From Anthoceros angustus (taxonomy: Eukaryota > Plantae > Anthocerotophyta), in contig MU008192.1 of NCBI GenBank assembly GCA_010909165.1, positions 186,001 through 250,000 of the forward strand: DNA of 64,000 nucleotides. Direction: 5' to 3'. Made by a program: the position numbers and the translations under genes. Positions 1 to 64,000 of the stretch are shown here, in pieces. How positions within the stretch are numbered: position 1 is the stretch's first letter; the number at the start of each line of letters is the position of its first letter. Below the pieces are notes generated by a model. That model worked only from the letters and a program-made list of their open reading frames with translations. It was not told the origin of the DNA and searched no databases.

Positions 1-558
1 ATACAGAGGGCGACGTGGTGTTTTGAAAGCATTGTTCGGCTGGACCCTCAGCAGGCGTCTGCATATGTGCTCATGGCCAATGCCTACGCAGACGCAGGTA
101 GGTGGACCGATGTAGACAGGATTGAAGCACAGAGAATGGTAGCAGGAGCTAACAAGAAACCTGCAGTGGCGACCATCGAGGTGAAGAAGCAGGTACATAC
201 ATTTGCGGTGGGAGAAAGAAGAGATGATATTGCGTTGAAGGTAGAGAGCACAAATGCACGTCTGAAGCAGGAAGGAGGCCACGTACCTCGCACACAATTG
301 GTGTTGAAGCCACTGTCGGAGAAGGACAAGGAAGATGCGCTTTGTGGGCATGCTGAGAAGCTAGCTCTGGCGTTTGGTCTCTTGAACACTCCGAGTGGGA
401 CACCTCTGGTGGTAACGAAGAATCTACGCATGTGCAGTGACTGCCACAGTTCCACGGAGATCATGTCAAGGCTTGAACAGAGAGACATCGTTGTAAGGGA
501 TGGGTACCGTGTGCATCGATTCGCAAATGGTTTCTGCAGTTGTAAGGGTCGACCATGA
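1..558 (+). CDS. PLS-class PPR protein, C-terminal E2 + DYW:KP deaminase domain ending GRP (5' partial)
   Basis: Frame open from base 1 (IQRATWCFESIVRLDPQQASAYVLMANAYADAGRW = E1/E2 region). KPAVA replaces the PG box. Contains HAEKLA...CSDCH Zn-deaminase motifs and ends CSCKGRP*. Confidence 0.95.
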   Translation: MQRATWCFESIVRLDPQQASAYVLMANAYADAGRWTDVDRIEAQRMVAGANKKPAVATIEVKKQVHTFAVGERRDDIALKVESTNARLKQEGGHVPRTQLVLKPLSEKDKEDALCGHAEKLALAFGLLNTPSGTPLVVTKNLRMCSDCHSSTEIMSRLEQRDIVVRDGYRVHRFANGFCSCKGRP

Positions 559-1997
559 GGGGAATGAAGTATCCAGTGCTCAAGTGTGTAGGCTGCAGAA
601 TTTTGGCTACGGAACTCCATCCCCGTCCATACTGAGACATGGATGGCTACCATCTTCCGCATGGTGTTCCTGCTACCAGCCCTTGGCTAATGGAGTAGCA
701 GCTGTACTGCTGACTGTTTTGCATGAAACAATTCCACGATGAGGCTTGCCCAGTGGAATGCTCTGTATGCGGGGTGCACTTATCTGATGCCAGCCTCCCA
801 GTACTGAATAACCTCAATCTTTAGTCACTGAACCTACCGGTTGTGCCCTCATGCAGGATGGCAAGCAAATAGGGGAAAACTCCGGAGGTGGTTCTAGGTG
901 TCTACATCTAGAGCACTACAGGACTCGGTATTCGTTAGCTAGGGACGCAACATCAAGTCCCCAAATATAGCGTAAGTGCCCTGTCATGTGTTGCACCGTG
1001 GCACTCCTCCTCGTCAGAGCATGGCGCCCCTCCTGAGCTACAGAAATTTCAGAATTGTGGAGGTGCCGTGGCGAGATCTGATGTAAAAGGTTGTTGAAGA
1101 TTTTGTTGATCAGTTTGAAGTGCTGCTGAAATTTGGGAATCTGTTAGAGGAAGGTCGTTGGTAACCGAAACACCCTGTGTTGTAACTTGTTTGTTGGCAA
1201 CTGCCAAAATGTGGGAAAGTGCAAGATGCATGCCACGATTTCCAAAAAGGATGTGGTGACAATGGAAGCCCTGATTGTGCGAACTAGACAATTCAGCTCC
1301 AACTTGGATACTTCAGTTTCGAGATTGAATTGAACTGTTAACCAAACTGTAAATGACGAACCATGATCCCATATATAGGCCATCAAACTGAACCAGATAG
1401 AGAGTACCTAAGTCACCCATTCGAGATATCGGCTACTATCTTCCTTTTTCTTTTGCACGTGTTCCATTATATCCAAGGCCAAATCTAAACTCTTTATTGC
1501 TTGTAGGGTTTTGTGCCGAACATTTCAGCAAGTCAGCCAGTTCTCAATTTGTCTAAACACATTGATGCCGAAGATGAGGAGGCTCATACCTTTAGGATCG
1601 ATGGAGCCATAAACTAAAATGTTGATCTTGTTGTTTTTTTAGTCTTGTGTGGTCACCTTGCATATTTGTATTCATGAGCTTCTCTTTGGCTACTAGAGGC
1701 CATTTAGCTATATGTCGGGCTAGGAATTAAATGGAGGAAGATGTTGGTTCTAGGTTTAGGCAAGCATCTCTTCATGTGTGTGAATCAATTGCACAATATG
1801 GTAGCCACGAAGTATATCTCCCTATGCCAAGATTCAGGGTGGTGGGTAAAATAAAGAAGCAACCCATGGATTTGGCACTTATTGATTTGCAAGTATGTAG
1901 ATTCAGATGCTTTAAGGAGGAAGAGAGTGATAAGGGTGAAGCCTGTAAGGTTTTTTCATGTGGTTGAGTAGTTGCGACCATTGGAGACGCTCTGCCG

Positions 1998-2079
1998 CAG
2001 GAGATAGCTTTGAGCCCTGGTTCCTAGGGTTCAAGGAGCAGGAGATAGCTTTGAGCCCTGGTTCCTAGGGTTCAAGGAG
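1998..2079. repeat. 41-bp direct tandem duplication
   Basis: caggagatagctttgagccctggttcctagggttcaaggag occurs at 1998-2038 and 2039-2079. Confidence 0.9.
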
Positions 2080-2223
2080 CTCGAGAGCCTGTAGGAGCCC
2101 GCTCACCATTGATGCATGAAGGAGAAATTTGTACGAGATGTAGCGGGCTGGTTTAGTTCGGGTTGGTTTGCACGTTACATTTTGGAAGTGTGCCAATTCA
2201 CAAATGGAACTGAAATCTAATCA

Positions 2224-3487
2224 TTACCTGCTTACGTGACCAGACAGACAGCCACGTTGGATCTTGTTCAGGTACTGGATCGATTCAATTTTATGTTGAT
2301 GTGGGTTAGAATTGAATTGAACTAAACAAACGGCCTTTGCGGACTGCCATTCCGTAGGGGTCCTTCGAAATAAGCTAGAACAAGAACGACAGTTCTTAAT
2401 AGGCAGTTCCAAGCTTCAGTGCTGGAGGAACTACAAACAGGCCTGTTGACTTAGAGTGTTTGTTATGCAAATACTTAGGGAGTGCTTTCGTGAGTAGATC
2501 AGGGAGTTTTACCACCTATGGAGACGTATTCAACCACAACTTCACATATATCTACTGCTTGTCTGATGAAGTGGTGAGTGATCTCTATGTGTTTGGACCG
2601 CGCATGAAAACTAGGTTCTTTGAAAGTCGTGTGGCAGATTGGTTGTTACACCATAACCTGGTCGGCTCTAGTGAAAGTTGCTGCAAGCCTCATAGAAATG
2701 AACATATCCAGATAATCTCCCTAGCTGCTTATGAAAGGGCTCCATATTTTGCTTCTGTAGAAGATAGACATATGGTAGATAACCTTTTTGCTAGACCATA
2801 AAACAATAGAGCCTCCCTGTAGATTACAGTAAACTGCAACACTCCTTCTGCTATTTGGGTCCCCAACCTAGTCTGCGTCACAATAAGAGGTGAGATATAG
2901 TCCCTTATCTAGTTTAATTAGTGTCTAGGTAGAATGGGATTTATTTGGTACAAATGGATTATGACTAAAATCCCATCGCTTTTAGTGCGAAAATGTGCAT
3001 TCATGTTTTTTTTTTCTAGGTTTTTGAGGATGTACTCTGTTTGGAATGGATTATTCAACCCCGTAGTGCCACTTCTTGCATGTTCATTAGGCCACCATAG
3101 CTTGCATCTAGATGTAGACCACCTACTTAGAAGGGGTGATTGCAATCAGAACCTTGTGGTTTAGGTTCTTCTGGCATGTCCGCACGTCACCCCATTCTTC
3201 CAGTTTAGTTGGAAAGGAGGCTAGTTGATGGGAGTGCACACACAAGTTTGCACAAACATCGTAGCAATATGCAAACTTATGCGCGCACTCATTTCAGCTG
3301 AGAACTCTAAAGGTAGGTATTTCTCGAACAACTCAACTTTGTAACCCTTAGGGTTTGCAAAAACTTCCGTTTTTGAACTCATTGGTAAGAGTTCAGCTAG
3401 ATCACCCCCCTCTATATACCCTAAGAGCCAAAAATTGAGAAATACGTTTGGGACTGATAAGCTTTCCACGTCTTTCGTCGGATGCAA
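2224..3487 (-). mobile_element. Degenerate Ty1/Copia RT-RNase H remnant
   Basis: Broken minus-strand frames resemble Copia RT (NVFLN..GYIE...EVFANPKGY; QTEYILKNLEK) and RNase H (TPTEWQSAKAVC...HQHKIESIQY). Many stops and frameshifts. Possible gag-like debris at about 1050-1700. Confidence 0.6.
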
Positions 3488-3671
3488 GGTTGGGGGTCAT
3501 CCTCAAACATGCCTTCCAAAGCACAAGTTGGGTTAAAATTTTCAATCCCCCGGCTGCGTGTGCGTGTCACGATTGGTCCAGAACTGTTACTTCCAGTGTA
3601 TCCTTGGTACATCCCGGTTGGTGGTGGCTCGTAGTTCACATATCGACCATTGAAAGGTTGAAGAGCTAAAG

Positions 3672-5089
3672 AACCTGATATTTGTATCTGTATATTTTCA
3701 CTGAAGCAGCATGAGACTTCAACATATTATGACCCGCTAAGTATGGCTCAGTCGCTGTATCTCCAGCTGCTAAAGTATTCTGTTCGACGTTCGTCCAGGG
3801 GCATATGAGCCAGACCTTAGCAATTGACCAAGACCGGCGCATGCTCATTGAACGTGATCCAGTGTTTAACCCTGTCACCAAATTCTCTGAAACATGCAAA
3901 GTAGTCTCTGCATCCACAGTACGAGCAACATATGTCAGGTGTTGGAACAGAGAACTGTGCGCTTGCTATTGCTTCAGGATCCATAACGGGATCGAAGGAG
4001 CTAGCAGGAAAGAAGGTTAAGGCTGTGCCACATACACTATCTCGGGACCAAGCCATCCTAAAACTGAATCCTGAAGTCGCTGGGGTAAGTCCCAATGATA
4101 GAGTGTCACAAAATGGCTGCAATCCTGCATGTCACGCAGAAGCTCAGCTTCGTTGAAAGCAAGTGCACAAGTTTCCAGAGTAAGAGGCATGATCTTCTCA
4201 TACCCTTGCTTATCAGGTAATCAATGAGCTCGTGGTAGCGAAGCGCTCCCTCAGGGTTGATTGTGCCACTTCCGTCTGGAGAACACTAACAACTGTGAGC
4301 TCGATGCCATCAAAGGTACTTCACATTCATGACAAGAGCTTAGAGTTAGGGCTTCAAGAGAATGAAATATGAGCAACAGTACCAGGAAATAGCCATTACC
4401 ACGAGATGGAAAACCGGTATGCCAGCATTCCCATACCAGCCAGCAGATCAATATCCTCCTGTAAACTGAAAGCGGAAGACTTGTCAGAAGAGCGTGAATC
4501 TGATGAGGGGGAAAAGGCAACAATGGTGGTCAGAGTTTGCTAAGAAGCATGCCTTATACATGTGGTACTGGTCCACACCAATATCGCCATTGCTTCCATC
4601 AATTATCTTCCCTGCCAAGTGACAACCAAAGTTTGCAAACTATGGCGTGGAAGGATTCCACCTCCAGGACGTGAGGTGTCGACAGATCGCATAGCATCCA
4701 CAGACCTGTTAAGTGAGAAAAGGAGTCCCAAATGCTAGGACCCTGGTCCCCTTCACTGACCGCACCCTCCACTTGCAAAAGTTCAGTCTCTAAGAGAAGT
4801 GACTGTAGTCCTCCCAATCCTTGGCTGGAACACAAGAATGGGGACAGAACACCGCTGTTCCGAACACAAATTGTTAAGGGAAGTCAGATCTCACAAGCGT
4901 CCCACTCCAAAATTCACCACTCCCCTCACTCTCACTCCCGATCGAATTCTTTGGCGAATTCGAGCTGAGCGTTCCACAGTTCCAGTGCGAGTCGCAGAAT
5001 GCACCAAGAATGTCATAAGGAATACCGGCACGAGAAGAAGCAAGAAAAAAAAAGACGGTACGGCGCTTGAACTCGCCCGCAGGTTCCAT
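3672..5089 (-). pseudogene. Glycoside hydrolase family 1 (beta-glucosidase) pseudogene, 3' truncated
   Basis: Exons encode RSDFP*QFVFGTA, QVEGAVSEGDQGPSIWDSF, IIDGSNGDIGVDQYHMYK, AYRFSISW*, VTLYHWDLPQ, CFREFGDRVKHWITFNE and TEPYLAGHNMLKSHA. In-frame stops (e.g. 4396-4398) and frameshifts are present. No C-terminal exons before the Copia remnant. Confidence 0.85.
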
Positions 5090-6687
5090 CCAGCCCAAAT
5101 CAAACACGTCCCAATCGAAGAATCTCACAGACCTTGCGAGAGGCCTTAAGGCACGGTGGTGCTGCGGCCATGGGCCACCCACCAGCGCTGGGTCCATCCC
5201 CTTGGAGTGGGGGGAATCAGCAGCCGCTGCAAAGCGACCGATGGAGTTAACCAACCCGGTGGGAGACCCAATACCCGGCAGGACAAGTCGGACCCGGGAA
5301 CAACCCACTTGCGACGCACGGCACGAGATCCTGATCCATTGGCATGTCCGACACACGACCCCCGACATTGGCAAGTGGCTTTGCATTTCCTTCACTCCTG
5401 TGCACAGACAGGAATTCAGAAATATCACCCCTGCTGCTTTGCTTCTGGTGGGCTGGTGGGGTCTGATGAGAGCATTTGGACTCACTGATGCTGAACAAGA
5501 GCACAGCTTGTAGTGTGCCTCTCTGCAACTCTCCTCCTTGAGTCACAAACCTCAAACGTTCCCCAACACGTTCCGCAACCTCCTCCCATCCGATGTGCAG
5601 CAGCGACGTTCGAAATCAAGAAAAAGAACGTGCACAAACTCCAGAGGAAGTACCAGTAGCGAGCTGCTTATGGCATTGCATATGCCTCGCATGTGACACA
5701 TAGTCCTGACCAATAATGTATGTTTTTAAGAATGGATAACCTGCGCCAGGCATCTACTGCATCGCATGATGGATCCTCTGTCGACACCAGAGAACCACCA
5801 GCAGCATCCAACGTTTCATTTTGACTGGTCTGGATTGCGGGAAGGGAAATTTCAAGCGACGTGTGTGGTAAAGTTTAAGCTTGCAAGATCCTACGCAACA
5901 TAAGCCAGTAACACAGAAGATATGGCAGACTACCTTTGTATGTCTTAGTCAGTCCCTATGTTGCCAAGGTCCAGAGTCCTGAGCACGCCGAATGATGGAA
6001 TCTAGGTGATTTCTGTCAAGAGGTCTCATCGGAGAACTCAAAGATGGACCCGCCAACTTGAGGCAGAGAAGAGAACCTGAAGGAATCGATGCAGGCTGTG
6101 AAGGTCTTGACATCGACTCCATGGGTTGCCCCTTCCTGTGCGACGAGGCCATCTTCCGCACCAAAAAGTGCTGGCTCAGTAGAGAGCTTATGGGGCCCTC
6201 CGTTATCCGGCGCAGAGGCAGCTGGTGGCCCAAGCCACGGCCACCGTGCCCATGCCCTGAAAACACCATAGCCCTTATCTAGAGCAATTGACACATTCAA
6301 ACCTTTAAAGAACAGCTTCGAAGAGCTTTATTTTCCAGATCCAGAGCAGACAAAGACGGTCATCTCCAAGGACAACGACAAGGATTCCTCTTCACCCGCC
6401 TGGATTGTTGTATTGGGAACTTGGAGATTGTGAAAGTGGCGTGCCTTAGTATCTACTACCTAGAAGTCAAGGTCGGAAAAAATTAGGCAACCCTTGCCTT
6501 CGCTGTCTCAATGGGAGCGCTCTTGGGACAAGAGTTTGCGGCAGGGGCCAACAAAAGAACAAATTACAACGCCGGTCAGAATGGTGCTTTAATCTTAAAA
6601 TACACCAAGCCTTGGCATCCCCCGGCTGGACACCACAACCTTCCTTCCTGCGTGTGCGCTAGGAGGTGGCATAAATAAATTCTGCTT

Positions 6688-7071
6688 CTACTGCTCCGAC
6701 TCCTCCACAGCAGCCTCCACCCGAAGGAGGACAAAGCCGATAGCAATGCCCACCAGGACCAAGCCGCTCATGATGGGCACAATGGTCAAAATCTCCTCTC
6801 CCACATTGCAAGTAGCAGCCGCAGCACCCCCCCTGGATGCACCGCTCCCCACAGCTCGGCACCTGGCCACCATGCTAGCGAACTCCTGCTCTGTGCTGCA
6901 AGCCACTCCCAGACTCGTCACCTTGCTCTCCGCCTTGAGCCCCCCGAAAGCGCTCAACATCCGCACTCCAGCACTTTGGCTGCGAGCCGGCGACCTCCTC
7001 TGGCAGGACGCCGAGGCCAGCGACAGGCCGCTGGGCGCCGCGCAGCTGGCTGCCACCAGCATTGCCTCCAT
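6688..7071 (-). CDS. PETM: Cytochrome b6f subunit 7 (PetM) precursor
   Basis: Ser/Ala-rich transit peptide with the conserved FGGLKA segment, then a single TM helix [29 protein letters not shown]. Intronless. Confidence 0.93.
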
Positions 7072-7639
7072 CGCTCCTGCTCCTGCTCCTGGACAGCATT
7101 CAGCATCGAAAAAATCAGTCCGTGTCAGTCATTCCGACACCTTGATTGGCACGGCAGGCATGGCATTCAATTCCCCGCAGCTGCAGCGGATCACAGAAAG
7201 AGGGAGCGAATCGCATTGCCGCTGCAGCACAAGCAGCACACTCCGTAAGAGAGACGAGACGAATCCAGTACCCAAGCAGACAATCACACAGGATGGCGAG
7301 GCGTGGCGTAGCGTGCAGGAGTGAAGGTTGCAGTTGCAACTGCGATAGAGCTGGGAGGCTTGATGAGGCACAGCGCGTGGAAAGTGGACGCAGGCCAGAC
7401 GCTTGCTTGCTTATCCACGCGCGATATGGATATGCGGGGACGGTGTGTGGCCACTGGTCTCGGCTAACAATAACGGTAATTCGAACTGGTTGACGGCTTC
7501 GCACACAAGGGGTTACCCGAGCCCTGGTTATGTTAACTCGCCATTCCCTCCTGTTCCCGATACGAATGCTGGCAGCGGTAGCGGGAGCGGCAGCGGCAGC
7601 GAGGTTGCCTGCTCTGATGAATGCTGTGATGCAATTGCA

Positions 7640-10600
7640 ATGGTAATCCGGGTGCTCAACGTGGCGGAGAAGCCGTCGGTGGCGAAATCCGTGTCCCAGC
7701 TGCTTTCGGGGAACAATGTGCGGGTGCGGGAAGGCCGGTCTCGGTACAACAAGATCTTCGAGTTCGGCTACACCATCGGGAACCAGCAGTGCCTCATGCT
7801 CATGACGTCCGTGAGCGGGCATCTGATGGAGCTGGAATTCGAGGAGAGGTTCCGCAAGTGGAATTCCTGTGATCCGGCTGCGCTGTACGAGGCACCGGTG
7901 CGGAAGTATGTGCCTCAGGTCGGTTCTTGGATGATGAGGAGCACGGGGGAAGGAAGATTTTTTGTGGCTTCTCTTTCATGTAGCTCCCGGTGTTGCCAGG
8001 ACAAGCAGGCGCTGCAGCGAACGCTGGAGGAGGAGGCCAGGCGTTGTCAGTGGCTGGTGCTGTGGCTCGACTGTGATCGTGAGGGGGAGAATATTGCGTT
8101 TGAAGTCGTGGACGTTTGCCGCTCTGCAAACTCTCACCTCACTATTTGGCGTGCTCATTTCTCGGCACTTACGGAAAGGTTGTGATGAGTTAGGCCAAAT
8201 TTTGCGGAATTTGCTGTGTGTCTATGCTTGGAGCAGTGTGAGACTCAAGCGTAAGGTCTTGCAGAGACATCCATCAGGCAGTTCAGCATTTAGGTCGGCC
8301 AAACCAGCTATATTCTGATGCGGTTGATGCTCGACAGGTAAGGAAGTTACACAATTGGAAGCCGTAGCATGCTGCTGAAAAAACACTGTTGAGCAGGCTT
8401 CTGCATTGATAGTTTCTGATGTAACGCAGTGAACAGGAGATAGACTTGCGAATTGGAGCCTCTTTCACGCGGTTCCAGACTATCCTGCTGGCTGATAGCT
8501 TCGCCTTACCGTTCGAAGAAGAAAGGAAACCTATTTTGAGCTACGGGCCTTGTCAGGTTGGTCAGACATGGCCTTGATTCTTTGTTCCCTTTCCTGTTTC
8601 AAGTGCTTGGAGAAAACTGCTTTGTATGACATGCAACACTTGGTTGCTTGTTTCAAGTTTCCAACTTTAGGCTTTGTAGTGGAGCGCTACTGGGAAGCGC
8701 AGGCTCATGTACCTGAGGATTTTTGGAAGATTAGCTGTGTGTATAACGATGGAAGTGCCGTGGCAAACTTCACTTGGGTGTATGTATCACGCTTTTCCAA
8801 AACACAGTTTCTGTTCTGGATTGTTGGAAATCCTTGATTGTGATCCAACATTCCTGCTCATTCATTCTGAATGGTCAGGCGTGGGCACCTATTCGACTAT
8901 CTTGTTGCGGCTATGCTGTATGAAATGTGCATTGAAGAGTCAACTGCTACGGTAAGCTTAGAAAATGGACTGGAATTATGGAGTCAGGAGCTCTTCAAGT
9001 TACTCAGCTATGGGTTCCCACTTGACCACGTACACTGTCTAGGTCTGTGAAGTCAAAGGTCAAGAGCGAAGGAAGTTTCCCCCACATCCCCTGAATACTG
9101 TAGAACTGCAAAAGCGTGCATCTCGTTACTTTCGAATGGGATCAGAACAAACCATGAAGGTGGCCGAGGAGCTGTATCAGGCAGGTTTCATCAGTTATCC
9201 GAGGACTGAGACAGACTTCTTCTCGGAGACCGTTGACTTGATGGTATGCCTTGTCCCACAGCTTTCCTGTTCTTTACCTCGATATCATAAAATCTTCTGG
9301 CTTGATCACTGTCTGCGATGGTCCTCTTATTTGGTGCCAGGGTATTATCAGGGAACAGACAGGACATCCAGTCTGGGGAACTTATGCGGAGAGGCTGTTA
9401 GATCCTGGGACCAATCTCTTTCGGCAGCCAAGTAATGGAGGCCATAATGATCAAGCCCATCCCCCCATCTACCCCACCAAGTTTTCGCAGGGAGAGCAAC
9501 AATGGGGCAATCCCCAGAAGGTACTAGTTTCTGCTGAATGTACTCCAAAAAGGAGTGTGCTCTGATGCTGGTACCACCTGATTCCAGGTGAGTCTGTTGT
9601 GAAACGTTCTAATCTACGCCACTTGCAGCAAATCTATGAGCTCGTTACACGGCATTTTCTAGCTTGTGTTTCCCAGCCAGCTGTGGGATATGGAACTACA
9701 GCAGTGATAGATATTGCCAGTGAGATGTTTCGTGCTACGGGCCTCATGATTACATCAGTGAGGTCTTAACTCGGCCATCTTCATCTTCCTGGCCCTGTCT
9801 AGATCGTTTGAACTAATGGGTTGTCAAATGTGCAGAGAAACTATCTGGAAGTTTACAGGTTTGAAAACTGGGGTGCCAGCACTATCCCTAATTTTGAAGA
9901 AGGCCAACAGGTAAGGGTGGATCAGTCACGTTAAGCAAGTGCTAGATGCGCAGTGACCAATATCCTGTCGGTTGAATGTGCCAGTTCATTCCCTCTCGAC
10001 TAACACTTGACCAAGGTACTACAACTCCACCACCGCTATTGAGTGAAGCTGATCTCATCAGCTTGATGGACAAGGTGACAGATCTCGCTTTCTCTACCCT
10101 CTAAAACTGCAGAAAACATCAATTTCTAGATAGTGTTCTGATCTGTCGGTTTCCTTTTTTTGTAGGCTGGTATAGGAACCGATGCAACTATGCATGATCA
10201 TATCAAGAAATTGCTAGATCGCTGCTATGCTACAAAGGATGCCAACACACGCTTCTGCCCTACAAATCTAGTACCACTTTGCTTGATTGACCGCTGCCTT
10301 GCCTACTTAGCAGCAACTTACAGCTAGTAATGTCACTTGGTGTGCCACGAACTTATTTAACATCTATCTGCGGCAGGGTGAGGCCCTTGTCATGGGCTAC
10401 GATGACATGGGGTACGTTGCAGTGACCAGAACTGTGTTTGGCCGTATCAACTCTTTCGTGCTGTATATTGAGCATCAGTATCTACCTGACCTGCAGGTAT
10501 GAGCTTTGGAAACCTTATCTACGTGCGATGATGGAGCAAGACATGAAGGCTGTGAGCATTGGCACCAAAAGCAAAGCTCAGGTCCTGGAGAGTTGTCTCC

Positions 10601-12259
10601 AGCAAATGAAAAACTGCTTCATAGATGTGAGTAGTCTTATGCTTCTCTTACTTTAGTGTACTTGTGAACTGTAAGCCTAACATTCTCTGCTCACTCTCAG
10701 GCTACATTGCAAAAGCAGAAACTTTTAGAAGCGATGGGAAGATTCTTTGAGAGGTGCGTCAGTCGAGATGCTTCATATGCTTTGTAGTCATCGCAATCTA
10801 CGTACAAGCTAGGTTCCCCGTCCCATACATTGTGCTCTCAGGACTCAGGGAGGGGAGCAGCGAGTGGTTGGGGAGTTTGTGCGACTATGCCCAAACTGTC
10901 AGGAGTCAAACATGGTGCTTAAAAAGAAGCCGGTAGCTGTCTAATTTCTCACCCACTGTCCATTACACTTGATTCAACATAGCCAGCCAACTTCCGACCC
11001 CGTGTCTGGCATCCACTTTGTTTGCAGGACGGCAAATACATGGTGGGATGTCTCGGTTTCCCGCGTGTAAGGATTTAAAATTCGGCCGTGTGCGTCAAGT
11101 TTTGTATGCTATTGAGGGTAGCTACCTCGATTAATTATCGAGGGCCTTTCCAGTGTAGAACCGTTGTCTGGTTGCCAGGAGCAGTCATGGAGGCATCTGT
11201 AACAACGATAGCTTGCACCTCCTGCATCCCAGGTCCGAAACTTCCTTTCCTTTTCTTGTCTTGTCTATCAGTGCTCTCCTGTGACGTGCGTTTTAGTTCT
11301 CAGCTGCGTCTCTTCGGATGTAACTCTGCATAGCAATCTAAGGTTGTAGAGCCGTGCCTCCAGGTCCTGTGCTGAAGGTGCATTTCAAGTTTAGGAGAGC
11401 AGATATACCTCCTCAGTATAGCACCGAGTGCACTGGTGAGTGATAATTTGAAGCAGTAGTGGCTCAGGTAGGTACTAAACTTGTCCTGAAAAAGCTTGTG
11501 CCTATTTTATCTGCAGGGTGTGTTGGGGGCTGTGATGATCACTTGAAAGAGCTGTTTGAGATCTGCGGTATCAACAATAGGCCACCTCCAGCAGGTCAGT
11601 GTGTAGTGTGTCCATGGCTTTCTCGTCGCAAATTTTGGCAGCGTTTCCGTAACCTCCTTTCGACGCCACTAGGTCCCGCTGTAGGCCATGGAGAAATGAG
11701 GAATCGCAATGGCCAGGGTAATCAAATACCATGCCCCATTTGTGGTGGCCGTGGGCACAGTTCTGCAGCATGCCCTCAGGCACAGGGGCGGGGACAAGGG
11801 CGAGGCCGAAGTCGAGGTGGGCGCCAAGGGCCGGAGCGTGCCTCGGGTAGGTGACCTTTCTTCGAAATTCACGTGTCATTTACCACGGTCGGTAAACATT
11901 TGATTCATCACACAGCTTTTGTGTCCTGAACTTTTCATTGGTGACAGCCTCGGCCGAAGTCCTGTGTAACTGTCAAGAGCCTTGTGTGCTGCTGACTGCG
12001 AATACTTCGAACAATGCTGGGAGAAAATTTTACCGGTGTGGGTCACGTGGCTGTGATTTCTTTCTGTAAGTGTATTCGACCCTCTGGAAACGTTTGCTTG
12101 AAATTTCATGGCACATATTGTCCTGACATGGTATCACCATGGTCAATCAGGTGGGAGGATGCCGCAAACCCACAAGCAGCAGGAGCGCAAAATCAACAGG
12201 ACAGGAATCGGCAGCTACAACCTGGTCAGTGGAGAAGTACTCGACGCAGGAACGATTAG
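7640..12259 (+). CDS. TOP3A: DNA topoisomerase III alpha (multi-exon)
   Basis: [18 protein letters not shown] start, [25 protein letters not shown] catalytic Tyr, [12 protein letters not shown], a CCHC knuckle ([14 protein letters not shown]) and a GRF finger (CNC...GRKFYRC..RGCDFF). Many short GT-AG introns. Stop at 12257-12259. Confidence 0.95.
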
Positions 12260-12299
12260 GCTTATGTATGACAAGGACAATTAAAGTAAGTTTAATTTA

Positions 12300-14069
12300 T
12301 CAGGTTTTGAAGTAGAAAGCAAGCACAGGATTCTGTAGATCATTCTCTAACGCAAAGCTCCGAGAACTGAAGAGATCCCTGTTCCTTGGTACAGCAGCCG
12401 ACGTGAGATGGTGCATCATCTTGTAGAGCAGAAAGACGTGACGATGCTGCCCCTGCCCCTGCCCCTGCCCCTGCCCCTGCCGCGGTGTTCTCCCGTCGTA
12501 AGGCAGTAACTCTTGCCCGAAAACATGCACAGGATCTGCAAGAGACAAGTCATCTGGCGTCTCAGACATGGTGCTTGTGCCACAGAGAAGCACAATGGGA
12601 TGGTGGGAGGAAAATAACCCATATCCAGTCGCTGAGAAGGGGTGGGCACGTTCTGCACGAGCCAGTGGAGATACTCTCTTCCAGCCACATGGTATTCCGA
12701 TGATGAATCCATGTTCACAAGCAACAAGAGGTACACGTCTTCAGGTGTAACAAGCCTGTCCTTGTGCAGTTGAATATGGGGAGTGGAGAGTATGTCCTCA
12801 GCTTGCAGGACATCCCCGTTGCTAATCTGCCTGTCATTGAATCGTACACCGAATTCGAGAAGAGAGTTCCACTCAACTCTGCAACCATTTGGATAAATAA
12901 ATGGACATTCGTCCAGATGTAGTGAAAAGTGATTTTGAAATGACCATGTCTTCTTAACAACGTCTAAATCTATGACCAAGACTATGAAAGCAAAACCTCT
13001 CGGGTGTTGAGAGTAGAAAAGGAAGGGAAACCTGTCCACAAGATCTGGAACAATTCTAGCCTGCTTCAGCGCTTCAACAGGATCCAGGAAATTCGTAGTT
13101 TGGCCCTCATGGCCGTCATCGGATTGGAATTTGTGTGAAGCTGCATGGCCACGTCCGGGCATAGGTAAAGATGATGCAATCCATATAGTGCATACTGTAA
13201 GCGGGCCAATTCAATTCGAGGTCACCGTAGTGAATTGCACTGGACATGTGTCTGGACGTTTGAAATGAGACGCCTAGCCCAAAGCTCAGCAGACTATGTA
13301 GTTGAATAGACGAACTTACGGCCCGAAGCTCCATCGTCAAGCTTCCTCTCAATGTCCTCACTGCCACGCTTGATCTGGGAGCTCAGAAGGCGTGCATCTG
13401 CTGCAGGAGGTTCCAAAGACTCGAGACGTTTCTGCACTGGCTCGTCTGGAGTCGAGTCAAGAAGCAATCAGCAACGGGCCGTCCTGACAAGGCAGTGTCA
13501 GCTAGTTTATAACATGCACATCATAAAGAACGAAGGCTTACCAAGCTTGGAGGCCACCTCTCCAGGAGCACCGACTCGGAAGGCTTCTCCAGTCCTAGGA
13601 TTGTAGTAACCCCCTGAAGGGCGCAAGCAGGGGTATGATAAGCCATCACACGACATTGAAGCATGGATTCCTCAGAGCTGCTGGTACGGATGGGACCTTA
13701 CACACCGAATCCAGGTGACACCTACCGATTTCAGGACCGTAAACAGCAGCCTCGGATTCAGCTCCTGGAAGCGGCATGCCCGGGCTCTGCTCCAAATCTT
13801 GGTCCCCCTGCACTTGAGATGACAGCACGTACCATGTCAGAACGGGCATACTACTGTACCATGCTGTACGCTGTGCTACTTATTAGTCTTGACGTCGAGG
13901 TGTATGAGCCTGGCAGCAACTGGCCTTTTCAACTTCTCACCGTTCCTCGGAGTTCCTGATACTTGTGAGTTGCCCTGCCGAAGTCAGAGTCCGCCAATTG
14001 CTCTGCAGAGTCGTCCGCCGTCTCCTCTGAGCTCCCAGGAGCTGGAATCTGAGCGGTAGTGCTGGCCAT
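12300..14069 (-). CDS. Divergent PEBP-domain protein with acidic N-terminal extension (multi-exon)
   Basis: C-terminal exons: DPVEALKQARIVPDLVDRF, GREYLHWLVQNVP, FGQELLPYDGRTPR(QG)nHRHVFLLY...FYFKT*. The first exon (MASTTAQIP...) and the start at 14069 are inferred. Confidence 0.75.
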
Positions 14070-14533
14070 GGCTGTTGTTGTGAGCAATCGCAATTCAGAT
14101 CAGAAGTCTGTCTTGACACACAAATGCTAGGCCAGGCCACTGGATCATACAACGTTGGCAACAGAGGCCGGACTTGTGTGCTGATGACAGTGTACAACAA
14201 TGCTGTTAGGTGCCAAAATTGTACAATCCGAGACTCGACTCAGCGCGTAACAGGCAAAGTGGCAAACATGCAGTGGCACGTGTAAGTGGCATGTGGCCGC
14301 GGGAGATACGTTTAGCTAACTAGATCCATGAGTTCGAACCTGGCCTCCGGGTTAAGGGTTCACAGTTTGTGGAGAATCCGGTTGTGATCCAGTTCCGGGA
14401 TGCAGGACGTAAACAAGTCCTGGCGGGAGCAGCATGAGTCGACTAGGGATGAAGGCCCCAGCTTGTGGATAGCTTTTGTGCTTGTGCAGGTCCTGAGTGA
14501 CACTGTTGATCGCCGGGCACACGTTGGGTAAAC

Positions 14534-14805
14534 ATGAGGCTGCTCAGCGTGGGGGGACTAGGGCACCAGCAGCAGGTTGTGAATCCAGTGCCGTCATCAA
14601 TCTGGTTGAGGCCGGTGCAGGTCAGGAGATGGAGGCACGCGGTTGTGAGGGTGGCAGGCTCTGGAGGGGAGAAGGAGGAGCAAGAATCATCATCGGAGGC
14701 TGCCAGTGTAAAGAGCAGCAAGGGCGATGCTAGGGTCAGTGCACCAGCAGCAGCAACAGGACCCGCTGTTGCTCCCTCCAAGTTCGGGAGTGGGGCTGGA
14801 TTTGG

Positions 14806-14838
<33 letters not shown>

Positions 14839-15254
14839 TCCCAAGGCCAAGCCCAGGGCCAAGAAGCAGGCAGCTTCTAGGCCTGGGTCTGTGCCGGTCA
14901 GGAGAGCTCCTCCCTCCCAACCTCTGCTGGGAGCCCAAGGGGACCTTCAATCCCAGCAGATTGAGACTGCTTATGTTGTTTCTCTAGGCTTTCTGGGAGT
15001 TCTCATCCTGTTAGAGGGCCTTGTGCTGGCTGCTTCAGGTACTAGTCAGTCTTCTTCATCCTTCTCCTTGTTCGTCCCATTTTGCGAGCCCTGCCCTGAT
15101 GATGCATGGCATGTGTGCGGTAGGATTGCTGCCGGAGGAATGGGACGAGTTCATCGTCAGGGTGCTGTACCCTTCCTACACACCCACCGTGGGACTGTTT
15201 CTTTTGGGAGGTGCTGCCTACGGCCTGTTCAAGTACTTCGGCATCAAGAAGTGA
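14534..15254 (+). CDS. LPA2: LOW PSII ACCUMULATION 2-like thylakoid protein (2 exons)
   Basis: Transit peptide followed by two TM segments: AYVVSLGFLGVLILLEGLVLAASG | LLPEEWDEFIVRVLYPSYTPTVGLFLLGGAAYGLFKY. Intron at about 15040-15123. Confidence 0.85.
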
Positions 15255-15359
15255 GAGCTTGGAATAATTCATGTCCATCTGAATACCTTTCCCTCCACTC
15301 CCCTAGTAGGGAAGAGGATACGAGACCCGGTTTGGTTTCAGACTACGGTGGAGTTCGCA

Positions 15360-16523
15360 CTAGGCATACACTTGCCTGATGTTCATGTTGATCCTCGTCT
15401 CCTTGATATAAGCCAGCAGGGAATCTGTAAGGCAATTCGGGGGGCTGAGAGAGGCAAAGTCAGGCAGGTCGGCCTCTTGCGGCTCTACAAACGTTCGGGG
15501 AACGGCGTGGAAGCAACGTCTCGTGGGGCCAGCCATGAGCACCACGTCCCCGCTGCGCAGGAACATGGCGATGGGAGCCTCGTCGCGGGTCTCACCGCCC
15601 AGCAGGAAGATGGCTTTGCATCCTAAGCTGATGCTCACGATGGGTTTGCTCAGATCCTCCTCCATGTCATCTATGTGGCCCCCGAGCATGTCGTCCGGCC
15701 CGTAGTAGTTCACGATTGCTGCTTGCGCCCGGAACCCACCATCATCTCCAGGTTCCCCAGCCGGCACGGCCAGCCTTGCTGCCAGGGCGGCCAGCTGGGG
15801 CGGGAGAGGGGCGTGCGGAAGCTCTGGGTCGTATCCTTTTCTCGACCAATCGAATTGCAGCCCGATGGTCGCCCACCGCAGCTTCCGCATTAGCGTCGGG
15901 GCGGACATCCTTCGAACACCATCGAGGACCTGTGATCTGGGGACAAATTTCCACTTGCTGTTGTTGCCATCGCTGTTGCTGTCGTTGCTGTTGCTGCTCT
16001 CAGCCAGCACAGTATCCTCCTGAGCTGCGCGCCATAGGTCCTCCACAGGCCCGTACAGGGCGTTGTGGTTGGTGCGGTTGGGAGGCTGAGGGAAGCTCCC
16101 CACGCATTGCTGCATCCAGAAGGCTTGCTGCTGCACATCCAGAGCCTCGGGGATGAAGAAGAAGCCGGGGCGGTCGTGCAGGGTATAAACCGGCCATTCG
16201 AATTCCTGGTGCAGTTGCACCTTGCTGTTGCTGTTGCTGTTGCTGCAAGGCCTCGTCTTCCGGAAATCCAAAACCTGTGACAAATCCACCTCAGGCACCT
16301 TGGTCCTGCAACCCAGCACCCACCACAACACATGAGCCTCCTGCTGCTGCTGCGGATGCTGTGAGCAACAAGATAAGGAAAGGAGGACGAAAAGACCCAC
16401 AAACCTGTGCTTGGCATTTCGGCGGGACTGCGTGGATTCCTTCTTGTACCGCTTGTACTGCTTCTCGGCTGTGCGAAAGGCGGTGCGGGCTTCCGCGCCC
16501 TCCTGCGCTTCCAGATAACCCAT
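15360..16523 (-). CDS. ALKBH1: AlkB homolog 1-type Fe(II)/2OG dioxygenase
   Basis: TAFRTAEKQYKRY N-terminal motif, LRWATIGLQFDW, HxD...H triad (GHIDDME...FHAVPR) and RINMNIRQV. One probable in-frame intron at about 16285-16400. Confidence 0.92.
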   Translation of the reverse strand: MGYLEAQEGAEARTAFRTAEKQYKRYKKESTQSRRNAKHRFVGLFVLLSLSCCSQHPQQQQEAHVLWWVLGCRTKVPEVDLSQVLDFRKTRPCSNSNSNSKVQLHQEFEWPVYTLHDRPGFFFIPEALDVQQQAFWMQQCVGSFPQPPNRTNHNALYGPVEDLWRAAQEDTVLAESSNSNDSNSDGNNSKWKFVPRSQVLDGVRRMSAPTLMRKLRWATIGLQFDWSRKGYDPELPHAPLPPQLAALAARLAVPAGEPGDDGGFRAQAAIVNYYGPDDMLGGHIDDMEEDLSKPIVSISLGCKAIFLLGGETRDEAPIAMFLRSGDVVLMAGPTRRCFHAVPRTFVEPQEADLPDFASLSPPNCLTDSLLAYIKETRINMNIRQVYA

Positions 16524-16624
16524 CTCTCACGCCTCGCCTGCTGCGCTTCCTTCCTTCCTACCTGCTCTCTCCCTCGCTCCGGCTGCCTGGATCAGGTGGG
16601 TAGTTGACAACTGCGTGGGTTTTA

Positions 16625-16638
16625 AAACCCTAAACCCT
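16625..16638 (+). promoter_or_regulatory. Tandem telo-box (AAACCCTAAACCCT) in a 143-bp divergent promoter
   Basis: Lies between the ALKBH1 start (16523, minus) and the next gene start (16667, plus). Confidence 0.55.
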
Positions 16639-16666
16639 GCCTGCTGGCAGGGCCAGAATTGGAAGG

Positions 16667-17987
16667 ATGGCTGCGCTCAGAATTCCGCTGCAGCAGCCTG
16701 AGCTTGCCGTCCAGGCACGGCAGAGGAGTGGTATGCTGTGCATCAAAGATTTCAGAGCTTCCACAAGCCTGTGGAGAGTTAGGAGGGAGGTTGGCTCGGG
16801 CGCGTCGCATGTTTTGCAGCTTGGCAAGCTCAGGGGTGGAGGGAGCTGGAGCTGGGGGAGGAGGACCTTGAAGAGCCAGCAGCAGCAGGTATACACACAT
16901 GGCAAGGACTTTTTATGACTGTGGAGCCTGCTGGAGGTTCTTGTGCATGCATGGTACGTGAGCCAGCTGCTGATGCCCATGAGCAGGAGCAGGTCGGAGT
17001 CGAGAGGCATGATTTCCACTCGCCAACCAGAGCGCTGGGAGCAAGTGCAAGTGGAGCAGGGGATGGCCTTGATGCAGAGGAGCAAGAAGAAGAAGACATG
17101 TGGGCCAATAGCTCTCTCCCACCCTTCTTCAAGAAGTACGCAAGGCCTCCCAGCAAGACCACCAACTGGGCTCTCGTTGCTGCCGGTAGGGAGACACAAA
17201 CACATACATTCCTGGGCAACACAGATTTTGTTGTTTGCAGCAGCAAGCAGCTAAGTGGTGTGCTATGGTGTGTTGTGCAGGAGTTGTGCTGGCTGTGGTG
17301 ATGAGGGAGACCATCGTTGCAGAGGTGGGCAGATGGATTGTGGGCTCGTTGGCCGCAGTGGACTACATGGGCCAAGCCCTGGCAGCTGCAGTGAGATGGA
17401 CAGTGGAGACAGCCGGGGAACCCCTGGCCATCCTGCTTACCATCTTGGGCTGGCTTGCCCTGGCACTGCAGGACGCCTACGCCTTCATCATAGACATGAC
17501 TCCCGTGGCTGCTCTCCTGTCCGCCTCCACCTGGGTGTCCGCTGTGCTGAGCGTGGGAGACGTGGTGCGTGCCACAGACGGCAGCAGCAGCAGTCCTGCG
17601 GTGTTCTCGGTAGCCGGGGTGAGCGGCCTGGCTGCAGTGCTGGGCTGGATCTCTCCCTCCGTCTATTTCCTGGTCTTGCTCTGCCTGGTGGCTTTCCAAC
17701 GGCTGGTGAGGCAGACGGACATGGTTGCAGCAGTGATGCCGGCAGCAGCTGCCTTGGCTGCCACCGGAGAACCTCTCGTCAAGATCCTTGCCTTCTCCTC
17801 TTTTCTGGCCCTGGCTGTGAGAAGCTACTACCGGCATGCCACACTCGTTGGAGTGGAAGGAGGGCCTAAGCCAGCGCTCAGCAGAGGGCAGCAGCCCTTT
17901 GTGCTGCTGCTGCTCATGAGCTCTGTCGGCATCAGTGTAGCAGTGAACGCTCTGAATGCTCGCCGAATCACATGGATCATAGGATGA
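16667..17987 (+). CDS. Uncharacterised, probably plastid-targeted multi-pass membrane protein (about 3 exons)
   Basis: Exon 1 resembles a transit peptide (MAALRIPLQQ...). Exon 2 is acidic (...PFFKKYARP...). Exon 3 (about 17281-17987) has several hydrophobic helices. GT-AG introns visible. Confidence 0.7.
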
Positions 17988-18141
17988 CGTGACAAGACAC
18001 AACCACCAAAGTTCCACCTTCTTGTTCCTTTGCTTCCTTCTTTCACGTGTCTTTCGCATGTGGACGAAGCCGCATCACAACCCAGTTCATGTGCCCATGT
18101 CAGGGGTCATCAGTGTACATATTGGACGATGAACCTGACAC

Positions 18142-18262
18142 CCAATCACAAGGTATCTGTAACATTTGGAAGGAGGTTCTGGAAGCGAGGAAGGTCTAGG
18201 AAGGGTGGTGCAAATGGCCACATTCATTTCATTAACACACGCAAGCAGCAGCAGCAGCAGCA
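18142..18262 (+). repeat. Shared ~110-120 bp upstream element, copy 1 (CCAAT-containing)
   Basis: Reverse-complement homologue of 31539-31645, with an identical 22-bp core ccttcctcgcttccagaacctc. Confidence 0.8.
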
Positions 18263-18315
18263 GTAGGAGCAGGAATAGAAGTAGGAAGCGGAGAGTGAGA
18301 GCCTCTTGACAGGCC

Positions 18316-19828
<1,513 letters not shown>

Positions 19829-19950
19829 AGCAAGCAAGTTAGCAGCTTCCTCAGCCTTGTATGTTACACACCATTTCCTCTTCCCATACAAAACATGAAC
19901 ACGAAAAGGACAACATTCTCTACCCTGCTGCAGCAGGGCAGCAACAACCT

Positions 19951-21320
19951 CTACTGTTCGATGTCCACCACAACCTTCCCCGTGGCGTGCCCGGATTCCA
20001 GATGTAGGAAAGCATCCACAGCCTCGGTGAAGGAGTAGGGGCAATTTTCGTCCAGCACAGGCCTCACTTTGCCTTCCTCCAGAAGAGGAGTAAGCCTGGC
20101 CAGCAGGTCGCCGTGGGATCTCACGAAGAAGTAGAAAAAACTGGGGGGCAGGTGGGTGAAATCCACCGTGGTAGCCCCGATGCCCGACACCGGTTTCAGC
20201 AATCGGTGAGCTCTGGAAGACTCCCCTGACACACACAGCCACAACACCCAACATGTATGTGTGTACTCATAGTACAACTTGCGATCATGTATAATGCAAT
20301 GCAACTGTTTTGTGCGCGTGCAGTATAAAGAGTGTTCTCCAGGGATGTTTTTGCATGCTGTCGTACCAACGGTGTCCAAGACGAAGTCGTACTTGTCCGG
20401 TTGCTCCCAGTAGTTTTGGGTGGTGTAATCCACGACTACATCGGCCCCGAGGCTCCTCACCAAGTCCATCTTGGAGGTGCTGGCAGTTGCACCCACTGTG
20501 GATGCTCCATACTTGTGCTTGGCAAGCTGCAAATCGAATTGACATGACAGCCAGCAGATGGCTCATCAGACAAGTTTGAATTATATTGTACAACAGTCTC
20601 AGACTGGTGGTGATGTGATGGCCATGGTATCCACTGCGATAGTGGAGTAGTCGAATCCACCACTGTACAGCCCATCTGGAGGCACGCACCTGGATGGCGA
20701 AGTGGCCAACTCCCCCAGTCCCACCCACCACGAAGAAGGAGTGGCCCGGCAGAAACTTGACCTTCTCGAACGCCTCCTGGGCCGTCAGGATGGCGAGCGG
20801 CAGAGCGGCAGATCTAGCGAAATCCAAATTGCTGGGTTTGGGAGCCACCAGCTTCTCCTCCACAGCCGTGTACTGGGCCAGCGTCCCGAACCTCTTGGGC
20901 TTCACGGTGGGGATCTCGTTGATGTCCGCATGCACTTCGTCTCCCACTTTGAAACGTCTCACGTGGGCTCCTGTCTTCACGATCACTCCTGCCATGTCGT
21001 AGCCCGGTACATGCTGCCATCACCACAAATTTTACACACCTTTGCAATTGCAATTTATGTGGGTTTGATGAAGGGTTGTTGAGAATTGGAAGGTAGGTGA
21101 AGGTAGCTAGTACTGGAAGGTGGGTGTCGTTGTCCTTGAAGTATCCCTGGCGACGCTTCCAGTCCACTTGATTGAGTGACGCAGCTTTCACCTTCACCAA
21201 CACCTGGTCTGCTGCGATGCCTGGCACCGGCACGTCGTCCTGCAACCTCAGCACATCCTTGGCAGCTCCGTAGCGATGGTAAATCCAGGCTTTCTGATGC
21301 GAGGGCAACAGATCGGCCAT
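19951..21320 (-). CDS. AOR-like oxidoreductase, copy 2, no transit peptide
   Basis: MADLLPSHQKAWIYHRYG, VKAASLNQVDWKRR, DMAGVI, ALPLAILTA, GGTGGVG and GHATGKVVVDIEQ*. Intron positions equivalent to copy 1. Confidence 0.9.
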
Positions 21321-22545
21321 CCCGAGCCGGCAGTATTGTGTCTAGACCGTTACAGAGCACACCTGAACAGATTCCAGATTATGTTGCCCACCCCGGTTCC
21401 GATCTCGGTCCCCGCCCACCAAACCTCACACTACATACACACGTATGCTGCCACATATCGGACATGTGCTTGAGCTCACTGCAGACTCAGCACTTCAGGA
21501 CTAGTGTCGGAAACTGCAGTGGACTCGTGATTGGCACACTTCGCAGGTGAAGTGTGGCCACATACTTTGAATTGCCATCCCACCGTTGACGCGCTTGCTA
21601 TTCCTGCTACCATTGAGCTGGGCGACTCACGGCCACGACACTCTGCTCCTCGTAACACTCCCGTTCGCTCACCACCTCTTCACGTTTTTCCTGTGCTTGC
21701 ATTATCCACTGGGTTATTAATGGTTCGGCACCTGCAAGAGGCGGAACATCCATTGCCCATAGTAGCCTAATCGTTATGGGCCAACCTGCCGATGCACGAG
21801 CAGCCTTGAAGAGCAGCATTCATGTTGTCGGTGGAGATCCATTGTTGGTTTGAGATCCTCGTTGATGTATAATCAGGCTACGATTCATGTCCCGATCTCT
21901 TGAGGAATCTTCAAGGAATCCCTCCTCAGCATGTGGTGTTATTTGTGACGGCGGAGCTTGCACACAGCTGGCGGCAAAAGCATCAGCCACACTAGGCACC
22001 CCAACCAGCAGACCTGAATCTTCCTTATCAGCAATCAGACCAAAGGAGCAATCAGCCCTTTCCTTCGGTCAGACTCACAAAAATCGGGACCCGTATCAGC
22101 AGGCACAGGCAAAAGAAGAGGTGACCGTCTTGCTGGTAGTATTGTTGCTGAGCCAGCTAATGAACGCATTGAATTCTCGCAGAAACCGCATGGCTCATAG
22201 GCTGAGTGGACAACACACACACAGCCCTTCCACCGGCTTCCTGTTTTGTTCTTTGCATGGAACAAGCCGCATCCCAACGGACTTCGTAAGTGGTAGCTAC
22301 AAGCGAAACTGGATTTCCTTAAAAGGGATGGGGAGTCACGGCAGCACTGGCAAGCTGCAGAAGGCCTGGCTTTACTCCCAATTGTGATAAAGCGAGGATT
22401 TTAGGTGATTGTATTTCGCTTAGATTGAATGTTGGTATGTAGCGTTATGTACAGACGCGTGTGCGTGAAACGTTGCGCCTAAGATCTGACAGTTTCATAC
22501 TGGAACGTTTGATATCTATGACCTTACGAACCCTCCCCTAAGGGC

Positions 22546-23361
22546 TGTTTAGGCAAAGCGAGGGTGTTATGCACAGCCAGACGCATCGGATAGCGTGCAT
22601 TCCAGGATATAGGACAGTTGATAAAGGAACGAAAGGTCCTTAGTGTGGGTGCCCCTTGGTACGCTGAAAACTGAGTATAAGAAGGGGTTCGAAATGAATT
22701 TTATAGAGGAGATACACTGGAGCCTTGCTCCTAGCCGCTTTTCTGTTACCATGAGAAATGTGCACTACAGTCCTGCTTGGCTTCGTTGTTGAGTATGACC
22801 AGTCAGATGATTGAGGAAGATTCAGCATCATCTCACGTTGTTCTAGCTCATGGCTGATGGCGATGGTGATGGCGATGGTGATGGTGATGGTGATGGTGAT
22901 GGCGATGGCGATGGTGATGGTGATGGTGATGGCGATGGCGATGGTGATGGCTGATGGCTGATGGCTGATGGCTGATGGCTGATGGCTGATGGCTGATGGC
23001 TGATGGCTGATGGCTGATGATTTCTTCTCTATTGTGGTGTGCCATGTGAATGTTATGCTTCTAGGCTGTTCCAACTCCTCCGGTGAAAGCAAGAAGACTG
23101 CTTTTCACCATCCGACGATACTAAGACTGCTTTTCACCATCTACGATACTGTTGTACTAAGCTCCGTTCCACTCAGGATGCAAATCTTGCAGGGCAAGTG
23201 CATATGAAGTGGTTGTAAATACACCACCTGACCACATATATACGAGTGTGAATCCTCCGAGTCATACCTATTTGTGAGCCGAGCATTCCCCCGCCTGTAC
23301 AAGTTCATAGCATATGTGATATACCACTCTTCTTCTTCACTCTTCTTCTCTCATTTCGATT
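22546..23361. mobile_element. 816-bp insertion (probable solo LTR) inside the LTR of element A
   Basis: Flanked by the AGGGC direct repeat at 22541-22545 and 23362-23366. Removing it restores ...ccctaagggctagagg... as in the other LTR. Begins TG. Confidence 0.75.
22848..23018. repeat. Compound microsatellite (GATGGY)n-(GATGGCT)n
   Basis: A run of GATGGT/GATGGC hexamers switches to about 10 GATGGCT heptamers. Confidence 0.95.
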
Positions 23362-23432
23362 AGGGCTAGAGGTTATGAATTTAACACTCTCACTTGACGT
23401 CTGATCCTTAGGATTTTTAGTCTTCTGGTGTT

Positions 23433-23546
23433 GCATTTCGTTACTTGCTTGTGATAGCTATAGGCTCCTAAGTCCCATCTCAGCTGCATGCATTTCGTTA
23501 GTTGCTTGTGATAGCTATAGGCTCCTAAGTCCCATCTCAGCTGCAT
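23433..23546. repeat. 57-bp tandem duplication
   Basis: gcatttcgtta(c/g)ttgcttgtgatagctataggctcctaagtcccatctcagctgcat occurs twice. Confidence 0.9.
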
Positions 23547-23800
23547 GTTGCTGGTGTTTGACGGAGGTAAGTGCTTTGGTTAGCAACTCACCCGTCATCA
23601 ATTCTATCGTTAAATATAAAACCTCAAATTTACCGTCTTCTACCAATTGTCCAATAAAGTGGAATTGAACCTCTATATGTGTTGTCAACGTAAAAACCTA
23701 GCACAATGAAATGGTCGCATGATCTCTTAATATAAATATTACTATCTTAATGTAGTCTGGTAAAACCTAAAGACTTAAGACTAACATCTAGTTTAAAATA

Positions 23801-24393
23801 TACCACCTTGCTCAACGGGGTTTTTGACCCGAAAGGATCAGGTTTCGGTGCTAATGTGGTTGTAACCGGTCTCACCCGAGAGAGTGTCTGCGAACATGTT
23901 ATTCTTAACCCTTCAGGTTGGGCGGCGGAGGGATGCGCGATGGCTAAGGTCCACAAGTACTCTCCTATGCAGGACGGCCACGCCTTCGTCCCCCTTGCCA
24001 TTGAGACTCACGGAGCCATGGGCAAGGATTTCTCTAGGTTCGTCAAGGCCTGCGCCAAGGCTTATCATAGCCGCAAGAATGGGGTTGGCCTCCCCCTTTC
24101 TTGTATTGTTGCTTTCTTCCTGCAGAGGGTTTCTATCTTTCTACAGAGGGCGTTGGCTTACGCAGTGTACAGAACGACAGCGAGCGCGGGAGATGCAGCT
24201 TCTTCGACACCGGTGGTAAGTAGGCCTTTTCACATTCCTGACCACGAAGTTCTTCGGGCGGTTGGTAGTTTTGAATTGCATGATCGTGGGGGCTAGTCCC
24301 CCTGGTATGGTGCCCTTCGTTGGGTTTTTCTCCCTTTGTTTTTGGGGTGGATGGGTTTTTTGCATCTCTTTTTTATGATAGTCTTCTTTTCCC
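23801..24393 (+). mobile_element. 5'-truncated non-LTR retrotransposon with restriction-like endonuclease C-terminus (CRE/R2-group-like)
   Basis: ORF contains AKVHKY...HAFVPLAIETHGAMG...FFLQRVSIFLQRA. Flanked by a 10-bp TSD GTTTAAAATA at 23791-23800 and 24394-24403. Interrupts the Copia RT at W-YFK-LD. Confidence 0.8.
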
Positions 24394-25750
24394 GTTTAAA
24401 ATACCATTTCATGGCGCTGCTTAAGCTCATATAATGACTTTAATAATTTATAAGCATTACATTTTGCTTTGTCCTTAACTAGTATACCCTCGGGTATTTC
24501 CATATAAATGGTGTGGTCGAGGCCGTCGTATAAGAAGGTTGTCTTGATATCTAGTTGCATAAGCTCTTAGTCATGATGATAAGCTAAGGCCATAAGAATC
24601 CTTCATGAAGTTATTTTTAGTTCGGGACTAAAGGTCTCGTCATATTGAAAACCATATTTTTGAGCATAGCCTTTTGCCACTAACTTGGCCTTATATCGTT
24701 CTATGCTACCATCTGCATTTAATTTAATTTTGAAGGTCCACTTGGAACCTACTAGTTTCCTATCTAGTGGTAGAGAGGTAAGTGTCCAAGTTTTGTTAGT
24801 TCTTGAGGAATCTAGTTCTGACCTTATTGCTTTCTTCCTATTTTCCTTTTCTCCCTTTGAAATCGCTGAAGATGAAGGCATCGGAGGCCGCTGGAGGCAG
24901 AAATGGAGCGCCAAGCTTGGGTCGGCATGGATAAATGGGCCGGTGGGGCCGGGGCGAGGCGAGGCGGCCCACCGTGGGGGCTGGTAGGTCGATGGAAGCA
25001 TCGTCCTCGTCATTGTCATCCCTAGCTTCAAGAGAATGGTGGCATGGTGCTCCCACTGAAGGACTAGCCTGCATGTCTTCCAAGAAGGTGATGTCCCGCG
25101 AGTGAGTGACTAGTTGTGTTTGCGGGTGTAGGAGCTTGAATCCCTTGATGCTTATGGTGTAACCGCCGTAGGTTTTCCATCTAAAATAACAGCAGTTCTT
25201 CTTCGGGCGGCCGTAAGACGGCCTATGGGTACCGACAGATTGCGGCCAATCTCAATACTATCGGGGCGCCGCCTCTGACGAAGATGTATTGCTGAGCCGG
25301 GTTGTTGAGTTTGGTTCTGATAGCTCTAGGAACTTGAGAATAAACTAGTGAGCTGAGTACTCGTAGGTTGGAAAGATCAAGCTTAGATCATATCCAGGCC
25401 TCAAATGGAGTGATGTCGAGCAGAGTCGTGGTAAGGGATCGGTTGTGGAGATAAACGGCATGGGCCATGGCATCGGGCCAATATGTCTTGGGTAAGTTGG
25501 TATGAATCAATATTGAAAGGCTGCAATCCTCGACGGTTTTGTTCATGCGCTTTGCTACGCCGTTCTGCTGAGAGGAGTGAGGTATAGTAACCTATCTAAT
25601 AATGCCATGGTCTTTGGAAAATTGTACAAAAGAGTGTGAACTATATTCTCCGCCACCATCAGAGCAAATGTTGAGTAGAGGTTCACCTGTCTGTTTCTCC
25701 GCCCAAGCCTTATATTCCTTCAAGCAGGTAAGTGCTTGGGATTTAGGGTT

Positions 25751-28043
25751 TAAGAGGTATATGAGGGTGAAGCAAGTGAAGTCACCAATGATGAGCATGA
25801 AGTGAAGGTGGCCGAAAAGGGACCTTCTGAAGGGGCCGCAGAGGTTGGAATGGACCAGTTGTAGGCATTTGTTGGCTCTAATGGCAAGTCTTGTGGGAAA
25901 TGGACTGCGGTGGCTCTTGCCTAGGGAGCAAGCAGGGCATAGGCCAAAGTCTTCACGCCAGAGTGTAATGCCTTGGGCTGCTCTAGTTTTTATCATGTTC
26001 TTCATTCTCTGCAGATGCATGTGGCCCAGACGGGCATGCCATAGAAAGGTCTGGTTTTGTGAGTGAGTGAGTGTGCCTGCAGCTAGGGAGGAGGGTGTGA
26101 CCTAGGGAGTGGCTACATCCAAGTGATACAGATCATCATTATGTAGTGCTCCTGTGGCTAGGAGTTTTTTTTGTGGAGTTTTGATGATGCAACGGCAATC
26201 GCTGAAACAGATATAGCAATTGGATTCATGTACCTTCCTAACGAAAAAGAGGTATTTAATGATTCCTGGTACATGGAGGACATCAGAAATGTGTAAGGTG
26301 GATTATGGTTCTAAGCTAAGTTGGACAGATCCGTGTCCTTGTATAGTGTGTCTTAAGTCGTCACCTAGGCTGATATATTGAGGTGGATTTGTTGGGCTGA
26401 TGTCCGTGAAGTATGCTAAGTGAGGGGTCATGTATTGTGATGCCCCAGAATCTATATACCCGGCATGATGGCCCTGAGTTGAGAAGCAAGAAGCTACAAA
26501 GGTTGCAGGCTGACTAGAAGATGGAGGTAAGAGTTTCTATAATTGATGAAGTTGTGTGAAATATGCCTTGACATGTCTTCTCATAGTTAGGGCTAATTGT
26601 CATGTTGGTCTCCATGATAGGTTGTTTGATGCTAGCCGTTTTCTACATTCCTCATAACTGTGGCCAGGGATTTTACAATATCCACCTCTTCCTCTGGCTG
26701 GGTAGGTGCCTCGGCCTCTTTGAAGTTGTCCACGTGTGGGTCCTCTCCCTCTGAACCTTCTGCTGGTGAAGTATATTGCGCTTGAGGATGCTTTTCCTGC
26801 AAAGGTAGCCTTTTCAATCAGCATTGTGCTGATGACCTTATTAACCGTGAGAGGTTAAACTCCTTGCAAGGATTGCACTCATCACCAATTCCAGGTGGAG
26901 CGTAAGAGGTATATGAGGGTGAAGCAAGTGAAGTCACCAATGATGAGCATGAAGTGAAGGTGGCCGAGGGGACCTTCTCAAGGGGCAGAGGTTGGAATCC
27001 AGGCATTTGTTGGCTCTAATGGCAAGTCTTGTGGGAAATGGACTGCGGTGGCTCTTGCCTAGGGAGCAAGCAGGGCATAGGCCAAAGTCTTCTACGTTGG
27101 TGAGTGTAATGCCTTGGGCTGCTCTAGTTTTTATCATGTTCTTCATTCTCTGCAGATGCATGTGGCCCAGACGGGCATGCCATAGAAAGGTCTGGTTTTG
27201 TGAGTGAGTGAGTGTGCCTGCAGCTAGGGAGGAGGGTGTGACCTAGGGAGTGGCTACATCCAAGTGATCTGATCATCATTATGTAGTGCTCCTGTGGCTA
27301 GGAGTTTTTGTGGAGTTTTGATGATGCAATCAAACAGATATAGCAATTGGATTCATGTACCTTCCTAACGAAAAAGAGGTATTTAATGATTCCTGGTACA
27401 TGGAGGACATCAGAAATGTGTAAGGTGGATTATGGTTCTAAGCTAAGTTGGACAGATCCGTGTCCTTGTATAGTGTGTCTTAAGTCGTCACCTAGGCTGA
27501 TATATTGAGGTGGATTTGTTGGGCTGATGTCCGTGAAGTATGCTAAGTGAGGGGTCATGTATTGTGATGCCCCAGAATCTATATACCCGGCATGATGGCC
27601 CTGAGTTGAGAAGCAAGAAGCTACAAAGGTTGCAGGCTGACTAGAAGATGGAGGTAAGAGTTTCTATAATTGATGAAGTTGTGTGAAATATGCCTTGACA
27701 TGTCTTCTCATAGTTAGGGCTAATTGTCATGTTGGTCTCCATGATAGGTTGTTTGATGCTAGCCGTTTTCTACATTCCTCATAGTGGGCTGTGGATTTTA
27801 CAATATCCACCTCTTCCTCTGGCTGGGTAGGTGCCTCGGCCTCTTTGAAGTTGTCCACGTGTGGGTCCTCTCCCTCTGAACCTTCTGCTGGTGAAGTATA
27901 TTGCGCTTGAGGATGCTTTTCCTGCAAAGGTAGCCTTTTCAATCAGCATTGTGCTGATGACCTTATTAACCGTGAGAGGTTAAACTCCTTGCAAGGATTG
28001 CACTACGCTCACCCAGAATTCCAGCAGGGTGGAGCGTAAGAGG
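25751..28043. repeat. ~1.15-kb tandem duplication inside Copia A (indel-rich near the junction)
   Basis: Units start at TAAGAGG 25751, 26903 and 28037 (periods 1152 and 1134). Near-identical apart from short deletions. Confidence 0.9.
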
Positions 28044-29565
28044 GCTGTAGAGAGGTCTCCTATGATGCCGAAGCCCGTGGCTTGGAATTTACTTGTCCAG
28101 CTCAGACCTGAAGTTCATGGTATGATGATCTACCTGGTCCCTTTTGCTCATTCGCAGTCCAAAAAAAATTTTAATTGTGTGCACAATGTGCATGATGTCA
28201 GTAGATGCATATATGTCGTGGAGTTGTTTCCACGCATCTACAGTTGAGTCTATCCCCTCAATTTGCTGCATCTTGCCTTGCCTTATAGATTGTATGATGA
28301 CGGTTTTAGCTTGTTGGTTGGCGTCATCCCATTTGCCATTCTATAGCTGATTTCAGAATATTTGTGATTTTGAACTTCCAGATAGCAAAATTGTGTTACT
28401 GATCGTCGAATCGGCTGATGTGAGAGGTTGACATTCCAGGCTGTGAACTCATGTATGTGGCTAGGAGTTGTATGTGTTTTTTTTAATATATATAGGCTAA
28501 AGACGGTGTGTCTTATAGTGGGGTAAATTTCTAGTCTCATGGTGATGAGAATTTTGTAAGATCTGATTTGATCAAGGGTTGAAGGTGTTTGACTTTGTTC
28601 CAAGGCATTTAACTTATGGAGAATGTATTCCTGAATTGTTTGTATTTCAGGAGCAGCTGGCAGGATAAAGAAATTGTGTTGTCTGCAGATGTTGGAAAAA
28701 TCTGTGGTAATTTTATCCTTGATGTGTGCAGGAGAGAGGAGAGTGCTCATCTCAAAGCAAGAGGTATAGTCCCTAATCATGGTGAACAGGAAGCTGACAA
28801 GAAAGCTACTTGGATGTAGCCCCAATTGTAGTAATTATGATCTAGCTTTGAATTAATTCTTCCCCTATTAATAGCAGTACCGAATAGGTACGTATCCAGC
28901 CATAATGCAACATATCTTCGCCAGCTTCTTTCAAGTAGGACAGTTGTCTATGATTCATTGAAAATTCTAGTTGAGAAGCAGCCCTATTGGCCCTGACAAG
29001 GGGACGTCTTCTTCTTTGATAACCTGGCATGGCGCCTCGACATGCAGGTGGTTGTCATGTGGCTGGATGTGGGAATTAAGATCAAAGCTGGCGCTCTGAT
29101 ACCATGTGACAAAGCGAGGCTTTTGGGGATTGTATTTCTCTTAGATTGAATGTCGGTGTTGCGCCTAAGACCTAACCGTTTCATAGAGTAACATTTGATA
29201 TCTATGACCTTACGAACCGTGCCCTAAGGGCTAGAGGTTATTAATTTAACACCAATACGGGGCCACCAGGGATGTGTGACGTTGGGAGAGTTTCCTGTCC
29301 CTCAAGTGGAGCCTGACGAAATCCTAGTTCGAGTAAAGGCTATTGCGCTCAACCCATCGATAAGAAGCTTAGCCTGGGCAACTTAGCTTCCGCGGATGCT
29401 CCCTTTCCGGTAAGAAGGGTATGGGATGGGTATAGGGTAGGATGGTTCTGTCTATGGCAGCTAACTATACTCTTTTGGTGTGACGTGGTGTGGGTGGGGA
29501 AATGGCAATGCACAGACTGTGCCAGGGTACAACGTTGCTAGTGTGGTGGTCCAGCTGGGTGTCCA

Positions 29566-29727
29566 ATGAAGGCATTCAAGGAAGGGGATGAGGTGGATGC
29601 TCACGTCACCGAGTACCCCGTGAAGGCATTCAAGGAAGGGGATGAGATGGATGCTCACGTCAATGAGTACCCTGTGAAGGCATTCAAGGAAGGGGATGAG
29701 GTGTATGCTCACGTCAATGAATATCCC
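29566..29727 (+). repeat. 54-bp in-frame triplication in the AOR copy 3 exon
   Basis: Encodes (M/V)KAFKEGDE(V/M)(D/Y)AHV(T/N)EYP three times. Confidence 0.92.
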
Positions 29728-30069
29728 CTGAAGCCCAAGCAGCTGCAGGAACCCTAGCGCAGTACACTGGCTTTGAAGCCACCAATTTCAGCTTGAGCAT
29801 CCTAGAAGCTCAAAGTTGGTGGCTTTGGGTTTGTGGCATTGCCTAAGGAACTCTCGGGTTGAGGGTAGATTACAGAGGAAGATTCTTTGGAAATTCTCGC
29901 TGTCTAGTAAAACCCACAGTAACTTGCCCAAGGAAGAATTTGCTAGCTTGTAGGCGGACCCCAGGTAGTTATACCGTAAGGACGAACTAGGGCCAGAGGG
30001 CTTGAAGTGAGGTTAGATTAGGAAGATGATGGGTTGAGGTTGAGTATGTGGATGATACGTTGATTATTG

Positions 30070-30480
30070 ATGCAAAGAGATGTGTGTGAGTTTATTAGTA
30101 AGTGTGATGCATGCAAGCGGATCGGGAGGCCAACTTTGTCGACATAATGGCCTCTTACTTACATCCTACCTTTGGCGCCTTTCGAGAAGTAGGGTATAGA
30201 CTTTGTGGCTCCAATTAGGCTACCCACAAAATGGACGAGGAAGCATTATATTTTGGTAGCTATGGACTATTGCACAAAAATGGTAGAGTCTGAAGCGACT
30301 AGGAAGGATGATGCACCGACAGTGGCAAAGTTTTTGTTTGAGAATATCACAACTCGGTATGGATGTCCTTTGGAGCTGATCAGCGATAGGGGAACTCATT
30401 TCCTAACTTGGTGATTGAGTCTCTTACTTCTTACTTTAGCATCGAAAGACAACGCCTTACAATCCAAGGTAAATGGTTTG
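30070..30480 (+). mobile_element. Ty3/Gypsy integrase remnant
   Basis: DVCEFISKCDACKR...PLAPFEK*GIDFVAP...YILVAMDYCTKMVE...RYGCPLELISDRGTHF, with stops. Confidence 0.85.
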
Positions 30481-31538
30481 ACGGACCACAGGTATAAGCC
30501 TAACCATCCCACACAACCGGAGTACCTCCCCTAGTGTTCCCAACCTCACTCATTACTAGTTGTTGATCACCTTACATCAAGATCAAACCAAAATAAACCA
30601 AACTGATCAAAATGACAAAGGGGTTCAAACTTTTGCATTCCACAGTAAATCTTTGTGGTTGGGAGATGTATGTTTTATTGAGAGAAAAAATGATGAGGAA
30701 GAACTATCCACCAGGGATAACGAAGGTGGACTCAAGGGTCAAGGTGAGAAGGAGCTACTAAACTCCTGACCTAGAGTTATGTACTGCTCCTAGAACATGA
30801 TATGCATGAAAAATAAATGACCTGCAAACTAAAGACGAAGAGAAAGAGGAAGAAGCCGTCATCTACCGTAGCTATCGCGTTGATATTTTCGACACCATGA
30901 GAAACCAGCTAACCCATTGATATTTTCGACACCATGAGAAACCAGCTAACCCAGCTATAATCTCTCCGCATTGCTCCCACCCAGCTCTCGCACGGATGGT
31001 ATGGCAGGAGGTTAACTTCTGGCTGTTGAGGTCAAATTTCCATTTGACGGCAAGTGGTCTTCTCCTCGCTAGCCTGATGAGGTGAAATCACCATGTGCCG
31101 TAGCAATAAGCTTGTCCATATCATGCCCTCACGGGCTTCTATGTCTGATTGGAGCGACCTTCAGGTCAAACGATTCCATCTTCGGAGTTGATGATGTGTC
31201 TAACATCAACAGCAGTGGACTTGGAGGCTACTGTAGAAGACAAGGACTTCTCCAAGGTCGTAGTCAAATCCACCATTCCTGGCAGGCATGACATCTGCGG
31301 GGACGTAGAATCCGGGATAGCAAATTGCCCTACGGCAACAAGCTGGAGCAGGCAGAGGTGATTCAGCTATTTCCTTGTCTGCCGAGCCTGTTGAGCTATT
31401 TCCGAGTGTGAGTGACAGACACACACTTTTCACTGGTCGGGAAGTCCTGAGAAAAATCCATCCGGTGACTCGGCACCGCAGATAGTCGCCTGCTGACAAC
31501 TTTAAGGCCTTGATGCTTCGGATGATGGGGGTTGCTTC

Positions 31539-31645
31539 CTGCTGCTGCTGCTATTGATGAAATGAAATGGCCATTTGGAAACCCTTCCAAGTCCTTCCTC
31601 GCTTCCAGAACCTCTCCGGAAATGTTCCAGATATCTTGTGATTGG
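31539..31645 (-). repeat. Shared upstream element, copy 2
   Basis: Homologous to 18142-18262 in the opposite orientation. About 270 bp upstream of the PPR ATG. Confidence 0.8.
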
Positions 31646-31668
31646 TCGGTAGGTACGTGCGTGGGCAC

Positions 31669-31925
31669 ATGGGTGAGGCAGCAGCGTAGCAGCAAGCTCC
31701 AGCATCAGGAGGAGGAGCAGCAGGGTGGTTCCTGTGCAGAGCTGACAGAGTGGCCACCAAGCTGAATGAAACTGTGACGCATTTGCCACAAGATGGGGGA
31801 GGCGGCAGCATAGCAGCAAGCTCCAGCAGCACAGGAGGAGGAGCAACAGGGTGGTTCCTGTGCAGAGCAGACAGAGTGGCCACCAAGCTGAATGAAACTG
31901 TGACGCATTTGCCACAAGATGGGGG
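31669..31925 (+). repeat. ~125-bp tandem repeat immediately upstream of the PPR start, encoding two MGEAAA* uORFs
   Basis: ATGs at 31669, 31793 and 31919 (spacing 124 and 126). The first two read ATG GGN GAG GCN GCA GCN TAG. Confidence 0.85.
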
Positions 31926-34759
31926 TGCAGCTGCCGCAACCGCCAGCCAAGCCCAAGTGGGCACTTCCGGATTCCCCGACCTTGGGACTCCTCCAACAAC
32001 TATGGCCAAGCCCAAGCCCAAGCCCAAGCTCAAGCTCAGTGATCCGCGTCGTGTCGGGGGGACGGGTACTTGGCCCGGGGCATGCCATGCACGGCACTGC
32101 GGGAGAAAAGGAAATCACCCAGGGAGACCAGCAAGAGCTCTTGTGGCGGTGCTTCTTCCTGGATCCATCCGTGTGGTGGGACAACAGGGCGGACAAGAGG
32201 AGCCCCCGCCATCCCGACTTCAGGCACAAGACTTCCAAGGAGCCCCTGTGGCTAGACAGTCTCCACAAGCCTGGCTGGGTGGATTTGCAGCTAGCCCGAC
32301 TGGATCATATTCAGATGAGGGGGCTGCATGACTCAGACCCAGATGTAATGCTTCACACCTTGGAGCTGAATGACGCTGTCGAAGCTTTGGATGTCCTTGT
32401 GCACCAGGGATGTCAGATCAGCCCGACTGTCTTCTATCGTGTGCTCAAGCAGTGTGTGGCAGAGAAGGATCTTGGGTGTGGGAGGCGAATTCACAGTCTT
32501 GCTCTCACATCGGGGTGCGGGTCAAGTGCGTTCTTGGCCAACCACATCATTGGCATGTACGCTTCTCATGGCAAACTGGAGGAAGCAATGCAGGTTTTCA
32601 CTGGAGTGACCACCCCCGACGTCTACATGTGGTCCTCCATTATTTTGGCTCATGCACGGCATGGGCAGCCCACACAGGCGATCAGGCTGTATCGACAGAT
32701 GCGAGGAGCAGGCGTGAAGCCAGATAACCGCTTGTTTGTGGCAGCTCTTAAAGCTTGTGCCTCTGCACAAGACCTGCTTTCTGGCAAGCAGGTGCATGCT
32801 GATATTCGGGCCGGTGGTGGTGTGGAGACCGACGTGTTTGTTGGTAACAGCCTGGTGAATATGTACGCCAAGTGTGGAAGCTTGGAGGATGCTCGGGAGG
32901 TGTTTGATAGTTTGGTCAAAAGGGATGTGGTGTCATGGACTGCCATGATCACTGGATACACTCAGCAGGGGCGGGGTCGAGATGCCCTGCTTCTGTACGC
33001 TAGCATGCAGCAGGAGGTGGTCATCCCTGCTAATCGTGTTACATTCGTATGCCTTCTGCAAGCTTGCGCTGCAGTGGGGGCGCTGCAGCAGGGCAAGCAG
33101 CTGCACTCGGAGATCCGTGAAAGGGGCCTTGAAGCTGATTCTGTCATTGGCAACAGCCTGGTGAACATGTATGCCAAGTGCAGGAGTTTGGAGAATGCTC
33201 ACAAAGTGTTTGACACCCTGCCCAGAAGGGACGTGTGGACATGGAATGCAATGATCGCAGGATATGCTCAGCAGGGGCTGGGGCAAGAGGCCCTGTTGCT
33301 GTATGCAAGAATGCAACAGGAGGGCATCACTCCACCTGACCACGTCACATTCTCGTGCCTTCTTCAAGCATGTGCCAGTGTGGGAGCCCTGCAGGAAGGA
33401 AGGCAGCTTCACTCACAGATCCGTGAAAGGGGCCTTGAAACCGAAGCAGTCATCGGTAACTGCCTCGTGCATATGTATACTAAATGTGGGAGCTTAGACG
33501 ATGCTCGCAAGGTGTTTGACAATTTACCAATCCGAGATGCGGTAACTTGGACTGCCATGATTGCAGGGTATGTGCAGCAGGACAGTAGTCGAGAAGCCTT
33601 GGCCCTGTATGCAAGCATGCACCAGCAAGGTGTCAGTATGGTGGATCCTTTCACCTTGGTCTGCCTCCTGCGAGCATGTGCTAGCGTAGGAGCTCTGCAG
33701 CAGGGGCAGCAGCTTTGTGAACAGATCCATCACGCTGGACTGGAGGATGACGTCTACGTTGGCAGCTGCCTGGTGGATATGTACGCAAAGTGTGGAGGTT
33801 TGGAAGATGCTCGCCGGGTGTTTGATAGCTTGCCCGCAAAGAATCTGGTGACATGGACAGCGATGCTGAATGGGTATGCCGAGCATAACGACGGTAACAT
33901 GGCAATCCGTTGTTTTGAAGACATGCTTGAACAACGTATCCAGCCAGATGAGACGACTTTTACTTGTCTGTTTGTTGCATGCAGTCACGCTGGTCTGGTG
34001 CAGGAGGGCCAAAGGTATTTTAGGCTGATGGTTGAGGAACACGGAATTGTGCCCACCGATTATCACTACAGCTGCATGGTGGATCTTCTCGGCCGATCAG
34101 GGCAACTGGATGAGGCGGAAATCATATTGCACAACACTTCATTCGTGAATGACGTGATTGGCTGGAGAGCTTTACTGAGTGCTTGCAGGAGCTACGGTGA
34201 TGTAGAGCGGGGTCAGCGATGCTTTGACCACCTTGTAGAATTGGAACCTGAAAATGCCAGCTCATATTTGCTGCTCGGGAACATATATGCGAATGCAGGC
34301 AGGTGGGACATTGTGGGCAGGATAGAAAGGTTGCGGAAATCAGCGGGTGCTGTAAAGAAGCCTGCAAAGGCATGCATCGAAGTGAAGCAAGAGGTGCACG
34401 AGTTCACAGTGGGGGAAGAGAGGTCAGACATATCCTCCAAGCTCAGGAGTGTGAATACGAGGTTGAAGGAGGAAGGAGGCCACGTGCCACAGACACAATT
34501 AGTGTTGAAGTCAGTATCTGAGCAGGAGAAGGAGGATGCCCTGTGTGGGCATGCAGAGAAACTGGCATTGGCCTATGGTTTGCTGAATACACCCGACGGG
34601 ACACGTTTGGTAGTTACCAAGAATCTTCGAATGTGCAATGACTGTCACAGCAGCACGAAACTCATGTCCAGTCTAGAGAAGCGTGAGATCATTGTGAGAG
34701 ATGCACATAGAGTGCATCGTTTCCTGGATGGGTCCTGTTCGTGTCGGGATCGAAACTGA
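31919..34759 (+). CDS. PLS-PPR-E1-E2-DYW:KP RNA-editing factor (DRN end) with N-terminal OSB-type PDF motif; intronless
   Basis: 946-aa ORF with 17 countable L/S/P, P2, L2 and S2 motifs, then E1/E2, KPAKA, HAEKLA, CNDCH and CSCRDRN*. N-terminus has LWRCFF.DPSVWWDNR..KRSPRHPDFRHK...PLWL....PGWV. Confidence 0.96.
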   Translation: MGVQLPQPPAKPKWALPDSPTLGLLQQLWPSPSPSPSSSSVIRVVSGGRVLGPGHAMHGTAGEKEITQGDQQELLWRCFFLDPSVWWDNRADKRSPRHPDFRHKTSKEPLWLDSLHKPGWVDLQLARLDHIQMRGLHDSDPDVMLHTLELNDAVEALDVLVHQGCQISPTVFYRVLKQCVAEKDLGCGRRIHSLALTSGCGSSAFLANHIIGMYASHGKLEEAMQVFTGVTTPDVYMWSSIILAHARHGQPTQAIRLYRQMRGAGVKPDNRLFVAALKACASAQDLLSGKQVHADIRAGGGVETDVFVGNSLVNMYAKCGSLEDAREVFDSLVKRDVVSWTAMITGYTQQGRGRDALLLYASMQQEVVIPANRVTFVCLLQACAAVGALQQGKQLHSEIRERGLEADSVIGNSLVNMYAKCRSLENAHKVFDTLPRRDVWTWNAMIAGYAQQGLGQEALLLYARMQQEGITPPDHVTFSCLLQACASVGALQEGRQLHSQIRERGLETEAVIGNCLVHMYTKCGSLDDARKVFDNLPIRDAVTWTAMIAGYVQQDSSREALALYASMHQQGVSMVDPFTLVCLLRACASVGALQQGQQLCEQIHHAGLEDDVYVGSCLVDMYAKCGGLEDARRVFDSLPAKNLVTWTAMLNGYAEHNDGNMAIRCFEDMLEQRIQPDETTFTCLFVACSHAGLVQEGQRYFRLMVEEHGIVPTDYHYSCMVDLLGRSGQLDEAEIILHNTSFVNDVIGWRALLSACRSYGDVERGQRCFDHLVELEPENASSYLLLGNIYANAGRWDIVGRIERLRKSAGAVKKPAKACIEVKQEVHEFTVGEERSDISSKLRSVNTRLKEEGGHVPQTQLVLKSVSEQEKEDALCGHAEKLALAYGLLNTPDGTRLVVTKNLRMCNDCHSSTKLMSSLEKREIIVRDAHRVHRFLDGSCSCRDRN

Positions 34760-35002
34760 CACCTTCCCATGACGTGCACGTGGGTGACACATACATAGAA
34801 AATTACTTGAGGCTAGGAAATAGGAATCTTGAGAAGACCTGGAACTTCGCAACTGCCATCATCGCCGTCTAACGCTTGTGGTTGGTAGTTCCTCAATTGA
34901 TCAAAGCAAGATTGCAATGCATGTAGATGAGGCTCTGTAGCTGTTGCTCCACCTCCTCTATGTCATGGCTGGTTTGCACTAAGTTTTCTCGTCGTAGAAG
35001 AA

Positions 35003-35352
35003 GTGTGGGAGAAAAGTGTGAATTCACATTTTCTTATACATAGGTCCTTCCGAGAAGCTGAGCGGTCCCGAACTTCCCTTCCATGGCATTGGCAATGCAT
35101 GGGGTAGAACTAAGTCTCCTCTTCTTAAAATTGTGTGGGAGAAAAGCGTGAATTCACGTTTTCTCTCTTCCAGGATTTCCTTCACGTGTACATAGGTATT
35201 TTAGAGAAGCTGGGCGGTTTCGAACTTCCCATCCCAAGCGTTGGCAGTGCACGGGGGTTGTGCAAAGTCCCCTGTCCTTAAAATTGTGTGGGAGAAAAGT
35301 ATGAATTCACGTTTTCACGTATGAACTTCCCATCCCAAGCATTGGCAGTGCA
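35003..35352. repeat. Degenerate ~130-150 bp tandem repeat (about 2.5 copies) between convergent 3' ends
   Basis: Recurring blocks gtgggagaaaag..tgaattcac, gaacttccc and ttggca.tgca. Confidence 0.75.
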
Positions 35353-35435
35353 TGCCAAACCTGCTGCTAACATATCTGATGATGAGCCGATGATCCTTCA
35401 TCAAGGCAGGGAGGAGCTTCCGATGAGAGGGGGAG

Positions 35436-36749
35436 TCACCTGATCGGACAGGAGGGATTGCACGGGTAAGCGCAATCAACAAGGTGCGCAGGCTTGCGAT
35501 CGAAGTACCAATCCCCGACGGCATCCGCTATGGTCCTGCCATCCAGCTGCACCGCATGAGCCCCGTTCCAGGATATGGGCCACTCCGTCTGGCAATGCGT
35601 GAAGCAAGAGTCCACAAACATGCCGGAGCCGTTCTTATCCTTGAGCGGCTGCAACTCCTTGAGCATGGCGTCTCTGAAACCATGCACCACCTGCAACTGC
35701 TCTTCCGAACAGCGAGCCAAATCATCACGGCAGCGGTCCCACTGCCGGGGGGGATCCGAACCCCCTGGGACCAGCACATTCCGCACCTGCCAGTCGTCGT
35801 AGGGAGAATTGAGCACAAACAGCGGCGTGCGGATGTAGTGAACCAGAACTTCAGGGAAGAAACAGTCCAGCGCCGGCCGCGAAGCCGTGCAGGCTGCAGG
35901 AAGGCTCACTCCCGCTCCCTGCATCTCCACAACCCCGGCGTACAGATCCGCGATGGTAGGCCGGCCCGCCACATCCGGCACCCGCATAAAGAATCCGGCA
36001 TCGCTCAAGCACCGCACCCGCTTCGCCTCCGGAAGCAGCTCCGCAAAATCATCACAATGCAGCATGGCAGCAAGAGCCCCTGCTGAGCATCCTACCAGCA
36101 GGGCGTGCTCCGCGTCCTTGAGCCCTAGTCGCAGCAGATCTGCCATGACGGCTCTCCAAATTTCCCTGCCACGGAAGAAGATGCCGGCTTCCTCCTTGTC
36201 GGTGCCGTGGCCGGCGAAGGAGCCGCCATCGCAGTACCGCACCTTGACCCGCGTCCAGGGATGGAAGTCAGGGTTGGCAGCTGGAGAAGAGCTGAGAATG
36301 CCCTCGAAGGGCATGGCCTCCATGTAAGCCGAGGATCCGAGCCGAGTGCGGGCTCGGTGAACGCAATCCTTAACATCTCTGCACCATCCCCCGCCTTCCA
36401 GCATCACGATCCAGCTCTTGCTGCCGGGACCGCTGCCCTGCTGCAGGTGGTAGGCCGGCGGGGAGCCGTCAAGGCAGACTCCATCGCCCGGCTCCTCCAC
36501 CACCGTCTTCTCCACCATGATCACTCTCCTCTCCGACTCCGGCTCCGGCTCCGCCTCCTCCTGGCCGGGATCGGCCATGCCCCGGCTCTCCAGAGGCTTG
36601 TCGGGGTGCCATGTGAGAGACACGGCTGCCACAGCCAGCAGAATGGTGGCCAGGCCTGCCATGTACTCCATCCATCCCCATCGCCGCTTTGCTGCCTGCA
36701 GCGTCTCCCGGAATGGCCTCAGGTACGATCCTCCGCCTCGCGGCTGCAT
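35436..36749 (-). CDS. PAE: Pectin acetylesterase, intronless
   Basis: AVCLDGSPPAYH-like motif, LEGGGWC, RYCDGGSF, GCSAG nucleophile, FLLNSxYD-like motif and DCxYPCNPSC terminus. N-terminal TM/signal segment. Start inferred at MQPRGG (36749). Confidence 0.93.
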   Translation of the reverse strand: MQPRGGGSYLRPFRETLQAAKRRWGWMEYMAGLATILLAVAAVSLTWHPDKPLESRGMADPGQEEAEPEPESERRVIMVEKTVVEEPGDGVCLDGSPPAYHLQQGSGPGSKSWIVMLEGGGWCRDVKDCVHRARTRLGSSAYMEAMPFEGILSSSPAANPDFHPWTRVKVRYCDGGSFAGHGTDKEEAGIFFRGREIWRAVMADLLRLGLKDAEHALLVGCSAGALAAMLHCDDFAELLPEAKRVRCLSDAGFFMRVPDVAGRPTIADLYAGVVEMQGAGVSLPAACTASRPALDCFFPEVLVHYIRTPLFVLNSPYDDWQVRNVLVPGGSDPPRQWDRCRDDLARCSEEQLQVVHGFRDAMLKELQPLKDKNGSGMFVDSCFTHCQTEWPISWNGAHAVQLDGRTIADAVGDWYFDRKPAHLVDCAYPCNPSCPIR

Positions 36750-37471
36750 TCTGCATTCCGCCACAACCTTCCACACAGCCACACACTTTTCCCCTAACTG
36801 ACAACTCACATACACACATCCACATACATACATGGACCAACATCCAAATATGTACATGGGCTACCACTACCATCCACATACATACACAAATATAAACATG
36901 TCTCATCTCATCTTCCACGCCCTCCAGACCAAGCACAAGTGATCCGGCCCGGGTCAGCCAGAATCGGAGTCGGTCGCCAATGGACCCGCTACAGGTCGCA
37001 TTGCCCGTGCTGGGCATCGCTGCTGCTGCCGCCGTCACCTTCTACGCTGTGAGCTTCAAGGAAATGAGCGATGTGAGTGCTTTCTGAGAATGCCTGCCTT
37101 CCTGCCTGCCTGCCGGTCTGCTTGCCGCTAGCTTTAAATTTGAGAGGGGCCGGGGCCGGGGACGGGGGCTCATGATTGTGCGCAGAAATCGTTTGAGGAT
37201 CTTGACATCAAGTTGGCCACCAAGACCCAGCTCAAATCTGGCCAGACCTCCAAGCAGAGACGGCAACTGAGAAAGGTCCTGAAGGAGAAGAAGGCTGATT
37301 CATAATCCCTGGTCTTCAGTCTTTTTACTCGAAGAACGCATGTAGAACTCAAGTTATTTGAATGTCGCATATGAAGTGTGGGTAGAGTAGTGGGCATGTG
37401 GTGTAAGTGAATGATGAGCCAGTGCTCCTGGCTCACAGCAACCCGACTCTTTGGTGATGGAACCTACCAGT

Positions 37472-40223
37472 CTACAACATTGACTGTGTAACATCACCGT
37501 TTTGCACTTTGCTTGAATGCGCTCCACCTTGCCCCATCTGTTGTGCTATCTCTCTTATAGATAGGATCAAGGCTAGTACTAGTGGCACAAGGACCAGGGC
37601 AGAGGCAATGCACACTACTAAGAACATCACGTTGGCTCTGCTGGCCTGGCCTGAGGAGGAATGCTCATGACAATTCATGACGTACAGAGCCGACTTGTGT
37701 CCTGGTAACACCACTGTGATGCTGTCTGTCAGGTCGCCCAGTACCTTGTTGCTCCAGCCATCCATCACGGAACACTTCCACTCGGAGTTCGGTGCACCTG
37801 CACGGACCTGCTCCATCATGTCCTTGAGGTCGGTGGAGATGGATGCTGAAAAGGACCCGAGATTGAAGAAGGCTATGTAGAACAGACCTGGGCATGACAC
37901 ACAACGCAAGTGCCAACCAACGTGGAGATGAAACATTTGCCATGTCCATGAAGTCAGTGAATATGGCTAGATTGTCTAAGCGGGATGGATACCTGCTGAG
38001 CCACGGGCAGCCCATACTCGGATGTCATCCAGCTCTGAGGCAGGCGTGCCCGACTCGGCACTCCTCACAAGCTGCAAGCCAAATCCTACAGCTGTCACTT
38101 CTTCTGCCCGCAAGCAACGCCGGCAAGATACATGCACTCTTTGCAAAGGCTGCAAAAGTGCAGGCTCGGTTCAATACCTCCAGGTTGCTGTAACTATGGT
38201 CGTTGATCTCGAGAACAAGACGGTGTGTGATTAGGTCATACATCCACTCATCGAGTCGCCGCAAATCGCCACCAAACATCAATGGGGATCTGGCCATGGT
38301 CCAAAGCGTGACCTGCAACGTATGCCCTGAGTGAAGGAAGGTGACACAGCAGCACAAAACAAGACACGAGGATTATGCAACAGCCTCTGCTCGAAGGGGG
38401 TACCAGCATCCTTTGTTCTTCTCGTGTGAAACTACACCAGCGGTAAGGCCCAACAGGTACACCTGCCCACATGATTTGGAAGTTTGTGAAGGTTTACTTG
38501 GAACAGATCACTCCTACCAGCCTAGATCTGAACTTGCAGAGAAGAGAACATATGCAAACGGAAATATTAAGACATCTGTACTTGGCTTTGAGAGGTAGCC
38601 TAACGGCATTGCATCTAAGTCCGGCCAAGATCTCCCGCCGTGCAATCCAGGCCCACCAATCAAGCTTGTGAACTGTCTGCCAAACAATTGGTAAGAGAAT
38701 CAGCCACCAACCAACTTGGCCAAAGCAAGTAAACGATTGTGCAAAAAGGAGACAGAGCGAGACCAAACTACCTGGCAAGGTCAAAGTGATGCCGAAGATG
38801 GGCCCATTTGTCCCAAATATCATTCGACACTCTGAAAGTGTGGCTCATATTTTGGACAAGGCTTGCCTCCTTTGTGGTGACATACTTTCCTGGTGAGATG
38901 GAGAACAGCATAGGGCGACCGGTAGCCTTTATGGCCTGTGCAAGTCAACCTACAGCAATGAGGAAGGACAGGCTCCAAGATTGTTGCACAACCGCTCATG
39001 GAGTAAATCTTGTGGCACACGATATGCAATGCCTAACCTCACCTCGTCCGCAGCAGCTATCTCATACAAGCGTAAATCAGGGCCACCAAAAACACAGTCC
39101 TGCTTCACTGGATCGTGTAAAGGCAGAAACAAGTACTGGGTTATAGATGCAGCAGCTGAGCTCCCATCAAAGACTTAAGCTGATCAGGGTTTTCAAGGAA
39201 AAAGCCTCACCAAGGTCAACACCCCATGAAGCAAACTGTTGATACAAGGAATTGATGTAGGCCCGGCCACCCTCTGAGCTAGTGTTCACGCCAAGAAAGC
39301 ATTTTATCATCCACCTACACTGGTCTTTTTCAACAGCAATGTCTCGTGCTCTCCATGGTCGCCCTCCTTCTCCATCTGGGCTTCCCTGGAGGGGCAACAA
39401 CACGTTTTTCAGAAAAGAAGCTGGGTGACACCCATTCACTTCTAACTCCTTGGGACCAATGGAAACTTGCACAGAGGTTCCACCTTGGCTCCATAGATGG
39501 GTGTGTTTTGGTCCACAGCAGCTGCAATTATGCCGTGCATGATGTGTATGCCAAGCTTGAGGCCCATAGCATGCACCCGGTCGGCAATGGGACGAAATCC
39601 TTGACCGTTTCGGGACGAAGGCCATCTTTCAGGATCAGGGATTGGGCGTCCCCATTCATCTATAACATCAAAACCCAAAGACTTGACATGTGATCCAGGC
39701 TTGAGCTGGCGATACCACAGCCAGTCCACCACCACATACTGCCCCACATACCACACATACCACAGTGTAAGGGGCAAAAAAAGGTGCGAGCAAGAGGAAG
39801 AGCTCTTGAGGTGGATTGCAAGTGCTTCTTACCTCGTAGCCATAGGGTAGCAGCTTACGAGAAACAATCTCACAATTAGCTAAAAACTCGTCTTCGGTGA
39901 GAACCCAGGAGAAGGAGTTGTACGAATTCCATCCCCGAGGAGGTGTCATAGCCAGCCCTTGCCCTTTCTCGAAGTCTCTCACATGATTAGAGCTCCTGGT
40001 TGTTGCTTCACCCAGTCTGAAGCGGAGAAAGCAGCATACCTGTTAAATACTTGTTTCTATTCTATTCCATGCCATACCGTGCCATAAGATGCATGAAGTT
40101 TGCGCTTTCCAGGAGCAACAGCCCTTCAATCCGAGAGGGTAGCAGCAGCACAACAAACCTGAATCCAGCTACGACGCCGCACAGGAGGAGCAGCAGCAAG
40201 CAGAACCGTGCTGTGGGCGCCAT
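37472..40223 (-). CDS. GH27 alpha-galactosidase/beta-L-arabinopyranosidase (APSE-like), multi-exon, with C-terminal hydrophobic helix
   Basis: Signal peptide MAPTARFCLLLLLLCGVVAG, TPPRGWNSY, YVVVDWLWY, DEWGRPIPDPERWPSS, WGVDL, WTMARSPLMFGGDLR and YIAFFNL. Confidence 0.9.
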
Positions 40224-40418
40224 CAGGCAGCAGGCCTCGCCCGAAGGAGGCAGAATGGTCCCACGAGGGAAGGAGGCAAAATTGTCTCAATCGGGCAAGC
40301 AGTGAAAGTGTTGTGTGAAGTTAAAGAAGCTTTAGGCATGAGAGTCAAGGCGCTCGTTGGCTTTGTGTGTGAGGTGTGACGAGAACAACAAGGCGCAGCA
40401 GGTGCTCAGGGTGCGGTG

Positions 40419-41530
40419 ATGGCGATGATGGCAGTAAGCTCTGGGGAGTCCTTCAAGCTCCCCAACTTCTACAACTATCCTCCCTATTTCACGTGAGAAG
40501 ATGGGTGTGCGTTACGACTTGTCTGATCTGGGCTAGGATGCACCATGCCCAGCAAAGCATATCATAAGGGTGTGTCTCTTGCAATTGTGTGTGTACAGGT
40601 TGCAACCGATGAGGGACACACGGGAAAAGCAAGTGCAGCTGTGGAAGGAGCTCATCCTCCAGTACTGTAAAGCGCACAAGATCTTTGTAGTGAACTTGGA
40701 GGAAGAATTTCCCCTTTTCGTGAATCCCACAATTGAGCGTATGTAAAATTGGTCAGCCAGGCCACACACAATGGCTGACGCATGCAAACGGCACCTGCTG
40801 CTTGTAATTGTTGTTGTTTTGCTTGGGTGATAATTGGAATTGTGTGCTGCGCAGGAAAACTGAGTAATGAAGCCAGGGAAGTCTTCCTTGGGGCTCTGGT
40901 TGCAGAAGGTAAGGTAACCTCATGGTTGTTTCATAAAAAGTGAGAGATTGGACAGCAATGCTAGGTTGGAGTCTCAACACAGTTGGATGTGTGGCTTTTG
41001 GCTTTTGGTGCATCCGACTGCGTGCAGGAAGAGGGGAGTGGTTGGACAAATCTCATCGGAGGTGTCTGATCCTCTGGAGGAGGATACAGGACTGGGCTGA
41101 CTGGATCTTGCAGTTTGTAAGTTGTGACCTGCCTGGCCCTGTGCAGCTTTGGCACTCCATTGTCACTCACTCACCGATCATTTGGAATTGATTGGATGTT
41201 GGATCAGGTTCGCAACAATGGGCTTGGGGACAGTGTGATGACCTTGGAAGAAATTAGATCAGGAGACGAGACACGTGGTTCAGGTGTGACCCATCACTTT
41301 CGTGTGCCAAGCCTCATTGAGAAGGACAGGGCAGGACTGGGTCTGGCATTTCATTCTTCTTCGTTTCCTTGTCCAACCCTTGACTGACATACATGCTCGA
41401 GTTTGTCGCAGAAATTGAAGGCATTGATCGGACGATTTTGACCCGAGCTCTCAAGATCCTTGAGCAGCGGGGCAAAGCTGCTGTATTTACAGGAGCATCT
41501 ACAGATGAGGGCGTCAAGTTCTCTGTCTGA
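40419..41530 (+). CDS. VPS25: ESCRT-II subunit VPS25 (multi-exon)
   Basis: FYNYPPYFT|LQPMRDTREKQVQLWKELIL...EWLDKSHRRCLILWRRIQDWA...GVKFSV*. Confidence 0.93.
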
Positions 41531-42605
41531 TACGGCATTCCTTTTTTTCACCGGAAACCTCCCTGCTTTAGGGATGTCCACCCGCATGTACTGTAACGTT
41601 ACAGAGTTTCGCGGTTTTTAGGGCCTGAAGCCTGAGCGAGCGGTCTGAGGCTAGAGCCCGCGCTCCGGCCGATCGGGCGGCCTGGGGCCTGAGCGCCGCT
41701 GATCAGGCTCTGTATGCAGCGGCCGCGCATGCCGGATTCCAGCAGCTCTGGTGTGATTTAGGGTTTTCGACAGTCCGAGGACTGCTGCTGTTGTGGCAAC
41801 TACTGACTCTGGCTTCAAATCGGATTCCAATTTGCTTCCCTTCCACTTCATCTCTGCCCGGAATGGACTTTCAGATTCCTGCCATGAGAGGCCTACACAA
41901 GATGTGGTTCATCTGCAGGGAACTTGGAACTGCAGTGCAATGTGGTTCTGAGTTACATTTCTGGTAGGTTGATATCCCGGAGTGACTCACAGTTTAGGTG
42001 AGATCAGCTAAAGAATTTCACTGCATCTCGCCTGGGTGCAATTGGTGGAAATTTGCTGGTGGATGCACATTTTTCTTCCCTGTTGGTTACAGCATGGTGA
42101 CGTGTTAACTCCAGGAGTAGGATCTGCCACGGGAACCGGAGAGGTTGTGAATTAGACGGCTGTTTGCCTATGGATGTGGCGGCTCGGGCGAATGATGCTC
42201 CTTGCCTTGAGAAATTTGGCTCCAGGCTGATGCTAGGGTTTGATGGTGGAAGTGATGGAAGTTAGAAACGATGCCGTTAACCCCTAATGGACGGATGGGC
42301 TTTCCCCATTTTTCCCGAGCGTCAATTGTTGTCAATTTTCCTGTTTTTCTTTTGTACTTTTGTACTCGACTAGGTACTCTGCATCGCTTGCCAATGTTGT
42401 GGTTGAAATGTCTTTAACGCAAATCGATACATGGCTGTTTTGGTTTGCACCCCATCGCTGTGGAGTTTCAATGAAGTCAGGGTGTCACTTTTCTTCACCA
42501 GCGTGACCCGACAGGGCAGTAGCAGTAGGGTTGATGACCTATGAAGGCCAAGAGGAATTTCATTTTCTTGTTCTTGTTACATGTAACGTCTTCTCATAAT
42601 ATTAA

Positions 42606-44189
<1,584 letters not shown>

Positions 44190-44483
44190 GACGTCACTGC
44201 CATGCAGAGCAGCATCACCTGCGACTACAATGCATCGACACACCTACGGAGACCACAGACATATTACTGCAGGGACGAGAGCAGCACCCGCCACTGTTTT
44301 CCTCCTAAGGCAAATGCCTTCACAGCATGAATGAATGTATGTAGTCGCCTAGTACACTATGTATGTTGTGGGAGGCTTGCTGTCGCAACAGCAGAACCGT
44401 TACAGCATTCATACCAAATCAGGGTCTGTGCACGTGTACTGGGTAAGATCCACACATGAGACGACAGACAAAAGCGAAATTGC

Positions 44484-45333
44484 TTACAGCACGTCCGCTG
44501 GCACCAGTGCCACCGCAGACCCTTTGAGAACGAGGGCAATGCCCTTGTGACAGGTGGTCGCAAACGAGACCCTGCAGCAAACCAGAGCGATAAGCGATGT
44601 CAGATACAGAGATCTGCAGCATAACACAAATCACTCGAGTGCATCCGACGGAGGAGGAAGGAGGAAACAACTTGTAATGCCGTCTCAGCTTCCGTGTCTC
44701 AGCCACTTCAACTTGGGCCACCACACTCTCTCCGACGAAGACAGGATTGCAGAACTCTAGAGTCTGAGAAACATACACAGCTCCTGGCTGTTCCTTCCAC
44801 AAACGAGGCAGGGGGACAAGCAAGAAAAAAAAGGAATGAAACGCTATTCGTGCTAGACAGGGTCGTGTTTTACTCTGCTCCTGGCAAGTTGGATCCATTG
44901 CTCCCGAAAACAAAAGCAAGGCATTGATTGACGCACACAGCAACTGACTGCAACCACAGGGTTTCACACTTACAAACTTGGAGCCTATGATTGCGGGAAA
45001 GAGGCCGGCATACAGCATGCCATGGACCAAACATCCTTCCTCAAATCCAGCAGCTGCTGCCGCCGAAACCTGCCTATGTATGGGGTTGGTGTCCCCACAA
45101 AGCTGTGCGTATGCCTCCACATCGTGTGCCGAGAAGAATCTCTCCATGCTGTAATTTTGGCCCTTGTTCAGCCTCTCTGCATTGCCCGATACTGATGATG
45201 ATGCATCTGGTGATCCTGCTGTGTCTGCCAAGTAGCTCGTGATGAAGTGACACGGCAACTTCCTCCAGAGCTGCTGGTGCTGCTGGTGCTGCCGAGGCCA
45301 CCCTAGATACGCCATCCGCGTAAGCATGAACAT
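44484..45333 (-). CDS. mtHD: MaoC-like (mitochondrial-type) 3-hydroxyacyl-ACP dehydratase (3 exons)
   Basis: DVEAYAQLCGDTNPIH hydratase-2 motif, VHGMLYAGLFPAIIG and PGAVYVSQTLEF. Presequence-like N-terminus. Confidence 0.85.
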
Positions 45334-45764
45334 CACATTCACATTCCAGAACCCTAGAATGGCATTATTGTTGCTTGCCTTGCCCTCCAAGGGAAGGGGA
45401 GAGAATTGTGGGGGAATGAAACCCTGCACCTTCCTTGCTACTCCTCGAGTCAGGCCCCAGGAAGCTTGCCTCCTTCTCTGTCCAGCGAGCGACCTAAAAA
45501 GGAAAAAAGAGGCGCAAAAAACAAGGAGGCGAAAGGGAAAACCCACCGCACCGCCTTTCTGTGAGAGAGGAGGAACATCTTCGGGCCAGGCCAGGCACAT
45601 GGCAACCATTGCCGTCTCGCCACCGCCGCCTGGACCTGGACCGCAGCTCGCTCCCACCGCAGCTCCCACCACCTGCACATGGTACGACCGGGTCGCGCTT
45701 GCTGTCCCCTCTTCTTAATTCTTGCTCACACTCCCTTGTTGAAATTGGGTGACAAAAACAGCAG

Positions 45765-46406
45765 ATGCATGTTGCAGACACAGATGATGGGTTCCGTCCG
45801 TCGGTCGGTCCGTCGTCGAGTCTGCTGATACCACCTGCTGCTCCTGCCCCTGCTGCTGCTGCTTCTAGACCTGTCTCAGATTTGTACCATTCTTGCAGCA
45901 ACTTGCAAGTGGAGTATGCATCCCAAGATGTGGCAACAATTGTTATGACCGCTCTTGCTGTGGATTCTGAGGTGATGCACCATGCATTCCCGCTGTTCAG
46001 CGCTTCGCTCTGCCATCATGGCCGCAATCTCATGCTTGTCAATGCAACCGTTGGCTTGCAGCTGCAGCCGGACAAAGTGACGAGGGAAATCACGGTGAAT
46101 GGACAAATTCTTGTGGTGTGAGTTTCGGACACCCTCACCCTGTTTGCTGTGACATATGAATCCAACTGATTCCAGGACTTTGTACTGTCCTCGTGTGGTC
46201 CGTATCCTCTGGAGTCTGTGTCTCCCCGGTTGGAGGTGCATTAATCCATCATCAACTCATTTGTCGTGCACTGTTTATGTACCAGGACTTTTGTCGCAGT
46301 CGAGGCCAGGTTCTTAAGGGCCGCTTTCAGTGCCTTCATGGATGTCCTAGTTCTGGCGACTAAGACCATCGAAGAATTCGGCCACCCTCCTTTGTTGGGA
46401 TGCTGA
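45765..46406 (+). CDS. PCC1: KEOPS/EKC complex subunit Pcc1 (LAGE3 family), 3 exons
   Basis: LQVEYASQDVATIVMTALAVDSE|LQPDKVTREITVNGQILVV|FVAVEARFLRAAFSAFMDVLVLATKTIEEFG. Start codon uncertain. Confidence 0.88.
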
Positions 46407-47492
46407 AAGTGTTGCCTTGAGCTTCTACCAGCCTCTTCACTTCTTTTTCGCTTATGCTAGGGATTCTGCACTCGGAAATTGGTGGTGGTACTGGGTTCCA
46501 AGTGTCTATGCTCAACGCGCCCTCTGACGAGGAACAGGAGTGGACAAGGGTTGGTCTGTCCGGATTCTATTGAGGTGGTCATTCGAGTGGGATCGCAGGG
46601 GTGTGTTGTAATCGTTGACTGGCAGAGGGTCCAGTAGCGTGTGGTCGACTGAGAAAACAGATAAGCACATTGGCCTGCTGTGAATCAGGCAGGCACACAG
46701 CCAAGATCGGTCACCTTCAGGTGAAGTTGTTACTGCAGTGAAAGGAATGGCGGAAGCTGTAGAAGCGGAGAAAGTCCACCTCTGCAATGCATGGCTGCCG
46801 CCACCCATCCGTGAGGGAGTAGCTGAGGAGAGGACGAAATTCCATGTTGCTGTACAAACCGTCCAAAGCGAATGGAAACCGCAAGAGCCGCAGTCGAGGC
46901 CAGGTTCTTAAGGGCCGCTTTCAGTGCCTTCATGGATGTCCTAGTTCTGGCGACTAAGACCATCGAAGAATTCGGCCACCCTCCTTTGTTGGGATGCTGA
47001 AAGTGTTGCCTTGAGCTTCTACCAGCCTCTTCACTTCTTTTTCGCTTATGCTAGGGATTCTGCACTCGGAAATTGGTGGTGGTACTGGGTTCCAAGTGTC
47101 TATGCTCAACGCGCCCTCTGACGAGGAACAGGAGTGGACAAGGGTTGGTCTGTCCGGATTCTATTGAGGTGGTCATTCGAGTGGGATCGCAGGGGTGTGT
47201 TGTAATCGTTGACTGGCAGAGGGTCCAGTAGCGTGTGGTCGACTGAGAAAACAGATAAGCACATTGGCCTGCTGTGAATCAGGCAGGCACACAGCCAAGA
47301 TCGGTCACCTTCAGGTGAAGTTGTTACTGCAGTGAAAGGAATGGCGGAAGCTGTAGAAGCGGAGAAAGTCCACCTCTGCAATGCATGGCTGCCGCCACCC
47401 ATCCGTGAGGGAGTAGCTGAGGAGAGGACGAAATTCCATGTTGCTGTACAAACCGTCCAAAGCGAATGGAAACCGCAAGAGCCGCAGTCGAG
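46295..47492. repeat. Apparently exact 594-bp tandem duplication covering the PCC1 last exon, the intergenic region and the PA200 5' end
   Basis: The 10-bp microhomology CGCAGTCGAG occurs at 46295, 46889 and 47483. No differences seen by eye. Confidence 0.95.
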
Positions 47493-50400
47493 ATATGCGA
47501 CACTCCGGTGGATTTCTGTTCTCACCACATTCTTGAAGGCCAAGAGTGACCTTGACCTGGCAGATTTGCAGTCTCTTGCAGAACTGAGCCTCGACATCTT
47601 TCTGCAGTCCAATGACCATCTCTTTGTCCAGGTTCGATGGGGGCATTGCCTACTTACACTTGTCAAGAAGTACCGGAAAAAGCTTGTCTTGAGCATTGAG
47701 TGGAGGCCCTTCTATGTTCTGCTCCTCAATACTCACTTCAACAGACGTCATAGCTACGAAGGTCTAGCATTGAAGCAGACACACTTGGAGCTGGTGTCGT
47801 CATTGGTGAGAAGCTGTCACCGCTACTTCCCTTCAGAGTCTGCTGTGGAGATATGGGCCGAGTTCAAACCTGCCCTGGAGGATCTGTCTCACAATCTGGC
47901 GCTCGAAGCAGTGGGTTTCATTTCATTGTTTCTCCCCACCAAATCTGCGGCTTCAGATTGGGACCGTACTTTTTTCACTCCGCAATGGCTGGCAGACTGT
48001 CTCAAGTTATGGTCGGCAATCCCAAACTGCTACTATTGGAATCTGCAATGGTCCTCCCTGGTGGGACGATACATTCAGCACTGTGCCCCTGCTGTTGCTG
48101 ATTTGGAGCCCGTCATGCCTACTCTCTTCATGCACTTTCTGAGGTCATTTGAGGTACCTGTTGGGAAGGCCAGTGCATCATCGCCCGTACAGCGATCTGT
48201 TCCGCGTGAAGTTATGCTTGCCTTCAACTCTGGCTGGTCAACATCAAATGCTAAAGTGATAGCCAGGACCATTGTTTTTCTGCTGCATCCAGGGGGTTCA
48301 GCTCAGGGTCAGCTTGAGATTATTGTTGAGCTCCTTGAACAGTACTACCATCCGTCTAATGGTGGATCGTGGACGGCCTTTCTTGAACAGTTTCTTCGAT
48401 ATCTTGTCATGTTTTTCCTCAAGCGCCTGGCCAAGGAGCAAGGCAAAAGGTTGAAGTCAAAAAGTGGCATGGACTGTGACCACTTTCTAGGCCCGGAGGA
48501 ACGGGTGGCTTTTGTTAAAGCCATGTTAAAGCTAATCGAGAGGGGCCAGTACAGCAAGAATGGGCAGCTGGCAAGGACTGCTGCAGATGCGGCTACGAAC
48601 CTGGCATATGTGGAACCAGCCCTGGTTCTACCTCTGGTCATAGCTGGCTTTCAAACTGCCATGGATACTATCACAGCCACTCATCAGTTGGAATCAGCTC
48701 TGAACACTCTGGCGCTGGCTGCCAGATCTATACTGCTAGTGTCAGCAAGGGAGGTTGCCTCACGGCAGTCGGCTGACAAGGATGTGGACATGCTCGATGC
48801 CACCGAAGAGAACATGGCCGTCATGGGCTACAAGGAGGTCCTTGTCGCCGCCATGTTCGACACACTCCCTGGGATGGATGCCAACGACCCTCCCAAAACC
48901 CTGGCAACATTGCGGTTCTATTTCGCTGTCATATCAAGCATCCTAGTTTTGGGTGGCATCGAGGAAGGTGGGAATGTCTTCCTGCCAATTGACTGGTCTC
49001 TGTGGCTGGATGAGTTTCTCTCCCGTCTGTTTGTACTGCTGGTGCATTTGGAACCGAGTAGTCAGGCAGGAGATGTGGGAGTCGATGAAGGGTTCAGTCG
49101 GTCCTCTCATAGTTTTCTGCTACAGCGTGGATCCGTGTGTCATGCTATGATTGAACTCCTGTTTGGTAGGTTAACAAAGCCGCTCTTCCAGCAGGGTTTG
49201 AAAAAGGTGGCAAAGTTTGTGCACACCAGTGTCCTACCTGGAGCTTCAGACGAAATAGGTCTACTTTGCCGCGCAGCGGTATATGCCAGTCCGGTCGAGG
49301 CAACCGAAGTCCTTCTTAAGCCGATAATGATGTCCATAATCTCTGCCCTGGCTGAGGCTCCTTCCAGGGGTTTGAGGAATCAAGCAGATGGCAAGCTGGC
49401 AAGCTTGTCTCCTGCTCTGTCCACGTCAGTCTCTCACCAGATTAATGTTCTTGCTCTAGCTGTAACGTTTGGTGGAGAAGCTCTCCTCCCTTACAAGGAT
49501 CTGCTTAACAGGGTGATTGATGCAGCCTTTGGGGCACCTTCCACCAAGGTGAATGAGGCTGGCAGCCATCTGCTGAGTAATCTGCTGGGGAGTTTGATAC
49601 GATACTATCCACTTGAAGAATACAGGTATGGGGAGAATTATTTCGCTGACATTGAGGCATGGATGAGTATCAAGGACTTTGATGTGGAGACGTTCAAGGG
49701 TCAGGTGCCAGTATGGCATTCGCCAAGTGCAGAGGAAGTTGCATATGCCAACGCGTTGTTGGACTCACACCTGCGATGTGTACTCCCTGAGTTGCTGAGC
49801 TTTTGCCAGCAGGCACAGACAGGTGATGTTTTACGGCAGGAGAAGGAAGATCTGCGAGTAGTCCTTTTACGCATGGAAGCAAGTCTCCATGGTGTGAGAT
49901 CTTGCTTGCCTGATTTCAGGCGCCCATCGGGTGCAGATTTGTCTGGCCAATCTCTAACGGTTGCTGGGGCTGCCGGAGCCTCTGTTGGATCTGTGGAATT
50001 GCGAGAGGGGACTGCAGAAGCTCTTCATGTCGCATGTGAGTCTTTCCTGAAGGAGAGGGCAGATGACACCAAGCTGCTTCTGACTCTGGTGCGCGTCATT
50101 GGATTGACTGGGAACTATGGGTCGCTGGAATTTGAAGACTGGTTAGCTTGGAGATCATCTAGCAGAAGCTTTCTGGAGCCTCAGATCAATCTGATAACAG
50201 GCACATATACGAAGGGACCACGGCGTCCACAATGGTTCCTCATCGAAAAAGTCTACTTGCATAGTGAATGGCGAGCGTCCCAGGCTGGGTACAGGCCATA
50301 CACTTCCACAACCAAGAAGCTGGCTCCTCCAGCCCATGTTCTCTCGCTCTCCGGAGATCTCTTGAAACTCTCTCTCCATAATTATGATACTGTGCGAGGT

Positions 50401-52857
50401 CAAGCAGCAAACACCCTGAGCAAAATGCTTAAGAGGTTTCCTGCACTTGTGAAGGGTTGCATGCCACTGCTGACTGCATCGCTGCGAGGACCTGAGGCTG
50501 TTGAAGAGGCAGCTCTGGGAGCTTGTAGGGTACTCATGTCGAGGCATGTGATTCGGTGCCTCATGCAGGATTGGCCTTCGTTTGCTTCATTTTTGCTGTC
50601 TTTGCTTCGCAGTTCACATCTTGAAACTATAAAAGCCCAGGCGGCCATAAATGAGCTTTTTGTTGTGTTCTATGTGCGGTTTGGGGGAGTACTTCCGAGC
50701 GAAGCGCATGTCTCCGAGGATGGTCCCACGTATGATGGACTGATATCAGAAATCAAAGGCTTCTTGGCTGGCAATCAGGGAACAGTTCATTGGCGGTACA
50801 CATTGATGGCCCATGCCATGCTCCTGCTGTTGGTTACGCCTCCCAGATTGCTTGGCTCATCATATGGGGTAGATGTCACGTCAGCCTCCAGGCAGTATAT
50901 CACAGGGCAGTTCTTCTCCAATTTGAAGAGTGAGCTTCCGCCTCTCCGGCCCATGTCCATCATTGCCCTGCAATTCCTTCTCCAGTCTCCCTCGCAGGTG
51001 GCTGCAGAGGGCAGGTCGGATAATAACGTACCCAAATCAGGTGTTCAAGAATTCCCACTCTCTGTGGAAAGTACTATTGTGCAAGTTCTGCAGGATGGTG
51101 AGTTTTTTGCCAACGTTGTTCAGAACCTTGCCTTTGATCACCACTATCCAGAGGGACCGGGGAGGTCAGGCAGAAACAATTTTGCTGGATCGAGTCGACA
51201 GAGGATGTCAGATCTGGGTATCACGGCATATATGCCATCATTTATCAGGGAGTGGCCACGAACTAGGACTTGGGACATAACTTCCAGAGGTGAAGCGTTC
51301 TCAGCCAATTTAGCCAGGGTGTTTGAATATCTGGTTCAGGAATGTGGTGCAGCGGTGCTTGATACCTTGCGTGGCCCACTCGAGGATGCAGCCAACGCCG
51401 TGGATGAAAGGGGCAAGCAATGCGTTGCCTCTGAAATGTTTGCTGGTCTTCTGCATTCAGATGCCACGTGTGTGTTGGAGGCATGGGATGAATGGCTTGG
51501 ACCGTTATTGAGAAAGGTGGTCATGCAAGCAAACTTGGAATCTGTGACAGAATGGGCTGCCTGCATTCGTTTTGCTATGACTCGGAAAGGCAATGACGGA
51601 GTCAGTGAGCCATTGTTATCCAGGAAGATACTGGACTGCCTAGTGGAGCCAGTACCAGCCTCATCATCAAGTAGCCTGGTTGCAAGACGCTTGACCCTGC
51701 TGCAAGCGGCAGTTACGGAGCTACTGCCTGGGCCTGCCGGGATCAAGGGTTACAACTTCCAGGCAGCTCTGTTACGAGAAGCAGTGGATAGCATGGTTCA
51801 TCCTGCAGCCCAGGTTCGTGAAGCAGTGGGGAACATCATGTGTGTCTTGTTGTCAAACTTGAAGGGTATCTTGAATGCAGAGGGGATGGCTGTGGACCGT
51901 TCCTTTGCCGGGGTGTGTTACGAGGATTGGAGCTCGTTGTTGGTGCAAGGTGCTGTCACTGCCTCATCCAAGATTCAGACAATCAGCTCTGCATCAGCCC
52001 TGAGTTCCAGCGATAGCAATGCCAGCAGCAGTGATGGTGCTAGTGAGGAGAGCAAACAAGCGGTGAAGTGGATGGAGACTGCACTGTATTTCATGATTGC
52101 ATGTATCAAGTCTGGCAGAGCAGGGGTTGTTATCAGTACCATTGTGGGCCTCATCCGCCCTTTGCTGTCTTTGCAAGAGACATCTGAGAAGGAGCTGTCT
52201 GCCTTGGCCATGTTAGCCCTCCGGCTTCTCAACTATCAGCCATGTCCTGCAGCGCATCTCCCAGAAGCTGTGGCTGCGATCGTTCTGTCGACAGCGGACT
52301 CCAATTGGCACACGAGAGTGGCAGCGTTAGTGTCTATGCAGTGTTTCTTCTTCAGGCATACCTTCATCATGTCTGAGGAAGCTTCAACGCTGCTTTGGGG
52401 AACTGTCCGACAGCTGCTCTTTGATCCTCAGCTGGAGGTCCGGGAGCTGGCAGCAGAAACTTTGGCAGGAATGATGAAAGGGGCTGATGAGAAGCTGGTT
52501 ATCAGTTTTCGGGACGAGGCATTGGCTGAGGCTCTCACCTTCCAAAAGTCTGGAAGGAGGAAAAACAGGAGCAACACTGCTGGGTATCCGGTTGCCAAGG
52601 TTCATGGAATTGCACTCGGTCTGGCAGCTTGCGTGTTGAGTTCTCCTTATGACGTTCCTCCATGGTTACCTGATATCATCTCCGCTTTGGCGTGGTTCAT
52701 CAAGGAAGTTCCGCCCACCAGAGGTACGGTAACGAAAACCATAGCGGAGTTTCGCCGTACCCATTCAGACACGTGGGCCATTCAAAAGTATCTGTTCAGT
52801 GTGGATCAACTGGAGATACTGTCGGACTTGACTACTTCTGCGTCCTACTTTGTTTAG
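47341..52857 (+). CDS. PA200: Proteasome activator PA200/PSME4, single 5.5-kb exon
   Basis: HLCNAWLPPPI N-terminus, QVRWG, YYHPSNGGSW, DANDPPKT, YDVPPWLP, EFRRTHSDTW and C-terminal SYFV*. Uninterrupted ORF of about 1838 aa. Confidence 0.97.
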   Translation: MAEAVEAEKVHLCNAWLPPPIREGVAEERTKFHVAVQTVQSEWKPQEPQSRYATLRWISVLTTFLKAKSDLDLADLQSLAELSLDIFLQSNDHLFVQVRWGHCLLTLVKKYRKKLVLSIEWRPFYVLLLNTHFNRRHSYEGLALKQTHLELVSSLVRSCHRYFPSESAVEIWAEFKPALEDLSHNLALEAVGFISLFLPTKSAASDWDRTFFTPQWLADCLKLWSAIPNCYYWNLQWSSLVGRYIQHCAPAVADLEPVMPTLFMHFLRSFEVPVGKASASSPVQRSVPREVMLAFNSGWSTSNAKVIARTIVFLLHPGGSAQGQLEIIVELLEQYYHPSNGGSWTAFLEQFLRYLVMFFLKRLAKEQGKRLKSKSGMDCDHFLGPEERVAFVKAMLKLIERGQYSKNGQLARTAADAATNLAYVEPALVLPLVIAGFQTAMDTITATHQLESALNTLALAARSILLVSAREVASRQSADKDVDMLDATEENMAVMGYKEVLVAAMFDTLPGMDANDPPKTLATLRFYFAVISSILVLGGIEEGGNVFLPIDWSLWLDEFLSRLFVLLVHLEPSSQAGDVGVDEGFSRSSHSFLLQRGSVCHAMIELLFGRLTKPLFQQGLKKVAKFVHTSVLPGASDEIGLLCRAAVYASPVEATEVLLKPIMMSIISALAEAPSRGLRNQADGKLASLSPALSTSVSHQINVLALAVTFGGEALLPYKDLLNRVIDAAFGAPSTKVNEAGSHLLSNLLGSLIRYYPLEEYRYGENYFADIEAWMSIKDFDVETFKGQVPVWHSPSAEEVAYANALLDSHLRCVLPELLSFCQQAQTGDVLRQEKEDLRVVLLRMEASLHGVRSCLPDFRRPSGADLSGQSLTVAGAAGASVGSVELREGTAEALHVACESFLKERADDTKLLLTLVRVIGLTGNYGSLEFEDWLAWRSSSRSFLEPQINLITGTYTKGPRRPQWFLIEKVYLHSEWRASQAGYRPYTSTTKKLAPPAHVLSLSGDLLKLSLHNYDTVRGQAANTLSKMLKRFPALVKGCMPLLTASLRGPEAVEEAALGACRVLMSRHVIRCLMQDWPSFASFLLSLLRSSHLETIKAQAAINELFVVFYVRFGGVLPSEAHVSEDGPTYDGLISEIKGFLAGNQGTVHWRYTLMAHAMLLLLVTPPRLLGSSYGVDVTSASRQYITGQFFSNLKSELPPLRPMSIIALQFLLQSPSQVAAEGRSDNNVPKSGVQEFPLSVESTIVQVLQDGEFFANVVQNLAFDHHYPEGPGRSGRNNFAGSSRQRMSDLGITAYMPSFIREWPRTRTWDITSRGEAFSANLARVFEYLVQECGAAVLDTLRGPLEDAANAVDERGKQCVASEMFAGLLHSDATCVLEAWDEWLGPLLRKVVMQANLESVTEWAACIRFAMTRKGNDGVSEPLLSRKILDCLVEPVPASSSSSLVARRLTLLQAAVTELLPGPAGIKGYNFQAALLREAVDSMVHPAAQVREAVGNIMCVLLSNLKGILNAEGMAVDRSFAGVCYEDWSSLLVQGAVTASSKIQTISSASALSSSDSNASSSDGASEESKQAVKWMETALYFMIACIKSGRAGVVISTIVGLIRPLLSLQETSEKELSALAMLALRLLNYQPCPAAHLPEAVAAIVLSTADSNWHTRVAALVSMQCFFFRHTFIMSEEASTLLWGTVRQLLFDPQLEVRELAAETLAGMMKGADEKLVISFRDEALAEALTFQKSGRRKNRSNTAGYPVAKVHGIALGLAACVLSSPYDVPPWLPDIISALAWFIKEVPPTRGTVTKTIAEFRRTHSDTWAIQKYLFSVDQLEILSDLTTSASYFV

Positions 52858-53821
52858 TAGTACTACCGACCTATTGAAATTCGTTTTATTCGTTTCGCCA
52901 GAATGTGGCAGATTTTATTTGCTATTTGTTTGAATTATCTGTAGCCCTTTTCATTCAGGTGCCTAGATCCAAGATCCAAGAGCCGTTTTTTGTGTATGTG
53001 TCTGGTAGCTGGTTCTATGAAGCCTAGGTAGGGTGCACCCTTGAGCACCATAACAAGAGTTCCATAAGTGTGAGGGACGTCTGAGTTGCATCCTTGACCA
53101 AGATTACTTGGCTGGTGGCGTTCGGCAGTGTCGCTCAAAACGCGTTCCTAATGATCGCCGGCGGCTTGAAAGCCGTTCCTAATACTTAATCACCACAATG
53201 ATAGTCAACCACCAATCGGTCCATTGATGAAGGGTGGAAAGGAAAGAAGCGGCAAAAGGTTAAAAGGAAAGAAGTGGCAAAAAGTCAAAAGGAAATCAAT
53301 CATACGAGGGTGGAAGGCACATAAACACCTCTCCATGTCCAAGCAGACATAACAGGGTTCAAAAGATGTCGTACATGCGAGGTGGCCGATAGATTACTTT
53401 GAGGCACGTTGTGGACGGTCTTTTGCTAGCGAACCAACCGCTCTTTCTCCAGTCACTTGAGATCTCTCCAGTGACTACATACAAGGAAATCAGCCAGAAT
53501 TTAGTAATGTTGCTTGAAATTAACACTTTTTTCTTCAAGCATCACTCAGCACCTATGCTAATTACCTAACCTGACAGCGGAAATGACAAGGAATCACAAA
53601 TCACAACCCTGTAGATGCAGCTTACCTCAAACATCTACTTGTGTTATCAGATGTTGTAACAGTCATTGTCACAACACACCTTGTCATTCTCCCCAATTCA
53701 TATTAAATCAAGATAATAGCAATAGAGGTAAGCGAGGCACTATAAAATATAGTAAATCTGTCCAAAATCTCCTCACACCTGTACAATATAAAATCCAGGT
53801 GTTAGAAGAGGAAATTTCTGA

Positions 53822-56800
53822 AATGAAGCGCAAAGCAAAAGTTGATAATACTCTGCTACGTAAGGAACTAGGTCAACTAGCATCTAAATTAAATTGGCTA
53901 GAAACCAAAACACGTCTTTTGAAACCCATATCCAAGCCAGTTTACTCTAGTTTGTGACCCTGTAGTCTCCTACATACCTGGTAGCAGCCCATATCAACCT
54001 AAACCTGAACCAGCAGCCTTAACCTCTAGAAAATGTCATACACTGATGACTTTTTCAAGTCAGACATAACAATCTTGTAGGACACCTACACACACAAAAA
54101 AAAAACTAATCTTAGAATCTGCTCCAAGGTAGGGTTAGTCTTTTTAAAGCAACACAAAATGGGCTCTAGCCAACCCACAATAACACAAATACATACAACT
54201 AAAATTGAAATCAAGGATAGGGATAGGTTTAACGGTACAGATTTTGCAATATGGCGAATGCGAATGGAAGCCATATTTGAAGAACATGACCTGATTGATA
54301 TTGTTACTAGGGCTCTTGCTCAGCCTGAAAATCCTACTCCACCACCTGCAGCAGGATCTCCAGCATCCCTTGCTATTACCGCATGGCACAAGAATGATAA
54401 ACTAGCTCGCAGTATCCTCCTATCAGCACTTGATAGGAATATGATGCATCATACTCAAGGCCAGATGCTGCAGAAATTATGCGGAAAGTATTCAATGATA
54501 GTTTCCTGCCAAGGACCCGATGTCCTTGGTTAACTCTATACATCTCTTTTATACTCTCCGTATGAAGGAGTGAATCTTTGGAACAATATGTAAATAAGTT
54601 CCGCACCTCCAAGCTAAGTTATCCTCTGCAGGACATGATATAACAAAATCAGCTGCAACAATTTCTTGACTTCCCTACACACTCTGGAGTTTTGTAAGCA
54701 CACAAGCTTCATTAATGAGGAAAACACCCAGCTATACCTTATCCGAGCTTATTGGGGCTTTACTTGAAGAAGAATCCAGGGTGAGTTTGGGACGATCCTC
54801 CCATCACCCACAACAACATGTTTTATTTACCTCCGAGGTAGAGGCGAGGCCGTGGAGGATACAAACCTTATCCTAATCCACGGCGTCCTTATTCCGAGGA
54901 CAGTACATCAATCGCACTCATAGGGTTAAGGGCCCTTGCAACCTGTTGTCGATTCAGTCATTTTGAACATGAGTGCCGGAAGAAACTTGCGGGGAACCTA
55001 GGATGCGGCAGTGGTTCTGTTAGACCAAATAACAACAATTCAAAAACACCAGCCATTTTAGTCAGCTCGCTTTTCACTAACCAGGCGGTAGACACATGTG
55101 GTTTTACGGATTCGGGGTACTAACCATATTTGTCGATCCCATATGTTTATTACCACATCACAACAACTACACCGGTTCGTCCTCTTAGGGGATGATAGTG
55201 GACTTGCTATCCATGGAGTGGAGATGTTAGATTGCAACTCAATCATGGTCATGAGATCACTTTAAAAGGTGTTCTACATGTCCCAAAGATGACCAAAAAT
55301 TTACTTTTAATTCACAAGCTAACTTCAGATCACAGTTTGCAAATTACCTTCACACCTAAGTCATGTTTTGTGACTCTTGCTCATGATGAAGCTAGTCTTA
55401 GCTTGAGTCCCCTACCATGACACTGCAGTGCAAATCCAGACCACCAACACACATGGTGAGAAACAAGCCTTAGTTTCGGATGCTAAACACGGAGTTAGCA
55501 CAACTTTCCTTTGGCATGATGCCATCCTAGCCATGGATACTGCGGCAAGTTCTAAGACATCCGAGACCTATATAAGGATGGACTTACTTTTAAAGTCGAT
55601 GACAACTTGTTTTGTGAGAGCTGCCGGTTGAAGCTCTCTCAAAACCCTATAATGATCCATCTCCTACTAGGTAAAGTGGTATCGCCTCTGTTTAGCACGA
55701 GCAAAAGCATGAGAGCACAAGAGAATTATACATTAAGATCAAGAAAGGTATATAAAAGAGTGAGAGTATTGTAACTGCTTTTAAACCTAATAAGTTATCG
55801 ATGACCTAACCCTAATGAAGCGCAAAGCAAAGTTGATAATACTCACGTAAGGAACTAGGTCAACTAGCATCTAAATTAAATTGGCTAGAAACCAAAACAC
55901 GTCTTTTGAAACCCATATCCAAGCCAGTTTACTCTAGTTTGTGACCCTGTAGTCTCCTACATACCTGGTAGCAGCCCATATCAACCTAAACCTGAACCAG
56001 CAGCCTTAACCTCTAGAAAAATGTCACAGCATCGCTGACTTTTTCAAGTCAGACATAACAATCTTGTAGGACACCTACACACACAAAAAAAAAACTAATC
56101 TTAGAATCTGCTCCAAGGTAGGGTTAGTCTTTTTAAAGCAACACAAAATGGGCTCTAGCCAACCCACAATAACACAAATACATACAACTAAAATTGAAAT
56201 CAAGGATAGGGATAGGTTTAACGGTACAGATTTTGCAATATGGCGAATGCGAATGGAAGCCATATTTGAAGAACATGACCTGATTGATATTGTTACTAGG
56301 GCTCTTGCTCAGCCTGAAAATCCTACTCCACCACCTGCAGCAGGATCTCCAGCATCCCTTGCTATTACCGCATGGCACAAGAATGATAAACTAGCTCGCA
56401 GTATCCTCCTATCAGCACTTGATAGGAATATGATGCATCATACTCAAGGCCAGCAGACTGCTGCAGCTGTCTGGAAAGTATTCAATGATAGGTTTCCTGC
56501 CAAGGACCCGATGTCCTTGGTTAACTCTATACATCTCTTTTATACTCTCCGTATGAAGGAGTCAGATACTGTGGAACAATATGTAAATAAGTTCCGCACC
56601 CTCCAAGCTAAGTTATCCTCTGCAGGACATGATATAACAAAATCAGCAGCTGCAACAATTTTGCTGACTTCCCTACCTGCCAGCTACCGGAGTTTTGTAA
56701 GCACACAAGCTTCATTAATGAGGAAAACACCCAGCTATACCTTATCCGAGCTTATTGGGGCTTTACTTGAAGAAGAATCCAGCAGGGTGAGTTTGGGACG

Positions 56801-57881
56801 ATCCTCCCATCACCCACAACAACATGTTTTATTTACCTCCCGAGGTAGAGGCAGAGGCCGTGGAGGATACAAACCTTATCCTAATCCACGACGTCCTTAT
56901 TCAGGACCAGGCAGTACATCAACTGCACCACATAGGGTTAAGGGCCCTTGCAACTGTTGTCGTATTCCGAGTCATTTTGAACATGAGTGCCGGAAGAAAC
57001 TTGCAGGGGAACCTAGACGCTTTGCAGCAGAAACAAATGTTGCTGTTAGACCAAATAACAACAATTCAAAAACACCAGCCATTTTAGCTGTCTGCTTTTC
57101 ACTAACCAGGGCAGGTAGACACATGTGGTTTCTGGATTCCGGGGGTACTAACCATATTTGTCAGTCCCGCGATATGTTTATTACCTACATCACAACAACT
57201 ACCAGTCAGTTCGTCCTCTTAGGGGATGATAGTGGACTTGCTATCCATGGGTCTGGAGATGTTAGATTGCAACTCAATCATGGTCATGAGATCACTTTAA
57301 AAGGTGTTCTACATGTCCCAAAGATGACCAAAAATTTACTTTTAATTCACAAGCTAACTTCAGATCACAGTTTGCAAATTACCTTCACACCTAAGTCATG
57401 TTTTGTGACTCTTGCTCATGACAGTAAGCTAGTCTTAGCTTCAGGAGTCCCCTACCATGACCTGTATAGTCTGCAAATCACAGCAGCCACCAACACACAT
57501 GGTGAGAAACAAGCCTTAGTTTCAGATGCTAAACCTGGAGTTAGCACAACTTTCCTTTGGCACAGCAGACTATGCCATCCTAGCCATGGATACCTGCAGC
57601 AAGTTCTAAGACATCCAGACCTATATAAGGATGGACTTACTTTTAAAGCTGATGACAACTTGTTTTGTGAGAGCTGCCAGTTCGGGAAGCTCTCTCAAAA
57701 ACCCTATAATGATCCATCTCCTACTAGGTAAAGTGGTATCGCCTACGCTGGAGCACGAGCAGCAAAACGCATGAGAGCACAAGAGAATTATACATTAAGA
57801 TCAAGAAAGGTATATAAAAGAGTGAGAGTATTGTAACCGTTTTTAAACCTAATAAGTTATCGATGACCTAACCCTAATGAA
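53822..57881. repeat. ~2-kb tandem duplication; first copy about 70 bp shorter from scattered small deletions
   Basis: The junction motif AATGAA occurs at 53822, 55814 and 57876. Copy 1 includes about 150 bp of the LTR of element C. Confidence 0.92.
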
Positions 57882-60800
57882 ACGTTAATAAAACTAGAGT
57901 TAGGTATGAACTAAAAATATATTATCCAATACCCCCCCTCAGACCTAACTCAGGTAGAAACGCTTATGAAACGCTATCCAAAACTTGGCTGAGGAACGAG
58001 GGGGGCGCAAAACACTGTCTTCGGCTATGGTAGATCCACTCAGCTAAGCGGTTGCATGCCTGCTAGAGCTTGCAGTGGCTATCATGCTAGCTGCATGGAT
58101 CCTGCTTCCACCTCGAGGCACTGCACCATACAGAGCTGCGAGAAAGAGGCCAAAACATAACCTGACGGGAGGAGCTGAAGTGAAAGTGTTGGAGCAGAAA
58201 TCCAAGCTGCGGTGTGGAAAAAGAAAATTCTCCCTATCATCGGCCTCGGTGGAGAGAAGAGGAGCTGGTCATCTTCCAGGCTGCTTGCTTGCTTCCGCTG
58301 CCAGATGACTCCTTGGAAGAAAGTAAGTTGATAAGGTGCCCTAATTAAATACTAGTGTTGCTTCATCCAGGCTAGCAGGTGATCCGTGGACACGTTGTGC
58401 GCTAGGGATCAATGACATGCATGACACACGACTGGTGTGCGTTGAAAGGATGTCCCAATCTTTGATCAGGAGCTAAGCTCCTCCACCCTCAGTGTTGGTG
58501 ATGTGCATGCTTGAATCTTTCTTTGTCAATCAGCCTAATTGTCGATCGATCATGAGTTGCCTTTGGAAGTCCCTTTGTAAGCAGGTCAGCCACATTGGCT
58601 GAAGTATGCACATATTGAAGCTTGATTGTCCCCATGTCTGCTGTCTGACGGATAAAGTGAAATTGTATCTCTATGTGTTTAGATCTTGCATGCAGAATAG
58701 GGTTGGCTGTTAGGGCTATCGCTGACTGGTTATCGCACTGCAATAGAGCTGGTCCAGGCTGCTCCCAATGAATACCATCTAGAAATTGACGGACCCAAGT
58801 GATCTCACGGGCAGCCAAGGAAAGTGCACCATACTCGGCTTCAGTAGACGAGAGGCTGACTGTTGATAGCTTCTTAGATTGCCAACTAATTGCTGAGCCT
58901 TGCAGGAGGACACAATATGCAGCAATGGACTTGCGGGAGTCTACGTCTCCTGCCCAATCGGCATCTGAGAAAGAGGTGAGTACACTGTTGCCATCATGTG
59001 AGTACTTGAGGAACATATGTTGAGTTCCCTTCAAATAGCGAAGTATTCTTTTGACAGCCACCCAATGCTTTGGTCCAGGGTTTGCAAGAAAAGCGGGAAA
59101 CAATGCCAACGGCTTGAAATATCCGACGAGTCCATCCAGCAAGATAAAGGAGACTGCCAACTGCCTCCCTATAAGGTACAATTTGCATGGCTGCTTTCTC
59201 CAGATCTGTAAGAGGGCAGTCTTCTAATGACAGTTTGTCGCTTGTAGAAACAGGCGTGGAGACTGGATTGGCACCCTTTAGATTGAATTTAGTCAACAAT
59301 TGCCGAATGAAATGAGACTGGTGGATACATACATTGGTCATGTTCGGATCAAAAAGGAACTGAATGCTGAGGGCGAACTTCAAAGGGCCAACATCAGTCA
59401 TATCCCACTCTTGAGAAAGTTCATGTTTAATAGAAGAGAGGATCTGCTCATCACTGGCGAACAAGAAGTTGTCGTCCACATAAAGGGCGATGATACAGAT
59501 CTTCCCTGTCCTCTTGAGCACATACACACTGCAATCTGCAGCTAAAGGTACAAATCCAAGCTTACGAAGCTTTTTATCTGCCCTTGCATTCCGCATTCGA
59601 GCTGATTGTTTCAAGCCGTATAAGGACCTGAGCAGGTGACATACCAAGCGTGGATCAATGACGTACCCTTCAGGCTGAGTCATATAAATAGTCTCGGTAA
59701 GGTCTCCATTTAAAAACGCTGTCTTGACGTCCATTTGATGGACAAGTAGCTTGTGTTTTACAGCATAACATAGCAGAATTCGCATAGAAGTAGGTTTTAC
59801 CACTGGAATGAATGTTTCTGTGTAATCCAGGCCTTGGACCTGCGTATAACCACGTGCAACTAACCTTGCCTTATAGCGAGCCACAGAGCCATCGTGGTTC
59901 TAATTTGAACACCCACTTCGATGTAATAGGCCTCCTATCAGCGGGCAAGGTAACAAGTTCCCATGTCTTGTTGTCAATTAAACTCTGATATTCTGAGTCT
60001 ATTGCTTTTTGCTATTCGGCTTTCTGTGGCCCAGATAACGCCTCTTGATATGTTAATGGTGTGTCAGGAGGGTCAAGTACGGATGAAGCCATAGCATGGG
60101 CAAAAGCTGTGAGACTAGCACGAGGTGGTGGATCGTCCAGAGGGGGTTGTGCTACTGGTGCTACTGGCTGGTTACGAGAAACGAGGCTATCTCCAAGTAC
60201 GTAAGGGGGATCAATCCACTCTGATCTAGAGCGATGTGTACGAGCTGATCTCCTGAGAGGTAAGGGTTCCAACTCTGGTTCAGGAGCTGGTACGTCTAAG
60301 GGTGTCGACAAGAGGTACATTCTGCTCATCTAAGTCTAAAGCATTTGGTAAAACATCTGCAGGTGGAGGATCCTGATCTACTGGATCTAGCGGTTGACCA
60401 GCAACAGGGCCATGGACAAACTGCGATTGAGGGTGAAAAATTACAGCAATGTGTTGGGCGCAGTGGGGTGATGTCGTTGTTGGCCAGTATCACGACCACA
60501 ACTAGTTTCGGAGAGAGAAGCGCGTTCTTTGGCATAATCTCTTGAGACATTTTGCAAGCAAGTCACTTGCGCATTCTCTCAAATCGCTCCCATTGGCTAT
60601 ATGCCTGCCAGAATTGCTTGCGGGCTCTAATGTAGGCTTGTTTCTCCTCCTCATCCGGGAGTAATGGTGGGCTGCACCCACCGGGCGACTTATGTCTGAT
60701 CACGTGCATCCATACGCCACAATTACACTCTAATTGCGATGCTTAGACATGAAGGATTGTAGAAGCAATTTATGCATTATTGCTCTGATACCATAAAGTG

Positions 60801-60996
60801 GTATCGCCTACGCTGGAGCACGAGCAGCAAAACGCATGAGAGCACAAGAGAATTACACATTAAGATCAAGAAAGGTATATAAAAGAGTGAGAGTATTGTA
60901 ACCGTTTTTAAAGCTAATAAGTTATCGATGACCTAACCCTAATGAAACGTTAATAAAACTAGAGTTAGGTATGAACTAAAAATATATTATCCAATA
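57729..60996 (-). mobile_element. Young, internally deleted Copia element C with TA...TA LTR termini, nested in B
   Basis: 203-bp LTRs at 57729-57931 and 60794-60996 with 2 mismatches seen. TSD CTAGG at 57724-57728 and 60997-61001. PBS (gctctgatacca) and PPT (ccccccctcag) abut the LTRs. Internal region has RT and RNase H but only a gag stub. Confidence 0.95.
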
Positions 60997-63900
60997 CTAG
61001 GGCTACACAATTGTTGGAAGTAGTCCATTCAGATATATGTAGACCAATGTCCTCTCACTCTTTTGGCGGAGCAATCTATTTTCTCTCCTTCCTAGATGAA
61101 TGGAGTCACTACTGCCAGCTATATTTCCTACATAGCCGCCAGCAGACTTTTTCCAAGTTTACTGAATATGCAGCTATGGCAGAAGCACAAACATGACATG
61201 TTATTAAACGGCTGCATAGTGACAACGCCAAGGAATATCTGAGTGCAGAATTCACAAATTTCTGCAAACAAAAGAGGGTCATACATCAGCTCACTATCCC
61301 CTATCATCCACCACAAAATCCCTACGTTGAAAGATATAACAAGACAATTCAGGAAAGGACAAGGGCAACTCTTACAGCCGCTGGACTTACAAGGGGATAT
61401 TGGGCTGAAGCAGTGGATTCAGTCAATTATGTGGCCAGCAGATTGCCTCTGAAACCACTCTATGACACCACTCCCTATCAAAGGTGGACTGGCAACAAGC
61501 CTCGGATCAGCCATCTCAGGACGTTTGGCGCCTCAGCCTATGCTTTTGTACTTGAGGATAAAAGACGAAAATGGACAACAAGGCCACCAAGCATATCTTT
61601 GTAGGATACTCAGATTCTGTTAAGGGATACAAACTATATAACCCCTTAACAAAAGAATTGACCATTGCCAGAAGTGTAAGTTTCAATGAGTCTTACATTT
61701 TGAAGTCTCATCTCCATGCTGTATCTTGCCATGATATGCTGCCACCAGCGTCTGTCCATGGGCATACACCTCAGTCAGTTTTCAATCAAGATTATGATAC
61801 AAATGCTGAGGATTATCATGAATCACTCTATGAACCTGATGAGGCTACAGACAATTTACATATTCCAGCAATTGCTCTTCCTCCAGATCTGGATCCAATT
61901 ATTGCTGACCAGGACATACAAGAGATCCAGCCACCAGATCTGCAATTTCCATATTTGAATTATGAACATGAGCCTGATCCTGCACAGGAAGAAATTTTAG
62001 ATCAGCCTAATCAACCAAACTCAGAGATGAATTTTCAGGCTGCACATGATCCCTTACCTCTTCGCCGTTCAGCCAAGCCGCATAGACCTAGATCTGAATG
62101 GTTTGAGCCTCCTTATGTACCAAGCGATAGTTTTGTTTCTTGCCCAAGCTATAGTGCGATGGTAAGCGGACAATGTGCCTCCCTAACACAAATGGCACAC
62201 CACATGGCATTGCTATGGAGCCACGGATACTCCTATGACTTATAAAAGAAGCACTCTCATCACCGCAAAAGGCGAATGAAAAGGCTATAGGCGGTGAATA
62301 CGGTCCTTGATAGAAAACAAGACGTGGAAACTAGTAAAATTACCTGCAGGACGTAAGGCTATTTCGTCTAAATGGGTCTTTAAATTAAAGCTCGACCCTG
62401 ATGGGACAGTAACTCGTTATAAAGCCCGTTTAGTAGCCCGTTGACACACACAAGTTCAGGGACTTGACTACGATGAAACATTCAGTCCAGTGTTTAAACC
62501 AACATCCATGTGCATCCTGCTTTGTTATGCCATCCAGACCCATCTATTAGTCCACCAAATGGACGTTAAGACAGCTTTCTTGAATGGACCACTAGACACA
62601 GTTATTTTCATGCAGCAGCCGGAAGGATACATTCTGGACCCTTCTCTGGTCTGCGAACTGCTCCAATCCTTATACGGGCTTAAGCAATCAGCCCGCATTT
62701 GGAACGATAGGGCTGCCGCAAAACTCAAGGCATTAGGTTTTGTGCCACTAACTGCTGATTGCAGTGTATTCATTCTGCGAACAGCACAAGACTTGTGTAT
62801 TATTGCGTTATATGTAGATGATAATTTCATCTTTGCCAGCAGCCAGGAAGTCATGACCAGGATTAAGAAGAACTTATCTGATGAGTGGGACATGACGGAT
62901 GTCGGTCCTCTTCGATTTGCCCTTGGGATACAGTTCCACTTTAATCCAATAGACTCCTCAGTAACCCTGCACCAGGAACATTTTATCAAGCAGATACTAA
63001 CCAAGTTCAAGTTAGAAGATATAAATCCAGTTGGTACACCTGTTGCGGCAGGTGAGAAATTATCTTTACAGGACTTGAGGTCGTCGGTAGCCTCCTCTAC
63101 TTGGCAGGATGGACACGACCTGATATATCACAAGCAACAAGGATTGTATCAAGATATCTATCTAATCCGGGCAAACGTCATTGGGTAGCTGTTAAAAGAA
63201 TCCTACTCTATCTCAAAGGGACCAGAGACTTATGGCTAAAATACACCAAGGCCACAAATTTTATCCTAACCTGCTACTCGGATGCAGATTGGGCAGGCGA
63301 TGTTGATGGTCGAAAATCAATTGTAGCTTACTGCACCTTGCTCTGTGGATCAGCAGTAAGTTGGCCCTGCCACCTGCAAACCCAGCACACATGTTATACA
63401 CGGCCACAGGAGAGACCAGCACACTGGACAAGGCCACAAGACAGATTCATCACAGGACGCACCTGCAGCACCCTGGAGGAAGCTCAACTACGATCTAATC
63501 AGTGTGCAGCAGCGGCAAATCCTCACCAATCCTTTTTCTTCTTCACGGCGATATGCCATTTGATGCGGGGCGTGGTACCCATGCCTCTCAGGCGAGACTC
63601 AGCGGTCGTATAATGGTGCCTCTCTTGCGCTGCGAGCAGGCGGCCTTCGCCACCTTCACCCGATCTAATTGTGGCGGCGACCATGTGATGTGGTGCGAGT
63701 AGCCGAGATCGGATCACACACACCATCGGGGAGCGGCAATAAGCCGGGCGGATCGGGGATCGCGCTGCCACAGCGCTCCCGCGCTTACATAGCGGCCGCG
63801 ACGCCTGCGGCGCTGGCCACCATCTCACGCCCGGCTTGCTGGCGGCCATCCCGTGATCGAGTTTTGGCCGTCCCAATGATCGAGTTTTCGCGGCCGTCCA

Positions 63901-64000
63901 CGAGCGGTCGAAGCCAGTCCTCAATCCCAGTGGATAAGGCATGGCCCGCCCGATATTTCATATATCATTTTTTTACCACCCTTGCGGTTTACCTATGATC

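What the first reader, a model, noticed from the sequence alone, without database searches (positions are those of the whole stretch)
32135..34759. OSB-type PDF ssDNA-binding motif fused to a DYW:KP (putative U-to-C) PPR editing factor
Seen: between the targeting peptide and the first PPR, the protein has ELLWRCFFLDPSVWWDNRADKRSPRHPDFRHKTSKEPLWLDSLHKPGWVDLQL. Established: this matches the ~50-aa PDF motif (W..FF..P..WWDNR..K..P..PDF.HK.....LWL....P.WV) of plant organellar single-stranded DNA-binding OSB proteins, where it mediates ssDNA binding, normally alongside an SSB-like domain. Here it is in one intronless ORF with 17 PLS-PPRs, E1/E2 and a DYW:KP deaminase-like domain. Inference: an editing factor that could be tethered to organellar nucleoid ssDNA or R-loops (co-transcriptional editing), that gains extra single-stranded nucleic-acid affinity, or that acts on ssDNA. 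I am not aware of this architecture being functionally described, but cannot check the literature.
Basis: partly seen in the sequence, partly recalled or inferred. Interest (0 to 1): 0.85.

Follow-up and report, generated by a model that had tools for sequence, protein, structure and literature searches.

The report
PDF motif on PPR editing factor
[quoted passage not shown] The combination is real and old, and it is common in mosses, liverworts, lycophytes and ferns. I found no description of it in the literature I could search, and it is not specific to the U-to-C type of editor.

Summary
Residues 71-128 of the 946-aa ORF (31919-34759, +) are a true OSB-type PDF motif. A profile built only from non-PPR PDF copies scores it at 68 bits (E=1e-17), and it is the only copy in the window. 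The rest of the protein is about 17 PLS PPRs, E1/E2 and a DYW domain that meets every sequence criterion of the KP class.

The interpretation needs correcting. The fusion is neither a one-off nor tied to KP. N-terminal PDF motifs (1-3 copies) occur in many PLS-PPR proteins:
- Diphasiastrum: 25 of 36 sampled.
- Also Ceratodon, Sphagnum, Calypogeia, Adiantum and Pteridium.
- Most of these carry a canonical DYW or only an E domain.
- Most KP-type relatives lack PDF; four were checked at DNA level.
- None of 35 gymnosperm PPRs has it.

PPR-linked PDFs fit a single origin (AU p=0.92). The motif is predicted to form a compact alpha/beta fold (pLDDT 93) with no relative in the PDB.

The most likely role is an accessory single-strand-binding or nucleoid-tethering module that catalysis does not need. 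I found no paper describing it, including a 2026 kingdom-wide survey of editing factors. I rate it a new variant of a known kind, of moderate to high interest.

The parts
31669..31925 (.). 126-bp tandem repeat (2.1 copies) just upstream of the ORF and overlapping its first ATG
   Evidence: Tandem Repeats Finder; sequence. Earlier copies carry the same ATG followed by a stop after 6 codons, so the true start codon is uncertain.
31919..34759 (+). Complete uninterrupted ORF, 946 aa plus stop: PDF-PLS-PPR-E1-E2-DYW:KP protein
31919..32128 (+). N-terminal 70 residues (P/S/G-rich, 4 acidic residues). Candidate organellar presequence, not verified; the alternative start is Met57 at nt 32087.
   Evidence: The regions upstream of PDF in relatives are short and not conserved.
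32129..32302 (+). PDF motif (residues 71-128), homologous to the ssDNA-binding motif of OSB proteins
   Evidence: OSB-only HMM 68.4 bits, E=1e-17. Profile-profile comparison 99.9%, E=3.9e-33. Library search. AlphaFold pLDDT 93 for the motif alone.
32303..32359 (+). Linker between PDF and the first PPR-like helix pair (residues 129-147)
   Evidence: Lowest-confidence stretch of the model, pLDDT 58-67. Variable in length and sequence among relatives.
32360..34150 (+). PLS-class PPR array (residues 148-744): one partial repeat plus about 17 P/L/S repeats ending in P2-L2-S2
   Evidence: Pfam PPR, PPR_1, PPR_2, PPR_3. Repeat boundaries read from the sequence. The model matches PLS-PPR crystal structures 9kfx and 5iww.
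34151..34354 (+). E1 (residues 745-779) and E2 (780-812) motifs
   Evidence: Pfam E_motif at 759-820, 1.9e-16
34355..34756 (+). DYW deaminase-like domain of the KP class (residues 813-946). It has the KP box KPAKA (34358-34372), HAE (34550-34558), the Lys88 equivalent K901 (34619-34621), CNDCH (34634-34648), H..CSC (34715-34744), and ends in DRN.
   Evidence: Pfam DYW_deaminase 2.3e-35. Motif positions. KP-class criteria from PMC11845758. Comparison with relatives.

Best explanation
This is an intact nuclear gene for a PLS-class PPR editing factor with a KP-type DYW domain, so it is a putative U-to-C editor of organellar RNA. It belongs to an old subfamily of PLS-PPR proteins in non-seed land plants that I found no description of. 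Members carry one to three OSB-type PDF motifs between the presequence and the first PPR.

Shown:
- The PDF motif is a true homologue of the OSB motif.
- It keeps the same conserved aromatic and basic residues.
- It is predicted to fold on its own into a small helix / three-short-strand / helix unit.
- A flexible linker of about 20 residues joins it to the PPR solenoid.
- The PPR-linked copies are compatible with a single ancient fusion that then spread with PPR gene duplication and was often lost.

Inferred:
- The PDF module is an accessory that binds single-stranded nucleic acid independently of sequence.
- Since OSB PDF motifs prefer ssDNA over RNA, its most likely job is to hold the factor on exposed single strands of the transcribing organellar nucleoid. 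The PPR array would then meet its target on the nascent transcript (co-transcriptional editing).
- The PPR array still sets specificity and the DYW:KP domain still does the chemistry.
- The module is helpful but dispensable, and it has no special link to U-to-C editing.

The confidence of 0.45 is for the whole statement, including the inferred tethering role. The architecture, the homology and the subfamily membership on their own are near certain.
For: Architecture: one 946-aa ORF with PPR, E_motif and DYW_deaminase.

KP class: KP box, H-A-E, Lys88 equivalent and a non-DYW C-terminus.

PDF homology:
- OSB-only HMM, 68 bits, E=1e-17.
- PPR-linked versus OSB-type profiles, 99.9%, E=3.9e-33, with the same conserved columns.
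- Source-named OSB2 and OSB3 among the hits.

Subfamily:
- PDF plus PPR in Diphasiastrum (25 of 36 sampled), six Ceratodon DYW proteins, Sphagnum, Calypogeia, Adiantum, a Pteridium transcript and several Logan assemblies.
- PDF is N-terminal in all but one copy, the second PDF at residues 679-734 of P0228, with 1-3 copies per protein.

Single origin:
- PPR-linked PDFs cluster: 4 label changes versus 39 in shuffles.
- The tree constrained to hold them together is better than the free tree by 45 lnL, p-AU 0.92.

Fold:
- pLDDT 93.2 and pTM 0.78 for the motif alone.
- pLDDT 86-94 in the PPR context, with a low-confidence linker.

Ligand:
- The PDF motif is reported as responsible for ssDNA binding in OSB proteins and sufficient for it in AtOSB1. 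OSB1 and OSB2 prefer ssDNA to dsDNA or RNA (PMC6963530; PMC4166229; PMC6451138).

Dispensability:
- Most KP-type relatives lack PDF.
- Moss PPR56 edits in E. coli after everything more than 14 residues upstream of its first PPR is removed (PMC10482289).
- Designer KP proteins edit U-to-C in bacteria and human cells (PMC11845758).
Against: - No binding, localisation or expression data exist for any PDF-PPR protein. The ligand (ssDNA, RNA or a protein) is inferred from homologues that are about 40% identical over 55 residues.
- The PPR-linked copies form their own group and may have shifted preference toward RNA.
- A PDF placed directly at the end of the PPR array that faces the 5' side of the RNA fits an RNA clamp equally well.
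- Frequent loss of the motif among close paralogues shows that its contribution is not essential.
- Organellar targeting of this protein was not tested, and the start codon is uncertain.
- The activity of natural KP proteins is still unknown (PMC11845758).
Confidence: 0.45

Rival explanations
1. 5' RNA clamp. The PDF module binds the same RNA strand just upstream of the PPR footprint. This adds sequence-independent affinity or keeps the strand unfolded, as a built-in helper for RNA binding rather than a DNA tether.
For: - PDF is N-terminal in all but one copy, next to the repeats that face the 5' part of the target, and a short flexible linker joins it.
- Moss factors work without the accessory proteins that flowering-plant factors need (PMC12153344).
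- MORF helpers are exclusive to seed plants (PMC13386178), the group in which no PDF-PPR was seen: 0 of 35 gymnosperm PPRs.
- PPR-linked PDFs form a separate group from OSB PDFs, which leaves room for a change of ligand.
Against: - OSB1 and OSB2 bind RNA worse than ssDNA (PMC4166229).
- The conserved residues are the same in both contexts.
- The N-terminal position is forced anyway, because the DYW domain must be C-terminal.
Confidence: 0.3
2. Protein-protein module. The PDF motif mediates oligomerisation or docking onto OSB or other nucleoid proteins, not nucleic-acid binding.
For: - AtOSB2 is a tetramer (PMC6963530).
- The many conserved Trp, Phe and Pro residues could form an interaction surface.
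- The fold has no nucleic-acid-binding relative in the PDB.
Against: - The PDF motif of AtOSB1 alone is reported to be sufficient for ssDNA binding (PMC6963530).
- No interaction data exist.
Confidence: 0.1
3. The factor acts on DNA. PDF brings the DYW:KP domain to organellar ssDNA, and the protein edits or cross-links DNA bases.
For: - PDF prefers ssDNA.
- A designer PPR array has been crystallised on ssDNA (PDB 5orq, listed).
Against: - The same PDF module sits on ordinary DYW:PG and E-only PPR proteins.
- All known DYW activities are on RNA.
- Nothing in the sequence distinguishes this protein from RNA editors.
Confidence: 0.03
4. The PDF stretch is not part of the mature product. It could be untranslated leader sequence, with translation starting at Met133, or a decaying relic without function.
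For: - The first ATG lies in a tandem repeat.
- An in-frame Met follows the motif at nt 32315.
- Many paralogues have lost PDF.
Against: - All signature residues are intact at 68 bits against the OSB-only profile. A non-coding relic would not stay this well conserved.
- The frame is open from 31919.
- PDF and PPRs lie in one ORF of a Pteridium transcriptome contig (P0103) and in annotated Diphasiastrum isoforms.
- Met133 would leave no presequence at all.
Confidence: 0.04

Closest known systems
[quoted passage not shown]
   Same: - They share the ~55-residue PDF motif, with the same conserved W/P/W-D-R/K/PDF-HK/LW/P-WV positions.
- They are plant-specific and organellar.
- The motif occurs in 1-3 (sometimes more) copies.
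   Different: - OSBs have an SSB-like OB-fold domain, with the PDF motifs at the C-terminus.
- Here there is no OB-fold: only 70 residues precede the motif, and it sits at the N-terminus of a PPR editing factor.
- PPR-linked PDFs group apart from OSB PDFs.
PPR-DYW:KP proteins of hornworts, lycophytes and ferns, and the designer KP2/KP3/KP6 U-to-C editors
   Same: - PLS array, E1/E2 and a DYW domain with the KP box.
- H-A-E instead of H-S-E, the Lys88 equivalent, CxDCH and a variable C-terminal triplet.
   Different: - The published KP descriptions I could read do not mention an N-terminal PDF motif.
- Most KP-type relatives found here lack one.
- Designer KP proteins contain only PPR, E and DYW parts.
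Moss PPR-DYW:PG editing factors (e.g. Physcomitrium PPR56 and PPR65)
   Same: - Stand-alone PLS-E1-E2-DYW editors that need no MORF helpers.
- Six Ceratodon DYW proteins and several Sphagnum DYW proteins carry the same N-terminal PDF motif.
   Different: - They are C-to-U (PG) editors.
- In heterologous assays of PPR56 the N-terminus is cut to 14 residues before the first PPR.
- The one Physcomitrium relative retrieved (P0406) has no PDF.
PPR proteins with other accessory nucleic-acid-binding domains (maize PPR4 with an N-terminal RRM; PPR-SMR proteins)
   Same: The principle is the same: a PPR array joined to a second, independent nucleic-acid-related domain (PMC9459714).
   Different: - Those are P-class proteins with RRM, SMR, NYN or LAGLIDADG domains.
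- A PDF motif on PLS-class editing factors is a different combination.
MORF/RIP helper proteins of seed-plant editosomes
   Same: Possible functional analogy: an accessory element that supports binding by PLS-PPR factors. The taxonomic distributions are complementary. MORF is exclusive to seed plants, while PDF-PPR was seen only in non-seed plants.
   Different: - MORFs are separate polypeptides with an unrelated fold, and they contact L-type repeats.
- There is no sequence or structural relation to PDF.
- The analogy is inference only.

Membership tests
PDF motif (OSB-type ssDNA-binding motif) | Significant match to a profile built from PDF motifs of non-PPR (OSB-type) proteins only | tested here: met
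   68.4 bits, E=1e-17 at Z=1e6, residues 72-127. Profile-profile comparison 99.9%, E=3.9e-33.
PDF motif (OSB-type ssDNA-binding motif) | Signature residues including the eponymous Pro-Asp-Phe | tested here: met
   W76, P83, W86, D88, R90, K93, P99-D100-F101, K104, W111-L112, P118 and W120-V121 are all present. They are invariant or nearly so in alignments A1-A4.
PDF motif (OSB-type ssDNA-binding motif) | Binds single-stranded DNA | not testable with these tools
   Known only for Arabidopsis OSB1 and OSB2 (PMC6963530, PMC4166229).
OSB protein family | SSB-like OB-fold domain N-terminal to the PDF motif(s) | tested here: not met
   No SSB or OB-fold hit in Pfam at E<=1. Only 70 residues precede the motif. 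No other long + strand ORF lies upstream.
OSB protein family | PDF motifs at the C-terminal end of the protein | tested here: not met
   The motif is at residues 71-128 of 946, followed by the PPR, E and DYW parts.
PLS-class PPR RNA-editing factor | Tandem P-L-S pentatricopeptide repeats ending in P2-L2-S2 | tested here: met
   Pfam PPR families, 1e-77 to 1e-79. About 17 repeats read from the sequence. The N-terminal part of the model matches PLS-PPR crystal structures.
PLS-class PPR RNA-editing factor | E1/E2 extension and a C-terminal DYW deaminase-like domain with HxE and CxxCH zinc motifs | tested here: met
   E_motif 1.9e-16 and DYW_deaminase 2.3e-35. HAE 878-880, CNDCH 906-910, H..CSC 933-942.
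PLS-class PPR RNA-editing factor | Import into plastids or mitochondria and editing of a defined site | not testable with these tools
   No targeting predictor, organelle genome or transcriptome of the source organism was available.
DYW:KP subclass | Lys-Pro pair in place of the Pro-Gly box at the start of the DYW domain | tested here: met
   KKPAKACIEV at 813-822. Criterion from PMC11845758; comparison with PG and KP relatives.
DYW:KP subclass | Ala or Cys instead of Ser after the catalytic His (HxE) | tested here: met
   H-A-E at 878-880.
DYW:KP subclass | C-terminal triplet not conserved as D-Y-W | tested here: met
   The protein ends in D-R-N.
DYW:KP subclass | Active-site lysine (Lys88 of KP6) | tested here: met
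   K901 in TKNLRMCNDCH is position 88 when counted from the K of the KP pair.
DYW:KP subclass | Catalyses U-to-C conversion | not testable with these tools
   The activity of natural KP proteins is stated to be still unknown (PMC11845758).

The most novel reading that the evidence does not exclude
The PDF module was part of the ancestral land-plant editing factor and is a built-in helper. It couples PLS-PPR editors to single-stranded nucleic acid at the transcribing nucleoid, or clamps the RNA 5' of the footprint. It was lost in seed plants around the time the separate MORF/RIP helpers arose. At least for moss PPR56, heterologous assays cut the N-terminus off, and designer editors omit it. If other assays do the same, a real contributor to native editing efficiency or specificity, and a direct physical link between organellar DNA and RNA editing, has gone unnoticed.
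Probability: 0.15. Interest if true: 0.75.

Novelty: new variant of a known kind. Interest (0 to 1): 0.58.

Why it matters
PLS-PPR editing factors are usually described as presequence + PPR array + E/DYW. A conserved, independently folding, OSB-type single-strand-binding motif at the N-terminus of many such factors, from bryophytes to ferns, adds a fourth module that current surveys miss because Pfam has no model for it.

If the motif binds ssDNA as it does in OSBs, it gives a concrete and testable mechanism for co-transcriptional, nucleoid-associated editing. If it binds RNA, it would help explain how early-land-plant factors work without MORF-type helpers.

Either way it bears on the design of PPR-based C-to-U and U-to-C editing tools, which are built from consensus sequences without this module. 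The comparison with and without the motif in the established E. coli or human-cell assays is simple to run.

Tried and rejected
- **Pfam scan of the ORF:** no family covers residues 1-140.
- **PDB sequence search with the PDF profile:** nothing below E=0.3.
- **Foldseek of the PDF-only model against the PDB:** best E=5.6, TM about 0.2, so no structural relative. Foldseek of the PDF+PPR model returns only PPR structures.
- **First word-based homologue search restricted to the motif:** only one hit (P0001), because of the length filter.
- **Identifying the source organism:** failed.
  - The PPR, PAE, PA200 and MDHAR proteins of the window are not on record as exact products.
  - No Rfam or tRNA hit in the window.
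  - The SRA run numbers of the closest relatives appear in no searchable paper.
- **Physcomitrium:** the one relative retrieved (P0406) has no PDF, and it aligns only downstream of the PDF of its Ceratodon counterpart. Whether the characterised Physcomitrium factors carry PDF stays open.
- **Zaegel et al. 2006:** not held in the library, so the OSB biochemistry is cited second-hand.
- **Poly(A) tails on Logan contigs L001 and L002:** none, so they cannot be called transcripts.
- **Rejected readings:** chance similarity; a KP-specific fusion; a true OSB family member (no OB-fold).
Full report
**What is in the sequence.** The window holds one uninterrupted ORF on the + strand, 31919-34759 (946 aa).
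- Pfam finds many PPR repeats, an E motif (759-820) and a DYW deaminase domain (854-944). It finds nothing for the first ~140 residues.
- Read directly, the protein has these parts:
  - a P/S/G-rich N-terminus of 70 residues;
  - the motif (71-128);
  - a short linker;
  - one partial and about 17 full P/L/S repeats (148-744);
  - E1 (745-779) and E2 (780-812);
  - a 134-residue DYW domain.

**The C-terminal domain is KP class.** The published criteria are a Lys-Pro pair in place of Pro-Gly, Ala or Cys after the catalytic His, and a variable C-terminal triplet (PMC11845758).
- The window protein has KKPAKA, H-A-E and ...CSCRDRN.
- It also has the active-site lysine at position 88 counted from the KP pair (K901), and intact CxDCH and H..CSC zinc motifs.
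- By sequence it looks catalytically competent. The same paper notes that the activity of natural KP proteins has not yet been shown.

**The motif is a real PDF motif.**
- A profile of the window copy and three copies from the only close hit (P0001) was run against 1.84 billion representative proteins. It found 1103 proteins at E<=1e-3 and 56 at E<=1e-30.
- Most hits are 250-530 aa with the motif near the C-terminus. They include proteins that their sources name OSB2 (Asparagus) and OSB3 (Anthurium), and a green-algal protein.
- To avoid circularity I built an HMM only from 202 motif copies of 143 proteins without PPRs. It hits window residues 72-127 at 68.4 bits, E=1e-17 for a million-sequence search space.
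- Profiles of PPR-linked and OSB-type copies align over all 55 columns at 99.9% probability, E=3.9e-33, with the same conserved W, P, W-D-R, K, P-D-F, H-K, L-W, P and W-V positions.
- The window contains no second copy.

**The fusion is neither unique nor KP-specific.**
- Among the 150 best motif hits, seven are PPR proteins with N-terminal PDF:
  - P0001 (three PDF copies plus a PLS-E protein);
  - two Diphasiastrum complanatum loci with many annotated isoforms;
  - two Adiantum proteins;
  - an ORF from a Pteridium transcriptome contig;
  - a Logan fragment.
- Among the 120 best full-length homologues of the window protein, 35 carry the motif. These include 25 of 36 Diphasiastrum proteins, two Calypogeia (liverwort) proteins, a Ceratodon (moss) protein and Sphagnum proteins.
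- A further search added five more Ceratodon DYW proteins and more lycophyte members.
- Where a DYW domain is present it nearly always ends in the canonical ...CSCGDYW with a PG box. Many others end after the E motif.
- Of about 16 KP-type close relatives, only P0239 and P0273 have PDF.
- For four KP-type genes of the same sample (P0225, P0219, P0234, P0206), six-frame scans of the loci, including the 1-3 kb fetched upstream, show no PDF in any frame. L008 carries P0273 and, next to it, a second PDF-bearing ORF that starts a PPR array.
- None of 20 Cryptomeria and 15 Ginkgo PPR proteins in the same list has the motif. Neither does the single Selaginella relative retrieved or the single Physcomitrium relative.

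**Evolution.**
- On a tree of 56 PPR-linked and 60 OSB-type motif copies, the two labels need only 4 changes, against 39 in shuffles.
- The tree forced to keep all PPR-linked copies together has a higher likelihood than the free search found (+45 lnL, p-AU 0.92). One ancient fusion is therefore not rejected.
- The alignment has only 55 columns, so this does not prove a clade.
- The motif occurs in mosses, a liverwort, a lycophyte, ferns and this KP-bearing plant. The simplest reading is a fusion early in land-plant history, spread with the PPR expansion and then repeated loss. This is inference.

**Structure.**
- AlphaFold2 with 116 motif copies gives pLDDT 93.2 and pTM 0.78. The elements are a helix, three short strands (around WWDNR, PDF-HK and LWL) and a helix.
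- In a 265-residue model with the first PPRs, the motif keeps pLDDT 86-94. The linker drops to 58-67 and the PPR part matches PLS-PPR crystal structures.
- The isolated fold has no relative in the PDB, by structure or by sequence.

**How it probably works.**
- What is established elsewhere:
  - OSB1 and OSB2 prefer ssDNA over dsDNA or RNA (PMC6963530, PMC4166229, PMC6451138).
- The PPR-linked copies keep the same conserved residues, so I take the module to be an accessory binder of single-stranded nucleic acid.
- I favour tethering to single-stranded regions of the transcribing nucleoid, so that editing is coupled to transcription (about 0.4).
- Second is a clamp on the RNA 5' of the PPR footprint (about 0.3).
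- Third is a protein-protein role (about 0.1).
- The module is not needed for catalysis or site recognition, for three reasons:
  - Most KP paralogues lack it.
  - PPR56 is active in E. coli with its N-terminus trimmed to 14 residues before the first PPR (PMC10482289).
  - Designer KP proteins without it edit U-to-C.
- MORF helpers are exclusive to seed plants (PMC13386178). PDF-PPRs were seen only outside seed plants. This pattern is suggestive and untested.

**Literature.**
- 'PDF motif' occurs in three relevant papers of the searchable library, all on OSB proteins.
- No paper combines OSB or PDF terms with DYW or PPR editing factors.
- A review of Physcomitrium PPR proteins does not mention OSB or ssDNA binding. 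A 2026 survey of editing factors in 364 genomes, with a section on domain fusions, does not mention PDF or OSB.
- The library lacks most subscription journals, including Zaegel 2006, so an earlier mention cannot be excluded.

**Caveats.**
- The first ATG (31919) lies in the third, partial copy of a 126-bp tandem repeat. Met57 is an alternative start, and Met133 would skip the motif.
- The intact signature argues that the motif is translated. So does the presence of PDF and PPRs in a single ORF of a fern transcriptome contig.
- Organellar targeting, expression, the RNA target and the source organism could not be determined.

**Verdict.** This is a member of a widespread PDF-bearing subfamily of PLS-PPR editing factors that I found no description of. 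It is a new variant of a known kind, and its link to U-to-C editing is incidental.

Noticed in passing
window 31669-31925: A 126-bp tandem repeat (2.1 copies, 93% matches) ends on the first ATG of the PPR ORF. The earlier copies hold the same ATG followed by a stop after six codons. So the annotated start and the 'targeting peptide' are uncertain.
   Followed up: partly
window 15360-16523(-), 35436-36857(-), 42615-44189(+), 44419-45678(-), 47332-52857(+): Five neighbouring non-PPR genes are each a single long uninterrupted ORF: an AlkB-like 2OG oxygenase, pectin acetylesterase, MDHAR, a MaoC dehydratase and an 1841-aa PA200/PSME4 proteasome activator. For pectin acetylesterase, MDHAR and PA200 the Pfam matches span the family models from end to end. 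Intronless housekeeping genes of this size are unusual for a land plant. The source organism could not be identified.
   Followed up: partly
window 56148-57731 (+): ORF with copia-type gag, Pol beta-barrel and gag-pre-integrase domains: an LTR retrotransposon fragment.
   Followed up: no
window 24000-30000: A stretch with strong positive GC skew (0.15-0.22), lower G+C (~0.46) and no ORF of 200 aa or more. It contains a 54-bp tandem repeat at 29567-29733.
   Followed up: no
window 35037-35316: A 153-bp tandem repeat (1.8 copies) in the spacer between the PPR gene and the convergent pectin acetylesterase gene.
   Followed up: no
L008:2676-5162 and L008:6657-7418: In a relative (sample SRR33208241), two PDF-bearing PPR genes lie next to each other on one contig. 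Four other KP-type genes of the same sample have no PDF. Presence of the motif varies among close paralogues within one genome.
   Followed up: yes
P0034, P0002, P0003, P0036 (hits): PDF motifs also occur in other contexts in annotated angiosperm proteins. There are three copies ahead of a kinesin motor (Coptis chinensis), arrays of 11-13 copies (13 in Kingdonia uniflora) and an OSB-like part joined to an ICR2-like protein (Striga). Some may be merged gene models.
   Followed up: partly
P0228 residues 141-196 and 679-734: A Diphasiastrum PPR protein has a second PDF motif in mid-protein, probably two tandem PDF-PPR genes merged in the annotation.
   Followed up: no
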